From assembly GCA_964530855.1 (NCBI GenBank), contig CAZHBV010000001.1, positions 1 through 42,034 on the forward strand: a stretch of DNA of 42,034 nt, given 5' to 3'. A program made the translations under genes and the position numbers. The notes under the pieces are model-generated. The model did no database searches. It was not told the origin of the DNA and saw only the letters and a program-made list of their open reading frames with translations. This document shows positions 1 through 42,034 of the stretch, in pieces. The DNA is from an uncultured Candidatus Saccharibacteria bacterium (GTDB taxonomy: Bacteria > Patescibacteriota > Minisyncoccia > Minisyncoccales > PEYH01). Numbering within the stretch: position 1 is the first letter of the stretch; every line of letters starts with the position of its first letter.

Positions 1-944
1 TCTGGGGGAATCCATTGCATTTTTAAAATTTCATAAACTTCTTCTTCTGTTTTACCAGCTACAAATTTATTGCCTTTAAAAACTCCATATTCGTTAAGCT
101 TTAACCCTAGATCAATTGCAATTTTTCTTAGAGCAATGTTATGATCTTTTGAACCAGTAAAATATTGCAAAGCTGAACCAAAAGATCTCTCAGGAATTAC
201 TCTTAAATCTACATCTATTCCTGTCTCCAGCCGAATTGAAGACTTTGTAGTCCCTTTGCCCCATACCTTAATAATCCCTGGTAATTTCACAAATTCTTCC
301 ATCACCGCCTCTGGCTTTGTAGCCACTACTAAAATATCAACATCACCAATAGTTTCTTTTCTTCTTCTAAGGGAGCCTGCTATACTTATTTTTTTCACTC
401 CTTTTACTTTTTTCAACCTTTTTTCAATTTCTTGTGCCAAAGGTAAAACCTCCCCAAGTAGAAACCTCCCCCCACTTTTTTTTAGAAAAAGAATTCCTTG
501 TAAAATGTTTTCCTCTGTCTTCTTGCCAAAACCAGGCAAATTTCTTATTTTACCTTGTCTGGCAGCTTTTTCTAATTCTTTTAGGTTTGTAATCCCTAAC
601 TTCTCATAAAGAACTTTCACCATTTTAGGCCCCACCCCTTCAATAGAAGTTAATTCTTCAATATCAACCGGGTATCTCTTTTTAAATTCCTCATAATATT
701 TAACTTTACCGGTCTTTAAATACTCTTCAATTTTTTTAGCGATACTTTCACCAATGCCCGGAATTGCTTTTACTCCTTTAAAACCCTTTCTTTGATAAAT
801 ATCTTTAATATCCTCTTCTAAATTTTCCAAAATTATAGCCGCCTTCTCATAAGCATAGGGCTTAAAAGGAACACCTTCCATCTCTAAAAAATATGCTATT
901 TCATAGAAGATATTCGCTAATTCTTGATTGTTTGCAAACTTCAT
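1..944 (-). CDS. DNA polymerase X family protein, N-terminal pol-beta-like part (partial; 3' end of the gene runs off the window)
   Basis: My own translation of the minus strand from the ATG at 944-942 gives MKFANNQELANIFYEIAYFLEMEGVPFKPYAYEKAA...AIPGIGESIAKKIEEYL (HhH)...ISIAGSLRRRKETIGDVDILV (nucleotidyltransferase motif)...ALQYFTGSKDHN. The frame stays open to position 1. It is absent from the ORF track because it has no stop inside the window. Confidence 0.85.
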   Translation of the reverse strand, partial: MKFANNQELANIFYEIAYFLEMEGVPFKPYAYEKAAIILENLEEDIKDIYQRKGFKGVKAIPGIGESIAKKIEEYLKTGKVKYYEEFKKRYPVDIEELTSIEGVGPKMVKVLYEKLGITNLKELEKAARQGKIRNLPGFGKKTEENILQGILFLKKSGGRFLLGEVLPLAQEIEKRLKKVKGVKKISIAGSLRRRKETIGDVDILVVATKPEAVMEEFVKLPGIIKVWGKGTTKSSIRLETGIDVDLRVIPERSFGSALQYFTGSKDHNIALRKIAIDLGLKLNEYGVFKGNKFVAGKTEEEVYEILKMQWIPP

Positions 945-1732
945 AGTTTTAACAACTTCTTTAAAAATAAGGCGTTCTCAATCGCAAATCCATGAAAATC
1001 ATTGTTGAAATATACAAAAACATCTCTCTTTTCTTTTTGCCATTTTTTTATCTTTTTTGCCAAATTCTCTAACGCCTTATCTGAATATTTAGAAGCAAAA
1101 AGTTCTGCTGGCCCATGCATTCTTATATAGACAAAATCTGTAGTTACAACCTCTGCTTTGGGGTAGCGAGAAGAATCAGCAATTACCAAAGCAGCGTTAT
1201 ATTTTTCCAAAAGTTTATAGGTTTTTTCATCCAGCCAGGTTTTATGTCGGAATTCAAAAGCGTATCTCAGTTTATAGTGGGTAGTGGGTAGTGAATAGTG
1301 GGTAGTGGCAAGTTGATAGTTAGAAAGAAGTTTTAGAAAATTTCTTAATCTTTGAATATTTTCTTTTTCGGCTTTAAAAGAAGGTGGAAATTGAAAAAGT
1401 ATTGGGCCTAATTTTTCTTTTAAATTTTTGGCATTTTCAAAAAATTGCTGCCAGGGATCTTTTACATTTTTCAACCTTTTTATATGGGTAATAAATCTTG
1501 AGGCTTTAACAGAAAAGAGAAACCCTTTTGGGGTTTCTTGATACCATTTTAAAAAGGTTGTAGGCCGCGGAAGATGATAAAAAGAATAATTTACCTCTGC
1601 GGTATCAAAATATTTTGCAAAATATTTTAGGCGATCTTTTGAAGGAAGATTTTCGGGATAAAATTTTCCAACCCAATGAGAATATACCCAGCCGGAGGTT
1701 CCTATATAGATTTTTGCTTTCTGTAAGGTCAT
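941..1732 (-). CDS. DUF72 (YecE-like TIM-barrel) family protein
   Basis: 263-aa ORF with IYIGTSGWVYSHWVGKFYP, AEVNYSFYHLP, ILFQFPPSF, YAFEFRHKTW and VYFNND, the typical DUF72 motif series. Its TGA stop overlaps the PolX ATG (ATGA at 941-944). Confidence 0.85.
   Translation of the reverse strand: MTLQKAKIYIGTSGWVYSHWVGKFYPENLPSKDRLKYFAKYFDTAEVNYSFYHLPRPTTFLKWYQETPKGFLFSVKASRFITHIKRLKNVKDPWQQFFENAKNLKEKLGPILFQFPPSFKAEKENIQRLRNFLKLLSNYQLATTHYSLPTTHYKLRYAFEFRHKTWLDEKTYKLLEKYNAALVIADSSRYPKAEVVTTDFVYIRMHGPAELFASKYSDKALENLAKKIKKWQKEKRDVFVYFNNDFHGFAIENALFLKKLLKL
1276..1317. repeat. Six tandem heptanucleotide units (AGTGGGT AGTGGGT AGTGAAT AGTGGGT AGTGGCA AGTTGAT) inside the DUF72 CDS
   Basis: Read directly from the sequence. 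6 x 7 = 42 nt keeps the reading frame and encodes the ATTHYSLPTTHY segment just before the conserved FEFRH motif. Confidence 0.8.
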
Positions 1733-1741
1733 TGAAAAGAA

Positions 1742-3043
1742 TCATTTTTTAGAAGACTTAACTTCTTCAGAAAAGTATCTGTCTAATTCGTCTACAAATT
1801 TTAAAAGAAGAGGGTCGTCGATTCTCTCTTTAATCTCAATCCACCATGGCATAATTGGAAATTTTTTATCTCTTTTGAAATACTCAATTGCCTGAACAAG
1901 GTTGGCAATTTTGTCCACCTGAGCAACAAACCTACCTTCTTTTGAAAGCCCTTCTTCAAAATCCACCCACAAATTTATTATTTCGTCCCGCAAGTTTTTT
2001 GGTAAATGAGATGTTAGTTTTACTATTGCTTGCCATTCTGTAGTCCTTTTTTTCAATAACCACTCCAGGCGCTTTCCTTGAGGCATTCTTGGAGGCTTTT
2101 TGACCAGTTCCTTAGCGTTGCTATTAGTTAATAAAATGGGGTCATAAGGTGTCTGATCTCCTGCATATACTTCACAAAGATCGTGAGCCAAAGCAATCTT
2201 AATGACTCTTTTTGTGTTTAATCCTTTTTTCTCTCCTAAAAACCAGGCCATGATTGTCATCCAAAAGGTATGCTGCGACACAGTTTCTGCATTTTTGACA
2301 CCTCTAAACACCCATCCTTTTCTTTGAAGAAATTTAAGTTTTCCTATTTCTCTTAAAAACCAGACAATCTCTTCTATTTGGCTTTCTTTAGTTTTTCTTT
2401 TATGCGAGCGGGCGCATAAAAGAGTCTCTGCGGTATTTCTAAATTTTGTAAGTAATTTATCCCGAATCACCTCCCTTGACCATCTTCTCAAAAGAGGAAG
2501 TTGTATTTTGTCTTCTTTTTGCCAGTATTCCAAAGCCTGTAAAAAACTTTCTAATTTATCTATTTGCCAAGCAAACTTGCCTACTTCCGTCTTCTTTGTG
2601 CGATAAGATACCCATAGTTCTCTTATCTCTTGCTTAAACCTTTGAGGCAATTTTGCAATGAGCTTCTCAAGCCCTTTGAGTTCCTCCTGATAGCGTTTTC
2701 TTTCCATCTCTCTTTTTTCTCTCAAAGAAAAAGGAGGTTTTCCTGTAAGAAGCTCTTTAACTTTCTCTAAATTACTTTTCTTTGATAAATTTTGGGGAAT
2801 TAAAGGATCGTAAGAGGTTTCATCAATTACATATACTTCAAAAATATCATGTAAAAGCAATGTTTTAAGAAGTTTCTCTTCATCTAAACCTTTAGATTTG
2901 TTTAATACCCATCCCAAAATTGCAGATCTAAATAAATGATCGGCAGTTGTCTCTGGGTTTTTAATACCATAAAAGAGCCACCCTCTTCTTGGTTTTTCTT
3001 TTAATTTGCCGATATTAATAAAAAAATCTAACAATGATTTCAT
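1742..3043 (-). CDS. Tandem (duplicated) HD-domain phosphohydrolase, YfbR-like 5'-nucleotidase fold x2
   Basis: 433 aa made of two similar halves. Half 1 has GKLKEKPRRGWLFYGIKNPETTADHLF...LLHDIFEVYVIDETSYDP. Half 2 has GKLKFLQRKGWVFRGVKNAETVSQHTF...LAHDLCEVYAGDQTPYDP. Confidence 0.75.
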   Translation of the reverse strand: MKSLLDFFINIGKLKEKPRRGWLFYGIKNPETTADHLFRSAILGWVLNKSKGLDEEKLLKTLLLHDIFEVYVIDETSYDPLIPQNLSKKSNLEKVKELLTGKPPFSLREKREMERKRYQEELKGLEKLIAKLPQRFKQEIRELWVSYRTKKTEVGKFAWQIDKLESFLQALEYWQKEDKIQLPLLRRWSREVIRDKLLTKFRNTAETLLCARSHKRKTKESQIEEIVWFLREIGKLKFLQRKGWVFRGVKNAETVSQHTFWMTIMAWFLGEKKGLNTKRVIKIALAHDLCEVYAGDQTPYDPILLTNSNAKELVKKPPRMPQGKRLEWLLKKRTTEWQAIVKLTSHLPKNLRDEIINLWVDFEEGLSKEGRFVAQVDKIANLVQAIEYFKRDKKFPIMPWWIEIKERIDDPLLLKFVDELDRYFSEEVKSSKK

Positions 3044-3086
3044 ATAGATGGAAAAAGAGGGCTTTTGCCCTCTTTTTATTTATCCT

Positions 3087-3563
3087 TTAAATATTTCGGT
3101 ATGTAATTTTCTTAATTTTATAAACTGTTGTAACTGCAGATTGAACTTTTACCTCATCGCCTACTTTATGATTCAAAAGTGCTTTTCCTACCGGAGACTC
3201 GTGGCTTATTTTACCCAAAAATGGATTTGCCTCAAGTGGCCCTACAATTGTAAACTCATCTATTTGACCTTCCACCTCTACTTCTACCGTTGCCCCTATC
3301 TGTACAGTATTCTGTCTATGTTTTGGTGGTGGCTTTATTAATTGATAATTTCTCAATATTTCTTCTAACTCCTCTAATCTTGATTCTAAAAAACTAATAT
3401 CCTCTTGAAAGGTAAGATATTCTGAATCTACTCCATGAGGTGCCCCAATCATAGGAGTTTCTCTCTCCATTTTCTGTGCTTTTTTCTGCTTTAGTTCCTC
3501 AAACTCTTTTTTAAGCTTTTCCAGCCCCTCTCTTGTTAAATAGAATTTCTTCTCTTGAGCCAT
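3087..3563 (-). CDS. greA: Transcription elongation factor GreA
   Basis: N-terminal coiled coil (LTREGLEKLKKEFEELK) and C-terminal FKBP-like domain (ISHESPVGKALLNHKVGDEVKV). The track ORF starts at a TTG at 3575. I prefer the ATG four codons downstream (MAQEKK). Confidence 0.85.
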   Translation of the reverse strand: MAQEKKFYLTREGLEKLKKEFEELKQKKAQKMERETPMIGAPHGVDSEYLTFQEDISFLESRLEELEEILRNYQLIKPPPKHRQNTVQIGATVEVEVEGQIDEFTIVGPLEANPFLGKISHESPVGKALLNHKVGDEVKVQSAVTTVYKIKKITYRNI

Positions 3564-3613
3564 GAATCTGTTCAATAATTTAGTTTATCTCCTCTAAACA
3601 TAATGTCAAGAAC

Positions 3614-3642
3614 TTGACAAGAGCAAAAAATATCTTTAATTT
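3614..3642 (+). promoter_or_regulatory. Candidate sigma70-type promoter for the HD gene (TTGACA, 17-nt spacer, TAATTT)
   Basis: TTGACA at 3614-3619, a 17-nt spacer, then TAATTT at 3637-3642. A strong SD (GGGAGGTGA) follows about 8 nt before the ATG at 3691. Confidence 0.4.
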
Positions 3643-3690
3643 GGGATAAGCCCTTTTAATCTCTATTCTCGATATGGGAGGTGAAAAGAG

Positions 3691-4287
3691 ATGGATGTAA
3701 GAAATGTTTTAGCCTATCTTTCAGAAATTCTTTCTCTCTGCCGTCTTGCAAGGTCTGGATGGCGAAGATTTGATGTTCCTGAGTCTGAACGGGAAAGCGT
3801 GGCTGACCACGTTTTTGGGGTTGTACATATTGCTTTAGTCTTAGCCAACCTTGAAGACGTGCCAAAAGAAAGATGGGGAGATATTGCGCTTATGGCTTTA
3901 ATCCATGACAATCCTGAAACTAGACTTGGAGATCTTGATCGGGTTGCTACTCTTTATATCAGAAGAAGAAAAGCCACTCAACAGGCCCTCAAAGATCAAA
4001 TTGCTAATCTACCGGAACCTTTAAAAAGTAAACTCCTGGAGCTTTCAAAACACTTGGATAGCGAAAGCATTGAGGCCCAAATTGTAAGAGACGCGGATAC
4101 TCTAGAATTTGCTCTTCGTGCTATACTTCTTTCGCAAAGAGGATACTCAACTAAAGAAGCGGCTAAAACCTCTTTGAATGAACTTAGAACCAAATCTGCA
4201 AAGACTCTCCTCAAAGAAGCTCTGAAAGAGAAAAACTTAGCCACTCTCTGGACGAAAGATTTGGAACTTGCAGGAGACCCCCGATGA
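3691..4287 (+). CDS. HD-domain phosphohydrolase (YfbR-like), single domain
   Basis: 198 aa with RSGWRRFDVPESERESVADHVFG and LIHDNPETRLGDLD. It is noticeably GC-richer than its neighbours, which also explains the long antisense shadow ORFs. Confidence 0.75.
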   Translation: MDVRNVLAYLSEILSLCRLARSGWRRFDVPESERESVADHVFGVVHIALVLANLEDVPKERWGDIALMALIHDNPETRLGDLDRVATLYIRRRKATQQALKDQIANLPEPLKSKLLELSKHLDSESIEAQIVRDADTLEFALRAILLSQRGYSTKEAAKTSLNELRTKSAKTLLKEALKEKNLATLWTKDLELAGDPR

Positions 4288-4334
4288 ATACAAAAATAAA
4301 AGAGAAAAGACAAAACTCCAATTACCACAAATGG

Positions 4335-4380
4335 AAAAACGGCCTATTCTCTGAACTTTTTGGAGAATAGGCCTTTTTAT
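4335..4380. terminator. Bidirectional rho-independent terminator between convergent genes
   Basis: AAAAA-C-GGCCTATTCTC (4341-4351), an 11-nt loop, GAGAATAGGCC (4363-4373), then TTTTT. This is a perfect 11-bp stem with an A-run upstream and a T-run downstream. Confidence 0.85.
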
Positions 4381-4743
4381 TTAACAGGTTAAATGGAAGA
4401 GTCCGATCACTTTCTTTTCTCTTCCTTCTTCCTCTTTAGATGCTTCTAATTGAATATTAAATGTCTTTATAGCCTCTTGGGTTGAGTCAATAACCAGTTC
4501 TATTCCTTGGTCTTTAATTAATTTCTTTGCTCTTGGAGTAACTTTAGCCATTCCATACGCACCGGTTCCTATAACAATCATTTCTGGCTTTTTTGAAACA
4601 GCCCTTGCCACATCTTTAAAATCAATTATGTGACTCTCTTCTCTTTGCCATTGCAAAACCTCGCCTGTCCACCTTACCTCAACATCAAAATTATATCTTT
4701 TTTTATCTATAATAATTTGACCAAATTTATATTCCTCAATCAT
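4381..4743 (-). CDS. Mth938-like (DUF498/NDUFAF3-like) domain protein
   Basis: 120 aa. EMIVIGTGAYGMAKVTPRAKKLIKDQGIELVIDSTQEAIKTFN matches the Mth938-domain pattern. Confidence 0.65.
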   Translation of the reverse strand: MIEEYKFGQIIIDKKRYNFDVEVRWTGEVLQWQREESHIIDFKDVARAVSKKPEMIVIGTGAYGMAKVTPRAKKLIKDQGIELVIDSTQEAIKTFNIQLEASKEEEGREKKVIGLFHLTC

Positions 4744-5548
4744 TCTTGAGTTTAATTATTGTAATTTCTGGTTTGGCATTAAATCTAAAAGGAAGAAATG
4801 TCCAACCAATTCCTCTATTTACATAAAGCCATTTATAATCTTCTCCAAAAAACCCACTTTTATATTTTCTGTCATATTTTAAAGGTAAAATTAAATTAGA
4901 TACGAGTGGAAGATTTATTTGTCCCCCATGAGTGTGGCCACATAGAACTAATACATTATTAAAATTAACCTTTCTAAAAATTTCAGGCGAATGTGCCAAA
5001 AGAATTTTGGGTATTTTCATATCTACTCCTTCAACTGCTTTATCTAATTGATCGAACCCTAAATGAGGATCATCAACACCTATTAAATATACTCCATCAA
5101 CTAAAACAGAGCGGTTATTTAGAATTTGAATTTCTTTCTTTTTTAAAATTTCTATCAATTTTTTAAGATTTTTATTTCTATGTTCGTGATTACCAAAGAC
5201 AATATAAATTTTTTTCTTAGGAATTCGAGAAAGTATCTCTAAAAATTGATCAAGCTCTTTCCACTTTTTGGTTGTCCAATCTATTAAGTCACCTGTGATA
5301 AAAATGTAATCAGGGTTTATTTCTTTTAACTTTTTAAGGGTTTTCCTTTCTCTTTCTGAAAAAGCCCTAAAATGAATGTCTGAAATTTGAACAAAGGTTT
5401 GCTCTTCCCCTTCAAAAGGAAGGTTTTTAAACTTTACTTCCAGGGTAGTTATTTCGATTGAATTTATTTCAATCATCCCCATATAGAGAATTCCTCCTAT
5501 AATAACTGCTGGGAATATAAGCATAATAAACATTTTAAACTTTCTCAT
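4736..5548 (-). CDS. Membrane-anchored metallophosphoesterase (YkuE/YaeI-like)
   Basis: N-terminal TM helix followed by ISDIHF, ITGDLID, GNHE and GHTHGGQ, the calcineurin-like phosphoesterase motifs. Confidence 0.85.
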   Translation of the reverse strand: MRKFKMFIMLIFPAVIIGGILYMGMIEINSIEITTLEVKFKNLPFEGEEQTFVQISDIHFRAFSERERKTLKKLKEINPDYIFITGDLIDWTTKKWKELDQFLEILSRIPKKKIYIVFGNHEHRNKNLKKLIEILKKKEIQILNNRSVLVDGVYLIGVDDPHLGFDQLDKAVEGVDMKIPKILLAHSPEIFRKVNFNNVLVLCGHTHGGQINLPLVSNLILPLKYDRKYKSGFFGEDYKWLYVNRGIGWTFLPFRFNAKPEITIIKLKND

Positions 5549-5549
5549 T

Positions 5550-6659
5550 TTAGGTCAAAATTAAGAAAATTTCTAAAATAACTCCGGCTAATAAAAATAG
5601 AGGTAGAAAATATAAAAATGGGTTTATTCTTTGTTGTTTAAGATGTAATGCTACTGCTTTTCTATAAAGAAATATATGAATAAAGCCTTCAATCCCGATG
5701 GCAATTGCCCCGCAAAGACTTAAAATCAAAGTAAAATTTTTAAAGCCAAAGAAATAAAATAAAAGAGGAATGCCTGTGGCTAACAAAAAAGATGTTTCTT
5801 TCTTAAATTTTAAATCATACAAAAAAACTTTTTTAATTGTCAGGCCTAAAGTGAGGTAAGAGGTAAAACAGGTAATCACGCCGAAAAGATAAAAGACCCA
5901 CAAAACCTTTTTGCCAAGGACCGAAACAAGACCTGAAAGAGCATCTTGGGTTGTGTTTTTACCACATGTGCCGACAATTATTATTATAAAAAGAATATAG
6001 ATCATTGCTGAGAACAGAATTCCAGAAATAACAATTCTCTTTAGATAATCCTCTTTCTTTTTTAACATTTCTGCTATTTCCGGTACAACTGCCGATCCCC
6101 ATAAAGAAAACAAGATAACTCCATAGGGATAGAATGAAAATTTAGAGAAAGATAGATTATTTGGGTTAATAAAACCGGCGGTTTTTATCAATAAAAATAT
6201 CAAAAGACCAAAGAAAAAAGTATTGATTAATGTCTCAGACCAAGAAATGCTTTTAATTCCCTTAAAAATTAAAAAACTCCCCAAAGCAAAAAAAGTTAAT
6301 ACATAATAAAGCTCTTTTCCTCCCAAAAGAGGACAAAAAAGTTTATATAAAAATCCTCCACCAACAATTAAATATACAAGTTGGGCCCCGAAAAGACCAA
6401 GGAATGTAGAAAATAAAGATAAAATCCCCCACTTTTTTCCCAAGTACTGAAATACATACCCCGGAAAACGATGTTTCTCTTTTGTTAAGCAGCAAACTTT
6501 TCCAAACAAAAGATGGATTACAATTGAAATGGCACCCAAGAGAGCAAAATAAAGAAAAACAAAAAAGAGACCAATATCTTTGACGGCCCAGGGTAAGGCG
6601 AAAATGCCCACGCCGATGATCGTGCCTACAAAAACAAAAAATGCTTCTGTGATTCTCAT
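5550..6659 (-). CDS. Amino acid permease-like polytopic membrane transporter
   Basis: 369 aa with about 11 hydrophobic segments. The N-terminus, FVGTIIGVGIFALPWAV, is typical of the amino-acid/aromatic amino-acid permease superfamily. Confidence 0.55.
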   Translation of the reverse strand: MRITEAFFVFVGTIIGVGIFALPWAVKDIGLFFVFLYFALLGAISIVIHLLFGKVCCLTKEKHRFPGYVFQYLGKKWGILSLFSTFLGLFGAQLVYLIVGGGFLYKLFCPLLGGKELYYVLTFFALGSFLIFKGIKSISWSETLINTFFFGLLIFLLIKTAGFINPNNLSFSKFSFYPYGVILFSLWGSAVVPEIAEMLKKKEDYLKRIVISGILFSAMIYILFIIIIVGTCGKNTTQDALSGLVSVLGKKVLWVFYLFGVITCFTSYLTLGLTIKKVFLYDLKFKKETSFLLATGIPLLFYFFGFKNFTLILSLCGAIAIGIEGFIHIFLYRKAVALHLKQQRINPFLYFLPLFLLAGVILEIFLILT

Positions 6660-7093
6660 TCTTTTCTTAAAATTCTTTTTTCAATTAAAAGGACCCCTGC
6701 TAGAATTAAAAGACCCAAAGAAGTAGCAAAGACAGCCAAAGAATACATCTTTAGCCCTATTGCTACCCCAATCGCTGCTACTAACCAAAGCCCAGCAGCG
6801 GTGGTCAAACCTTCTACATGATCCTTTCTAAAAATAATTACTCCACTTCCAATAAAACCAATCCCAATGGCAACTGCTTGAATAACTCTAAGAGGATCCA
6901 TATTCATCCTGCACTCTTTAAAAATGTTAGGGGCCAAAAAGGCTAATATAGTAAAAAGACAAGAAGCAATACAGACAAGCATGTAGGTTCTCAGACCTGC
7001 TTCTTTTTTTCCAAACTCTCTCTCAAGTCCCAAGAGCCCGCCCAAAACCGCTGCTAAGATTATTTGTAAAATTATCTCTAGAGCTTCTTTCAT
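6656..7093 (-). CDS. mgtC: MgtC/SapB family membrane protein
   Basis: LGGLLGLEREFGKKEAGLRTYMLVCIASCLF is the MgtC signature. There is a 4-nt overlap with the downstream permease gene. Confidence 0.85.
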   Translation of the reverse strand: MKEALEIILQIILAAVLGGLLGLEREFGKKEAGLRTYMLVCIASCLFTILAFLAPNIFKECRMNMDPLRVIQAVAIGIGFIGSGVIIFRKDHVEGLTTAAGLWLVAAIGVAIGLKMYSLAVFATSLGLLILAGVLLIEKRILRKE

Positions 7094-7094
7094 T

Positions 7095-7487
7095 TTATAA
7101 TTTAAAAACTTTGTATCCTTCTCTTACTTTTTCTTTAACTTTTAATCCTATTTCTTCCCCTTTCTTGGCTTTTTTTATCTTTTGGTGATTTATTTCCATT
7201 GAGTTTACCTTCTGTTTAAAATCCACCTCACCTCCAACTATTCTTATTTGGTCTCCTATTTTAATGGGAGCACTTAATTTTATTGCAGCCACTTTAATTT
7301 TATCAAAATAATGAGTTACCCTTCCTATCAATCTTTCCTTTTTCGAAACTCTCTTTTCTGTTACCTTTCTCTTCTTTTGTTTTGATCTTATCTTCCTTGT
7401 TTTTCCGCCTCTCTTTACCCTCTTTTTCTTCTTTGTCTTTTTAGTTACTTTAGATTTCTTCTTAGATTTGCTTTTCTTTTTAGCCAT
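7095..7487 (-). CDS. Small protein with a Lys/Arg-rich N-terminal tail plus an EF-Tu-domain-2-like beta-barrel ('translation elongation factor-like protein')
   Basis: The first ~50 aa are almost entirely K/R/S/T. The C-terminal GRVTHYFDKIKVAAIKLSAPIKIGDQIRIVG...FKQKVNSMEINHQKIKKAKKGEEIGLKV resembles stand-alone EF-Tu D2-like barrels. Confidence 0.5.
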   Translation of the reverse strand: MAKKKSKSKKKSKVTKKTKKKKRVKRGGKTRKIRSKQKKRKVTEKRVSKKERLIGRVTHYFDKIKVAAIKLSAPIKIGDQIRIVGGEVDFKQKVNSMEINHQKIKKAKKGEEIGLKVKEKVREGYKVFKL

Positions 7488-7541
7488 ATTTTTAGTTTAT
7501 TATGTTAATTGACCTTTAAATTAATTTTATCATAAAATTTA

Positions 7542-7614
7542 TGCCCCTGGGAGGAATCGAACCTCCATCTGAGGCTCCGGAGGCCTCTGTTCTATCCAAT
7601 TGAACTACGGGGGC
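7542..7614 (-). tRNA. tRNA-Arg (anticodon CCG)
   Basis: Hand-folded 73-nt cloverleaf: GCCCCCG TA GTTC AATTGGATA GAAC A GAGGC CTCCGGA GCCTC AGAT GGAGG TTCGATT CCTCC CAGGGGC A. D, anticodon and T stems are perfect, there is one C6-A67 mismatch, and CCA is not encoded. Confidence 0.85.
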
Positions 7615-8333
7615 AAATTTTGGCGGACGGGACTACAGGGGCGGGCCATAATAAATAAATTACTCTCTTTTTTGGACCTTTTTAAGATTTTTGCTTCTAA
7701 AACTCTAAACCCTGCTTTTTCTAAGGTATTTTTTAATGAGTTTAAAGTAAAAACATGAAGATATCTTTGTATTATAATATTGCCTTTTGAATCTTTCCAT
7801 GGCAGAAATATATCAAAAAAACCTAATTTTGATTTACCAATGAGTTTAAATATTGTATATTTTAAAAGAAGCCATTTAACTCTCTTTTTTGGTAAAAGAT
7901 TCCATACAGTAAGAATCAAGGTACCGTCTTTTTTAAGCACTCTTTTTATCTCTTTTAAAAATTGCATTCTGTACTTAAAAGAAGGAATGTGATGAAAAAC
8001 AGAAAGGCAAAAAACTTTATCAAAAAAATGATCTTGAAATGGTAAAGATAAGGGGGAGGTGAGAAAGAATTTGCCCTGGGGATAGTTTTTTTTCGCAATC
8101 TCTATCATTTTTGAGGATACATCCGCCCCAAAATATTCAGCATCGTTTTTGATCTCAAAAAGTCGCCCATTTCCACAGCCGAGATCTAAAATTTTCTCAC
8201 CCTTTTTTATAAACTTTTTCAAATATAGGACATCCTTCGGAATATAACTTCTTGTTCTTGAAAAATGATTAGTAATCTTATTATAATCCTCCTTTGTTTT
8301 TTCTAATAAAAATTGAGCGTATTCCTCTTTCAT
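7605..8333 (-). CDS. Class I SAM-dependent methyltransferase, Trm9/ALKBH8-MT-like (candidate tRNA U34 carboxymethyl methyltransferase)
   Basis: YNKITNHFSRTRSYIPKDV...ILDLGCGNGR (Trm9 has the HFSxTR...D-GCGNG pattern), SVFHHIPS, TLILTVW, and DIFLPW...RYLHVFTLNSL...AGF (Trm9-like DVFVPW...RYYH.F). The last 10 nt overlap the 5' end of the tRNA. Confidence 0.6.
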   Translation of the reverse strand: MKEEYAQFLLEKTKEDYNKITNHFSRTRSYIPKDVLYLKKFIKKGEKILDLGCGNGRLFEIKNDAEYFGADVSSKMIEIAKKNYPQGKFFLTSPLSLPFQDHFFDKVFCLSVFHHIPSFKYRMQFLKEIKRVLKKDGTLILTVWNLLPKKRVKWLLLKYTIFKLIGKSKLGFFDIFLPWKDSKGNIIIQRYLHVFTLNSLKNTLEKAGFRVLEAKILKRSKKESNLFIMARPCSPVRQNLPP

Positions 8334-9969
8334 GCAACCAGCTGAAATTTTAATTTTAAAACTTAAAAAAGCAGCAAAGAAAGACAGAAAAACTTTAGAA
8401 AAACTGAAAAGAGAAATTGCAGCGGATTTTTCAATTGATTTCCTATCAAATTCTTTGTTATTAAAAGCTTACCATAAGTTATTAAAAGAAAAAAGAATAG
8501 AAAGAGATAGAAATTTAGAGGAGCTTTTAAAAATCAAAAAAATCAGATCTCTTTCTGGTATCGTAATTGTTTCTGTTTTAACAAAACCCTACCCTTGTCC
8601 AGGTAAATGCTTGTATTGCCCTTATCAGAAAGGCATTCCAAAGAGTTATGTAAAAGGTGAACCTGCAGTTGATAGAGCAATGTCTTTAAAATATAATCCA
8701 TATTTACAGGTTCAAAAAAGACTAAAAACTTTAGAAGAAATCGGACATTCTATAGATAAAATTGATTTAAGAATTATAGGTGGAACATGGTCTTATTATC
8801 CAAAAAAATATCAGACTTGGTTTATAAAAGAATGTTTTAGAGCAGCAAATGATTTTAAAAATTCCGAACTCCAAGAACCAAATTCCAAACAAATTCAAAA
8901 TTTCAAATTCAAAATTCAAAAAAGTGATTTAGAAAAAGAGCAAAAGAAAAACGAGAAGGCAAAGTGTAGGATTATTGGAATTACTATCGAGACAAGGCCT
9001 GATTTTATTGACGAAAAAGAAATAAAAAGATTACGACGGCTAGGAGTTACAAGAGTCGAACTAGGAGTTCAAAGCATTTACGATGATGTCTTAAAGCTAA
9101 ACCGTAGGGGTCATAAAGTAGAGGAAACAATTAAAGCAACAAAACTTTTAAAGGATGCTGGGTTTAAGATTTGCTATCAGATGATGCCAAATCTTTATGG
9201 TTCAAATCTAAAACGAGATTTAGAGATGTTTAAACAATTATTTAACGATCCACGATTTTGCCCAGACTATTTAAAAATTTATCCTTGTGCTTTATTAAAA
9301 GAGGCTCCGTTATATAAACTTTATAAAGAAGGTAAATACAAGCCATATTCCTTTAAAGAGATTCTGTGGCTTTTAAAAGAAATTAAAAAAGTGGTGCCTT
9401 ATTGGGTAAGAATCCAAAGAATTGTTAGAGATATTCCAGCTCAAGCAATAATTGAGGGACCTACCAAAATCTCTAACTTAAGGCAAATTATTCACCAAGA
9501 AATGCAAAAAGAAGGATGGCGGTGTAAGTGTATAAGATGTAGAGAGGTAAGAGAAAATTATGATCCAAAGGAAAAGATTTATTTATTCAGAGAGGATTAT
9601 TGGGCTCAAGAAGGCTATGAAATATTTTTAAGTTTTGAAAATAAAAAAAGGGCGAAACTATTTTCCCTTTTGAGGCTTAGAATTCCCTCTCAATATTTTA
9701 CAAGAGAAAAACACTTTCTTTCAGTGCTTGAGGAAGCAGCAATTATAAGAGAAGTTCATACTTATGGAAAACTTGTTTCTCTTTACCAGAAAGAAATCGC
9801 TCCTCAACATAGAGGTCTTGGCAAAAAACTAATAAAAGAAGCAGAAAAAATTGCAAAAGAAGAATTTGGGCTAAAAAAAATAGCCGTGATTGCAGGAGTT
9901 GGAGTGAGAGATTATTTTAGAAAACTTGGATATAAATTAAAAAACACCTACATGATTAAAATTTTTTAA
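8332..9969 (+). CDS. elp3: Elp3-type radical SAM / GNAT acetyltransferase (tRNA U34 cm5 modification enzyme homologue)
   Basis: 545 aa. Radical-SAM Cys cluster region PYPCPGKCLYCPYQKGIPKSYVKGEPA, TIM-barrel core IIGITIETRPD...RVELGVQSIYDDVL, and C-terminal GNAT (REVHTYGKLV...QHRGLGKKLIKEAEKIA). Confidence 0.85.
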   Translation: MQPAEILILKLKKAAKKDRKTLEKLKREIAADFSIDFLSNSLLLKAYHKLLKEKRIERDRNLEELLKIKKIRSLSGIVIVSVLTKPYPCPGKCLYCPYQKGIPKSYVKGEPAVDRAMSLKYNPYLQVQKRLKTLEEIGHSIDKIDLRIIGGTWSYYPKKYQTWFIKECFRAANDFKNSELQEPNSKQIQNFKFKIQKSDLEKEQKKNEKAKCRIIGITIETRPDFIDEKEIKRLRRLGVTRVELGVQSIYDDVLKLNRRGHKVEETIKATKLLKDAGFKICYQMMPNLYGSNLKRDLEMFKQLFNDPRFCPDYLKIYPCALLKEAPLYKLYKEGKYKPYSFKEILWLLKEIKKVVPYWVRIQRIVRDIPAQAIIEGPTKISNLRQIIHQEMQKEGWRCKCIRCREVRENYDPKEKIYLFREDYWAQEGYEIFLSFENKKRAKLFSLLRLRIPSQYFTREKHFLSVLEEAAIIREVHTYGKLVSLYQKEIAPQHRGLGKKLIKEAEKIAKEEFGLKKIAVIAGVGVRDYFRKLGYKLKNTYMIKIF

Positions 9970-9982
9970 TTTTTTAAAGATT

Positions 9983-9991
9983 TGTTATAAT
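9983..9991 (+). promoter_or_regulatory. Candidate extended -10 element (TGtTATAAT) upstream of the SPFH gene
   Basis: TG at 9983-9984 and TATAAT at 9986-9991, about 32 nt upstream of the ATG at 10024. I found no good -35. Confidence 0.3.
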
Positions 9992-10023
9992 GAAAAATTA
10001 GAATTAACAATTAAAAGAAAAAC

Positions 10024-10782
10024 ATGGCGGCGCTATTTTTTTGGCTTGTAATCATTTTAATCTTCTTCCTTCTCTCAGGATTAAAAGTAGTAAAGGAATA
10101 TGAAAGAGGAGTAATCTTAACTTTGGGAAAGTATACAAGCACAAGACAACCTGGATTGACTTGGATTTTTCCGGGTGTTCAACAAATGATAAAAGTGGAT
10201 TTGCGAATAACAACGGTTGATGTGCCAAGGCAGGAAGCAATTACAAAAGATAACGTTCCTGTAGGAATAAATGCAGTTGTATATTTTAGGGTACAAGTTC
10301 CAGAATATGCAGTTTTAAGAGTTAAAAACTATCGCTATGCTGTATCTCAATACGCTCTTGCGGCTTTAAGAGACATTGTCGGGGGAGTTGAACTTGATAC
10401 TCTTTTGGCAGAAAGAGAAAGAATCGCAACTGAAATTAAAAAAGTGGTCGACGCAGAAACTGATGCTTGGGGAATTGATGTAACTGCAATTAAAATGCAG
10501 GATATTGAATTGCCAGCAGGCATGAAAAGAGCAATGGCGGCCCAGGCTGAAGCAGAGAGAGAAAAAAGAGCAATTATTATTAAATCAGAGGGAGAAATAA
10601 AGGCTGCTGAAAATTTAAGCTCTGCAGCAGTAATTCTCTCTTCAACTCCTGGCGCTTTATCTCTAAGAACGCTTGAGACAATTGACAACCTTCAACCCGA
10701 TCCTTCAAAGACTGTAATCTTTGCTTTACCTGTAGAGATTTTAGAAGGGTTTAAAAAATTAGCGGGCAAGAACAATAAATAG
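10024..10782 (+). CDS. SPFH/Band 7 (stomatin/slipin-like) membrane protein
   Basis: N-terminal TM helix, then VVKEYERGVILTLGKYT...PGLTWIFP...VDVPRQEAITKDNVPV...AEAEREKRA, a canonical SPFH domain. Confidence 0.85.
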   Translation: MAALFFWLVIILIFFLLSGLKVVKEYERGVILTLGKYTSTRQPGLTWIFPGVQQMIKVDLRITTVDVPRQEAITKDNVPVGINAVVYFRVQVPEYAVLRVKNYRYAVSQYALAALRDIVGGVELDTLLAERERIATEIKKVVDAETDAWGIDVTAIKMQDIELPAGMKRAMAAQAEAEREKRAIIIKSEGEIKAAENLSSAAVILSSTPGALSLRTLETIDNLQPDPSKTVIFALPVEILEGFKKLAGKNNK

Positions 10783-11547
10783 CTATCTAATTTCCTTTAA
10801 AAATTCTCTTGCTAATTTTGCTGTTTCTTTTGAACTTTTATAAAAATTTCTCCAAACAACCACTATATCTACATCATTAAACACTGCTGTCTGTATTTCT
10901 TGAATTGTATCTCCTCCTGCTACTGATACCATAATATCATATTGGCTTTTAATTCTCTGAATCTCATAAAAAGGTAATTCTTTCTCGGGATTATAATCTT
11001 CCTCATCAACTCCTCTGTGTAAAATTACAACATCAGGTAATTGTTTTAACTCTCTTAAAATTGAAAGTGGGTATTCTACATTCATCATATCAATCATTGA
11101 ATCAAGTTCTAATTTTTTACATTCCTCAATGAAAGCATTTATTGTCTCTAAAGGCGCAGATCCCAGAACCGTTGCCGCGCTCGCTCCTCCCTCTTTTGCT
11201 AATCTAACCTCTGTTTTTCCTCGGTCCATACATTTTAAATCTGCAACAATATAAGGAGTTGATAAAACTCTTTGTGTTTTTTCTATTTCCTCTTCTTTTA
11301 TGGCTCGAAAAATATCTCTCCAGTCCCCTGTTCTCATTTCTTCTTGGGAATTTCCTAAAACTTTAGCGCTCCAAAAATTTCTGATTGCTCTAATTCCCTC
11401 AACCCCATAGTTTTTAATTAATGGGGTACCTGCTTCAATAATAATTCTCTTATCTAAAGGAAGCCGAGAGATTATATCTCTTGCTTCCTCTAAAGTGCTA
11501 TTTAGGGCAATTTGGAGATATTTTTGTTTTTTACTTAATTTTGCCAT
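10783..11547 (-). CDS. 3-hexulose-6-phosphate synthase-like / OMP-decarboxylase superfamily protein
   Basis: LQIALN, EAGTPLIK, IVADLKCMDRG, ILHRGVDEE and VAGGD follow the HPS/KGPDC motif order. A ~40-aa insert follows the EAGTP motif. Confidence 0.55.
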   Translation of the reverse strand: MAKLSKKQKYLQIALNSTLEEARDIISRLPLDKRIIIEAGTPLIKNYGVEGIRAIRNFWSAKVLGNSQEEMRTGDWRDIFRAIKEEEIEKTQRVLSTPYIVADLKCMDRGKTEVRLAKEGGASAATVLGSAPLETINAFIEECKKLELDSMIDMMNVEYPLSILRELKQLPDVVILHRGVDEEDYNPEKELPFYEIQRIKSQYDIMVSVAGGDTIQEIQTAVFNDVDIVVVWRNFYKSSKETAKLAREFLKEIR

Positions 11548-11581
11548 TTTAGTTTTTTAATTTTTTATTTTTAATTATTTT

Positions 11582-12451
11582 TCATATTAAAAATTTAACC
11601 ACTAAATATCCAAAAATTGTAAAAAATGAAATTGTAGGAAGAGCCGGCAGAGGTCTTCTTTTCTTTTGTGAAAGAAACAAGAAAAGTGTAAGTAAAATTC
11701 CAAAAACTGCAAAAACTGCTACAATTAAAGCATTTTTAATTCCAGCGGCCGGAATAAGAGAAGAGGCAAATATTAGAGGAAAAGCAATATCTCCTCCACC
11801 AAGAATTACAAATTCTTTACCAGGTCTGGCCTCCTTCAAAGAAATGCAAAAATTAGCAAGTCTGTTGGGAATTATTAATCCCATCATTGTGCCACTCTCA
11901 AGCATAGATTTTGCCATTTTCTGCATATGTTTTGTTTTATAAACAGCAATAAAATCATATATAGACAACAGGCCTAAAATTATTAAAAGAGTTTCTGGTT
12001 TAAAACTTAGCCCAAGCATCGCAGAAATACCTGCTAAACCCAATCCAATAAAAAGATTATGGTTTAAAAGGGTTGGATGTTTTGCTCGGCGATATATAAG
12101 CAAAGCGCAAGAAAGAAGCGGGAAAAGGTTTGTAAATAAAAAATTGTTTGGTAAGTAGGAAAAAAGTAAAAAGAAGGTAATCAAGGCCCCGTATGCTCCT
12201 GAGAAGAAATATAGTACTTGAAAAATTCTACCTTTTACTTTTTTAAGTTTTGGAAGGTAAGCAAGGAACAAAATTAGACAGGTACCAAAAAAGAAAAGAA
12301 ATACAAATTCGCCTATTGTTAAGGTGGGTACTTCAATTTCCTCCTGTATCATGATCTTCCAAGCTGTTTGAGCCATAAATAAACCTAGAGAAAAAATAGA
12401 AATCACAATTATCCCTTCTATTAAAAATGTTTGAAATGTGAGTTTTTCCAT
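11582..12451 (-). CDS. Presenilin / signal-peptide-peptidase family (A22) intramembrane aspartyl protease homologue
   Basis: 289 aa, polytopic. LLSIYDFIAVY (YD), VILGGGDIAFPLIF (GxGD) and RRPLPALPTISF (PAL) occur in the canonical order, each inside or next to a hydrophobic segment. Confidence 0.7.
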   Translation of the reverse strand: MEKLTFQTFLIEGIIVISIFSLGLFMAQTAWKIMIQEEIEVPTLTIGEFVFLFFFGTCLILFLAYLPKLKKVKGRIFQVLYFFSGAYGALITFFLLFSYLPNNFLFTNLFPLLSCALLIYRRAKHPTLLNHNLFIGLGLAGISAMLGLSFKPETLLIILGLLSIYDFIAVYKTKHMQKMAKSMLESGTMMGLIIPNRLANFCISLKEARPGKEFVILGGGDIAFPLIFASSLIPAAGIKNALIVAVFAVFGILLTLFLFLSQKKRRPLPALPTISFFTIFGYLVVKFLI

Positions 12452-12454
12452 ACT

Positions 12455-13699
12455 TTAAAATTCTCTAAGCCATGTTAATATTTTTTCAACTTCTTTTTTT
12501 ATATCATCTGCTCCCAAAATTATAATAGTGATTCTATGCGATTTCTGGCTATTTTTTAGATGAAATACAAATAATCCTGTTTTCCCAAAGCCGGGCACAA
12601 ACCCTGTTTTTCCTCCAATAAAATCCTCCTTTTTTGAAAAAATATTTTGGTTTTTGAGTTTTATATCTTTAAACTGGCCAGCAAAATCTACTAATTTACC
12701 TTTTGTAATATCGAACAGAGGAGGCCTGTTAAAAAGGATATATCTTGCTAAATAAAAAAGATCTTTTGCCGAGGCCTTGTTTTGAGTTAGATCGTCAAAT
12801 GATACAAATTCTGCCCCTTCCATCATAATCGCTTTTGTTTTTTCCTGGATTAAAGCCTTCGTTTTATCCTGACCCAAAAAATATGTTAGAACTATCATGG
12901 CCTCTTTTGACGATCCAACAAGCATAGGGTAAAGCAATTCTACAACTCCATATTTTTGACCTTCTTTTAATATTGAGTCTTCCTCTTTGGATAACATGGC
13001 CTTTGTAATTTTTACCTCTCTTCTTAAATCTACATTTTCTGCCACAACAGAAGCAACTAATAGATATGATAACTCTCCAATAGGATAAGGTGTAAGGTAA
13101 TCCCTCTCTAAAAGCACTCGGCCTGAATCTAAATCTGCCACAAGATAGCTTTTAGCAGAAAGGGAGATTGGATTGGAAATTTGAGGCTGGGGTGAAGTTT
13201 TGTTCTTTTGATCTATTACCAAAACCGGCATATTCTTTTTTGCAAAATTAAACACTGCTTTGGCAGAGCGATTGTCTAATCTTATGCATCCGCCAGAAAA
13301 TGACGATTTCAACTTCTTGCCGTTTTTATAATAAGGTTCACCATGGATATAGTATTTACCATAAAAATGAACACTATAGGGCATATATACATTGGAAATA
13401 TTAGAATAGCTGATTTTATGTTTCTTCAAAACATGATAAAGACCTGCTGGGGTTCCTCCCCAGAGATCAGGATTACCTTTGGCCAAGATATTAAAAGTAT
13501 CTTTTAAAGTCCCTCTTTCAAAAAGCGACAATTTATTTTCTTCCAAATTTATCTCTATAAAATCCTGCTTTTCTCTTATAAGGGCCTCCTCTTTAAAAGA
13601 AAAATCTGGCAATATAAGAGGGTGTGTTGAGATGTGGCTCTCTCCTAAAATATTTATGAATACCAAACCAGCTATGAGTAATTTCAACAAACTCCACAT
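12455..13699 (-). CDS. L,D-transpeptidase (YkuD) catalytic domain fused to a degenerate D-Ala-D-Ala carboxypeptidase (S11)-like domain
   Basis: The YkuD part has GTPAGLYHV...SVHFYGKYYIHGEP...SGGCIRL. The C-terminal part aligns to the S11 pattern, but the SxxK position reads PIGELSYLL (both Ser and Lys lost) while KTG is retained (GGKTGF). The track start is a TTG at 13705. An ATG lies at 13699. Confidence 0.7.
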   Translation of the reverse strand: MWSLLKLLIAGLVFINILGESHISTHPLILPDFSFKEEALIREKQDFIEINLEENKLSLFERGTLKDTFNILAKGNPDLWGGTPAGLYHVLKKHKISYSNISNVYMPYSVHFYGKYYIHGEPYYKNGKKLKSSFSGGCIRLDNRSAKAVFNFAKKNMPVLVIDQKNKTSPQPQISNPISLSAKSYLVADLDSGRVLLERDYLTPYPIGELSYLLVASVVAENVDLRREVKITKAMLSKEEDSILKEGQKYGVVELLYPMLVGSSKEAMIVLTYFLGQDKTKALIQEKTKAIMMEGAEFVSFDDLTQNKASAKDLFYLARYILFNRPPLFDITKGKLVDFAGQFKDIKLKNQNIFSKKEDFIGGKTGFVPGFGKTGLFVFHLKNSQKSHRITIIILGADDIKKEVEKILTWLREF

Positions 13700-13817
13700 A
13701 ATCAAGTTTTTTTCTTTTTCCAGGCCTCTCTACATTTTTGAATTATAAACCTTGAAGGGGTACGATATGTTAGTTTTCTTCTTTTTGCTCTTTTTCGAGT
13801 CTTTTTGTAAGTTGCTT

Positions 13818-14972
13818 TCATAATAAAACTGTATCGAGTAACCTTCTTCTTGCTGCTTCTTTCTCCTTTAGCGAAATTTTGGCTTTTTGAATAGCTTTTT
13901 CTACAATCTCGATTGTTTTATCATAAGTTGGCCTAGATACAGGATAAGGAGTGCCATCTTTGCCTCCATGAGCAAAAGAAAATCTCGCTGGATCTTCATA
14001 AGAAGGTTTTTTGCCATATATTAACTCCGCCACCAAAGTTAAAGCCCTCAAAGTTTTTGGACCTACTCCTTTAATTCTAACCAATTCCTCGAAAGTTTTT
14101 GGTTTTAGAAAATGGGCTGCTTCAATTGTTTTTCTTAGCCTTCTTAAATCAAATTTCTCTTGTAATACTGGGTGCCAATGAAACTCTACGTCCTTTAGGC
14201 TCATTAAAGTAAGCTGTCCGATTTGTTGTTTTTTAATTAAAGAGGTGGAATGTTTCTGAAGAGAAGAAAAATTTCTTAAAAAAGTTTTTGGTTCTTCCCT
14301 CACCATTTCTGTACAAATTTCTCTTGTTTCTTTGCTTTTTTTAGCAATCAAATTTAAGGGTTTCACCTTTCTTTGAGTTGCAATACCTGAATGTGGTTCT
14401 TCTGTGAAATCTTTTACCTTATCTGATAACCAATGATATCTTCTTGCGGTTGCATTTTTATCATTTAATCCTTGTTGAATTACTACCCATTTTCCGCTAT
14501 GAGTAAAAACTAAATTATGATGATATAAAGTATAGCCATCTTGTAGCGCAGAATTGTCAATTTTTGCAGAAATTTTTGAGGCATAAATTAAACTTTCAAT
14601 CCTCTTCTGATCCAATCCTATCACTTCTCCCCATCGTTTAATTTGCTCTGGTGTTTTTAAAGAAGTTTTTCCTTTCCCTCCACAAACAAAAATTCCCAAA
14701 TTTTTTTCAATCCCTCGTATTCCTCCTTTCAAAGCTGCTAAAGTTAAAGTAGTCAATCCTGACGAATTCCAATCAAAGGCAATAACACAACCCAAACTTT
14801 GAAACCAAACAGGATCTGAAATCCTTCTTAAAAATTCTTCTTCTCCAAACTCCTCAACAATGGCAATTAAAATTGCCCTAGACAATTTTTTCATTCTTTC
14901 AAAAAGCCAAGGAGGGCAATGTCCTGTATCTAATGGAAGTGTAGCAATTCCTGTTCTCATTAATTTAATCAT
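13818..14972 (-). CDS. DUF763 family protein (with a C-terminal helix-hairpin-helix)
   Basis: RTGIATLPLDTGHCPPWLFERMKKLSRAI matches my memory of the DUF763 N-terminus. LVRIKGVGPKTLRALTLVAELIYG is an HhH motif. Confidence 0.55.
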   Translation of the reverse strand: MIKLMRTGIATLPLDTGHCPPWLFERMKKLSRAILIAIVEEFGEEEFLRRISDPVWFQSLGCVIAFDWNSSGLTTLTLAALKGGIRGIEKNLGIFVCGGKGKTSLKTPEQIKRWGEVIGLDQKRIESLIYASKISAKIDNSALQDGYTLYHHNLVFTHSGKWVVIQQGLNDKNATARRYHWLSDKVKDFTEEPHSGIATQRKVKPLNLIAKKSKETREICTEMVREEPKTFLRNFSSLQKHSTSLIKKQQIGQLTLMSLKDVEFHWHPVLQEKFDLRRLRKTIEAAHFLKPKTFEELVRIKGVGPKTLRALTLVAELIYGKKPSYEDPARFSFAHGGKDGTPYPVSRPTYDKTIEIVEKAIQKAKISLKEKEAARRRLLDTVLL

Positions 14973-14973
14973 A

Positions 14974-14998
14974 ACAAAAAGCTGGCTTTTCAGCCAGC
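14974..14998 (-). terminator. Rho-independent terminator after the NIF3-like gene
   Basis: On the minus strand: GCTGGCT GAAA AGCCAGC followed by TTTTT (stem arms at 14981-14987 and 14992-14998). Confidence 0.7.
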
Positions 14999-15026
14999 GC
15001 CAATAAATAAGTTCGCAGCAAAGAGT

Positions 15027-15968
15027 TTAGTTTCTTGAAACCCTTATTAAACCTGAACAAGGAATTATCTCAATTCCTCTTCTTTCTAATTCATCTAAAA
15101 ACAGATTCACTCCTAAAGAATCGGAAGACATATGGCCTGCAATTACTACATTTATCAAAGCATTTTCAGCCTCTTTTTTATGTTCCTCTGAAATATGCAT
15201 TCCGACAACTGTGCCAATTCCAACCTGAGCCATTTTTTCATAAAGTTTTGGAGAACCTTCTGTTCCTCCAGTAATTTCTGTTAAGGCAATTTTACCACAT
15301 CGGTTTTCTTTATCTCCAACAAAAATCTTAGGGCCGGCTCCAAGTTTTGTGGCTTTTTTGTACTCAGAAATTGATTTTAAGAGAGTTAAAAGATCTTTTA
15401 ATCTTTCTGGATTTTCTCTCTCAATCACTTCTTTTAAAAACCGTGCCGCTAAATTATCACAAACGGTATGAAGACACATTAAGTTTATTTTTAACAACTT
15501 TGCACAATCAACAGTTCTTTGATGATTTACCCTGTTTAGACCTCTTGCTACCTCAGAAATTCTTTCTTTCATTAATTTTTCGGCAATATTAATAGGAACT
15601 CCATATTGAGCCAATACATCGCATTGAAGTTCCATTACCTCATGTAATGTTGCAAGGGCCTTTCCTAAAGGGTGATGAGAAATTACAAGATCAACCCCCA
15701 ATTCTTTTGCCAACAAAATCTCTGCTGGCTCAATATCAATACCAACTAATACTTTTTTTATCTCTTTATCCTCGGCAATATGAAGAATTCTTGAATCTGA
15801 AAAAGGGTTTTCCAAACTCTCTAAATCAAACTCTTCTTTCTCTTCTTCTGACATTTTTTCATACACTTCTTTTCTTCTTTGAAGTAACTTCTCAATACCA
15901 GCCCTCCCTCTAAAATCGCTTTCTATTCCTTTTTGAATTGCTAATTTGTAGATTTCTCGAATCAGCAT
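15027..15968 (-). CDS. NIF3-like (dinuclear metal centre) family protein
   Basis: 313 aa with VDLVISHHPL and VIAGHMSSDSLG, consistent with the NIF3/YbgI family. The N-terminal ~60 aa are atypical. Confidence 0.5.
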   Translation of the reverse strand: MLIREIYKLAIQKGIESDFRGRAGIEKLLQRRKEVYEKMSEEEKEEFDLESLENPFSDSRILHIAEDKEIKKVLVGIDIEPAEILLAKELGVDLVISHHPLGKALATLHEVMELQCDVLAQYGVPINIAEKLMKERISEVARGLNRVNHQRTVDCAKLLKINLMCLHTVCDNLAARFLKEVIERENPERLKDLLTLLKSISEYKKATKLGAGPKIFVGDKENRCGKIALTEITGGTEGSPKLYEKMAQVGIGTVVGMHISEEHKKEAENALINVVIAGHMSSDSLGVNLFLDELERRGIEIIPCSGLIRVSRN

Positions 15969-15977
15969 AGTTAAAAA

Positions 15978-16142
15978 TCAATTTTTTAATGATTGCTTTT
16001 TAGAAGAATTGGGATTAAGAAATTTTTTATAAAGCTCTTGAATTAACCTTTCTTGTTCTTCTACATCAAAAACCTCTCGCCTAATGCAAGCTTTCTTTCT
16101 CCTTAAATATTTCCTGACACTTTTTGGAAGTCTTCTTTTCAT
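15978..16142 (-). CDS. Possible small basic protein (54 aa), unannotated in the ORF track
   Basis: My translation gives MKRRLPKSVRKYLRRKKACIRREVFDVEEQERLIQELYKKFLNPNSSKKQSLKN. It fills the gap between rtcB and the NIF3-like gene on the same strand. I recognise no family. Confidence 0.3.
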   Translation of the reverse strand: MKRRLPKSVRKYLRRKKACIRREVFDVEEQERLIQELYKKFLNPNSSKKQSLKN

Positions 16143-16221
16143 AAATCATCGAATAATTTACCTTCTTTGAATTTTCGAAATATTTACTTTGCATTTTGAA
16201 ATTTAAATTTTTAATTCCTTT

Positions 16222-19200
16222 TTACTCTCCTTTAATTACTGCCAAAGGCACAAGTCTTGCAACTTTTTTAGAAAGTCCTGCTTTGTGCACCACATCTACT
16301 ACTTCATCTACATTTTTATAAGCCTGGGGTGCTTCTTCTGCCACACCTTTAAAAGAATAGCATTTTACAATAATTCCTTTTTGCTCTAATGTTTCTACCA
16401 CATTTCTCCCAGAAATTGTTTTAATGGCTTTAGCGCGAGACATAGTTCTACCTGCACCATGACAAACTGTATGCCATGCCTCTTTTGATTTCTCTTCTCC
16501 CACAAGAACATAAGATGCTGTTCCCATTGACCCCGGAATAATTACCGGCTGCCCAGTTTCTTTATATTTTTCGGGAAGTTCTGAGTGTCCCGGAGGAAAG
16601 GCTCTTGTTGCTCCTTTTCGATGGACAATTAGTTTCATTTTCTTTCCATCAACCTCATGCTCTTCAATTTTGGCAATATTGTGCGCGACATCATACAAAA
16701 GTGTTAATTTTGCACTCTCGCCTAAAACTTTCTTCCAGGCTTTTCTTACATAATAAGAAATCATATGCCGATTTGCCCAGGCAAAATTACAGGCAGCCGA
16801 CATTGCCCTAAAAAACCTTTGCCCCTCCGGAGAATTAAAAGGAACACAGCACAATTCTTTATCTGGTAATCTTATTCCATATTTTGGATAAATAGGCATC
16901 AAAATTCTTAAGTAATCTGTGCAGTTTTGATGGCCTAAGCCTCGAGAACCTGTATGAATTAATACTACAACCTGCCCTTTGAATAAACCAAATTTCTTTG
17001 CGACTTCCTCATCATAAATTTCATCTACCCTATCAATTTCGCAGAAATGATTTCCGGATCCGAGAGTTCCAACTTGATTTCTCCCTCTGTTTTTGGCTTT
17101 CTCTGAAACGCAACTTGCATCGGCTGTCTCCATTCTTCCTTTGTACTCACAATTCTCAACATCTTCTTTTTCTCCATAACCTTTTTCCACCAAATAAGGC
17201 ACTCCTCCTTCTAAAATTCTGTTAATTTGCTCAATTGATAACTTAACTTTCCTTCCTCTTCCCAACCCAGATGGAACTTCTTTTTGAATCTCTTCTGCTA
17301 ATTTATCTAAATAAGGCCTGATTTCTTTTTCTGTATATTCTGATTTTAGCAATCTAACCCCGCAGTTCTGATCAAATCCGATTCCGCCAGGAGAAATTGC
17401 TCCATCTGGAAATTTGGTAGCAGCAACTCCTCCAATACAATTTGAAACCACAAAGTTATTAGCAATAAAATTATGAGAAGGATGGTTTATAGTAAAATCA
17501 TAAACCCAATCTTTATGAGAAATCCTTTTAATTTCTGCAATTTCATCCCATACTATCCCACTTTTACCTAATTTAGAAGTTACTGTTTTAAAATACTCTT
17601 GAAAAGTGGGAAAATTAGCAGGAACCTGAGGAGAAATATTCTTCAATCTTTTATTAATTTTCCAACACACATCAATTATAAATCTTTTTGTTAAAGGATT
17701 GCCGGTAGCAAGTTGCAAGGCTATTCTCTGGTAACTTAAACCTTTTTTTAATAAATTAGGAACAATTTTGTCAATTACTTCTCTTTTCTCTTCTAATATT
17801 TTTTGTTTGTATTTGAGATATTGAAGGGCAACATTAGCGACAAAACTGCGTTTTTTATTATATTCAAAACCAATTTTGGACCAGAGATTAATTAAACTTT
17901 CTATTTTTGAAGAAAAAACTAAATCTAATCCCCAAGAAATCTCCCCCTTAACATTAATATGCTTTTTTCGCTGCTTTATATAAATTGTTTCCACGCCAAA
18001 TTCTTTAAGAAGTTTAGATATATCTTCTAAAAACAACCTACCATTAGAAATTAACTTTTCAGCCTTATTCATTTGTAATACTGGGCAATTAAACATCGTT
18101 TTTCTTCCTTTTCTTGGATGAGGAGTTCTTAACTCTGCTCCAAAAAAACTAGCAAGAAACAATCGCTTTTGCCACAAAGGACATTTAAAAATCCATTTTG
18201 GAACTCGATATCTCTGAAACACTTTTTTACCTTTTGGCACCCCTAAGGTTTGAAGAAGCACCAAGAAACTGCTTGCGTTCACACAAAAAGAGTGCTTGAT
18301 ATAAATTTTCTTATTTCCTTTATAGATTCTTTCTTCCTTTTGAATATGAATTGGCGAAGGAGTATAGCCAATTTTTTTAATGTCTTTTCTAATCTCTTCT
18401 AAATCTTCTTTCTTTCCAAAAAATCCCACAATTCCATCACCTCTCTTTCCAATAAAATTCATTGTTCCATCACCAAAAACAAATCCCATTATTTTTAGAA
18501 GATAAGGAAGTTTGGGATGGTTGTAAGTTAAAGGCAGAAGAGAGCGTTTTTTTAATTTTTGTAAAATTATTCTAAATCGAGGAGTGTCTTCTTTAACACC
18601 TATTTTATTAAGAGTTTTTTTAATATCCTTTTCGTCAATTATAATCTCATTTGAAGGCTCCTCATAAGGAACTCCTTCAAAAGGGAAAATTGCAATTTTA
18701 TCTCCGGGATTTAGCTTTTCTAAAACCATCATTCCTTTAGGAGTATAAAATGGATGGTCTCCAGTAGCCACAATTTCTCTACCAGTTTTAGTAATTACTT
18801 TAAATACTTTACTTTTTGGTTTTATTTTCAAGAATTTTTGAATTGAGGCCTCAACTAACTTTTTTAATTTAAAATCTACAATTTTTAAAGTAAAATCTTT
18901 CTCCTTTTTCTGAAAATCCTTAATTGGAAGATAAAAACCAAAATTACTCAAAATTTTAGTGTCTCCTTTTAAACAAAAACCATAGCCCTCATGGGCATCT
19001 GGCATCGCTAAAGCATATTTTACAATTCCTGGAAGAGTAGTGATGTTTACCAATTGATGAAGTGATTTATCTCTAAAACAGTCTTCCAACAATTTCTTGG
19101 ATGCATAAATTCTTGCCGGGACTCTCATATCCGACCTGAAACTTTTTGGAATTTCCCAAAGATAATCGTTAATTTTTATAAAATCTTTTTTAGAAATCAT
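16222..19200 (-). CDS. rtcB: RNA 3'-phosphate/2',3'-cyclic phosphate ligase RtcB, interrupted by an intein
   Basis: The 75-aa N-extein (...YALAMPDAHEGYGF) plus the 405-aa C-extein (CIGGVAATKF...GFDQNCGVRL...GSGNHF...IHTGSRGLGH...HNIA...HRKGAT...GSMG...CHGAGR) add up to 480 aa, a normal RtcB length with its metal and GMP-His motifs. Confidence 0.95.
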   Translation of the reverse strand: MISKKDFIKINDYLWEIPKSFRSDMRVPARIYASKKLLEDCFRDKSLHQLVNITTLPGIVKYALAMPDAHEGYGFCLKGDTKILSNFGFYLPIKDFQKKEKDFTLKIVDFKLKKLVEASIQKFLKIKPKSKVFKVITKTGREIVATGDHPFYTPKGMMVLEKLNPGDKIAIFPFEGVPYEEPSNEIIIDEKDIKKTLNKIGVKEDTPRFRIILQKLKKRSLLPLTYNHPKLPYLLKIMGFVFGDGTMNFIGKRGDGIVGFFGKKEDLEEIRKDIKKIGYTPSPIHIQKEERIYKGNKKIYIKHSFCVNASSFLVLLQTLGVPKGKKVFQRYRVPKWIFKCPLWQKRLFLASFFGAELRTPHPRKGRKTMFNCPVLQMNKAEKLISNGRLFLEDISKLLKEFGVETIYIKQRKKHINVKGEISWGLDLVFSSKIESLINLWSKIGFEYNKKRSFVANVALQYLKYKQKILEEKREVIDKIVPNLLKKGLSYQRIALQLATGNPLTKRFIIDVCWKINKRLKNISPQVPANFPTFQEYFKTVTSKLGKSGIVWDEIAEIKRISHKDWVYDFTINHPSHNFIANNFVVSNCIGGVAATKFPDGAISPGGIGFDQNCGVRLLKSEYTEKEIRPYLDKLAEEIQKEVPSGLGRGRKVKLSIEQINRILEGGVPYLVEKGYGEKEDVENCEYKGRMETADASCVSEKAKNRGRNQVGTLGSGNHFCEIDRVDEIYDEEVAKKFGLFKGQVVVLIHTGSRGLGHQNCTDYLRILMPIYPKYGIRLPDKELCCVPFNSPEGQRFFRAMSAACNFAWANRHMISYYVRKAWKKVLGESAKLTLLYDVAHNIAKIEEHEVDGKKMKLIVHRKGATRAFPPGHSELPEKYKETGQPVIIPGSMGTASYVLVGEEKSKEAWHTVCHGAGRTMSRAKAIKTISGRNVVETLEQKGIIVKCYSFKGVAEEAPQAYKNVDEVVDVVHKAGLSKKVARLVPLAVIKGE
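17440..18975 (-). mobile_element. 512-aa intein with a LAGLIDADG homing-endonuclease domain inside rtcB
   Basis: It begins CLKGDTKIL (block A Cys1), has block B IVATGDHPFYT, two dodecapeptide motifs (LLKIMGFVFGDGTM and RLFLASFFGAELRT) and block F/G VYDFTINHPSHNFIANNFVVSN. The +1 residue is the Cys of CIGGV. Codon boundaries were checked on the DNA (TGT at 18975-18973, AAT at 17442-17440). Confidence 0.9.
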
Positions 19201-19221
19201 GGTTGATACTCTATTATATCT

Positions 19222-19252
19222 AAAAAAAATAGAGGGACAAGTGCCCCTCTAT
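19222..19252 (-). terminator. Rho-independent terminator between the unknown 356-aa gene and rtcB
   Basis: On the minus strand: ATAGAGGG-GCACTTGT-CCCTCTAT followed by TTTTTTTT. The stem includes the TAG stop (19249-19251) of the upstream gene. Confidence 0.65.
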
Positions 19253-20319
19253 CTCACGTATCTTTCTACCTCTGCCTCTTTAAATAAAGAGACGCATTTT
19301 TTCCAAAATTCGCTCTGGGTATCAACTATGTAATAGACCTTCTCTCCTTCTATCTTTTTAATAAAATCTGTCTCATCTATAAGCGCCCCAAGGGCTAATT
19401 GCAGGTTATCTTTTGAAACTATCTTTTTAAGGTTATCATTTCTCCAAATAGCCTCATTTGCGTAAAGATAAGTCTCCCAGATAGTATTTACTAAATTATG
19501 AAAACCTCTTTTATGGGTCTTTGTCTTAAGTTCCGGAAGAGCCCTTATTACAATTAGAAGAAATAACTCATATGGATCTTCAGAAGGTATGGTAAGCCTC
19601 TCTTTCTTTATTCTCTGAACTATTAATGTAAATGGATTTTCTTCTAAAGCCATGGGGTGTTTCTCTCCTCTTTTTTGAAGCCTGATAAAATATCTTCTCT
19701 CTGGATCCTTTATTAGCCTTCCCTCAAGGCTCATGGAAATTAAATTCTTTTCTTTAAAGAAAGATGCTATTTCTCTGGATCTTCGCATCAACCTTTGGTC
19801 GTTTGTAATTAGGAAAATTGTATCAATTCTTTCATTTGGAAAGAGACTGTTTTCCAACAATTTTGTTATTCTCTCATCGGCATCCGTGCAAGAAATGCAT
19901 ATAAACCCGGCTTCCTCGAGCATATTTCTTGTTCCGTCTGAAAGGTATCCCTCACAAAAGGCGAAGGCTCCTATCTGAGGCTTTCCTGTTAATTCTACTA
20001 AACGATCAATCAATCTTTGTCCTGGAAAATTTAGTTTTTCGTCTCTCAAAGCAAGATACAAATTTAGCCAATCTAAAACAACTGCAAACCCTTTTTGAAA
20101 GGATGGTTGAGATATTAATTTGTCAAAGATCTTTTGATTCTCTTCTAATATATTTACAAGCGTATCCTGGTTTCTTTGAACTTGATAGATTATCTTTTTC
20201 AGTTCTTCAACAGATCTATCGATTTTTTCAGTCATTTTACTAAAAGACTCTATCTTCCTTTCTAAATCCTTCAACCATCGACTAAAAAACTCCTGAAGAT
20301 TTTTTCTCATTTCCTTCAC
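19249..20319 (-). CDS. Uncharacterised protein: N-terminal coiled coil, PIN-like (NYN / YacP-Rae1-like) putative nuclease domain, and a C-terminal possible winged-helix domain
   Basis: 356 aa. FAVVLDWLNLY (D-x-x-N), ICISCTDADERITKLL and TIFLITNDQRLMRR reproduce the acidic-residue spacing of NYN/YacP domains. The first ~70 aa are heptad-like. A strong SD (AGGAGGTGA) lies 7 nt before the ATG. Confidence 0.4.
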   Translation of the reverse strand: MKEMRKNLQEFFSRWLKDLERKIESFSKMTEKIDRSVEELKKIIYQVQRNQDTLVNILEENQKIFDKLISQPSFQKGFAVVLDWLNLYLALRDEKLNFPGQRLIDRLVELTGKPQIGAFAFCEGYLSDGTRNMLEEAGFICISCTDADERITKLLENSLFPNERIDTIFLITNDQRLMRRSREIASFFKEKNLISMSLEGRLIKDPERRYFIRLQKRGEKHPMALEENPFTLIVQRIKKERLTIPSEDPYELFLLIVIRALPELKTKTHKRGFHNLVNTIWETYLYANEAIWRNDNLKKIVSKDNLQLALGALIDETDFIKKIEGEKVYYIVDTQSEFWKKCVSLFKEAEVERYVR

Positions 20320-20383
20320 CTCCTGTTCTATTATCTTTTTAACCCCTCAAATAAATTTTGCAAGGGTTATTAAGACTGTCTTT

Positions 20384-20788
20384 TTAAACATCAAACAGAA
20401 TTATTGCTACATAATCTCCTTTTTTCTCTTTAATCTCTAAGTCATGATAGGTAACCCCTTTAATAATTAATTCTTTCTTTTTTATTTTTTTTCCAAAAAG
20501 TTCTCCCTCAAGGGTATTATCAGAGAATTTTTTAAATTTTATATTAAAATAAGCTTCGTTCTCTGTTTCGCTTAAATATAAAATCTCACTTAAAAAATCT
20601 ACAAGAAGTTGTAGAATATCTGGAGATTGAATTTTAATCTTTCTCTTGACTACTTTTCCCTCCGACTTTATTCCGGCTGCTTCAAACATCGCTCTCATCG
20701 CATTTAAAAAAAGTTCTCTTTTTGAGGAGCCAAAAACTTTTATTTTTAAATCTGCTTTATGAGGAAGAATTTCGAAAAATTTTTTCAT
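20384..20788 (-). CDS. Archease (RtcB activator)
   Basis: 134 aa. FEILPHKADLKIKVFGSSKRELFLNAMRAMFEA at the N-terminus and IKGVTYHDLEIKEKKGDYVAIILFDV at the C-terminus match the archease pattern (HTADi...G / KavTYH.l.v.....a.vv.DV). Confidence 0.8.
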   Translation of the reverse strand: MKKFFEILPHKADLKIKVFGSSKRELFLNAMRAMFEAAGIKSEGKVVKRKIKIQSPDILQLLVDFLSEILYLSETENEAYFNIKFKKFSDNTLEGELFGKKIKKKELIIKGVTYHDLEIKEKKGDYVAIILFDV

Positions 20789-20812
20789 AATTTAGTTACC
20801 GATTATTGTTTA

Positions 20813-21637
20813 TCAAATATTAATCCATAATTTTTTGGCCCAAATAAATTGGGGGACATCTTTTTCTTTTATCTTGGCCAAAGAAGGATCAATTTTTTTA
20901 AGTAGCAAAAATCCTGCTTTGTCTAATTCAAAAGGGTCTTTTCCTGCTAACATATATCCCAAATCCCTTTCTTTACCTCCATGTCTTTTTTCTTGAGCGA
21001 AAATTAAAGTTTTGATTGCATCAACAATAAAAAAATCAACCTTTTTAACTTTATTTAAAAGCACAATCGCCTTATTTATATTTTTAAACGGTAAATGATA
21101 ATAAAGTTTCTTTTTTGGCGCCAAAAATCCATATTGATTTTTAAAAGCACCGGTAATTTTGCAAACCCGATGGGTTTTCAAAACAGGTAAAGAAATGATA
21201 TAGTCAAATTCAAAAATTATCTCTGGAATCGAAAAACTATAACCTTCAATTTCAATTTTTTTCTTTGGAAGTTTATTTAAGTTGAGACATAAAACTCCAA
21301 AATCATCACAAACTTTTTTAATGGGATGGTTTTGAATAATCTTATCTGAATCTCCTGCATCAAAGGCAGGACCGTCTGCAACTACTATTTCTTCTCTCTT
21401 CTTTATCTCTAAAAGAAGTTTTAGACATTCTTTTATTGTTTCTGGGTGGGTTGTTGTTGGATATTCCTCATATGAAACAATATTTGGTTTTAAAAGGATT
21501 TTCTTTTTATTTTTTACTCCTTCAAAAATTCTTCCCCACAAAAATGCTTCTTTGATAAATTCTCTTCTTTTTCTTGTTTCTTTAAGAAGAATTTCCATAA
21601 ATTTTTTTAAATTCTTCTTTAATAATCCTTCTCTCAT
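20813..21637 (-). CDS. DUF362 domain protein
   Basis: ILLKPNIVSYEEYPTTTHPETIKECLKLLLE is the characteristic DUF362 N-terminal motif. The track ORF starts at 21682, which would overlap the upstream Mur ligase gene by 101 nt. Internal Met codons at 21637 or 21598 are more plausible starts. Confidence 0.6.
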   Translation of the reverse strand: MREGLLKKNLKKFMEILLKETRKRREFIKEAFLWGRIFEGVKNKKKILLKPNIVSYEEYPTTTHPETIKECLKLLLEIKKREEIVVADGPAFDAGDSDKIIQNHPIKKVCDDFGVLCLNLNKLPKKKIEIEGYSFSIPEIIFEFDYIISLPVLKTHRVCKITGAFKNQYGFLAPKKKLYYHLPFKNINKAIVLLNKVKKVDFFIVDAIKTLIFAQEKRHGGKERDLGYMLAGKDPFELDKAGFLLLKKIDPSLAKIKEKDVPQFIWAKKLWINI

Positions 21638-22892
21638 TCCAGGGAATCTTTTTTCCTTTTTTGAAACACACCCATGGCTCACATCCTTTACCGGTGATAA
21701 TTACAACATCATTTTCTTTTGCTGTTTTGAGCGCCTTTTTTATTGCTTCTTTTCTGTTAATAATTTTCTCAACTTTTTCTTTTTGTCGAATTCCTTTTTC
21801 AATATCCTCCAAGATCTTTCTTGGATCCTCATCGTAAGGATCTTCGTTTGTCAAAATAATCTTCTGACAATACCGCGAGGCAATTTCTCCTAATTTTGGT
21901 CTTTTTTGTTTGTCTCGCCCTCCCCCACATGCACCAAATACACAAATCATTTTGTTTGGAGAAAATAAAGTTTGAATTTCTCGATATACTTCTTCTAAAC
22001 TCTCTGGCACAACTGCGTAGTCAATAATAACCAAAAAGGGATGCTCTATGACAATTTCCATTCTTCCGGGTATGTTACTTATTTTCTCCAAACCCATTTT
22101 AGATGTTTCTATATCTATTTGTTGAGAGAGGGCGCATGCTATGGCTGCTAAAGCATTGTAGATATTGAATTTACCTAATAGTTTTAAATGAATTTTTGAA
22201 CCCTTCAGAAAAAAACTTATCCCATCTTGCGATTCAACTATATCTTTGGCTTTAACAACTTCATCTACTTCATTAAAGAGTTCTTTCTTTGTCTCTCTGC
22301 ATGAAGTTTCCTGACAAAACCCGTATTTCTTTTTTGCTGGAAATTGTAGGAAGTATTCTGCGTTTTTATCATCGAGATTGACTATATGAATGTTCTTTGT
22401 GACTTTAAATAATTTTGCTTTTGCTTTTCTGTAATTCTCGAACCCTCTATGGGCTTCTATGTGCTCGGGTAAAAGGTTTGTGAGAATGGCTACATCAAAT
22501 TTTATGAATCTGTGCCTATGTTGGAGAATACCTTGAGAAGTAACTTCCAAGACCACATAATCACACCCTGCTTTTTTTGCTTCTCTTAAAAATCTCTGGA
22601 TTAAAAAACCTTCGGGCATGGTCATTTTTAGTAAATTGGGCCACTCTTTTTTATCTAATTTAAATCTAATGGAAGAAATAGAGGCTACCCTAAACCCTGC
22701 CTCTTCTAAAATTTTTGTTATAAACTCAACCGTAGTTGATTTTCCATTTGTTCCTGTAACTCCAATAACTTTAAGATTTCTTGATGGAAAACCAAAAAAC
22801 ACTGCTCCCAAAAAGGTCAGCATAAGGTGGTAGGTATTGATTAAAAAAGTGGGTAATATTCTTTTCAGAAGATTTTTTATTATAAAGATCAT
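21582..22892 (-). CDS. Mur ligase family protein, MurE-like (UDP-MurNAc-tripeptide synthetase)
   Basis: VIGVTGTNGKSTT (P-loop), GRMEIV, DYAVVPESLEEVY and VFGACGGGRDKQKRPKLGEIA correspond to the MurE central and C-terminal motifs. Confidence 0.75.
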   Translation of the reverse strand: MIFIIKNLLKRILPTFLINTYHLMLTFLGAVFFGFPSRNLKVIGVTGTNGKSTTVEFITKILEEAGFRVASISSIRFKLDKKEWPNLLKMTMPEGFLIQRFLREAKKAGCDYVVLEVTSQGILQHRHRFIKFDVAILTNLLPEHIEAHRGFENYRKAKAKLFKVTKNIHIVNLDDKNAEYFLQFPAKKKYGFCQETSCRETKKELFNEVDEVVKAKDIVESQDGISFFLKGSKIHLKLLGKFNIYNALAAIACALSQQIDIETSKMGLEKISNIPGRMEIVIEHPFLVIIDYAVVPESLEEVYREIQTLFSPNKMICVFGACGGGRDKQKRPKLGEIASRYCQKIILTNEDPYDEDPRKILEDIEKGIRQKEKVEKIINRKEAIKKALKTAKENDVVIITGKGCEPWVCFKKGKKIPWNERRIIKEEFKKIYGNSS

Positions 22893-23452
22893 CCTCCTCC
22901 AAGAATTTGCAATGCCTTTTTAATTCTCTCCTGTGGATCTTTAATTTCTGGAGGGATCCTTTTAAGAGCCTCTCTTGCTTCCTTTTTGGAAAATCCAAGA
23001 GATATTAGTGCCAAAAGGGTTTTGTCTTGTTTGGAAATTTTAGGTTGGGTTTTTTCAAGATCGCCACTAATTTCAAGAATTATCTTTTGAATCTTCTTTT
23101 TTCCAAGCCCTTTAACTTCTTGAAAATAGGAAAAATCCTTCTCCTTTATTGCCTTCATTAATTCTTCAAGAGTACCTTTTGAAGCAATTTTTAGGGAAAT
23201 TTTTGGCCCCACCCCTGGAATTTTTTCAAGCGTTTCAAAAATCTTCAACTGTTCTATATTTAGAAATCCATATAGTTCCGGTTTTTCGTTTCTTATACAA
23301 AGGTGACAGAAAACTTTTATATTCTCGCCTTCTTTAACTTGAGAAAGAGTATTTTCTCCTAAAAAAATTTTAAATCCAATTCCTTCTCTTTCCAAAAGAA
23401 GGTAATCTCTTCCTTTAAGCAAGACTCTTCCAGAAATAAATCCGATCATCAT
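22889..23452 (-). CDS. ruvA: Holliday junction DNA helicase subunit RuvA
   Basis: MIGFISGRVLLKGRDYLLLEREGIGFKI (OB domain), HhH pairs (IPGVGPKISLKI, VKGLGKKKIQKI) and C-terminal domain III. There is an ATGA overlap with the Mur ligase start. Confidence 0.9.
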   Translation of the reverse strand: MMIGFISGRVLLKGRDYLLLEREGIGFKIFLGENTLSQVKEGENIKVFCHLCIRNEKPELYGFLNIEQLKIFETLEKIPGVGPKISLKIASKGTLEELMKAIKEKDFSYFQEVKGLGKKKIQKIILEISGDLEKTQPKISKQDKTLLALISLGFSKKEAREALKRIPPEIKDPQERIKKALQILGGG

Positions 23453-23490
23453 TCTTATTTAACCACAACACCTCTTTTATAGCAAGTAAC

Positions 23491-23519
23491 TTGCACTTTT
23501 AAAAAGGGTGTGATATTCT
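23491..23519 (+). promoter_or_regulatory. Candidate promoter of rpsT (TTGCAC, 17-nt spacer, TGaTATTCT extended -10)
   Basis: TTGCAC at 23491-23496 and TATTCT at 23514-23519, preceded by TGa. The palindrome GCAAGTaACTTGC (23482-23494) overlaps the -35. Confidence 0.35.
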
Positions 23520-23535
23520 ACATTATATTAAAAAT

Positions 23536-23796
23536 ATGCCTCGAACAAAATCAGCAAAAAAGGCTTTAAAACAAGAAAGAAAACGCCGGGCCAGAAATCT
23601 TTGGTATAAAAAAAGGATAAAAGAGACGGAAATAAGAATAAAAAAGTTGAGTCAAGAAGGAAAGTCTAAAGAAGCAAAGGCCCTGCTACCTCTTTTTTTT
23701 AAGTTTGTTGATAAGGCTGCTAAAGTTGGAGTAGTAAAGAAAAACAAAGCAGCAAGAATGAAATCGAAAATGAGTAGGTCTTTGGCAGAAAGTTAG
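23536..23796 (+). CDS. rpsT: 30S ribosomal protein S20
   Basis: MPRTKSAKKALKQERKRRARNLWYKKRIK... Typical bS20 sequence and size (86 aa). Confidence 0.9.
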   Translation: MPRTKSAKKALKQERKRRARNLWYKKRIKETEIRIKKLSQEGKSKEAKALLPLFFKFVDKAAKVGVVKKNKAARMKSKMSRSLAES

Positions 23797-24725
23797 AGAT
23801 CTAAAACCAAAAGTTCTAGACCTTCTTCGGGTGCTATTCTTCCTCGTTTTATTGCTAACTCTATCTTGAAAATTTTACGATAGAATTTTTTTAATTGATC
23901 TAAAGTAAACTTCCTCGATTGGATTGATGCTTTTTTTAGGACAAAAGGATGAATATCTTTAAACTCTTCAACTAAAGCCTGATAAGGTGCTTTTTTTTCC
24001 TTCACTACAAGAAGGTTTTTAAATTGGTATTTTATCATTGAAAGGATATAAAGAGGAGATTCTCCTTTTTGAAGATGTTTATAAATAAGTTTCAATGCTT
24101 GTTTTTTGTTTCTCTCTGCCAGAGCATCTATTGTCCTGAAAATATTGGTATCTATGCTTGGGTTTACAAGAAGCAATACATCGTCTTTCTTAATAATTTT
24201 CTCTTTATTCCTATAAGCCATTAATTTTTGAAGATTTAAATAAAGTTTCCACAAATCATTCTCTACATAATCTATTAAAATTTGCTGGGCTTCTTCTTCT
24301 ATTTGAAAATTTTTTTCTCTCAATATTCTCTTTATAAACTTCTTTATTTGATATAAATCAGGCTCAGAAAACTCGTAAATCTCCCCTATCTTCTGGATAA
24401 GTTTAAAAAAAGGATCTTTTTTATCAAGGTTTCCTTTTTCAAAAAATATTAGAATAATTTGGGGGGACAAAAATTTTTTGTTTCTTTTTAAAAACTCTTC
24501 CTTAAATTTCTGATTCTGCCAGATCTCTTCTATAAGAATGAAAACACTCTTAGCAAAAAGGGGGGCATTATTTACTTTATCTTCTATTTCAGAAAGATCT
24601 AAATTTTTACCATGGAATTTAAAAATAGGAAAAACTTTCTCAAAAAATTTTTTTCTTTCTTCTAATATCTCCTTAACTTTGCGTCTAGCAAAAAACGTAT
24701 TTGAACCAAAAATAAGATAAACCAT
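23793..24725 (-). CDS. holA: DNA polymerase III delta subunit
   Basis: 310 aa. The N-terminus YLIFGSNTFFARRKVKEILE, the size and the helical C-terminal half fit HolA. Confidence 0.7.
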   Translation of the reverse strand: MVYLIFGSNTFFARRKVKEILEERKKFFEKVFPIFKFHGKNLDLSEIEDKVNNAPLFAKSVFILIEEIWQNQKFKEEFLKRNKKFLSPQIILIFFEKGNLDKKDPFFKLIQKIGEIYEFSEPDLYQIKKFIKRILREKNFQIEEEAQQILIDYVENDLWKLYLNLQKLMAYRNKEKIIKKDDVLLLVNPSIDTNIFRTIDALAERNKKQALKLIYKHLQKGESPLYILSMIKYQFKNLLVVKEKKAPYQALVEEFKDIHPFVLKKASIQSRKFTLDQLKKFYRKIFKIELAIKRGRIAPEEGLELLVLDL

Positions 24726-24734
24726 AATAAATTA

Positions 24735-25607
24735 TCACTTTTGGCATTTTGGGCAAAAATAAGAAGATCTTTGAGCAATTTTTATTCTTTTTATAGGGGT
24801 CTTACAAACAAAACAAGGCTTACCTTCTCTTCTGTACACTTTTCTCAAGGCATCAAACCCTCCTTTTGAACCATCAGGTTTTCGATAATCTGAAATGCTC
24901 TCTCCTCCCACCTCTATGGCTTTTTTTAAAATCTTTTTAATTGACCAATAAAGTTTCTTTATCTCTTTTTCGCTTAAAGTATTGGCTCTTCTTTCAGGAT
25001 GAATTGCCGCTGCAAACAAAGCCTCATCCGAATAAATGTTTCCAATTCCAGCAATTACCGATTGATCCATCAAAACCTGCTTAATTTTTCTTTTTGTGCC
25101 TGTGATTCTTCTTTTAAACTCTTTTAAAGTAAACTCCGCACTCAAAGGATCTATCCCTAGTTTGCTAATTTCTTTAGATTGCATCAACTGTCTCTTGTCC
25201 CAAAGTTCCACTTTAGCAAATTTTCTTAAATCCGATAAAGCCAGCATAAGGCCATTGTCTAAAAAGAAAATCAAATGGATAAACCTATTGGCGGGATCTT
25301 CCAAATGTCCTTTTTTAAGAGGAATCCATGAATTATCTTGTCTTTTCCATTTTCCAAGAAGCAAATGTCCTGTTAGTTTTTGGTGAATTAAAAGAACTTT
25401 GTCATTATCCAGAAAAAATAGAATATTTTTTCCTCTTCTTTCTATCTTTGTAATTTTCTTTTTTAGAATTTCTTTTTTGAAAACATCAAAATTTTTTGGT
25501 CGCTTTATCAATTTTTTAGTATCCGTCCATAAATCAATAAAAACTCTTTTTAGGATCTTCTTCCTGAGCTCTCTTATAGTAACCTCAACTTCGGGTAGTT
25601 CAGGCAT
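24735..25607 (-). CDS. mutM: Formamidopyrimidine-DNA glycosylase (Fpg/MutM)
   Basis: MPELPEVE N-terminus, H2TH (VIAGIGNIYSDEALF) and a C-terminal zinc finger (CFVCKTPI...FCPKCQ). Confidence 0.9.
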   Translation of the reverse strand: MPELPEVEVTIRELRKKILKRVFIDLWTDTKKLIKRPKNFDVFKKEILKKKITKIERRGKNILFFLDNDKVLLIHQKLTGHLLLGKWKRQDNSWIPLKKGHLEDPANRFIHLIFFLDNGLMLALSDLRKFAKVELWDKRQLMQSKEISKLGIDPLSAEFTLKEFKRRITGTKRKIKQVLMDQSVIAGIGNIYSDEALFAAAIHPERRANTLSEKEIKKLYWSIKKILKKAIEVGGESISDYRKPDGSKGGFDALRKVYRREGKPCFVCKTPIKRIKIAQRSSYFCPKCQK

Positions 25608-25980
25608 GATTCTTTTTGCTAAGAATACTTCTGATTTTTTCTACAATTTCTTCGGGCGTGAAATGTGCCTTTACAAGAAAATCCTCTGCTCCCAATTTTA
25701 AACCTTTTTCTATTTCATCTTTTTGGCCCAAATTTGAGAGAATTAAAACAGGGATGAGAGAAGTTTTTGGATCGTCTTTTACTTTTGCCAGAACTTCAAA
25801 CCCATCCATTCCAGGTAAAATTAAATCTAAAAGAATAAGATCCGGCGATTCTTCTTTTGCTTTTTTTAATCCTTCTTCCCCATCTATCGCTTCAACTATC
25901 TGATATCCTTCCTTTGTCAACTTCCGGGCTATTAATTCCCTTAAAAATTTATCATCTTCGATTATTAGAATTTTTGCCAT
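25600..25980 (-). CDS. Stand-alone response regulator receiver (CheY-like)
   Basis: KILIIEDD...DLILLDLILPGMDGFE...PVLILSN...KLGAEDFLVK. It has a receiver domain only (126 aa). Confidence 0.9.
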   Translation of the reverse strand: MAKILIIEDDKFLRELIARKLTKEGYQIVEAIDGEEGLKKAKEESPDLILLDLILPGMDGFEVLAKVKDDPKTSLIPVLILSNLGQKDEIEKGLKLGAEDFLVKAHFTPEEIVEKIRSILSKKNHA

Positions 25981-25998
25981 ATTAATCTTTAATTATTT

Positions 25999-26373
25999 TT
26001 AAGGCCGACCTATTTGTTGAATAACTTTTTCAATAACTTCTTTTGGGTCAAACTCTGTCTTGATTAACCAATCTTTTGCTCCTAATTCCTTTGCTTTATT
26101 TAATTCCACAGGCTGGCCTGAATTCGAAATCACAATAATAGGAATGCTTCTTAAACTTTCATCCTCTTTCAACTTCTCCATTACTTCAAAACCTCCCATT
26201 TTGGGCATAATAATATCAAGTAAAATTAGATCGGGCACTATCTCCTTTACCGCTTTAAGTCCTGCTTCACCATCCTTGGCTGTATATACCTCATATCCTA
26301 AATTACTAAGTTTTTTATTCAAAAGATTTAAGAGAATTTCTTCATCTTCAATGATTAAAATTTTTTTGGCCAT
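25999..26373 (-). CDS. Stand-alone response regulator receiver (CheY-like), paralogue
   Basis: KILIIEDE...DLILLDIIMPKMGGFE...PIIVISN...ELGAKDWLIK. It has a receiver domain only (124 aa). Confidence 0.9.
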   Translation of the reverse strand: MAKKILIIEDEEILLNLLNKKLSNLGYEVYTAKDGEAGLKAVKEIVPDLILLDIIMPKMGGFEVMEKLKEDESLRSIPIIVISNSGQPVELNKAKELGAKDWLIKTEFDPKEVIEKVIQQIGRP

Positions 26374-26421
26374 TTTTCTTCTTTAATTTTTTTAAAAATA
26401 ATATTATCTTTATTATAACCC

Positions 26422-28005
26422 CTATATTAGGGCAGGTAAAGTGAAAAAGAATGTTGTTCCTTTATTCTCTTTAGACTTAAACCATATTTTACCACCGTGG
26501 GCCTCCACAATATTTTTACTAATAAAAAGACCTAATCCAGTTCCTTCTGTCTCCATCTTAATCACATTTGACCCTCTAAAGAAACGGCTAAATACTCTTT
26601 TTTGTTGCTCTTTGGGTATACCTACCCCCGTGTCTTTAACGCTGAACAATACTTCCTTATTTTTTCTTTCAACTGTAACTGTAATTTTCCCTTTACAAGG
26701 AGTATAATGAATAGCATTCTCGATCAGGTTTTTAATAACCAATGTGATTTTCTCAATGTCTACTTTTACCACTTTAGGTTTTTTGCTTTCTTTTACAACC
26801 AATTTGTAGGTAAGATTTTTCTTTTTGGCAAGTTCCTTAAGGGAATTAAAGGTTTTCTTCACTAATTGATCAAATTCTACTACTTTCGGCTGATAAACAA
26901 ATCTTCCTTCCTCAATTCTGGCAACATTTAACAAATCGTTGACAAGCCTTATCATTCTTTCATTAGTTTGATAGGTCTTCTGTAAAAATTCTTTTTGTTC
27001 CTTAGTCAAAGACCCAACATCCCCAGCAAGCAACATCCCTAAACTCCATTTAATAATAGACAAAGGAGTCCTCAACTGATGTGCCGAAATTGAAACAAAC
27101 TGACTCTTCATTTCTTCAATTGCTTTCTCCCGTGTAATATCATGCAAAATCACAAAAAACGAAATTTTTTTTCTTTGATAAGTTGCAAAAGAAGTTGTCA
27201 CTTCTAAATATAAATTTTTCCTCAAAGGCATTTCTTTTCTAAACACCTCTTTAAACCCACCATCCAACAATTTTAACAATACCTTCATCCTTCTCATCCT
27301 TTTTAATTCATCCATTGTCTTTCCCAAAACTTCTTCCTTTTTAACTCCCAAAAACTCTTCTGCTTTCTCATTGATCATCTCTAATTCCTTCCTCAAATTA
27401 AAAACAAGAATTCCATCAACAAAGTTTAAAATAATTGCCTCGGTCTTCTTCCTCTCTTCCTCCGCTCTCACCCTTGCCGCTTCGGTATCTTCTAAAATAT
27501 TTAACAAAGCTCTTCGGGAGTCCTCCAACTCTTTTGTCCTCTGAGAAATTTTTCTTTCCATCTCTCTTTGAAGCCTCCATGAAGCAGTAATATCAACTAT
27601 CCCAACGAAAAATCCTACAAAGTTACCTTGCGTATCCTTTCGTGGTGCAAGGTGTATATTTACTATCTTTTTTTCTTTATTTTTTCTGACTAAAGTAAGT
27701 TCCTTTCCGAAGATCTTCCCATTTTTCTTGGAAATATCTAAAAGATCATTTATTTCTGCCTTCTCAACGAAAATTTCTGAAATATGTTTTTGAATAATTT
27801 CTGTCTGAGAGTATCCTGAAATCTCTTCAAATGCTTTATTTGTTCTTTCTATTAATCCAGAGGAATCAAGGTCACAGATAGGTAAAGGAAGAAATAAAAG
27901 GAATTCATTTAGATAGACCGTTAGATTGTTTAGATCCTTTCTTAACTTCCGTACCTCTTCTTGAAGATTCTTAAGTTGTTGTCTTCTTTGAAAAAAAACT
28001 ACCAT
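26422..28005 (-). CDS. Soluble PAS-domain sensor histidine kinase
   Basis: It has no TM segment. An N-terminal coiled coil is followed by two PAS-like regions, the H-box SAHQLRTPLS, the N-box LIENAIHYT, G1 VKDTGVGIP and G2 GTGLGL. Confidence 0.9.
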   Translation of the reverse strand: MVVFFQRRQQLKNLQEEVRKLRKDLNNLTVYLNEFLLFLPLPICDLDSSGLIERTNKAFEEISGYSQTEIIQKHISEIFVEKAEINDLLDISKKNGKIFGKELTLVRKNKEKKIVNIHLAPRKDTQGNFVGFFVGIVDITASWRLQREMERKISQRTKELEDSRRALLNILEDTEAARVRAEEERKKTEAIILNFVDGILVFNLRKELEMINEKAEEFLGVKKEEVLGKTMDELKRMRRMKVLLKLLDGGFKEVFRKEMPLRKNLYLEVTTSFATYQRKKISFFVILHDITREKAIEEMKSQFVSISAHQLRTPLSIIKWSLGMLLAGDVGSLTKEQKEFLQKTYQTNERMIRLVNDLLNVARIEEGRFVYQPKVVEFDQLVKKTFNSLKELAKKKNLTYKLVVKESKKPKVVKVDIEKITLVIKNLIENAIHYTPCKGKITVTVERKNKEVLFSVKDTGVGIPKEQQKRVFSRFFRGSNVIKMETEGTGLGLFISKNIVEAHGGKIWFKSKENKGTTFFFTLPALI

Positions 28006-28076
28006 CTTATTTTCACCTAAATATTATTGGTTTAAGTAAGCATCTCTCTATATTTTTCTCTTTTGTGGCTTTACAA

Positions 28077-28742
28077 TTATCTTTCTCTGTCTTTTTCATA
28101 TTGTTTTAATTTTTCCTCCAATTCTTTCACTCTGTTTTTCAATTCTATCATTTTTATTTCTCTTCCAACTGTAAGCCGATGAAATCTTTCCAATTCTTTT
28201 ATCCTTTCCTGCAATTCTTTGGTCCTTTCTTTTACTTTTTCATCCAAAGTCTTGGCTAATTCTTCTAACTCCTTGGTCCTCGCTTTTACTCTTATTTCTA
28301 ACACCTTTTTTTCATCTTCTAAGGCCTCTCTTTGTTCCTTTAATTTTTGAACCATCTGATTAAACTCTTGGGCTAATTCTCCTATTTCATCCCTTGTAGG
28401 TATTTTAACCTTTACATTTAGATTCCCTTCCCCAACTTTTTTTGCTGCTTGAAGTAGTTGAAAAATTGGCTTTACAAGACGTGAGACAAAAAAGACAGAA
28501 AACAAAATAGTTAACAAAATAATAAAAACAAAAGACGAGGCGCTAATAAGCCAAGTAGTATAGATATTCACTTCCACATTTCTAAAAGTTTCTGGAGATA
28601 AAAAAGGTTTAATCTGGGCAACTATATTTTCGTATCCGTTATAAATGATATATGCAAAAATCAAATTAGAAAAACAAGTGATTGCCAAAATCCCCCAAAA
28701 AATTCTAAAAAAGATACTCGTTTTCTTTTTTCTTTCTTTCAT
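28077..28742 (-). CDS. Membrane protein with two TM helices, a HAMP domain and a long coiled coil, but no output domain
   Basis: The TM helices are at about aa 10-32 and 62-85. The HAMP region is RLVKPIFQLLQAAKKVGEGNLNVKVKIPTRDEIGELAQEFNQMVQKL. It is followed by a charged heptad-rich tail that runs to the stop. Confidence 0.8.
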   Translation of the reverse strand: MKERKKKTSIFFRIFWGILAITCFSNLIFAYIIYNGYENIVAQIKPFLSPETFRNVEVNIYTTWLISASSFVFIILLTILFSVFFVSRLVKPIFQLLQAAKKVGEGNLNVKVKIPTRDEIGELAQEFNQMVQKLKEQREALEDEKKVLEIRVKARTKELEELAKTLDEKVKERTKELQERIKELERFHRLTVGREIKMIELKNRVKELEEKLKQYEKDRER

Positions 28743-28797
28743 AAAAATTTCTTTTTTTATGATACTATAAAAAACGTTTTAATTGAACACATAAAAT

Positions 28798-29745
28798 TTA
28801 AATAAGTTTTTTCTGAAGTACTTTTTTAGAAGTTGCAGAAGATTGAAAAATGTCAGGTAGTCTTTTTATGAGACTGTAAAATCCATAAGCTTCTAATACC
28901 TTTTTTATTTTTCCTTTTTGTAAATTCAAAATAGCACAGTCTTTAAGCCGAAATTGTATAGGAACATTTTTTTTAATTTGGGCTAATTTTTTTGACAAAA
29001 ATGCCTGCTCTTTATATTTCAACAGCGCTTCTTTAATTTTAGGTTTGATTTTGTTGCCCTCTTCTTTAAAAAGAGCCTTATAGAGACCTTCTAAACTCTG
29101 GAAATTTTTAATTAATTGGCAAGCGGTTTTCCTCCCAATACCATATACCCCCGGAATATTATCCGAAGGATCTCCAAAGAGAGCCTTAAAATCAGAAATT
29201 TGTCCTGGCAACAATTCTAGTTTTTCCTTTACTAAATTCTCATCATATAAACCAGTGTTTTTAATGCCCCTTTTTAGAAGATAAACTTTTGTTAAAGAAT
29301 CAACTAGTTGCAGCATATCTAAGTCTCCGGTAACAATAATGGTTTCAATTTCCGAATCTTTTTCTTGTTCTTTTACAATTTTTGAAATTGTCCCAATGAT
29401 ATCATCTGCTTCATACCCCTTTTTCTCAAAAATTTTAACCCCAATCTCTTGAAGAATTTTTTTAATCTCTGGAATTTGCTGATAAAACTCATCTGGAGCT
29501 TTAGGCCGCTTGGCTTTGTATTCCTTAAAAATTTTCTCTCTAAATGTAGGAGCAGGGAAATCAAAAGCCACCGCTAAGAAATCTGGTCTAAATTCTTTTA
29601 TTACTTTAAAAAGAACCAGTAAAAACCCATAGACTGCATTTATTGGTTTTCCTTCTTTAGTTGTCAAAGGTGGTAAAGCATAAAAAGCTCTATGTAAAAT
29701 AGCATTCGCATCTAATACAAGAAGGGTTTGTTTTGAATTGGTCAT
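28798..29745 (-). CDS. Stand-alone 5'-3' exonuclease / flap endonuclease (Pol I N-terminal domain type)
   Basis: LLVLDANAILHRAFYALP, YKAKRPKAPDEF, GYEADDIIGT, VTGDLDMLQLV and DNIPGVYGIGRKTA. There is no polymerase domain. Confidence 0.85.
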   Translation of the reverse strand: MTNSKQTLLVLDANAILHRAFYALPPLTTKEGKPINAVYGFLLVLFKVIKEFRPDFLAVAFDFPAPTFREKIFKEYKAKRPKAPDEFYQQIPEIKKILQEIGVKIFEKKGYEADDIIGTISKIVKEQEKDSEIETIIVTGDLDMLQLVDSLTKVYLLKRGIKNTGLYDENLVKEKLELLPGQISDFKALFGDPSDNIPGVYGIGRKTACQLIKNFQSLEGLYKALFKEEGNKIKPKIKEALLKYKEQAFLSKKLAQIKKNVPIQFRLKDCAILNLQKGKIKKVLEAYGFYSLIKRLPDIFQSSATSKKVLQKKLI

Positions 29746-30209
29746 AAAGTTTTACCTGTTTTTACAATTATTTTACGAGTCTTTGGGTCTACCATTTTAA
29801 ATTTTACCTCTATTGTGCTTTTGGGCAAAAACTCTTTTATTTTGTCTGCCCATTCAATAGCAATTATATTTTTTGGAGATAGAATACTTTCCCACCCGAT
29901 ACCTAAAATATCCTGTGGAGACCCAAGCCGCCAGCAATCTATATGATAAAAATTCTTAAAATGAGAGTGAGAAAGTTTGAATCTTTTCATCAAAACAAAT
30001 GTCGGACTTAAAATTCTTTTTTTAACTCCAAAGCCTAAAGCAAGACCCTTCAAAAAAGTTGTTTTCCCGCTTCCTAATTTGCCAATCAAAGCAAAAATAA
30101 TCGGTCCTTCTTCCTTTTTTTGAACCTCTCTTGCTATTTTTTGAGCCAAAAGTCTTGTTGCGTGTGGTGAGTGAGTAATGTATTCTTTTTTCATTGACTT
30201 TTTTAGCAA
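29742..30209 (-). CDS. tsaE: tRNA t6A37 biosynthesis ATPase TsaE
   Basis: LIGKLGSGKTTFLKGLA, SPTFVLM and HIDCWRL motifs in 155 aa. Confidence 0.85.
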   Translation of the reverse strand: MLKKSMKKEYITHSPHATRLLAQKIAREVQKKEEGPIIFALIGKLGSGKTTFLKGLALGFGVKKRILSPTFVLMKRFKLSHSHFKNFYHIDCWRLGSPQDILGIGWESILSPKNIIAIEWADKIKEFLPKSTIEVKFKMVDPKTRKIIVKTGKTL

Positions 30210-30233
30210 AGGAGAGTAGGTTAAAAATAGAAC

Positions 30234-31325
30234 ATGGAGGAATTTCCCGAAATAAAAAAACTAATTGAGAAAAATCGATCTATTCTTATCTGCGCGAATC
30301 CAGCAAGAGACTCGTTGGATGTTATTTTAGCCACCTCCTCCCTTTTTTATACTCTAAAAAAAATCGGTAAAGCTGTAAAACTTTATCCGGAGAATTTTTT
30401 AGCAGATAAACATTTTTTCTCTTTTCCATTAAAAGAACTTAAAAACTTTATTCTAGTTTTCAAAAACCCAGACTTTTTCCCTGAAATTTATTACAAAAAA
30501 AACAATGATACAATGGAACTTTGTTTGTTAACAAAAGGCAAGTTACCTAAATCTGAGGAGATAAGTATCTATATTCCAAAGGAAACTTCTCAAGATATTG
30601 ACCTTGTAATCACTGTTGGGGTATCCTCGCTGGAAAGTTTAGGAGACTTTTATGAGAAAAATTTCAAAATTTTTTTTAATGCACCAATTATTAATCTTGA
30701 CAACAATTTAAACAATAGAGAATTTGGCAAAATTAATCTTATTGAAGAGTATCCCCTTGGCTTTTTAGTCTTCAAACTAATTCGTCAATTTCCCAAAGGC
30801 ATTTTTGATAGATATCTTGCAAAATCTCTATTTTTAAGCATCTTCTTGTCTTTGAAAGAAAAAGAAGTACAGGAAAATTTGTTAAAAGCTCTTTGTTTCT
30901 TAAAGGAGTATGTTGCTGATTTTAAAGACATTAAAGAAACGATTCTTCAGGGTTTTTCATCTAAAGAAAAAAATCTCTTTGAAGTTTTTGTAAGATCCAT
31001 GGAATATCCATTTAAAGTTCCATTTCCAATAGTTAGTTTGAAGAAAAACCAATTAGAGAAGTTTCAACTTCAAGAGAAAGATCTTCCTTTAGGTATTCGG
31101 CTTTTTAGAGAAAAGCTTGTGGTTTTGCCATCAATACTTTTTATATGGGAAAGTCATGCTTCTTCAAATTCCACAAAAGGAATTCTCTACTCTAGCAAAC
31201 AAGAACATCTCTCTAGATTATTTAGAACTTTCTCCGGCATCAAAGACAAAGAAAGAATATTTTTTTCAACAAAAGAAGACATTATGTCAACAAAAAACTT
31301 AATTTGTAAAATGTTTCATGAGTAA
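30234..31325 (+). CDS. DHH/NrnA-like protein with degenerate catalytic motifs (probable pseudoenzyme)
   Basis: The architecture and local patterns resemble NrnA-type DHH phosphoesterases, but motif I reads CANPARDSLD and the DHH motif position reads IINLDNNLNNREFG (DNN). No GGGH motif is recognisable. Confidence 0.4.
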   Translation: MEEFPEIKKLIEKNRSILICANPARDSLDVILATSSLFYTLKKIGKAVKLYPENFLADKHFFSFPLKELKNFILVFKNPDFFPEIYYKKNNDTMELCLLTKGKLPKSEEISIYIPKETSQDIDLVITVGVSSLESLGDFYEKNFKIFFNAPIINLDNNLNNREFGKINLIEEYPLGFLVFKLIRQFPKGIFDRYLAKSLFLSIFLSLKEKEVQENLLKALCFLKEYVADFKDIKETILQGFSSKEKNLFEVFVRSMEYPFKVPFPIVSLKKNQLEKFQLQEKDLPLGIRLFREKLVVLPSILFIWESHASSNSTKGILYSSKQEHLSRLFRTFSGIKDKERIFFSTKEDIMSTKNLICKMFHE

Positions 31326-32646
31326 AATTACCCAAAAAATAGAAATTTCCTCAACTATCCAAAAGACAATATCAAAAAAAGTGGAGGGGGTTTTGGATCT
31401 AGGAAATCTAGTAGAGAAATGCCTTTCTAAAGATACATCTTTTTTATTAAGCGTAATTCTCCAAGGGGCAATTTATCTGGCTGCCTCAGATATTCATTTA
31501 GAACCAAGGGAAACTAATGTAAAGATGCGAGTTAGAATAGATGGAATGCTGCAGGATGTTTCAATTATTCCACCTAAAGTATACCATTTTTTACTCTCCC
31601 GAATAAAACTATTGGCTGGACTAAAATTAAACATTCATAACCGTCCCCAAGATGGAAGTTTTTCGGTAATTTTACCTGCTTTATCTAAAAAAGAAAAGGC
31701 AAAAGAAATAGAAATAAGAACCTCTGTGCTTCCAGCAGATTACGGAGAATCAATCGTAATGAGGATTTTGGATCCTGCAAATTTAAGGAGTATTGAAGAA
31801 CTGGGTTTAAGAGAAGATTTATTAGAATTGTTTAAAAAAGAAATAAAAAAACCAAACGGAATGATCATTGTCACCGGTCCGACAGGATCTGGTAAAACAA
31901 CTACTCTTTATGCTTTCTTACAATACCTAAATAAACCCCAAATTAAAATCATTACTATAGAAGATCCAATCGAATACAGGCTAGAAGGAATTTCTCAAAC
32001 TGAGGTTCACCCTGAAAGAGGTTATGATTTCGCAAACGGTCTAAGAGCCATTGTTAGACAAGATCCAGATGTAATTCTTGTAGGAGAAATACGAGATCTT
32101 GAAACTGCTCAAATTGCCATTCAGGCTTCTTTAACAGGCCACCTTGTTTTCTCCACTCTTCACACGAACGATGCTGCCGGGACTATTCCAAGGTTAGTGT
32201 CTCTTGGTGCAAACCCTTCAAACATAGCGCCGGCAATCAATTTAGCAATTGCTCAAAGATTGGTTAGAAAAATCTGTCCAAAATGTTTTATTTTTCGCCC
32301 TTTAAAAGAAGAGGAAAAGAAAATCATTCAGGATGAGTTAAAAAATATCCCTGAACAATTAAAAAAGAAATATAACCTTGAAAACTTGAATGAAATTCAG
32401 GTAAAAGAAGGTAAGGGGTGTAAGTTTTGTAATTTCACAGGTTATAAAGGAAGAATTGGTATTTTTGAAGCTATTTTGGTAAATGAGGAAATGGAGGATT
32501 TAATTTTAAAAAATCCTTCTATCGTGGAAATAAAAAGACTAGCAAAGAAACACGGAATGGTATCTATGTATCAAGATGGTCTCCTTAAAGTCCTTTCTGG
32601 TATCACTACGATCCAAGAGGTACAAAGAGTTGCTAAAGAGGACTAA
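31318..32646 (+). CDS. GspE/PilB-family secretion or type IV pilus assembly ATPase
   Basis: Walker A VTGPTGSGKTTTLYA, Asp box, Walker B DPDVILVGEIRD, His box TGHLVFSTLHTN and the tetracysteine motif CPKC...CKFC. It overlaps the upstream gene by 8 nt. Confidence 0.85.
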   Translation: MSKITQKIEISSTIQKTISKKVEGVLDLGNLVEKCLSKDTSFLLSVILQGAIYLAASDIHLEPRETNVKMRVRIDGMLQDVSIIPPKVYHFLLSRIKLLAGLKLNIHNRPQDGSFSVILPALSKKEKAKEIEIRTSVLPADYGESIVMRILDPANLRSIEELGLREDLLELFKKEIKKPNGMIIVTGPTGSGKTTTLYAFLQYLNKPQIKIITIEDPIEYRLEGISQTEVHPERGYDFANGLRAIVRQDPDVILVGEIRDLETAQIAIQASLTGHLVFSTLHTNDAAGTIPRLVSLGANPSNIAPAINLAIAQRLVRKICPKCFIFRPLKEEEKKIIQDELKNIPEQLKKKYNLENLNEIQVKEGKGCKFCNFTGYKGRIGIFEAILVNEEMEDLILKNPSIVEIKRLAKKHGMVSMYQDGLLKVLSGITTIQEVQRVAKED

Positions 32647-32655
32647 AATTTAAAA

Positions 32656-32769
32656 TCCCTGACCGGATTGTCCTTGGGTTTCCCAAAAGATCAGGATTTT
32701 TCCGAGGAATAGTCGAGCCAGAGCCCAACTATTCCAAGGGTCTAAGAAAAATCCCTTTCCGGCCAGGGA
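32656..32769 (+). ncRNA. Candidate structured RNA of unknown class in the pilB-like/ruvB spacer
   Basis: A closing helix pairs TCCCTGACCGG (32656-32666) with CCGGCCAGGGA (32759-32769). A perfect 8-bp hairpin pairs GGAATAGT (32706-32713) with ACTATTCC (32728-32735). CCTTGG (32672-32677) can pair with CCAAGG (32734-32739). GC content is far above the local background. The strand call rests only on two G-U wobble pairs and the orientation of the flanking genes. Confidence 0.4.
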
Positions 32770-32794
32770 CTTCCTTTATTATATCAAAAAAAAT

Positions 32795-33790
32795 ATGATT
32801 GTCAAGGTAAACATACATGAAGATGATATCTTAGACAATACTTTAAGACCACGCAGATGGGGAGAATATATTGGACAGGAGCAAGTTAAAAGAAATGTTA
32901 GAATTATAATTGAGGCTGCAAAAAAAAGAAATGAACCCCCCGAGCATTTATTGTTCTATGGAAGCTCAGGACTTGGTAAAACAACTCTTGCTTATTTAAT
33001 AGCCAGGGAGTTAAATACAGAAATGAAAATAACTTCAGGCCCTGCTATTGAAAGACCAGGTGATTTAGCGGCAATTTTGACAAATTTAAAAGAGGGTCAA
33101 ATTTTATTCATTGATGAAATTCATAGGCTAAATAGAACCTGTGAGGAATTAATCTATCCTGCTTTGGAAGACTATAAACTTAATATAATTGTCGGCAAAG
33201 GTCCTATGGCTCGGACTCTTGAGATTAAACTTCCTAAGTTTACTTTAATCGGGGCAACTACAAGGATTGCTCAACTTACTTCTCCTCTGCGCAATAGATT
33301 TGGGGCCATCTTTCAGTTAAGATTCTATACAGTTAAAGAGATTGAGCAGATAATTGAAAGGTCGGCAAAAATACTCAATGTAGAAATAGAGAAAGAGGCT
33401 GTTGAAACTATCGCTCAAAGGTCACGGTTTACTCCAAGGATAGCAAATAGACTTTTAAAAAGAATTAGAGATTTCGCTCAAGTTGAAAGCGACGGTATAA
33501 TTACAAAAGAAATTGCCAAGAAAGCGCTGGAGGCCTTAGAAATTGATGAGTTAGGGCTTGAGCCAGCAGATAGAAAAATTCTTGAAACAATAATCTATAA
33601 ATTTGACGGAGGACCTGTTGGCATTCAAGCGCTTGCCGCTTCTCTATCAGAAGAGGTAGATAATATTTTAGAAGTTTATGAACCCTATCTTTTGCAATTG
33701 GGGTTAATTAAAAGAACTCCCAAAGGAAGGGTAATAACGGAGGCTGCTTTAAAACATCTTAAAATTAAACCAAAAAACAGACTTCTATAA
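32795..33790 (+). CDS. ruvB: Holliday junction branch migration helicase RuvB
   Basis: LRPRRWGEYIGQEQVK, GSSGLGKTTLA, LFIDEIHRL, the sensor TTRIAQLTSPLRNRFG and a C-terminal winged helix. Confidence 0.95.
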   Translation: MIVKVNIHEDDILDNTLRPRRWGEYIGQEQVKRNVRIIIEAAKKRNEPPEHLLFYGSSGLGKTTLAYLIARELNTEMKITSGPAIERPGDLAAILTNLKEGQILFIDEIHRLNRTCEELIYPALEDYKLNIIVGKGPMARTLEIKLPKFTLIGATTRIAQLTSPLRNRFGAIFQLRFYTVKEIEQIIERSAKILNVEIEKEAVETIAQRSRFTPRIANRLLKRIRDFAQVESDGIITKEIAKKALEALEIDELGLEPADRKILETIIYKFDGGPVGIQALAASLSEEVDNILEVYEPYLLQLGLIKRTPKGRVITEAALKHLKIKPKNRLL

Positions 33791-33794
33791 AAAC

Positions 33795-34511
33795 ATGTCC
33801 GGACATAGCCATTGGCATGGAATAAGATATAAAAAGGAATTAGAGGACAAAAAAAGGGCTAAAATTTTTTCAAAAATTAGCCGCCAGATTGCTGTTGCTG
33901 CAAGAGAAGGAAAAGATCCAGAAACAAATCCAAAACTTAGAATGGCAATTGAAATGGCAAAGGAATTTAATATGCCAAATGAAAATATAGAAAGAGCCAT
34001 CAAAAGAGGTTCTGGTGAAATTGAAGGGGAGAAATTAGAAGAGGTAACCTTTGAATGTCTTGGTCCTGGAAACGTTGCAATTATTATTGAAGGTATTACA
34101 GATAATAAAAACAGAACGCTTAGCGAAATTAAGCAGATTCTACAAAAAGAGGGAGGAAAATTAGCCGACGAAGGATCTCTAAGATGGCAGTTTAAACGAA
34201 TGGGAACAATCAGAGTGAATGCCCAAAATGTTAATAAGGAAGATTTGGAGCTTCTTGCTATCGATTTAGGGGCTCAGGATTTTAAATGGAGAAATTCTAT
34301 GCTTGAAATTTATACAAAGCCTGAGGATTTAGAAAGAATAAAGTCCAAACTTGAAGAAAGGAAAATACCAATTGAATCAGCCCAATTGGAATGGGTTCCT
34401 GAACAAGAAATTGAGGTTTCTAAAAAAGAAAAGGAAGCGCTGGAGCGTCTTTTTGAGGCTTTAGATGAGAATGACGCAGTGCAGGAAATATATTCAAATT
34501 TAAAAATATGA
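33795..34511 (+). CDS. yebC: YebC/PmpR family DNA-binding regulator
   Basis: MSGHSHWHGIRYKKELEDKKRAKIFSKISRQIAVAAREGKDPETNPKLRMAIEMAK is the canonical family N-terminus. Confidence 0.9.
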   Translation: MSGHSHWHGIRYKKELEDKKRAKIFSKISRQIAVAAREGKDPETNPKLRMAIEMAKEFNMPNENIERAIKRGSGEIEGEKLEEVTFECLGPGNVAIIIEGITDNKNRTLSEIKQILQKEGGKLADEGSLRWQFKRMGTIRVNAQNVNKEDLELLAIDLGAQDFKWRNSMLEIYTKPEDLERIKSKLEERKIPIESAQLEWVPEQEIEVSKKEKEALERLFEALDENDAVQEIYSNLKI

Positions 34512-35038
34512 AGATTTTGGGAATTGATCCGGGAACAGCAACAACTGGCTATGGGGTTATTAAAGCAAAAAGGGGGAGTGATAAACTTATCTGTCTCGAT
34601 TATGGATGTATCAACACATCACCTGCTGTAGACCCTTGCAAGCGCCTAAAACAAATTGAAAAAGGGGTGAATAAACTTATCAGAAGATTTTCCCCCAGAG
34701 TTTTAGCAGTAGAAAAATTATATTTTTTCAAAAATTCCAAGACGATTGTAAGTGTTTCACAGGCCAAAGGGGTAATTCTTCTTGCAGCCGCCAAAAAGAA
34801 GGTGCCTGTTGTAGAATTTACACCTCTTGAGGTTAAAATGGCAATTACAGGTTATGGAAGAGCAAAAAAAATACAGATGCAAAAAATGATTCAAGTATTA
34901 TTGGGCTTGAGAGAACTACCAAAACCCGACGACGCCGCTGATGCTCTAGCCTTAGCAGTATGTGCCCATCTTATGCTTTTTTCAAAATTAAGCCCTTTCA
35001 AGCAAAAAGTCTTGACAGGGAGGTGGAGAAAAATATAA
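34508..35038 (+). CDS. ruvC: Crossover junction endodeoxyribonuclease RuvC
   Basis: MKILGIDPGTATTGYGVI, AVEKLYFFKN and DDAADALALAVCH-type motifs. A 4-nt overlap couples it to yebC. Confidence 0.9.
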   Translation: MKILGIDPGTATTGYGVIKAKRGSDKLICLDYGCINTSPAVDPCKRLKQIEKGVNKLIRRFSPRVLAVEKLYFFKNSKTIVSVSQAKGVILLAAAKKKVPVVEFTPLEVKMAITGYGRAKKIQMQKMIQVLLGLRELPKPDDAADALALAVCAHLMLFSKLSPFKQKVLTGRWRKI

Positions 35039-35100
35039 TAGGCTTATAGATTGTTTTGGAGGACAATTAAAGGTCGATTTAAACAATAATTTTTAAAACC

Positions 35101-35283
35101 ATGGAATACATTGACAAAATCCTCTCTCAAATTGTTAATCAAGAAGAATGGGAAGAAGAGGATGTAGAGGAAGAAGAAACTATTGAAGAAGAAACACCCG
35201 AGGAAGAGGCTGAAGAGGAAACCCCAGAAGATGTATCCGAGGAAGAAGAGTTCGGAGAAGAAGAGGAGGATGAAGAATTATAA
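35101..35283 (+). CDS. Hyper-acidic 60-aa protein
   Basis: MEYIDKILSQIVNQEEW is followed by about 43 residues that are mostly E/D. The ORF keeps frame through a GAA/GAG-rich tract and ends 1 nt before a very strong terminator. No SD is visible. Confidence 0.45.
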   Translation: MEYIDKILSQIVNQEEWEEEDVEEEETIEEETPEEEAEEETPEDVSEEEEFGEEEEDEEL

Positions 35284-35330
35284 AATCCCAAAACCCCCCA
35301 TAATTTATGGGGGGTTTTGGGATTATTTTA
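35284..35330 (+). terminator. Rho-independent terminator (19-bp stem)
   Basis: AATCCCAAAACCCCCCATA-ATT-TATGGGGGGTTTTGGGATT followed by ATTTTA. It is a near-perfect palindrome spanning 35284-35324. Confidence 0.85.
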
Positions 35331-35334
35331 AAAA

Positions 35335-37242
35335 ATGAAAAAAACAAAAAGAGTATTTAAAACAGCGTCTTTTAAATGGCCTAAAGTTATTATTAAACTT
35401 ACTCTTTTTTCTTTACTATTTTTTCTCCTTTGTGGATCCTTCGTTTTTATACTTTTTGCAAAAGATTTCCCAAGACCAGAAGTTTTTGAGGAAAGACATT
35501 TAGCCCAGCCAACTAAAATTTTTGACAGAAGTGGTAAAGTATTGCTTTATACGATTTTTGGGGAAGAAAAAAGAGAACCAGTTAAACTTAAAGACCTTCC
35601 GGATTATCTAATAAAGGCTGTTTTGGCAGCAGAAGATGCAAAATTTTATGAGCATCACGGGGTAGATTTAAAAGGTATTTTAAGGGCGATTTTAATAGAT
35701 CTAAAATTAAAAAAACCGGTTTACGGTGGCTCAACTATCTCTCAGCAATTAATAAGATCAACCTTTCTAACAAGAGAGAAAACAATAAAAAGAAAAATTA
35801 GGGAGGTTATTTTAACATTAGAATTAGAAAGACGTTATTCAAAAGATCAAATTTTGGAGTGGTATTTAAATCAAATTCCATTTGGGCCAAATATATATGG
35901 AGTTGAAGCAGCGGCCCAAGATTTCTTCAATAAACCTGCAAAGGATGTAACTTTGGAGGAGGCAGCAGTTTTGGCTGCTACAATTAGAGCCCCTAGTTAT
36001 TATTACCCCTTCTCAGAACATAGAGAAAAACTTTTAGAAAGAAAAAATTACATCTTAAAGAGAATGTTGGAAGAAGGTTTTATCTCTCAAGAAGAATACC
36101 AACAGGCTAAAAAAAAGGAAATTCATTTTGTTAAAACTCCTATTACAATCAAAGCCCCTCATTTTGTTTTTTATGTAAGAGATTATCTCTTTAAAAAATA
36201 TGGTGATGAATTTCTAAAAGAAAGTGGACTTAAGGTATACACTACTTTGGATTGGGAATTCCAAAAAAAATTAGAAGAAATAGTCAAAAAAGAAGTAGAA
36301 AGAATTAAAAAATATAATGCTCATAATATCTCAATTGTGGCTATAGACCCAAATACAGGCCAAATACTCGCAATGATAGGCTCAAAAGACTATTTTGGTG
36401 AACCTTATCCAAAAGGTTGCAAACCAGGAGTTAATTGCCTTTTCGAACCAAAAGTTAATGTAGCAGTTTATGGTATTGGCCAGCAACCCGGATCTGCCTT
36501 TAAACCTTTTGTTTACGCTACCGCTTTTGAAAAAGGTTATTCTGAAAATGATAAAGTCTTAGATGAATTAACCAATTTTGGTAAATGGGGTGGGAAGTAT
36601 TATATACCTCAAAATTATGATGGTAAATTTCGAGGTTGGGTTACATTAAAGCAAGCCTTAGCCCAATCTCTAAACGTACCTTCTGTGAAAGTATTACTTT
36701 ATTTTGCAGGCATTGAAGACAGTATAAAAACAGCCAGAAGGTTTGGTATTACCACCTTAAACAAACCTCCTTCTTTTTATGGTCCATCGTTAGTGTTAGG
36801 AGGAGGAGAAGTAAAACTTTTAGATATAACCTCAGCCTATGGGGTTTTTGCAACAGAGGGTTTAAGAAATCCTCCTTCTGCCATATTAAAAATTGAAGAT
36901 GCAAAAGGAAGAATTATAGAAGAAAACAAACCTTCGCCTTTACGAGTAGAAAGGGTGGATGTTTGCAAAAAGATAAATGATATTTTATCAGATAACGATG
37001 CCAGGGCACCAATGTTTGGCAAAAATTCACCTCTTTATTTTAAAGATCACATTGTAGCTGCCAAAACCGGTACCACAAACAGTTTCCGAGATGCCTGGAC
37101 TATAGGATATACTAAAAATATTGTAATTGGAGTTTGGGTAGGAAATAATGATAATTCTCCAATGAAAAAAGTGCCAGCGGTCACTATTGCGGGACCTATT
37201 TGGCACAAAGCAATGGAGGAAGCCTTAAAAAGATGGCCTTAA
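35335..37242 (+). CDS. Class A penicillin-binding protein (glycosyltransferase GT51 plus transpeptidase), PBP1A-like
   Basis: N-terminal TM helix, GT51 motifs EDAKFYEHHGVD, GGSTISQQL and RKIRE, and transpeptidase motifs SAFKPF (SxxK) and KTGTT. Confidence 0.9.
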   Translation: MKKTKRVFKTASFKWPKVIIKLTLFSLLFFLLCGSFVFILFAKDFPRPEVFEERHLAQPTKIFDRSGKVLLYTIFGEEKREPVKLKDLPDYLIKAVLAAEDAKFYEHHGVDLKGILRAILIDLKLKKPVYGGSTISQQLIRSTFLTREKTIKRKIREVILTLELERRYSKDQILEWYLNQIPFGPNIYGVEAAAQDFFNKPAKDVTLEEAAVLAATIRAPSYYYPFSEHREKLLERKNYILKRMLEEGFISQEEYQQAKKKEIHFVKTPITIKAPHFVFYVRDYLFKKYGDEFLKESGLKVYTTLDWEFQKKLEEIVKKEVERIKKYNAHNISIVAIDPNTGQILAMIGSKDYFGEPYPKGCKPGVNCLFEPKVNVAVYGIGQQPGSAFKPFVYATAFEKGYSENDKVLDELTNFGKWGGKYYIPQNYDGKFRGWVTLKQALAQSLNVPSVKVLLYFAGIEDSIKTARRFGITTLNKPPSFYGPSLVLGGGEVKLLDITSAYGVFATEGLRNPPSAILKIEDAKGRIIEENKPSPLRVERVDVCKKINDILSDNDARAPMFGKNSPLYFKDHIVAAKTGTTNSFRDAWTIGYTKNIVIGVWVGNNDNSPMKKVPAVTIAGPIWHKAMEEALKRWP

Positions 37243-38369
37243 ACTTGCTTAATTGGCATTAAAATATAAAGAAAATCTTGACTGTTTTTTGGTTTAATTA
37301 CTCCTGGTCCTTCCTCTTGATTAAGTTCAAAGATAAATTCTTCTGTTTGAATCTTTGAGACTCCCTCAAATAAAAATCGCCAGTTAAAACATGTTTTTAC
37401 TTTCTCTCCTTTGACACCGGCTTTAATTTCTAAAGTTGCTTCACCTAAATCTGTATTTTGTGCTGAAATCTCTATACTACTCTTTTTAGGATCCACAGAG
37501 AGCATTACTTCATTTCCTCCTCCTGAAAAAATACTCGCGGTTTTAATTTTGTTAAGAAATTGTTTTTTATCTAAAATAACCTGGGTATGATATCCTTTTG
37601 GGATAACCGCCTGATAATCGGGAAACTCGCCTTCAATTAAGCGTGAAATTAACTGAGCCTGTGGATTTTGCGAATCCGCAAAATATGATTCAAACATAAC
37701 TTGTCCTGAAGAGAAAAACAAACTAATCTTTCTTTCGTTTTCTGAAAACATATTTACTATTTCCCTTGCTGCATTCCTGGGTAGAATAAATGATTTTTCT
37801 TGAAGCAGATCTTGAGGCTTCTCAAAGAATAACGTCTTCTGGGCCAACCGAAAACTGTCAGTTGTTACAATTTTCAATTGATCTTTTGAAAAAGAGAAAA
37901 AAACACCAGAAAGTTCGGGTCTTGTTTGTGTAGGGCTACAAAAATCAATTACCTGAAGAATTCCTTCAGAAAGAGGATATGGATTTAATCCTATCTTCGT
38001 AGATTTTTCAATTTTAGGAATTATAGGAAAGTCTCTGGGATCCATTCCTTTTATTTGTATTTTACCGTTTTCTCCTATAAGATTTAAGGTTTTTCCTTTA
38101 GTTTCAATGTTTAAGGAAGGACTCTCTATTAAAGAAACAATATCTTTAAAGATTTTTGTTGGAACGGTTATCTCCCCCTCTTTTTCTACTTTTGCTAAAC
38201 AAAAATAAATAGATGCAATTTCTAAATTTGTAGTCACAAGTTTAAGTTGATTTTTCTCACAAGCCAGAAGTACATGATTTAATATTGGTAAAGTGAGATT
38301 CTTTGTACAGATTCTCTCAACATAACTTAATCCTTTGTTTAATTCTTCTTTTAAAATAGTAAGTTTCAT
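37239..38369 (-). CDS. dnaN: DNA polymerase III beta sliding clamp
   Basis: 376 aa at the canonical position downstream of dnaA, with a three-domain clamp pattern (MKLTILKEELNKGL...ILNHVLL...). Confidence 0.9.
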   Translation of the reverse strand: MKLTILKEELNKGLSYVERICTKNLTLPILNHVLLACEKNQLKLVTTNLEIASIYFCLAKVEKEGEITVPTKIFKDIVSLIESPSLNIETKGKTLNLIGENGKIQIKGMDPRDFPIIPKIEKSTKIGLNPYPLSEGILQVIDFCSPTQTRPELSGVFFSFSKDQLKIVTTDSFRLAQKTLFFEKPQDLLQEKSFILPRNAAREIVNMFSENERKISLFFSSGQVMFESYFADSQNPQAQLISRLIEGEFPDYQAVIPKGYHTQVILDKKQFLNKIKTASIFSGGGNEVMLSVDPKKSSIEISAQNTDLGEATLEIKAGVKGEKVKTCFNWRFLFEGVSKIQTEEFIFELNQEEGPGVIKPKNSQDFLYILMPIKQV

Positions 38370-38410
38370 AATTTTATTTTAAATTATTATTAGTGTTAAG
38401 GCCAAAAAAG

Positions 38411-38482
38411 TGTGGAAACAGGATAATATAAAGAAGAAAGCACTATTTTAATTTGATAATTTCTGAATAAAGTTGTGGAAAT
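38411..38482. promoter_or_regulatory. Two weak DnaA-box-like 9-mers in the dnaA-dnaN spacer
   Basis: TGTGGAAAC (38411-38419) and TGTGGAAAT (38474-38482). Each has 2 mismatches to TGTGGATAA, and the 173-nt spacer is AT-rich. Confidence 0.3.
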
Positions 38483-38542
38483 TTTGGGTATATTCAATTG
38501 GAATAAAGAACTTCAGAGATAATCCCCTGGAAAATTCACAAG

Positions 38543-39898
38543 TTATTCAGAATATAAACGTTCTTTTAAAAGATTAATTTCTTCAACCAAATCTTCATTT
38601 TTTTCGAGATCTTTGGCTATTTTTTCGTATGCATAAATTGCAGTTGTGTGGTCTTTCCCACCAAATTTTTTTCCAATTTGCGGGAATGAATATTTTATTT
38701 CCTCTCTTAAAAGATACATAGCAATTTGCCTAGGTCGGACAATTTCTTTCTTTCTGGAGTTTGACAAGAGCTCTTTTTCAGAAATATTATAAAACTCTGC
38801 GACTATTCTAGTTAATTTCTGAAAATCTACCCTTTTTGACCTTGGTCTGATAATCTTTTTTAGGAGTTTTTTTGCGCTTTCTAAATCTAAAGTTTCTGTA
38901 TTTTGTAGCCTTTGAGAAGCAATTAAGCGATTGAGGGCACCCTCTAATTCTCTTATGTTGCTTTGGATATTTGTGGCAATGAATTCTAAAATTTCATCTT
39001 CTACCAGAAAGTTTTTCTCTTGAGCCTTCTGTTTTAAAATAGCAACCCGGCTTTCAAAATCAGGTTGAGAGATGTCTGCAATCATACCCCCTTCAAATCG
39101 TGATTTTAATCTTGCCTCCAGCGCCGAGATAGCTTTCGGAGGTCGATCAGAAGAAATAACAATTTGTTTGTTATTCTCATATAGGGTATTAAAAAGATGG
39201 AAAAATTCCTCCTGGGTTTTTTCTTTTCCAGCAATGAATTGAATGTCATCAACAATAAGCACATCGTATTTTCTATATTGTTCTTTAAACTGTTCAATAG
39301 TCTGGTTTTTAATAGCATTAATAACTCCTCCGGTAAACCTTTCAGAACTTATATATCTTACCTTTTTTTCAGGAAATATTTTACAAATTCTGTTGCCGAT
39401 AGCTTGTAAAAGATGTGTCTTACCAAGCCCTACTCCTCCATAGACAAAAAGAGGATTGTAGAGGGTACCCGGAGATTCAGTTACAGCCCACGCCGCCGCA
39501 TGAGCCAATTCATTAAAAGGTCCAACAACAAAGTTTTCAAATTGGTATCTTGGATTTAGGTTTGTTTCTTTATTGGTATAAAGTTCTTCGAATATTAACT
39601 GATCTGGGTGCACCTGAGGAATTTTTCCAAGAGAGGGATTTTTGAACATATTTCTGGGAGTGACTTTGAAATCTATTTTTTTTATATTTTCATTAAATTG
39701 TCTTATAATCTTCAAAAGCGTTTTTTTATACCGCTTCTCAATCCATTCTTTTGAGAAGTTATTAGGCACGCCAATTATAATAGCATCCTTTTGAATCTCA
39801 ATAATATGTGTATTTTTAAACCAAGTGGCAAAGTTAGCCGGAGAAATACTCAGCTGTATTTGGGCTAATATTGCTTGCCAGATTTCTTCTTTTTTCAT
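38543..39898 (-). CDS. dnaA: Chromosomal replication initiator DnaA
   Basis: The AAA+ core has LFVYGGVGLGKTHLLQAIG and VLIVDDIQF. Domain IV has RPRQIAMYLLRE...IGKKFGGKDHTTAIYAYEKI. Confidence 0.95.
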   Translation of the reverse strand: MKKEEIWQAILAQIQLSISPANFATWFKNTHIIEIQKDAIIIGVPNNFSKEWIEKRYKKTLLKIIRQFNENIKKIDFKVTPRNMFKNPSLGKIPQVHPDQLIFEELYTNKETNLNPRYQFENFVVGPFNELAHAAAWAVTESPGTLYNPLFVYGGVGLGKTHLLQAIGNRICKIFPEKKVRYISSERFTGGVINAIKNQTIEQFKEQYRKYDVLIVDDIQFIAGKEKTQEEFFHLFNTLYENNKQIVISSDRPPKAISALEARLKSRFEGGMIADISQPDFESRVAILKQKAQEKNFLVEDEILEFIATNIQSNIRELEGALNRLIASQRLQNTETLDLESAKKLLKKIIRPRSKRVDFQKLTRIVAEFYNISEKELLSNSRKKEIVRPRQIAMYLLREEIKYSFPQIGKKFGGKDHTTAIYAYEKIAKDLEKNEDLVEEINLLKERLYSE

Positions 39899-40095
39899 AA
39901 TAACTCCTTATTTCAATTATAAGAGATTTAACAAACAAGGCAAGAAACAAGAAATTTCAACACCCTGTGAATAATTTGTGAATAAGATGTTAAAAATCTT
40001 TCATTTGACCTTCTTCTTTTTTGATATTATACTCTAAATATGTATCGACATTTCGAAATTTCGAAATCTTGACATTTTGATATATCGATAAAACC
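39899..40095. promoter_or_regulatory. Putative oriC / dnaA-rpmH divergent control region with tandem DnaA-box-like sites
   Basis: TGTGAATAA occurs at 39966-39974 and again at 39977-39985 (1 mismatch to TGTGGATAA, 11 bp apart). There are AT-rich stretches and a tandem palindrome TTTCGAAAtTTCGAAA (40051-40066). A TTGACA hexamer at 40069-40074 precedes rpmH. Confidence 0.55.
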
Positions 40096-40230
40096 ATGGT
40101 CATTGGCTACAAAGAAAAAAAACGAAAAAGAAAGAAAACCCACGGGTTTTTAAAACGAATTAGAACAAAAAGTGGAAAGAGGGTTCTTCGAAGGCGACGA
40201 AAGAAAAAAAGGAAAAGACTAACTGTTTGA
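40096..40230 (+). CDS. rpmH: 50S ribosomal protein L34
   Basis: My translation gives [44 protein letters not shown] (44 aa), with the bL34 core KRKxxHGF...GRxVLxRRRxKGRKxLTV. It is too short to appear in the ORF track. Confidence 0.9.
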
Positions 40231-40249
40231 ATTATTTTAGATTTAAAAC

Positions 40250-40588
40250 GTGTTGCCCAAGAAATATCGTTTAAAAAAGAAAAAAGAATTTGAACGAGTA
40301 TTCAAAAAAGGAAAGGCTAAAAAGAAAGATTTTTTGTTTATTAAATTCGTTAAGAATGATCAAAATGCTACTAGATTTGGATTTGTCGTCTCAAAGAAAA
40401 TATCCAAAAAAGCAGTTGTACGAAATAAAGTAAAAAGAAGACTTAGAGAAGCGGCAAGAGAAATGCTCTCTGAGATAAAACCCGGATATGATGTTGTAAT
40501 CGTGGCTCAGAAAGGAATAGAAAAACAAGATTTTTTTCAAATAAAGAACCAATTAAGACAGTTATTAAGAAAAATAAATTTACGATGA
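40250..40588 (+). CDS. rnpA: Ribonuclease P protein component
   Basis: GTG start. LPKKYRLKKKKEFERVFKKG and AVVRNKVKRRLRE (RNR motif), at the canonical position after rpmH. Confidence 0.9.
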   Translation: MLPKKYRLKKKKEFERVFKKGKAKKKDFLFIKFVKNDQNATRFGFVVSKKISKKAVVRNKVKRRLREAAREMLSEIKPGYDVVIVAQKGIEKQDFFQIKNQLRQLLRKINLR

Positions 40589-41313
40589 TTTTTTCGGATT
40601 TATTTAGAATTCTTTTGTGGCAACCTTTGTTTAATCTTTTAATCTTTTTTTATTTATATCTACCTGGAAACGATTTTGGTATAGCAGTTATTGCTCTGAC
40701 TATTTTAGTCCGATTAATTTTGTGGCCATGGCAGAAAAAAGCCATTCATTCACAATTGGTTCTTCAAAAAATTCAGCCCAAAATTAAAGAACTTCAGAAA
40801 AAATATAAAAACGATAACGAAAAACTAGGAAGAGAATTTTTAAAACTTACACGCTCTCAAAAAGTAAATCCATTTTTTGGCACGTTTATCACTTTTTTAC
40901 AACTACCCATTTTAATTGCTCTTTATAGGGTCTTTTGGCAAGGATTTAGTGAAGAAAACTTAAAATATCTTTATCCGTTTATGAAAAGGCCTGAAATATT
41001 AGACCCCTCATTTCTGGGAATGATAGATTTAAGTCAACCAAATCTTATTATGGTTATTCTGTTGGCAATTGTTTCGTTTTTGCAACAGCGCATGATGACG
41101 AAAAAAAGAAAAACAAAGAAAAGTTTTGAAGATGTTTTTCAGGCTCAGATGCTTTATATTATGCCTGTTTTTATAGCCTTGATATTTTTAAGACTTCCTT
41201 CAGCATTAGCATTGTATTTAATCGTCTCAACTATTTTTGCCATATTACAACAAAAAATAGTTGAAAAGGAGATAGCCGAACATGAAAAAAGAGAAGATGA
41301 AAAAACAAATTAA
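40585..41313 (+). CDS. yidC: Membrane protein insertase YidC (short form)
   Basis: 242 aa with GIAVIALTILVRLILWPW, the KIQPKIKELQKKYK coiled-coil hairpin and the PILIALY region. A 4-nt overlap couples it to rnpA. Confidence 0.9.
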   Translation: MIFSDLFRILLWQPLFNLLIFFYLYLPGNDFGIAVIALTILVRLILWPWQKKAIHSQLVLQKIQPKIKELQKKYKNDNEKLGREFLKLTRSQKVNPFFGTFITFLQLPILIALYRVFWQGFSEENLKYLYPFMKRPEILDPSFLGMIDLSQPNLIMVILLAIVSFLQQRMMTKKRKTKKSFEDVFQAQMLYIMPVFIALIFLRLPSALALYLIVSTIFAILQQKIVEKEIAEHEKREDEKTN

Positions 41314-41743
41314 AAAAATTACTGAAAAATTTTTTGAAAAATTAGGTTTCCCAGGGGAGATAACAGTAGATCTAAGGGAAGAGAGTACTTTTTATATTTC
41401 CGTCAAAACCGATGAGCCCCAAATTTTGATTGGAAAAAGAGGAGAGACTTTATTTTTGATCCAAAAACTTCTTGTAAAAATCTTAAAGAAAGAAATCTCC
41501 CAAGATGCTTTAATTGATTTAGATATTAACGATTATAAAAAGAAGAAAATTAACTTTCTTAGAGAATTGGCCCAAATTACAGCAGACGAGGTGGCCTTAC
41601 ATAAAAAAGAAAAAGAACTGGAACCAATGCCAGCCTATGAGAGAAGGATTATCCATTTAACATTGGCAGAAAGAAAAGATGTCACAACCGAAAGCAAAGG
41701 CAATGAGCCAAAAAGAAGGGTAGTGATTAAACCACTCTTATAA
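41282..41743 (+). CDS. jag: Jag/SpoIIIJ-associated RNA-binding protein (KH plus R3H)
   Basis: The KH-like region has ILIGKRGETLFLIQ. The R3H region has MPAYERRIIHLTLAE. The true start may be the second Met, 5 codons downstream. Confidence 0.8.
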   Translation: MKKEKMKKQIKKITEKFFEKLGFPGEITVDLREESTFYISVKTDEPQILIGKRGETLFLIQKLLVKILKKEISQDALIDLDINDYKKKKINFLRELAQITADEVALHKKEKELEPMPAYERRIIHLTLAERKDVTTESKGNEPKRRVVIKPLL

Positions 41744-42034
41744 TATTTTTGCTTTAATTAGAAGAATCGAACCGATTACATTATCAAAACCAAGTTGGGC
41801 TAAGTCTGGTGCTGTAACCCCTATAGCAAGAGCAATCCCTCTTGGAATAATTGCCCCAGCACCATTGATAATCCTGGGACCATTTGTGATTGCGTCTTTC
41901 CGGTCATATAAAATTGCCAGATACGAAGAACCTTTTTCAAGGCCAACATAAGAAATTCCTTCCGGTAGAAAGACGCTTACATTTCTTCCTCCCAAAAGAC
42001 CAGAAAAACTACCGTTACCATCCTCTATATCATC
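41738..42034 (-). CDS. Hypothetical protein, C-terminal fragment (5' end of the gene is off the window)
   Basis: The frame stays open from the window edge (DDIEDGNGSFSGLLGGRNVSVFLPEG...). I recognise no motif. Confidence 0.4.
   Translation of the reverse strand, partial: DDIEDGNGSFSGLLGGRNVSVFLPEGISYVGLEKGSSYLAILYDRKDAITNGPRIINGAGAIIPRGIALAIGVTAPDLAQLGFDNVIGSILLIKAKIL

Follow-up and report, generated by a model that had tools for sequence, protein, structure and literature searches.

A compact, conserved Elp3 and Trm9-like gene pair with overlapping divergent start codons in a Candidatus Saccharibacteria bacterium: a predicted wobble-uridine pathway

Analysis of a 42,034-nt stretch of DNA (here called the window) from an uncultured Candidatus Saccharibacteria bacterium, an ultra-small member of the CPR/Patescibacteria, revealed a divergent gene pair encoding Elp3 and a Trm9-like methyltransferase. 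We interpret it as a compact and conserved bacterial Elp3/Trm9 pathway for wobble-uridine modification, for which we infer mcm5U chemistry, and give this reading a probability of about 0.72. The Elp3 gene (8332-9969, plus strand, 545 aa) encodes a radical-SAM plus GNAT protein with an archaeal-type basic N-terminal extension, a predicted tRNA U34 carboxymethylase. Acting alone, as in archaea, it would use SAM and acetyl-CoA to carboxymethylate U34 at C5 (cm5U). The second gene (7605-8333, minus strand, 242 aa) encodes a class I SAM methyltransferase, which would then use SAM to methylate the carboxyl group of cm5U, yielding mcm5U34.

By its sequence, the product of 8332-9969 is a member of the Elp3 family, and cm5U34 formation is predicted for it. 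It scored 594.5 bits against the NCBIfam model TIGR01211 (ELP3; cut-off 350), with residues 11-543 aligned to model positions 6-520 of 522, and it contains the Pfam domains Radical_SAM (4.6e-19), Radical_SAM_C (2.5e-22) and Acetyltransf_1 (residues 492-534). The cysteine cluster C89-x3-C93-x2-C96 and the acetyl-CoA motif QHRGLGKKL are present in the translation. Among PDB sequences, the Elp3 of Methanocaldococcus infernus matched best (6ia8, E 1.4e-132); the alignment begins at residue 17 and takes in the N-terminal extension.

The preliminary description of this DNA had named a lack of conserved linkage between the two genes in relatives as a finding that would speak against its reading; the linkage proved to be conserved. 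Elp3 is divergent from the methyltransferase, with starts overlapping or less than 40 nt apart, in 64 of 76 related loci, and lies within 300 nt of it in four more. An Anaerolineaceae genome shares the linkage, as do lineages in which 8-116 nt separate the two genes. We regard Elp3 and the Trm9-like methyltransferase as functionally associated. The compact module is kept in dozens of related lineages, so that in this CPR group the Elp3/Trm9 pathway looks standard, although it has been described as rare in bacteria or missing from them. Base composition gave no sign of recent transfer, with 31-33% GC in the module versus 30-36% elsewhere.

Shared start codons and promoters

The two start codons overlap in a CATG at 8331-8334, as the preliminary description had stated. 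Elp3 starts with the ATG at 8332-8334 on the plus strand, the methyltransferase with the one read from 8331-8333 on the minus strand, so that the divergent starts overlap by 2 nt. Both are the sole workable starts of their genes: the next in-frame Met of Elp3, M117, is located 3' of the radical-SAM cysteines C89, C93 and C96, and the N-terminus of the methyltransferase (MxxxYAxxLL) is common to homologues from residue 1. Among 61 lineages, defined as non-redundant relatives with less than 90% identity, the identical 2-nt CATG overlap was present in 28-29, an abutting CATATG in five and gaps of 1-3 nt in seven; the recurrence of the CATG overlap exceeds chance. Neither start has a Shine-Dalgarno sequence, also as described before; this is ordinary here and unremarkable, since only ~4-5 of the 40 genes in the window carry one. 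Another divergent pair in the window, TsaE (29742-30209) and a gene starting at 30234, is 24 nt apart, and crude gene calls gave further overlapping divergent pairs in related loci.

A putative sigma-70-type promoter for Elp3 was found on the plus strand at 8258-8287, composed of TTGAAA (8258-8263), an 18-nt spacer and TATAAT (8282-8287), an 11/12 match. It runs antisense to codons 16-26 of the methyltransferase, at -74 to -45 relative to Elp3, and is the most likely promoter of Elp3. Transcription from it would begin near 8294, with a predicted leader of ~38 nt that would be complementary to the beginning of the methyltransferase mRNA. At the same position TATAAT occurs in 42 of 57 lineages, TTGAAA in 24 and TTG in 35, a conservation that is partly due to coding, because the promoter sequence falls on codons of the conserved protein motifs DYN and FSxTR. 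Synonymous sites were also biased: S25 is encoded by TCA in 25 of 35 cases versus a background of 27% (p = 7e-8), D16 by GAT in 43 of 45 (p = 7e-4) and F24 by TTT in 42 of 44 (p = 0.007), with no bias above background in the Y17 codon (p = 0.18). Where residue 25 is changed to Ala or Thr, an NCA codon is retained, so the antisense TTG is preserved.

It had been proposed that each gene is expressed from a promoter embedded in the coding sequence of its neighbour. This is supported for Elp3, by the conserved motif and synonymous-site bias; for the methyltransferase, no position-conserved promoter was found across lineages. Upstream of the latter, a TANNNT starting between -32 and -8 is present in 82% of lineages versus 58% of control windows, at no fixed position, and the candidate -10 box in the window (TAAAAT, 8353-8358, minus strand, in Elp3 codons 8-9) is weak and of low confidence. 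The accompanying proposal of leaderless mRNAs is probably wrong for Elp3, because the near-consensus promoter, with its predicted leader, is under synonymous-site selection. A leaderless Elp3 transcript from a TAnnnT at -12 to -7, found in 76% of the lineages with the CATG overlap, is possible, but this motif has no -35 element; the conserved TTGAAA-N18-TATAAT arrangement is preferred.

Streamlining and the AT-rich codons of conserved protein motifs might by themselves produce the CATG overlap and the promoter-like motif, both without regulatory meaning and with other start sites being used. The genome is compact, the TsaE pair is also closely spaced, and related loci contain the overlapping pairs given by crude gene calls. 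The unbiased Y17 codon would agree with this explanation, as would the number of promoter-like matches in the region (seven versus 4.8 +/- 1.8 in shuffles), which are not more frequent than in shuffled sequence. We nevertheless consider it unlikely, given that the exact 2-nt overlap recurs among lineages whose synonymous sites are expected to be saturated, that the TCA preference at S25 far exceeds background, and that the Ala and Thr replacements keep the antisense TTG.

Trm9 signature of the methyltransferase

The preliminary description had read four motifs (HFSRTR, LDLGCGNG, DIFLPW and RYLHVF) as a Trm9 signature. All four were found in the translation, and the Trm9 reading was supported by the catalytic signature, the match to a fungal Trm9 profile, the Trm9-HMM scores and the top PDB fold match. 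Eight residues of ScTrm9 are essential by mutagenesis (PMC4678810), and the window protein keeps seven of them, plus Y18 and H115. Its Y17, R28, D71, H114/H115 and W144 correspond to ScTrm9 Y18, R29, D72, H115/H116 and W145, and its W179, R190 and N225 to W168, R241 and N271. The essential residues are invariant in a joint alignment of the CPR family with fungal Trm9. Among 151 family representatives the signature residues are 89-99% conserved (Tyr at the Y17 position in 90%, Arg at the R28 position in 97%), except for W179, where Trp is found in 66% and an aromatic residue in 95%. The SAM-binding D71 (ScTrm9 D72) is invariant, LDLGCGNG is in place, and the N-terminal helix motif Y...HFSxTR is present, a motif that is absent from generic methyltransferases. 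ScTrm9 Y243, whose mutation to Ala causes a ~10-fold loss of activity (PMC4678810), is not kept: the window protein has L192, and Tyr is the commonest residue in the family but reaches just 38%.

Alignment of the methyltransferase family with fungal Trm9 by hhalign gave a probability of 99.9% (E 1.3e-32, 206 columns); sequence identity to fungal Trm9 was 21-28%. A fungal Trm9 HMM scored the CPR family at 54-112 bits (median 87) versus a maximum of 46 for generic bacterial methyltransferases. The AF2 model of the protein has a pLDDT of 94.2, the last six residues being below 50, and a Foldseek search of the PDB ranked Trm9 first (5cm2_Z, E 1.4e-16, target-normalised TM-score 0.83). Among PDB sequences, the HMMER family profile failed to single out Trm9 (3.2e-19), with PH0226 (1ve3, 2.9e-20) slightly ahead of it but matched over the Rossmann core only. 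In the reciprocal comparison the CPR-family HMM gave up to 98 bits for some of the closest generic bacterial methyltransferases versus a median of 86 for fungal Trm9, without clean separation. Since these bit scores do not separate the groups, the Trm9 assignment rests on the signature residues, full-length coverage, the Trm9-HMM direction, the fold and the gene context. UbiE/UbiG-like behaviour, named in the preliminary description as what would speak against a Trm9 function, was not seen, with all scores below cut-off: 51 bits for MenG_MenH_UbiE (cut-off 158), 35 for UbiG (103) and 46 for UbiE PRK00216 (216). No specific family was found in Pfam or NCBIfam, where the matches were generic class I or under family cut-offs. 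Some homologues have been named TRM9 or alkB family protein 8 by JGI pipelines.

Trm112 contacts a hydrophobic patch of Trm9, formed in YlTrm9 by V59, F78, V102, A110, P112 and F116. The V59 equivalent (position 47) is Lys or Arg in 71% of the family and mostly polar in the others; the F78 equivalent (position 66) is Asp or Glu in 50% and otherwise polar. Of the patch residues, F104 (equivalent to F116) and P98 are retained. A regular-expression search for zinc-knuckle/GIP motifs in all six frames detected no Trm112-like ORF in the window. The methyltransferase probably works without a Trm112 partner.

A Trm9-fold enzyme could also have another substrate, such as a small molecule, a different position in tRNA or rRNA, or some other nucleoside, Elp3-derived or unrelated, its linkage to Elp3 then reflecting co-regulation or synteny locked by the overlap. 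This would fit with the generic database matches, the replacement of Y243 and a family-specific helical insertion of ~12 residues (150-164), absent from Trm9, next to the active-site W144. Moreover, synteny is weaker evidence than usual here, because overlapping genes are hard to separate. We find this possibility quite unlikely, since the linkage persists across gaps of 8-116 nt and in the Anaerolineaceae genome, and the retained Trm9 residues include R241, H116, N271 and W145, which are proposed to bind the uracil ring and the carboxylate of cm5U (PMC4678810).

The adjoining tRNA-Arg(CCG) gene

The tRNA gene reported beside the pair was identified as tRNA-Arg(CCG) by both ARAGORN and Rfam (65.8 bits). 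It lies directly 3' of the methyltransferase, on the same minus strand, at 7542-7614 according to Rfam and 7541-7615 according to ARAGORN. The last 10-11 nt of the methyltransferase ORF overlap the 5' end of the tRNA (7605-7614, minus strand), and the stop codon TAG (7605-7607) forms tRNA nucleotides U8-A9-G10. The stop codon occupies tRNA nucleotides 8-10 in 11 lineages, namely the window and ten further ones. In 41 of 57 lineages tRNA-Arg(CCG) follows the methyltransferase in the same orientation, no more than 700 nt 3' of it, and in two more the ORF reads through the tRNA; it is near the methyltransferase in ~75% of lineages, with essentially no other tRNA there.

No terminator-like site was detected on the minus strand between the methyltransferase and the tRNA. 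The methyltransferase would be the head of a long minus-strand operon, and tRNA-Arg(CCG) is probably co-transcribed with it. For the tRNA, a candidate internal promoter in sense orientation (TGGAAA-N17-TATAAT, 7799-7771) was rejected as a conserved feature, being present in six of 49 lineages, close relatives only. The tRNA is not an expected substrate of Elp3, because its position 34 is C, and the Elp3/Trm9 pathway leaves this C34 unexplained.

It is conceivable, if improbable, that the locus is a self-regulating unit, with face-to-face promoters, mutually antisense 5' ends and a tRNA-embedded stop, or that tRNA-Arg(CCG) is an unrecognised substrate of the Elp3/Trm9 pair. The embedded stop would tie methyltransferase synthesis to processing of the tRNA precursor, since cleavage by RNase P would deprive the mRNA of its stop codon. 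A role for this tRNA as target or sensor of the two enzymes, with modification at C34 or another position or with methyltransferase synthesis coupled to processing of the tRNA, would draw on the recurrent position of the tRNA, the shared placement of the stop and the effect of RNase P, but is very improbable: every characterised Elp3 acts on U34 (PMC6367351, PMC13315578), a docking model has Trm9 H115 and N271 as the proposed readers of uracil O4 and N3/O2 (PMC4678810), the tRNA is not adjacent in ~25% of lineages, and the close spacing of genes in a streamlined genome would account for the arrangement more simply.

Relation to known pathways and significance

The predicted Elp3/Trm9 pathway has the same two catalytic folds as eukaryotic Elongator with Trm9-Trm112, sharing the radical-SAM/GNAT architecture of Elp3 and the catalytic residues of Trm9, and YlTrm9 (5cm2) is the top fold match of the methyltransferase. 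It differs from the eukaryotic system in that Elp1, Elp2 and Elp4-6 are not expected with the window Elp3, the methyltransferase has charged residues at the Trm112 contacts and the extra helix at 150-164, and the two genes are physically coupled. Archaeal and bacterial Elp3 function without the rest of Elp1-6 (PMC6367351, PMC13315578). The archaeal system resembles that of the window in its stand-alone Elp3, the basic N-terminal extension and clustered genes (PMC2584109, PMC6144793), the clustering of Elp3 and Trm9 genes being found in Sulfolobus (PMC2584109), and the window Elp3 is nearer to M. infernus Elp3 than to that of Dehalococcoides. In contrast, the host here is a bacterium, with DnaA, DnaN, PBP1 and a Mur ligase encoded in the window, and Haloferax Trm9 acts together with Trm112 (PMC6144793). 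Head-to-head start overlap and tRNA overlap have no archaeal description in the literature examined.

Dehalococcoides mccartyi Elp3, the structurally characterised enzyme from bacteria, is likewise stand-alone, and has been termed a 'rare example' among bacteria (PMC6367351). It is without the long N-terminal extension (459 aa versus 545 aa in the window) and has no described partner Trm9, whereas the window pair is a widespread lineage trait. The MnmE/MnmG (with MnmC) xm5U34 pathway has the same role, C5 modification of the wobble uridine, but its enzymes and chemistry are unrelated to Elp3/Trm9. MnmE and MnmG are not among the window ORFs, and the usual place of mnmE after jag is held by a convergent gene. 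Face-to-face promoters and antisense 5' UTR overlaps are known from the Listeria excludons and the pR/pL pair of phage 186. In a similar way, the predicted Elp3 leader would be complementary to the methyltransferase mRNA at its 5' end, with the two transcription units converging over ~45 bp; unlike in those systems, the genes share one pathway rather than having opposing functions.

A 2017 review of Trm112 partners stated that bacteria had no detectable genes with significant similarity to the eukaryotic methyltransferases that depend on Trm112, and that among archaea only Sulfolobales and Halobacteriales have Trm9 orthologues (PMC5372719). Our literature search found no work linking Elp3 with CPR/Patescibacteria, and nothing relevant on MnmE/MnmG and CPR. 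The Trm9-like family described here comprises at least 301 clusters at the 50% identity level and is tied to Elp3 across Patescibacteria. If the predicted chemistry is true, structural and mechanistic studies would gain a Trm9 that is naturally independent of Trm112, a large bacterial radiation would use the archaeal/eukaryotic route to xm5U34, and the pathway would bear on the acquisition of archaeal-type translation features by CPR bacteria. The gene architecture, which joins overlapping starts, a promoter antisense to catalytic-motif codons and a stop codon within a tRNA, would then be a compact natural system in which to study how genes with fully overlapping divergent starts are expressed.

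Identity of the Elp3 and methyltransferase proteins

The Elp3 ORF (8332-9969, forward strand) encodes 545 aa with Radical_SAM, Radical_SAM_C and GNAT domains, and matches the NCBIfam model TIGR01211 (ELP3) over almost its full length, scoring 594.5 bits (cut-off 350). The protein contains a C89-x3-C93-x2-C96 cluster and the acetyl-CoA motif QHRGLGKK, and its top match among solved structures was the archaeal M. infernus Elp3 (E = 1.4e-132). This alignment begins at residue 17, indicating the presence of a basic N-terminal extension, which is absent in the Dehalococcoides Elp3 and has been reported as important for tRNA recognition (PMC6367351).

The methyltransferase ORF (7605-8333, reverse strand) encodes 242 aa. 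Pfam assigned it to no specific family, returning only Methyltransf_11, 25, 31, 23 and 12, and all NCBIfam matches were far under their cut-offs. The motifs HFSRTR, LDLGCGNG, DIFLPW and RYLHVF, from which the preliminary description had recognized a Trm9/ALKBH8-type enzyme, were all found in the sequence, and several independent lines of evidence support the Trm9-like assignment. In a single-sequence search of the PDB the best match was Yarrowia Trm9 (5cm2_Z, E = 1.6e-11), in which the C-terminal DxxxPW...RYxH was also aligned. Profile-profile comparison of the methyltransferase family (the window protein and its homologues) with fungal Trm9 gave a probability of 99.9% (E = 1.3e-32), the 206 aligned columns extending from the N-terminal helix through to the C-terminus. 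The AlphaFold2 model (pLDDT 94.2) retrieved Trm9 first in a Foldseek search of the PDB (E = 1.4e-16, target-normalised TM-score 0.83), about 80-fold better than the second-ranked match. Scores against a fungal Trm9 HMM ranged from 54 to 112 bits (median 87) in the Elp3-linked family, apart from 37 bits for a single Anaerolineaceae member, and did not exceed 46 bits (median 20) in generic bacterial methyltransferases. Two tests were not discriminating: a HMMER family profile placed PH0226 slightly above Trm9 among PDB sequences, and some generic methyltransferases scored as high as fungal Trm9 with the CPR-family HMM.

Detailed inspection of functional residues pointed in the same direction. 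Mutations that abolish or strongly lower yeast Trm9 activity affect R29, D72, H116, W145, W168, R241, Y243 and N271, and Y18 and H115 have also been implicated (Létoquart et al., PMC4678810). In a joint alignment of CPR homologues and named fungal Trm9 proteins, Y17, R28, D71, H114, H115, W144, R190 and N225 (window numbering) were invariant and W179 nearly so. The exception was yeast Y243, which corresponds to L192 in the window protein. Among 151 family representatives (50% identity clusters), the Trm9 signature positions were 89-99% conserved and position 179 was aromatic in 95%; at position 192 Tyr was the commonest residue, yet in just 38%. The Y...FSxTR, W, RYxH, N signature was missing from the closest generic methyltransferases, and was kept in the Elp3-linked members outside CPR (loci L015 and L016). 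A further family trait is an insertion of ~12 residues following W144, which forms a helix (150-164) in the AlphaFold2 model.

The preliminary description proposed that the pair acts without Trm112. Trm9 is insoluble without Trm112 because a hydrophobic Trm9 patch, composed in the Yarrowia complex of V59, F78, V102, A110, P112 and F116, is normally covered by this partner. In the methyltransferase family the V59-equivalent is Lys or Arg in 71% of members and mostly polar in the others, and the F78-equivalent is Asp or Glu in 50% and polar in the others. No Trm112-like ORF was found in the 42,034-nt window. The charged patch residues and the window without Trm112 would fit a stand-alone methyltransferase.

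Conservation of the Elp3, methyltransferase and tRNA genes

The start codons of the two genes overlap in a CATG at 8331-8334, the Elp3 ATG being 8332-8334 and that of the methyltransferase the complement of 8331-8333. A first scan of one genome per species yielded 16 full-length methyltransferase relatives, 11 of which, including one from an Anaerolineaceae MAG, were directly preceded by Elp3 in the opposite orientation. Searching metagenomes with patterns specific to the family contributed 80 more loci. The linkage is conserved in relatives: of the 76 loci whose sequence reaches 600 nt or more beyond the methyltransferase start on its upstream side, Elp3 was divergent with starts overlapping or <40 nt apart in 64, divergent at 40-300 nt in four and farther off in two, while six had no Elp3 in the flank or had it in the same orientation as the methyltransferase. 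Clustering at 90% identity reduced the loci to 61 clusters, of which 28-29 had precisely this CATG overlap, five had abutting starts (CATATG) and seven had gaps of 1-3 nt, most of the remainder being <40 nt. This conservation is strong context evidence that Elp3 and the methyltransferase work together, and clustering of Elp3 and Trm9 genes has a precedent in Sulfolobus (PMC2584109).

The tRNA-Arg gene with anticodon CCG (7542-7614, reverse strand) carries C34 and for this reason would not be expected as a substrate of Elp3. It was found 3' of the methyltransferase, on the same strand and within 700 nt, in 41/57 lineages, and in two further lineages the methyltransferase ORF reads through it. 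Synteny beyond these genes was much weaker, as the neighbouring genes recurred in just 2-27 of the 60 related loci, indicating that Elp3, methyltransferase and tRNA form the conserved core. The gene just 3' of the tRNA (7095-7487, reverse strand) encodes a small protein whose N-terminus is Lys-rich and which weakly matches EF-Tu domain 2; homologues occur in 27/60 related loci, and the gene may be part of the same operon. Three related loci (L012, L108 and L150) contain a small tRNA array 3' of the methyltransferase, composed of Arg-CCG, Arg-TCT and His in two of them and of Arg-TCG, Met and Lys in the other. Elp3 was not found in the upstream flanks of L012 and L150; the flank of L108 is only 527 nt.

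In the window (7605-7614) and in 10 other lineages the methyltransferase lacks a stop codon of its own, and the ORF ends within tRNA nucleotides 8-10, at a TAG (U8-A9-G10 in the window) or, in one lineage, a TAA. The resulting extension in the window protein is a disordered tail (residues 237-242, pLDDT <50). Among the lineages compared, the tRNA had no internal promoter that was conserved, and no terminator-like site was found between the two genes on the minus strand of the window, so the most economical interpretation would be that methyltransferase and tRNA are co-transcribed. In that case, processing of the tRNA 5' end by RNase P would strip the methyltransferase mRNA of its stop codon, producing a non-stop mRNA, which could be either regulatory or simply tolerated.

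Candidate promoters

The observation that neither start has a Shine-Dalgarno sequence is true, but it does not set the pair apart, since only ~4-5 of 40 window genes have such a motif. In several window genes a TATAAT-like box precedes the ATG by 12-19 nt, and many have A/T-rich upstream regions, suggesting that short leaders without Shine-Dalgarno motifs are the norm in this genome. A second very short divergent spacer (24 nt) separates TsaE (29742-30209, reverse strand) from an unannotated 363-aa gene (30234-31325, forward strand).

A consensus scan detected a putative Elp3 promoter on the forward strand (11/12 match), composed of TTGAAA (8258-8263), an 18-nt spacer and TATAAT (8282-8287). 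This candidate is antisense to codons 16-26 of the methyltransferase, which specify its catalytic motifs DYN and FSxTR. Across 57 lineages, the antisense hexamer at the corresponding position was TATAAT in 42, and the upstream hexamer was TTGAAA in 24 and began with TTG in 35. This conservation is partly due to protein conservation; synonymous sites at codons 16-26 were nonetheless biased toward preserving the candidate promoter. In codon tests that treated lineages as independent at synonymous sites (a reasonable assumption at 45-60% protein identity), without formal phylogeny correction, S25 was TCA in 25/35 (background 27%, p = 7e-8), D16 was GAT in 43/45 (77%, p = 7e-4) and F24 was TTT in 42/44 (81%, p = 0.007), while Y17 as TAT was not significant (49/57, 80%, p = 0.18). 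Sequences with Ala or Thr at position 25 likewise retain an NCA codon there. The predicted Elp3 transcript would start at ~8294, with a leader of ~38 nt complementary to the first ~12 methyltransferase codons. A second candidate, TAnnnT at -12 to -7, was present in 76% of CATG-overlap lineages and would make the Elp3 mRNA leaderless.

For the methyltransferase, no promoter with a conserved position was found among the lineages compared. TANNNT between -32 and -8 showed a modest excess (82% versus 58% in control windows), with peaks at -19 and -17; if this reflects a promoter, the leader would be very short, with a predicted transcription start ~5-13 nt upstream of 8333 on the reverse strand. 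Should both promoters prove real, the transcription units would face each other over ~45 bp.

Host and relation to known pathways

The host is a Patescibacteria (CPR) bacterium, and the window (33% GC) includes genes for DnaA, DnaN, a class A PBP, a Mur ligase, RnpA, YidC and Jag. The nearest named homologues of the methyltransferase belong to Pacebacteria, Nealsonbacteria, Wildermuthbacteria and "Patescibacteria group" MAGs. The origin-type rnpA-yidC-jag cluster (40250-42034) adjoins dnaA and dnaN; the gene 3' of jag is convergent, extends past the window end and occupies the usual place of mnmE. The absence of mnmE/mnmG from this commonest position weakly hints that they are missing from the genome. 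The window also encodes an archaeal/eukaryotic-style tRNA ligase pair, namely an intein-bearing RtcB (16222-19200, reverse strand; 992 aa, RtcB 5e-163 and Intein_splicing) with a nearby Archease (20384-20788, reverse strand), as well as a presenilin-type signal peptide peptidase (11582-12451, reverse strand) and a DUF763 protein (13818-14972, reverse strand), both from families commoner in archaea.

Formation of cm5U by Elp3 and mcm5U by Trm9 is established for eukaryotes; for archaea it has been proposed or shown in part (PMC6144793, PMC4678810, PMC6367351, PMC2584109, PMC5372719). Bacterial Elp3 has been called rare (PMC6367351), and a 2017 review found bacterial genes with significant similarity to Trm112-dependent methyltransferases undetectable (PMC5372719). 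Our literature search on Elp3 and CPR found no paper connecting them. Automated pipelines already name some homologues TRM9 or ALKBH8, and the window Elp3 would receive its name from the PGAP Elp3 model.

Outside CPR, the locus from an Anaerolineaceae MAG (L016, Chloroflexota; 4388-6690) contains a divergent Elp3/Trm9-like pair with ~60 nt between starts and no adjacent tRNA, which is relevant to the origin of the Dehalococcoides Elp3. The pathway is known, but in contrast to its eukaryotic and archaeal forms the window module belongs to a large bacterial radiation, its methyltransferase family is, judging from its residues, apparently Trm112-independent and has a helical insertion of its own, and its gene architecture is unusual.

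What the first reader, a model, noticed from the sequence alone, without database searches (positions are those of the whole stretch)
16222..20788. Archease, an unknown coiled-coil/PIN(NYN-YacP-like) protein, and intein-bearing RtcB: a candidate undescribed RNA processing or repair cassette
Seen in the sequence:
- Three co-oriented minus-strand genes occur in the order archease (20384-20788), a 356-aa ORF (19249-20319) and rtcB (16222-19200).
- The 356-aa ORF has its own strong SD (AGGAGGTGA).
- It has a heptad-rich N-terminus.
- Its central segment (FAVVLDWLNLY, CTDADERI, LITNDQRLMRR) reproduces the acidic-residue spacing of NYN/YacP (Rae1-type) PIN-like nucleases.
- It also has a ~120-aa C-terminal domain that I cannot place.

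Established knowledge: RtcB seals 3'-P or 2',3'-cyclic-P ends to 5'-OH ends, and archease is its dedicated activator.

Inference: a putative RNase wedged between activator and ligase suggests a dedicated cut-and-reseal or RNA-damage-response module. One possibility is excision of insertions from rRNA or tRNA, which are frequent in reduced CPR-type genomes.

Caveat: metal-dependent PIN/NYN nucleases normally leave 3'-OH and 5'-P ends, which RtcB cannot join. The middle protein may therefore be a targeting, sensing or antagonistic partner rather than the producer of RtcB substrates.
Basis: partly seen in the sequence, partly recalled or inferred. Interest (0 to 1): 0.78.

Follow-up and report, generated by a model that had tools for sequence, protein, structure and literature searches.

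The report
NYN ribonuclease gene between archease and RtcB
The unknown gene between the RNA ligase RtcB and its activator archease encodes a rare, fast-evolving ribonuclease of the known NYN type, and it stays next to these two genes in one group of ultra-small (CPR-like) bacteria, which hints at a shared RNA-processing role without proving one.

Summary
The three minus-strand genes exist as described: archease (20384-20788), a 356-aa ORF "X" (19249-20319) and intein-bearing RtcB (16222-19200). X more likely starts at the ATG at 20310 (353 aa).

X has a 70-residue amphipathic N-terminal helix, a NYN nuclease domain and an unplaced, winged-helix-like C-terminal domain. The NYN domain is of the LabA/MARF1 type (PF01936), not the YacP/Rae1 type. 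A 13-sequence AlphaFold model (pLDDT 85) matches the NYN structures 2qip and MARF1. All NYN catalytic positions are kept, and the fourth acidic residue sits at a different position in the two clades.

The family is tiny: 11 clusters among 1.8 billion representative proteins. In 12 of 13 informative contexts X lies next to archease and/or RtcB, in at least five gene orders.

Three points weaken the "cassette" reading:
- X looks like a self-contained transcription unit, with its own -10 box, strong SD and a terminator hairpin conserved in all 14 spacers folded.
- An unrelated Mur ligase gene is still found in the same neighbourhood in both X clades.
- NYN chemistry gives 3'-OH/5'-P ends, which RtcB cannot join.

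Best reading: an active, lineage-specific RNase working beside the ligase rather than feeding it. This is a new variant of a known kind, of moderate interest.

The parts
20384..20788 (-). archease gene (134 aa)
   Evidence: PF01951 E=2.7e-29, full-length match 1-136/136
20330..20335 (-). -10-like box GATAAT in the archease-X spacer; possible promoter of X's own
   Evidence: Conserved in the same spacer in L001, L008, L020 and L021. The distant clade has (TG)nTAAAAT and L019 has TTGACT-N17-TATAAT. Inference only: the consensus scan did not list it.
20316..20324 (-). Shine-Dalgarno AGGAGGTGA of X
   Evidence: The same AGGAGGTGA-N5-ATG arrangement recurs across the family.
19249..20310 (-). X coding sequence from the probable ATG start (353 aa plus stop). 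The mechanical ORF from GTG 20319 is 356 aa, and residue numbers in this report use that 356-aa numbering.
   Evidence: dN/dS 0.14-0.23 against relatives; databases name it only 'hypothetical protein'
20110..20316 (-). N-terminal long amphipathic helix (residues 2-70), probable coiled coil
   Evidence: The model gives a single helix H2-70 with pLDDT 80-91. Heptad a/d positions are 71% hydrophobic against 22% elsewhere, and this is the least constrained part (dN/dS 0.25-0.54). It is absent in P0013.
19672..20103 (-). NYN (LabA/MARF1-type PIN-like) nuclease domain, residues 73-216. Active-site codons: D83 20071-20073, N86 20062-20064, E123 19951-19953, D148 19876-19878, T172 19804-19806, D174 19798-19800.
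   Evidence: 6 of 13 family members hit PF01936, best E=1.4e-13. The family profile hits 2qip at 3.3e-6 and MARF1 NYN at about 5e-3. Foldseek: 2qip TM-target 0.59, rmsd 3.0 A; MARF1 5yaa_C TM-target 0.61; both probability 1.00. Viral NYN proteins are top hits. Motif table.
19252..19647 (-). C-terminal domain (residues 225-356), helical plus beta-hairpin, winged-helix-like; conserved ENPF, RGFxNLVxxIW, YY and S..W motifs
   Evidence: Model elements H276-285, H295-300, H303-316, E320-324, E328-332, H337-348. No significant Pfam or PDB sequence match; only STN1 winged-helix at E=0.36. dN/dS 0.12-0.14.
19222..19255 (-). Intrinsic-terminator-like hairpin (13-bp stem, 4-nt loop, includes X's stop codon) followed by T8
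   Evidence: -22.6 kcal/mol, z=-4.0, none of 200 shuffles folds as well. A hairpin plus T-run follows X's stop in all 14 spacers folded, whatever gene is downstream.
19213..19240 (-). Promoter-like TTGTCC-N16-TATAAT overlapping the hairpin. The -10 box ends 12 nt before the rtcB ATG, and no SD is present.
   Evidence: 10 of 12 consensus matches. A TATAAT or TAAAAT box a few nt upstream of the annotated rtcB ATG is present in L001, L007, L010 and L018; L008 has the same box but its called rtcB start lies about 60 nt further downstream.
16222..19200 (-). rtcB (992 aa precursor; 480-aa extein of the long, archaeal-like form)
   Evidence: PF01139 E=5e-163; NF038162 1108 bits against a cut-off of 1150
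17440..18975 (-). Intein in RtcB (residues C76-N587, +1 residue C588), inserted at GYGF|C
   Evidence: Alignment to intein-free RtcB of L001; Intein_splicing and intein_Nterm hits

Best explanation
X is an active, metal-dependent endoribonuclease of the NYN (LabA/MARF1-type, PIN-like) family. It has an unusual three-part build: an N-terminal ~70-residue coiled-coil helix (probably for oligomerisation or partner binding), the NYN catalytic domain, and a conserved winged-helix-like C-terminal domain that probably holds the RNA substrate.

It is a rare, fast-diverging protein confined to one CPR-like bacterial lineage. There it stays next to the archease/RtcB RNA-ligation genes.

I propose that it works on the same stable RNAs (tRNA or rRNA precursors, or damaged RNAs) as the ligase but at a different step. 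Because it should leave 3'-OH/5'-P ends, it would not make RtcB substrates. It would instead trim or open ligated intermediates, or destroy excised or unrepairable fragments.

It is expressed as its own unit (own -10 box, strong SD, terminator), so its dose can be set independently of the ligase.

Shown here: the fold, the catalytic residues, purifying selection, and the conserved adjacency. Inferred: RNase activity, end chemistry, the role of the C-terminal domain, and any functional coupling to RtcB/archease.
For: - Homology: a profile of the window clade finds full-length relatives at E=3e-28 to 1e-11. Six family members hit PF01936 NYN, best E=1.4e-13.
- Solved structures: the family profile hits 2qip at 3.3e-6 and MARF1 NYN at about 5e-3.
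- Fold: the AF2 model has pLDDT 85. Foldseek top specific hits are 2qip (TM-target 0.59, rmsd 3.0 A) and MARF1 NYN (TM-target 0.61), and viral NYN proteins also rank first.
- Active site: D83/N86, D148 and T172/D174 sit at the positions of MARF1 D178/N181, D246 and S270/D272, each aspartate shown to be essential there. They also align with the D14/D92/D115 triad of 2qip.
- Fourth acidic residue: it is E123 at the end of beta2 in the 7 members that lack the second Asp of SGDxD, and it is that second Asp in the 5 members that lack E123. The distribution is perfectly complementary, which argues for a maintained catalytic site.
- Selection: dN/dS is 0.10-0.21 in the NYN domain and 0.12-0.14 in the C-terminal domain.
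- Linkage: 12 of 13 informative contexts have archease and/or RtcB adjacent, in five orders: archease-X-RtcB, archease-DUF362-X-RtcB, YbjQ-X-RtcB, X-archease-RtcB and X-archease-GT2.
- Precedent for a PIN-type nuclease acting after RtcB: archaeal circular pre-rRNA made by EndA plus RtcB is linearised by Nob1 or an unknown endonuclease (PMC10515664).
- NYN neighbours elsewhere also point to tRNA/rRNA processing (PMC5499597).
Against: - No biochemical data exist for any family member.
- The window protein itself hits no Pfam or PDB NYN entry. The assignment is transitive, through distant family members and a model built on their alignment.
- X has its own promoter-like box and is followed by a terminator-like hairpin in all 14 spacers folded, so it is not obviously co-transcribed with rtcB.
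- A functionally unrelated Mur ligase gene is still in the neighbourhood in both clades (L018, L024). Adjacency may therefore be inherited rather than selected.
- The most distant member (P0013) sits next to trmD with no archease or RtcB. In L009 a glycosyltransferase, not RtcB, follows archease.
- No candidate RNA substrate was found in the window or in related loci.
Confidence: 0.45

Rival explanations
1. X is an ordinary, lineage-specific NYN RNase involved in general RNA turnover or maturation, with no functional tie to RtcB/archease. The adjacency is synteny inherited from a common ancestor of this lineage.
For: - X is a self-contained unit with its own -10 box, SD and a conserved terminator.
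- A Mur ligase gene is still found in the same block in both clades, although it has no known link to RNA ligation.
- All contexts come from fairly related genomes, with RtcB 68-81% identical.
- P0013 is next to trmD rather than archease/RtcB, and in L009 RtcB does not follow archease.
Against: - Proximity survives local rearrangements: X lies on either side of archease, and DUF362 or RNase HII is inserted in some lineages.
- It also survives X divergence down to 20-27% identity.
- In the distant clade only 25-42 nt, filled by the hairpin and T-run, separate X from archease. The archease-RtcB genes there probably depend on read-through from X.
Confidence: 0.3
2. Cut-and-reseal module: X cleaves a specific RNA, such as an rRNA or tRNA insertion, and archease-activated RtcB rejoins the ends.
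For: - Conserved adjacency to the ligase and its activator.
- CPR rRNA genes often carry insertions: 31% of 16S genes have inserts larger than 10 bp (PMC9698310).
Against: - The NYN/PIN active site is fully conserved.
- Characterised NYN RNases are metal-dependent, and the B. fragilis NYN products are taken by its authors to carry a 3'-OH. By the established mechanism, RtcB needs 3'-P or 2',3'-cyclic-P plus 5'-OH ends.
- No insertion-bearing RNA gene is near any locus.
Confidence: 0.05
3. X is a non-catalytic scaffold or targeting subunit that uses a dead NYN fold, the coiled coil and the winged-helix-like domain to bring RtcB/archease to RNA. [quoted passage not shown]
For: - A long coiled-coil helix and a putative RNA-binding domain.
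- The only member without the helix (P0013) is also the only one not next to archease/RtcB.
- The window clade lost the second Asp of SGDxD and an 8-residue loop before D148.
Against: - All three core Asp, plus the Asn at +3 and the Ser/Thr at -2, are near-invariant.
- The lost Asp is matched by a Glu at the end of beta2 in exactly those members. Such compensation is expected only if catalysis is maintained.
- The NYN domain is strongly constrained (dN/dS 0.10-0.21).
Confidence: 0.07
4. X is a conflict-type (anti-phage or toxin-like) RNase, and its placement beside an RNA-repair ligase reflects an attack-and-repair arrangement.
For: - X diverges much faster than its neighbours: 27% identity against 56-68% in L024, and about 20% against 77% for the RtcB N-terminus in L018.
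- RtcB systems are known to counter ribotoxins, for example RtcB2-PrfH against colicin E3 (papers listed).
Against: - No PADLOC match for four family members.
- No antitoxin-like small partner gene.
- The locus lies among housekeeping genes (RuvA, S20, Mur ligase, NIF3, Fpg, DNA polymerase III delta) in all relatives, not in a variable island.
- Short-range dN/dS is clearly purifying.
- The end chemistry would not give RtcB-repairable breaks.
Confidence: 0.08

Closest known systems
LabA-like NYN proteins (Pfam PF01936, cluster NYN.COG1432; structure VPA0982, PDB 2qip)
   Same: Best sequence-profile hit (E=3.3e-6) and best fold hit (TM-target 0.59, rmsd 3.0 A). The Asp triad aligns, and the first Asp has Asn at +3 and no GYN motif (PMC5499597).
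   Different: The window clade has drifted below Pfam detection. It lost an 8-residue loop and moved the fourth acidic residue to the end of beta2. It also adds an N-terminal 70-residue coiled coil and a C-terminal domain that does not match OST-HTH. The association with archease/RtcB is not among the NYN neighbourhoods listed in PMC5499597.
MARF1 (NYN nuclease plus LOTUS/OST-HTH winged-helix RNA-binding domains)
   Same: Same NYN fold (TM-target 0.61). The catalytic pattern is the same: Asp at the end of beta1 with Asn at +3, an acidic residue at the end of beta2, Asp at the N-terminus of alpha3, and Ser/Thr-x-Asp at the end of beta4. The architecture is also 'NYN followed by a winged-helix-like domain', and in MARF1 that domain is required for cleavage (PMC6217404).
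   Different: MARF1 is a eukaryotic mRNA-decay factor. X's C-terminal domain has no detectable sequence similarity to LOTUS. X has a coiled coil and no RRM.
CRISPR-associated NYN ribonuclease of Bacteroides fragilis
   Same: A prokaryotic stand-alone NYN whose gene sits beside an RNA-processing system. It has the same three conserved Asp. It is a Mn2+-dependent endonuclease whose products the authors take to carry a 3'-OH, and it is proposed to trim RNAs made by another enzyme (bioRxiv 10.1101/2024.04.08.588522).
   Different: The genomic partner differs (type III-B CRISPR against archease/RtcB). It has no coiled coil and no C-terminal domain.
Rae1/YacP (NYN_YacP, PF05991)
   Same: NYN-group PIN-like nuclease.
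   Different: The defining GYN motif after the first Asp is absent (DWLN in the window protein, DWDN in the distant clade). No PF05991 match appeared among the families shown, and no Rae1 structure was among the PDB sequence or fold hits shown.
Archaeal rRNA maturation: EndA, then RtcB (circular pre-rRNA), then the PIN nuclease Nob1 or an unknown endonuclease
   Same: It gives a documented order of action in which a PIN-like, 3'-OH-producing nuclease acts after RtcB. This removes the end-chemistry conflict. The RtcB here is the long, archease-dependent archaeal-like form (PMC10515664).
   Different: X is NYN, not Nob1-type PIN. The host is bacterial (bS20, RuvA, DNA polymerase III delta). No EndA, BHB motif or circular RNA evidence is available here.
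Known bacterial RtcB accessory modules (RtcA/RtcR, RtcB2-PrfH, archease)
   Same: A gene adjacent to rtcB that could specify or complement the ligase's substrate range. Archease-RtcB pairing is a described 'tRNA splicing operon' (PMC3973293 and PMC4604427, listed).
   Different: None of these partners is a NYN/PIN nuclease. In the full-text library searched, the only paper holding both 'NYN domain' and 'RtcB' does not link them.

Membership tests
NYN domain, PF01936 / LabA-MARF1 type (PIN-like superfamily) | Significant sequence match to the family model | tested here: inconclusive
   The window protein alone has no PF01936 hit at E<=1. Its full-length homologues (E=3e-28 to 1e-11 to the window-clade profile) hit PF01936 in 6 of 13 cases, best E=1.4e-13. 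The family profile hits 2qip at 3.3e-6. Membership is therefore transitive.
NYN domain, PF01936 / LabA-MARF1 type (PIN-like superfamily) | PIN-like alpha/beta core superposable on solved NYN domains | tested here: met
   The AF2 model has pLDDT 85, and mostly 84-95 over the NYN core. Foldseek gives 2qip E=6.9e-5, TM-target 0.59, rmsd 3.0 A over 144 columns, and MARF1 5yaa_C TM-target 0.61, rmsd 3.1 A; both at probability 1.00. NYN proteins also top the viral library.
NYN domain, PF01936 / LabA-MARF1 type (PIN-like superfamily) | Four conserved acidic residues (ends of beta1, beta2 and beta4, and N-terminus of alpha3), plus Asn at +3 of the first Asp and Ser/Thr at -2 of the last | tested here: met
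   D83/N86, E123, D148 and T172/D174. D83, D148 and D174 are near-invariant in 12 full-length members. The fourth acid is either E123 (7 members) or the second Asp of SGDxD (5 members), never both and never neither. Reference positions come from PMC6217404.
NYN domain, PF01936 / LabA-MARF1 type (PIN-like superfamily) | Divalent-metal-dependent endoribonuclease activity leaving 3'-OH | not testable with these tools
   Needs purified protein. Inferred from MARF1 and B. fragilis NYN.
NYN_YacP / Rae1 (PF05991) | 'GYN' motif directly after the first conserved Asp (PMC5499597) | tested here: not met
   The window has L-D-W-L-N. Other members have DWxN, DLDN, DGDY or DFEN. None has D-G-Y-N.
NYN_YacP / Rae1 (PF05991) | Sequence or structure match to YacP/Rae1 | tested here: not met
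   PF05991 is absent from the window protein's own table (E<=1) and from the 25 most-matched of the 51 families matched by the 13 members. No Rae1/YacP chain appeared among the PDB profile hits (E<=10) or the top 50 Foldseek hits.
NYN + OST-HTH/LOTUS architecture | C-terminal OST-HTH (LOTUS) domain detectable after the NYN domain | tested here: not met
   None of 12 C-terminal domains matched OST-HTH at E<=10. The C-domain profile found no LOTUS structure in the PDB.
NYN + OST-HTH/LOTUS architecture | Winged-helix fold of the C-terminal domain | tested here: inconclusive
   The model topology (three helices, a beta-hairpin, then a helix; residues 276-348) is winged-helix-like. There is a weak STN1 winged-helix hit at E=0.36.
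Archease-RtcB RNA ligase gene pair ('tRNA splicing operon') | RtcB (PF01139) and archease (PF01951) encoded together | tested here: met
   Both are present and co-oriented, 1.1 kb apart with X between them. The pairing recurs in relatives.
Archease-RtcB RNA ligase gene pair ('tRNA splicing operon') | Co-transcription of the genes, X included | tested here: inconclusive
   A terminator-like hairpin plus T8 and a TATAAT box lie between X and rtcB. In the distant clade the hairpin is the whole X-archease spacer, which implies read-through. RNA data are needed.
Intein-containing RtcB (NCBIfam NF038162) | Score above the curated cut-off, with an intein inside the RtcB extein | tested here: inconclusive
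   1108 bits against a cut-off of 1150, so just below. The intein boundaries C76...N587|C588 are clear and the extein is complete.
Known anti-phage defence or toxin systems (PADLOC) | Match to any PADLOC model | tested here: not met
   No hits for the window protein, P0005, P0010 or P0012 at E<=0.01.

The most novel reading that the evidence does not exclude
In this CPR-like lineage, X is the missing endonuclease of a protein-only, archaeal-style RNA maturation pathway that was carried into bacteria together with the long-form RtcB and archease. In this reading RtcB ligates or circularises tRNA or rRNA intermediates, including those left after removal of the rRNA insertions common in CPR. The NYN enzyme then opens or trims the ligated intermediates to give mature 5'-P/3'-OH ends, much as Nob1 linearises circular pre-16S rRNA in some archaea.
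Probability: 0.12. Interest if true: 0.8.

Novelty: new variant of a known kind. Interest (0 to 1): 0.45.

Why it matters
- Bacterial RtcB has few understood partners and mostly unknown natural substrates. A nuclease that stays beside archease and RtcB would give a concrete handle on what the ligase does in CPR-like bacteria, whose RNA processing (including removal of rRNA insertions) is largely uncharted.
- Bacterial LabA-type NYN proteins are numerous but almost uncharacterised. This subfamily has a clear partner context and an intact active site in which the fourth acidic residue has changed position, which makes it a tractable test case.
- If the linkage turns out to be mere inherited synteny, the result is only a new, rare NYN RNase subfamily. 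That is useful for annotation but not surprising.

Tried and rejected
1. Single-sequence Pfam, NCBIfam and PDB searches with X gave only coiled-coil noise. A 4-sequence profile against the PDB did the same.
2. The AF2 run on the 4-sequence alignment was unusable (pLDDT 45). The 13-sequence alignment fixed this.
3. The YacP/Rae1 assignment was rejected: no GYN motif and no PF05991 or Rae1 match among the results shown.
4. OST-HTH/LOTUS identity of the C-terminal domain is not supported by sequence. I tried to collect NYN-OST-HTH proteins for a profile-profile test, but the last homologue search returned nothing.
5. A defence-system reading found no support: PADLOC gave no hit.
6. The alignment-based homologue search added no new members. 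The genome scan with the broad alignment failed for lack of a conserved stretch. The narrower one found two MAGs, one labelled Candidatus Saccharibacteria.
7. The metagenome hits L025 and L026 are unrelated high-GC NYN proteins with NYN-only similarity of 25-27%. They were set aside.
8. A search for nearby substrate RNAs (tRNA introns, Rfam families) in the window and related loci was empty, apart from one ordinary tRNA-Arg 12 kb away.
9. The Burroughs and Aravind survey of RNA-repair systems is not held in the library, so I could not check whether it lists an RtcB-NYN linkage.

Full report
**Observation.**
The window holds three co-oriented minus-strand ORFs exactly where stated.
- Archease, 20384-20788: PF01951, E=2.7e-29.
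- A 356-aa ORF "X", 19249-20319.
- RtcB, 16222-19200: PF01139, E=5e-163, with an intein domain. The NCBIfam model for intein-containing RtcB scores 1108 bits against a cut-off of 1150.

Alignment with an intein-free relative puts the intein at RtcB residues C76-N587, with C588 as the +1 residue. That leaves a 480-aa extein of the long, archaeal-like form.

The SD AGGAGGTGA is real (20324-20316), but the GTG that opens the mechanical ORF lies inside it. Across the family the arrangement is AGGAGGTGA-N5-ATG, so X almost certainly starts at the ATG at 20310 and is 353 aa. Some public gene calls already use that length. Residue numbers below follow the 356-aa ORF.

**What X is.**
Alone, X matches nothing in Pfam, NCBIfam or the PDB except coiled-coil noise. 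The family is very small:
- four clusters among 5.8 billion proteins;
- eleven clusters when a profile is run exhaustively over 1.84 billion representatives.

The distant members are full-length homologues (E=3e-28 to 1e-11). Six of the 13 aligned sequences hit Pfam NYN (PF01936), best E=1.4e-13. The family profile hits the solved NYN proteins VPA0982 (2qip, E=3.3e-6) and MARF1 (E about 5e-3).

AlphaFold2 on four sequences failed (pLDDT 45). On the 13-sequence alignment it gave pLDDT 85. The model has three parts:
- one helix spanning residues 2-70;
- an alpha/beta core over residues 77-216;
- a helical C-terminal domain with a beta-hairpin.

Foldseek's specific hits are NYN domains. 2qip scores TM-target 0.59 with rmsd 3.0 A, and MARF1 scores TM-target 0.61; both have probability 1.00. 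NYN proteins also top the viral library.

**Active site.**
MARF1 needs four aspartates, at the ends of beta1, beta2 and beta4 and at the N-terminus of alpha3. It also conserves an Asn at +3 of the first Asp and a Ser at -2 of the last (PMC6217404).

X has D83/N86, E123, D148 and T172/D174 at those positions. D83, D148 and D174 are near-invariant.

The fourth acidic residue behaves informatively. The seven members that lack the second Asp of the canonical SGDxD motif (the window clade and P0012) all have a Glu at the end of beta2. The five members with SGDxD have none there. This complementary pattern suggests selection to keep a four-acid metal site, so I consider the enzyme active.

dN/dS against close relatives is 0.14-0.23 overall. 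It is 0.10-0.21 in the NYN domain, 0.12-0.14 in the C-terminal domain and 0.25-0.54 in the N-terminal helix.

**Subtype.**
NYN_YacP is defined by a GYN motif after the first Asp (PMC5499597), and X has DWLN. PF05991 was absent from the window protein's own table and from the most-matched families shown, and no Rae1 chain appeared among the PDB hits shown. X belongs with the LabA-like PF01936 group typified by 2qip.

**Other domains.**
The N-terminal helix has clear heptad periodicity: 71% hydrophobic at a/d positions against 22% elsewhere.

The C-terminal domain carries the most conserved non-catalytic motifs (ENPF, RGFxNLVxxIW, YY, S..W). It has no significant sequence match, only STN1 winged-helix at E=0.36.

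Its predicted topology is winged-helix-like. That recalls the common NYN-OST-HTH architecture, in which the winged helix recruits RNA, and MARF1, where LOTUS is required for cleavage. No OST-HTH similarity was detectable, so this remains inference.

**Neighbourhood.**
I recovered 13 informative contexts for distinct family members. Twelve have archease and/or RtcB immediately adjacent.

| Members (identity of X to the window protein) | Gene order |
|---|---|
| Window; P0002 and P0003 (74-82%); P0012 (about 20%, downstream ORF 77% identical to the window's RtcB N-terminus) | archease-X-RtcB |
| P0005 (about 40%) | archease-DUF362-X-RtcB |
| P0004 (about 50%) | YbjQ-X-RtcB |
| P0009, P0010, P0011, L023, L024 (24-27%; the short P0009 and P0011 contigs end within archease) | RNase HII(-)-X-archease-RtcB |
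| P0008 | X-archease-glycosyltransferase |
| P0013 (most distant; lacks the N-terminal helix) | X-trmD, the single exception |

Two GTDB MAGs carry the gene. One is labelled Candidatus Saccharibacteria. The surrounding genes (bS20, RuvA, DNA polymerase III delta, Fpg, Mur ligase) are bacterial housekeeping genes.

**Why the linkage is weaker than it looks.**
1. X appears to be its own transcription unit. It has a conserved -10-like box upstream and a strong SD. A GC-rich hairpin plus T-run starts at or next to its stop codon in all 14 spacers folded, whatever lies downstream. In the window the stem has 13 bp and the fold z-score is -4.0.
2. In the window clade and in P0012, rtcB then has a TATAAT or TAAAAT box a few nucleotides (12 nt in the window) before its ATG and no SD. 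This suggests a separate, nearly leaderless transcript.
3. In the distant clade the hairpin fills the whole 25-42-nt spacer before archease. Archease-RtcB there probably depend on read-through, so the hairpin may act as an attenuator.
4. A Mur ligase gene with no known connection to RNA ligation is still in the same block in both clades. Descent alone can therefore preserve neighbours at this depth.
5. X diverges much faster than its neighbours. Against L024, X is 27% identical while archease is 56%, RtcB 68% and Mur ligase 57%.

**Mechanism.**
NYN and PIN enzymes are metal-dependent hydrolases. The characterised B. fragilis NYN is Mn2+-dependent, and its authors take the products to carry a 3'-OH. 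RtcB joins 3'-P or 2',3'-cyclic-P ends to 5'-OH ends (established knowledge), so X should not create RtcB substrates.

The most coherent coupled model places X at another step on the same RNAs. It could open or trim ligated intermediates, or clear excised or unrepairable fragments. A precedent exists in archaea: EndA and RtcB make circular pre-rRNAs, which are then linearised by the PIN nuclease Nob1 or by an unidentified endonuclease (PMC10515664).

CPR rRNA genes often carry insertions (PMC9698310). However, no rRNA, intron-bearing tRNA or Rfam element lies in the window or in the loci scanned. The substrate is therefore unknown.

**Probabilities for the readings.**
- An active RNase working beside the ligase: about 0.45.
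- An unlinked general RNase kept nearby by descent: about 0.3.
- A conflict-type RNase: about 0.08. PADLOC was negative and the locus is in a housekeeping context.
- A non-catalytic scaffold: about 0.07. The compensated active site argues against it.
- Direct cut-and-reseal: about 0.05.

**Novelty.**
Public databases name these proteins only "hypothetical protein". In the full-text library, the single paper containing both "NYN domain" and "RtcB" does not connect them. The NYN neighbourhoods reviewed in PMC5499597 (SpoU, RNase T, TrmB, Udg4) do not include RtcB or archease. I could not read the main comparative survey of RNA-repair operons.

I classify this as a new variant of a known kind: a NYN RNase subfamily with a coiled-coil/NYN/winged-helix-like build and an unreported, recurrent placement beside archease-RtcB. 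Interest is moderate (0.45). The fold and the linkage are real, but the family is narrow and the functional tie is unproven.

Noticed in passing
window 17440-18975; L023 and L024 (L024 rtcB at 4277-7279): RtcB carries inteins at two different sites in this lineage. The window has one at GYGF|C. L023 and L024 have one 23 residues downstream at DIN|C, directly before the Cys of the conserved NCG motif. L001, L010 and L020 have no intein. Both inteins end in ...NNFVVSN|C, without the usual penultimate His.
   Followed up: partly
L001 6679-7752 and L002 8417-9490: A 357-aa ORF with a weak LAGLIDADG_3 match sits between the NIF3 and DUF763 genes in relatives and overlaps the DUF763 start. It is absent from the same spacer in the window (14973-15026). 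It is probably a free-standing homing endonuclease, another sign of mobile-element traffic in this block.
   Followed up: no
window 19200-19240: rtcB has no Shine-Dalgarno sequence, and a TATAAT box ends 12 nt before its ATG. A similar box lies a few nt before the annotated rtcB ATG in L001, L007, L010 and L018. This suggests a leaderless or near-leaderless rtcB mRNA, in contrast with the strong SD of X.
   Followed up: partly
window 20813-21682: The DUF362 ORF as listed (289 aa from a GTG) overlaps the upstream Mur ligase ORF by 101 nt. Relatives have 261 aa (260 in L010), which fits a start at M29 (window 21598).
   Followed up: partly
window 13818-15968: NIF3-family (DUF34) and DUF763 (with a helix-hairpin-helix motif) genes follow rtcB. 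Both are retained downstream in close relatives (L001, L020), and DUF763 is retained a few genes downstream in L010. Their functions and any relation to RtcB are unknown.
   Followed up: no
L009, L012-L015, L023, L024: In the distant clade a divergently transcribed RNase HII gene lies immediately upstream of X in most loci. The X-archease spacer (25-42 nt) is entirely hairpin plus T-run, so archease-RtcB expression there probably depends on terminator read-through.
   Followed up: partly
window 7541-7615: A single tRNA-Arg(CCG) gene on the minus strand, with no intron. It is the only Rfam or ARAGORN hit in the 42-kb window.
   Followed up: yes

Follow-up and report, generated by a model that had tools for sequence, protein, structure and literature searches.

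Genomic context of the interrupted rtcB gene

The window, the whole 42,034 nucleotide stretch of DNA analysed here, contains on its reverse strand a 992 amino acid ORF (16222..19200) in which a 480 amino acid RtcB is interrupted after GYGF by a 512 amino acid insert (ORF residues 76-587; 17440..18975). The N-extein (residues 1-75; 18976..19200) ends in MPDAHEGYGF. The insert starts with CLKGDTKIL and ends with VVSN, and the C-extein (residues 588-992 and the stop codon; 16222..17439) resumes with CIGGVAAT, of which the first residue is the +1 Cys (17437-17439). These features, namely the ORF, its division into 480 and 512 residues, the sequence motifs described below, VVSN and the +1 Cys, had been listed in an initial annotation of the DNA and each was found at the place given there. 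The rtcB gene is present as a single copy in the 474-kb assembly.

A gene for archease (20384..20788, reverse strand; PF01951, E 2.7e-29), a known partner of RtcB, is located upstream of rtcB and is co-directional with it. A 356 amino acid ORF (19249..20319, reverse strand), which has no family match and lies outside the intein, separates the two genes. Elsewhere in the window are the bacterial markers DnaA, PBP1a and a Mur ligase, showing that the host is a bacterium, as had been proposed.

The extein is an intact RtcB

The extein matches the Pfam RtcB family (PF01139) with an E value of 5e-163. Its two halves fall on neighbouring residues when aligned to the Pyrococcus horikoshii RtcB chain 1uc2 (GYGFP73/I74GGVAA, where the slash here and below marks the insertion point; E 3e-162), such that the edges of the insert are exactly the residues that adjoin each other in intein-less RtcB. 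Residues D95, C98, H203, H234, H329 and H404 of the P. horikoshii enzyme are all conserved (alignment to 1uc2 and 4dwr), and the RtcB metal and guanylylation residues (DQNC, NH, HTGSRG, AHN and CHGAGR) are all in the C-extein. The extein shares 80-83% identity with the RtcB proteins of same-genus genomes, which have no intein. As the intein lies between catalytic motifs, the unspliced precursor should be inactive.

The insert has the sequence and predicted fold of a class 1 intein

Pfam Intein_splicing matches across the whole insert (E 1e-20), which, like the RtcB matches above, is well outside what chance would give, and TIGR01445, which describes the intein N-terminal region, was also matched. 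The precursor as a whole is covered by the NCBIfam model NF038162 (profile positions 2-961 over residues 7-991), with a score of 1108.4 bits that is slightly below the curated cut-off of 1150. The N-terminal half of the HINT domain (intein residues 1-100; 18676..18975, reverse strand) begins with the block A residue Cys1, matches the DnaB mini-inteins 4o1r and 1mi8, and includes block B (T71-G-D-H74; 18754-18765, reverse strand). The C-terminal splicing segment (residues 471-512; 17440..17565, reverse strand) contains block F (VYD493FT...H501NF) and block G (NNFVVS511-N512, followed by the +1 Cys), where the penultimate His is replaced by Ser511. In the family alignment C1, H74, D493, H501 and N512 are invariant (141/141 members) and the block B Thr is retained in 135/141.

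Both termini of the insert have sequence matches among the mini-inteins in the PDB (DnaB, RecA and CDC21), and their predicted fold superposes on mini-inteins with an rmsd of 1.7-1.9 Å over approximately 97 aligned columns. The AlphaFold (AF2) model of the intein has a pLDDT of 93.4 and a pTM of 0.92. The assignment to class 1 in the initial annotation is thus borne out by C1, the block B TxxH, the block F Asp and His, the terminal Asn and the +1 Cys. The penultimate His is not strictly defining for this class, as it is missing from approximately 5% of functional inteins (PMC4031507).

A two-motif LAGLIDADG endonuclease domain

Two LAGLIDADG motifs are found between the splicing segments, GFVFGDG (residues 164-170; 18466..18486, reverse strand) with the catalytic Asp169, and LASFFGAE (residues 274-281; 18133..18156, reverse strand) with the catalytic Glu281. 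They sit at the ends of modelled helices 156-168 and 267-281, respectively. D169 is conserved in 137/141 family members, E281 in 135/141 and Lys304 (18064-18066, reverse strand) in 135-137/141. Foldseek searches returned I-SceI, I-WcaI, I-AniI, I-OnuI and the bI3 maturase at a probability of 1.00, with target-normalised TM-scores of 0.39-0.58, in agreement with the alpha-beta-beta-alpha-beta-beta-alpha fold of monomeric two-motif LAGLIDADG enzymes. The Pfam LAGLIDADG_3 match to the intein is weak (E 0.086), and the endonuclease assignment therefore rests on the motifs, the conservation within the family and the predicted fold, which agree with the two-motif LAGLIDADG endonuclease proposed earlier.

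In the AF2 model an extra all-helical domain (residues 374-465; 17581..17856, reverse strand; helices 374-410, 415-422, 430-441 and 458-465) follows the endonuclease core and precedes the C-terminal splicing segment. This is probably an accessory DNA-binding domain.

Distribution of the RtcB intein

The same intein family occurs in the rtcB of more than 1,100 database proteins and of at least 415 species genomes, with hosts that include Omnitrophota, Patescibacteria, Atribacterota, Chloroflexota, Woesearchaeota and Methanocaldococcus. The presence of the family in both bacteria and archaea is in keeping with the earlier suggestion of transfer between domains. The closest copies share 68-74% identity with the intein studied here and come from metagenome bins. 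Taken together with the splicing blocks and the predicted fold, this makes it highly probable that the insert, a member of this large, cross-domain RtcB intein family, is a class 1 intein able to splice and fused to a homing endonuclease of the two-motif LAGLIDADG type.

Within the order of the host the intein is found in 19/201 genomes, with each carrier in a different genus. Of the same-genus genomes, the three with an rtcB gene (G002-G004) all lack the intein; their residue at the +1 position is Pro or Val and there is no leftover Cys. The empty site in a same-genus allele reads ...GGTTATGGTTTT/CCAATCGGAGGAGTA... at the point of insertion. The absence from genus mates and the scattered occurrence in the order fit a mobile element, which the initial annotation had suggested, and on these sequences the intein looks mobile, although in principle the genus mates could have lost it precisely, instead of its having been gained recently here.

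Comparison with known inteins

NF038162, named 'intein-containing RtcB family protein' (RtcB_rel_intein), has the same architecture from end to end as the protein described here, and it takes in the inteins found at the GYGF/C site of RtcB in Methanocaldococcus and in many uncultured bacteria. The Methanocaldococcus copies share the site, C1 and the VSN/CIGGV junction and are 47-49% identical over all 512 residues, although their host is an archaeon and the present one a bacterium with a tiny genome. The intein adds another member to a widespread, already curated group of RtcB inteins and is not unusual.

The initial annotation had pointed to an intein in P. horikoshii RtcB (PH1602). Both inteins are class 1 with a +1 Cys and occur in the same host protein, but the sites differ, as the P. 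horikoshii extein (GYGFP/IGGV) has Pro where the present one has the +1 Cys. The PH1602 intein is one that we take, from the published active-site numbering, to precede the metal ligand Cys98 (GYDIN/CGVRL). In the rtcB of the window the corresponding motif, DIN/CGVRL, is uninterrupted.

The top Foldseek matches were TliVMA (7qss), PI-PfuI (1dq3), PI-TkoII (2cw7) and PI-SceI (1lwt), with E values from 7e-19 (TliVMA) to 3e-9. These are endonuclease-bearing inteins of archaea and yeast with known structures, and they are built on the same plan, in which a two-motif LAGLIDADG endonuclease interrupts the HINT domain and accessory domains are added. By contrast, they share 9-16% sequence identity with the RtcB intein, interrupt other host proteins and carry His at the penultimate position, as is canonical. 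The overall TM-scores to the four are low (approximately 0.3), which may be attributed to different domain orientations.

Natural inteins in which the penultimate (G:6) residue is not His include Ssp DnaE (Ala), inteins of M. jannaschii and inteins of mycobacteriophages (Gly, Lys or Ser). The M. jannaschii inteins were reportedly studied by Chen, Benner and Perler (2000). Like the RtcB intein, these proteins combine a non-His G:6 with a retained block F His, but they belong to other lineages and other host proteins, and the Ser is here fixed family-wide and not a scattered variant. Inteins with a non-His G:6 are reported to be splicing-competent (PMC4031507, PMC5050341).

Related inteins occupy several sites in rtcB

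Inteins of one lineage are found at three or more, probably four, sites in rtcB: site a (GYGF/CIGGV, the site in the window), site b (GYDIN/CGVRL, at the Cys98 metal ligand), site c (IMIH/CGSRG) and a further position approximately 6 residues upstream of site b. Some rtcB genes carry two intein copies. Homologous full-length copies at sites a and b are 46-64% identical, in the splicing and endonuclease domains alike, while copies at site c are more distant (36-39% identity). Allelic inteins are usually set apart from non-allelic ones at approximately 30% identity.

In the intein tree the copies at site a and those at site b are interleaved, and at least 4-5 switches from one site to the other are needed to account for it. 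Swapping of endonuclease domains alone was rejected as the cause of the interleaving, as it is seen in separate trees of both parts, with at least 2 forced switches in the tree of the endonuclease part and at least 3 in that of the splicing part. One close relative (P0015) is clearly mosaic. In an ungapped comparison of 27 nt around the empty sites of five intein-less alleles, sites a and b agreed at 5-9 positions, where the mean over the gene was 7-8; this is no better than chance and simple target mimicry is therefore not supported by such a comparison. That a single Ser-Asn intein lineage has moved repeatedly between positions of rtcB is the reading towards which we lean. The RtcB-intein literature, as far as an incomplete search covered its mentions of RtcB, lists RtcB inteins in both domains of life and does not describe spread over several sites within rtcB.

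Discussion

With an intact extein, only one copy of the gene and conservation across the family, the intein is probably removed by autocatalytic splicing. Following canonical intein chemistry, Cys1 would attack the Phe(-1) peptide bond after translation, the N-extein would be passed to the +1 Cys, and the intein would be freed by cyclisation of Asn512, aided by Asp493 and His501 of block F, which are invariant, and not by a penultimate His. The exteins would then be rejoined as GYGF-CIGGV, giving the active 480 amino acid RtcB. By the same kind of reasoning, homing would act at the DNA level, with the endonuclease cutting intein-less rtcB alleles and repair carrying the intein, along with the Cys codon, into the cut site. 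The sporadic distribution and the empty sites in genus mates lend indirect support to such cleavage.

The idea that the insert is a permanent domain insertion, or that the gene is a pseudogene, has a negligible probability. It is effectively refuted by an extein junction in which the insert is bounded exactly by residues adjacent in intein-less RtcB, by splicing blocks that are all present and invariant across the family, and by the match of the predicted fold to inteins; further, the reading frame is open. It is unlikely, on a different view of the same intein, that it splices but has an inactive endonuclease, making it a fixed, vertically inherited passenger and not an active mobile element. 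The weak LAGLIDADG_3 match would fit such decay, which has affected the endonucleases of many inteins according to the homing-cycle model (PMC3229294), whereas both catalytic acidic residues and the Lys are present here and conserved in relatives at the frequencies given above, and the domain is full length and predicted with high confidence. Also on the side of a passenger, the GC content of the intein (0.296) is low like that of the host genome (0.331) and not obviously foreign; being below that of the extein (0.382) but near that of the window (0.331), it is uninformative as a sign of foreign origin. Vertical inheritance sits poorly with the intein-less G002-G004 genes, which lack a leftover +1 Cys, and with the finding that the hosts of the closest intein relatives have exteins less like the present one than are those of the intein-less genus mates.

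The initial annotation had noted Ser in place of the usual His and had proposed that the Ser-Asn terminus makes RtcB maturation conditional. The Ser is present and is unusual for inteins generally, but within the RtcB intein family it is the rule (135/141 members and 79/85 junctions in named genomes). We consider it very unlikely that Ser-Asn slows or gates Asn cyclisation so as to turn the intein into a post-translational switch on RNA repair. In favour of a switch, a penultimate His normally aids Asn cyclisation, and in some inteins its replacement affects how fast they splice (PMC4031507, PMC5050341), the position between catalytic motifs should keep the precursor inactive, and Cys1 and the +1 Cys could in principle form a redox-sensitive pair. 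These points are outweighed by the occurrence of the same residue in hundreds of species of two domains, which means that it says nothing specific about this rtcB, and by the invariant block F His (141/141). Functional inteins without the penultimate His, approximately 5% of the total, splice normally; the block F His can substitute for it, and in some of these inteins restoring the penultimate His impairs splicing (PMC4031507, PMC5050341). The Ser-Asn inteins sit in uninterrupted ORFs, the catalytic residues of the extein are retained and no regulatory feature was found, so the proposal of conditional maturation is not upheld. Judged from the sequences, the penultimate Ser is a lineage trait and not evidence of conditional maturation.

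The RtcB intein of this bacterium thus matters little alone and is not worth pursuing as a special regulatory switch. Its family, however, offers hundreds of natural Ser-Asn sequences for studying the catalysis of Asn cyclisation when no penultimate His is available, and the sporadic presence of the intein in bacteria with tiny genomes is a marker of gene flow between lineages that are difficult to study by other means. The identities between copies at different sites are well above the usual non-allelic level and bear on the open question of how inteins reach new sites. Should the switches between sites prove to be genuine ectopic insertions, rtcB would offer a natural setting in which to study the colonisation of new sites by inteins in prokaryotes.

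The rtcB gene, its neighbourhood and its host

The rtcB precursor is a 992-residue ORF (16222-19200, minus strand). Cutting at CLKGDTKIL and after VVSN removes exactly 512 residues (residues 76-587; 17440-18975, minus strand) and leaves a 480-residue extein, the Cys directly after VVSN being the +1 residue. On the same strand, TGDH occupies intein residues 71-74, GFVFGDG 164-170 and LASFFGAE 274-281; the initial annotation had described ORF, insert, extein, motifs and +1 Cys correctly in every detail. The extein matches the Pfam RtcB family (E 5e-163) and its halves align with neighbouring residues of the Pyrococcus horikoshii RtcB chain (1uc2, 4dwr; E about 1e-162), ...MPDGHQGYGFP73 and I74GGVAA..., with the metal-binding and guanylylation residues all kept (DxNC, NH, HTGSRG, AHN and CHGAGR). 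The gene is single-copy in the 474-kb, 52-contig assembly.

Upstream of rtcB, on its strand, is an archease gene. Between the two is a 356-residue ORF (19249-20319, minus strand), co-directional with both and with gaps of 48-64 nt, which has no Pfam or NCBIfam match; it could belong to an archease-RtcB operon as a partner not yet recognised. Two genes come directly downstream of rtcB (13818-14972 and 15027-15968, minus strand): first a NIF3/DUF34 gene, and after it a DUF763 gene with a strong family match (E 2e-132) and a helix-hairpin-helix motif. The window also codes for DnaA, a class A penicillin-binding protein and a Mur ligase; the host is therefore a bacterium, as had been proposed.

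Architecture and predicted fold of the intein

Pfam Intein_splicing spans the entire insert (E 1e-20) and NCBIfam TIGR01445 (intein N-terminal region) also matches it. The match to the curated model NF038162, "intein-containing RtcB family protein", is more telling than that to TIGR01445; it covers residues 7-991 against profile positions 2-961 with 1108 bits (cut-off 1150). In sequence, both ends of the insert resemble mini-inteins with solved structures, those of DnaB and CDC21. The AlphaFold2 model, based on 14 homologues, is confident (pLDDT 93.4, pTM 0.92), and its closest PDB structures are the endonuclease-bearing inteins TliVMA (7e-19), PI-PfuI, PI-TkoII and PI-SceI; in the same comparison the mini-inteins superpose on its ends at 1.7-1.9 Å and its core resembles I-SceI-type LAGLIDADG enzymes. 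In the model the LAGLIDADG motifs sit at the ends of helices 156-168 and 267-281, and an additional helical domain (residues 374-465) lies N-terminal to the C-terminal splicing segment.

The RtcB intein family

A database search for which the query was just the intein found 1,157 proteins (E ≤ 1e-3). The best 120 of these are all RtcB and share 36-74% identity across the full 512 residues, the sole exception to this range being P0005, the cluster representative of the window's own protein (99.8%). Scanning one genome per species, at least 415 genomes encode a relative, with bacterial hosts including Omnitrophota, Patescibacteria-type bins, Atribacterota, Chloroflexota, Poribacteria, Bipolaricaulota, Fraserbacteria and Clostridia, and archaeal hosts including Woesearchaeota, Methanosarcinales and Methanocaldococcus. 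C1, H74 (block B), D493 and H501 (block F) and N512 are invariant in 141 extracted inteins, while the acidic LAGLIDADG residues D169 and E281, together with K304, are retained in 135-137 of them. The flagged intein is an ordinary new case of a known, curated kind, and a table of RtcB inteins from bacteria and archaea was already published in 2016 (PMC4760082).

The residue before the terminal Asn is Ser in 135 of the 141 inteins (His in 4, Gly in 2), and the junction is SN|C in 79/85 cases from named genomes. The serine is therefore a trait of the RtcB intein lineage and no oddity of the window's gene, and the initial suggestion that it makes RtcB maturation conditional finds no specific support. 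This agrees with the literature: about 5% of functional inteins have a non-His residue at this position, restoring His may improve or impair splicing (PMC4031507), and the block F His can assume the role of the penultimate one (PMC5050341).

The window's intein shares its GYGF|C site with inteins of Methanocaldococcus and of many uncultured bacteria. The intein of P. horikoshii PH1602, which had been given as an example, is not at the same site, as the P. horikoshii extein has Pro where the window's RtcB has the +1 Cys. From the published active-site numbering we take it to lie directly before Cys98 (DIN|CGVRL), about 24 residues downstream of the window's site; the window's counterpart of that motif, GFDQNCGVRL, is uninterrupted.

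Presence, absence and mobility

rtcB was found in 22 of 40 relatives. It is present in three of the four same-genus genomes, uninterrupted in all three; the fourth, a half-complete assembly, has no rtcB match. The three exteins are 80-83% identical to the window's, nearer than those of nearly all intein-bearing matches, and have GYGF|PIGGV or GYGP|PIGGV at the empty site. Order-wide, the family occurs in 19/201 genomes, one per genus, with all copies in open frames. Three precise losses, each with a Cys to Pro reversion, would be a less parsimonious explanation than gain of the intein by the window's lineage. The sporadic pattern, empty same-genus sites and intact endonuclease residues fit a homing element that is, or was until recently, active, and the proposal of an active selfish element stands to that extent, cleavage and homing being inferred. 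Overall, the initial reading is partly supported and its underlying observation confirmed.

Among the other relatives, intein-less rtcB genes with Val at +1 occur, and one (L083, genome G016) has Cys (GYGF|CIGGV), in contrast to the Pro or Val of other empty alleles. This Cys could be the scar left when an intein was lost precisely, or it could mark a target adapted in advance. P0015, a close relative, is a mosaic when compared with the window's RtcB: the N-extein is 93% and the N-terminal splicing segment 94% identical, the endonuclease domain only 69%, a pattern that suggests recombination within the intein.

One intein lineage at several rtcB sites

Comparison of the intein (17440-18975) with proteins P0001-P0120 and loci L001-L080 and L093-L096 revealed that the family fills GYGF|CIGGV (site a, the window's), GYDIN|CGVRL (site b) and IMIH|CGSRG (site c), with one further copy at ...G|CGFDIDCG. 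One lineage thus occupies at least three rtcB sites, and probably four; genes of about 1,400-1,500 residues hold two homologous copies. Copies at sites a and b are 46-64% identical to the window's intein and those at site c 36-39%; allelic and non-allelic inteins are usually separated at about 30% identity (PMC10710043). Site b copies, at up to 64%, are no less close to the window's intein than most site a copies, and the likeness is common to the splicing and endonuclease domains.

In the trees, sites a and b are interleaved, and well-supported branches require at least four to five switches; a single site a clade is rejected (AU test, p = 0.0025). Separate trees for the endonuclease and splicing domains are both interleaved. 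By the trees and the AU test, the lineage has switched repeatedly between rtcB sites. Because the deepest branches of the midpoint-rooted tree are site b copies and the Cys at site b is native and invariant, site b would be the likelier ancestral home. Ungapped DNA comparison of empty sites a and b gave similarity at chance level.

A 1429-residue RtcB ORF (L093, G020:C25) carries, besides a site b family intein, a second insert of about 412 residues near the CHGAGR guanylylation motif; as it has no BLAST similarity to the window's intein, it represents a second, distinct intein lineage within that gene.

No description of multi-site spread within rtcB was found in the literature searched, the coverage of which was incomplete. 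The repeated movement of one intein lineage between rtcB sites is the only part of this analysis that might merit more work.
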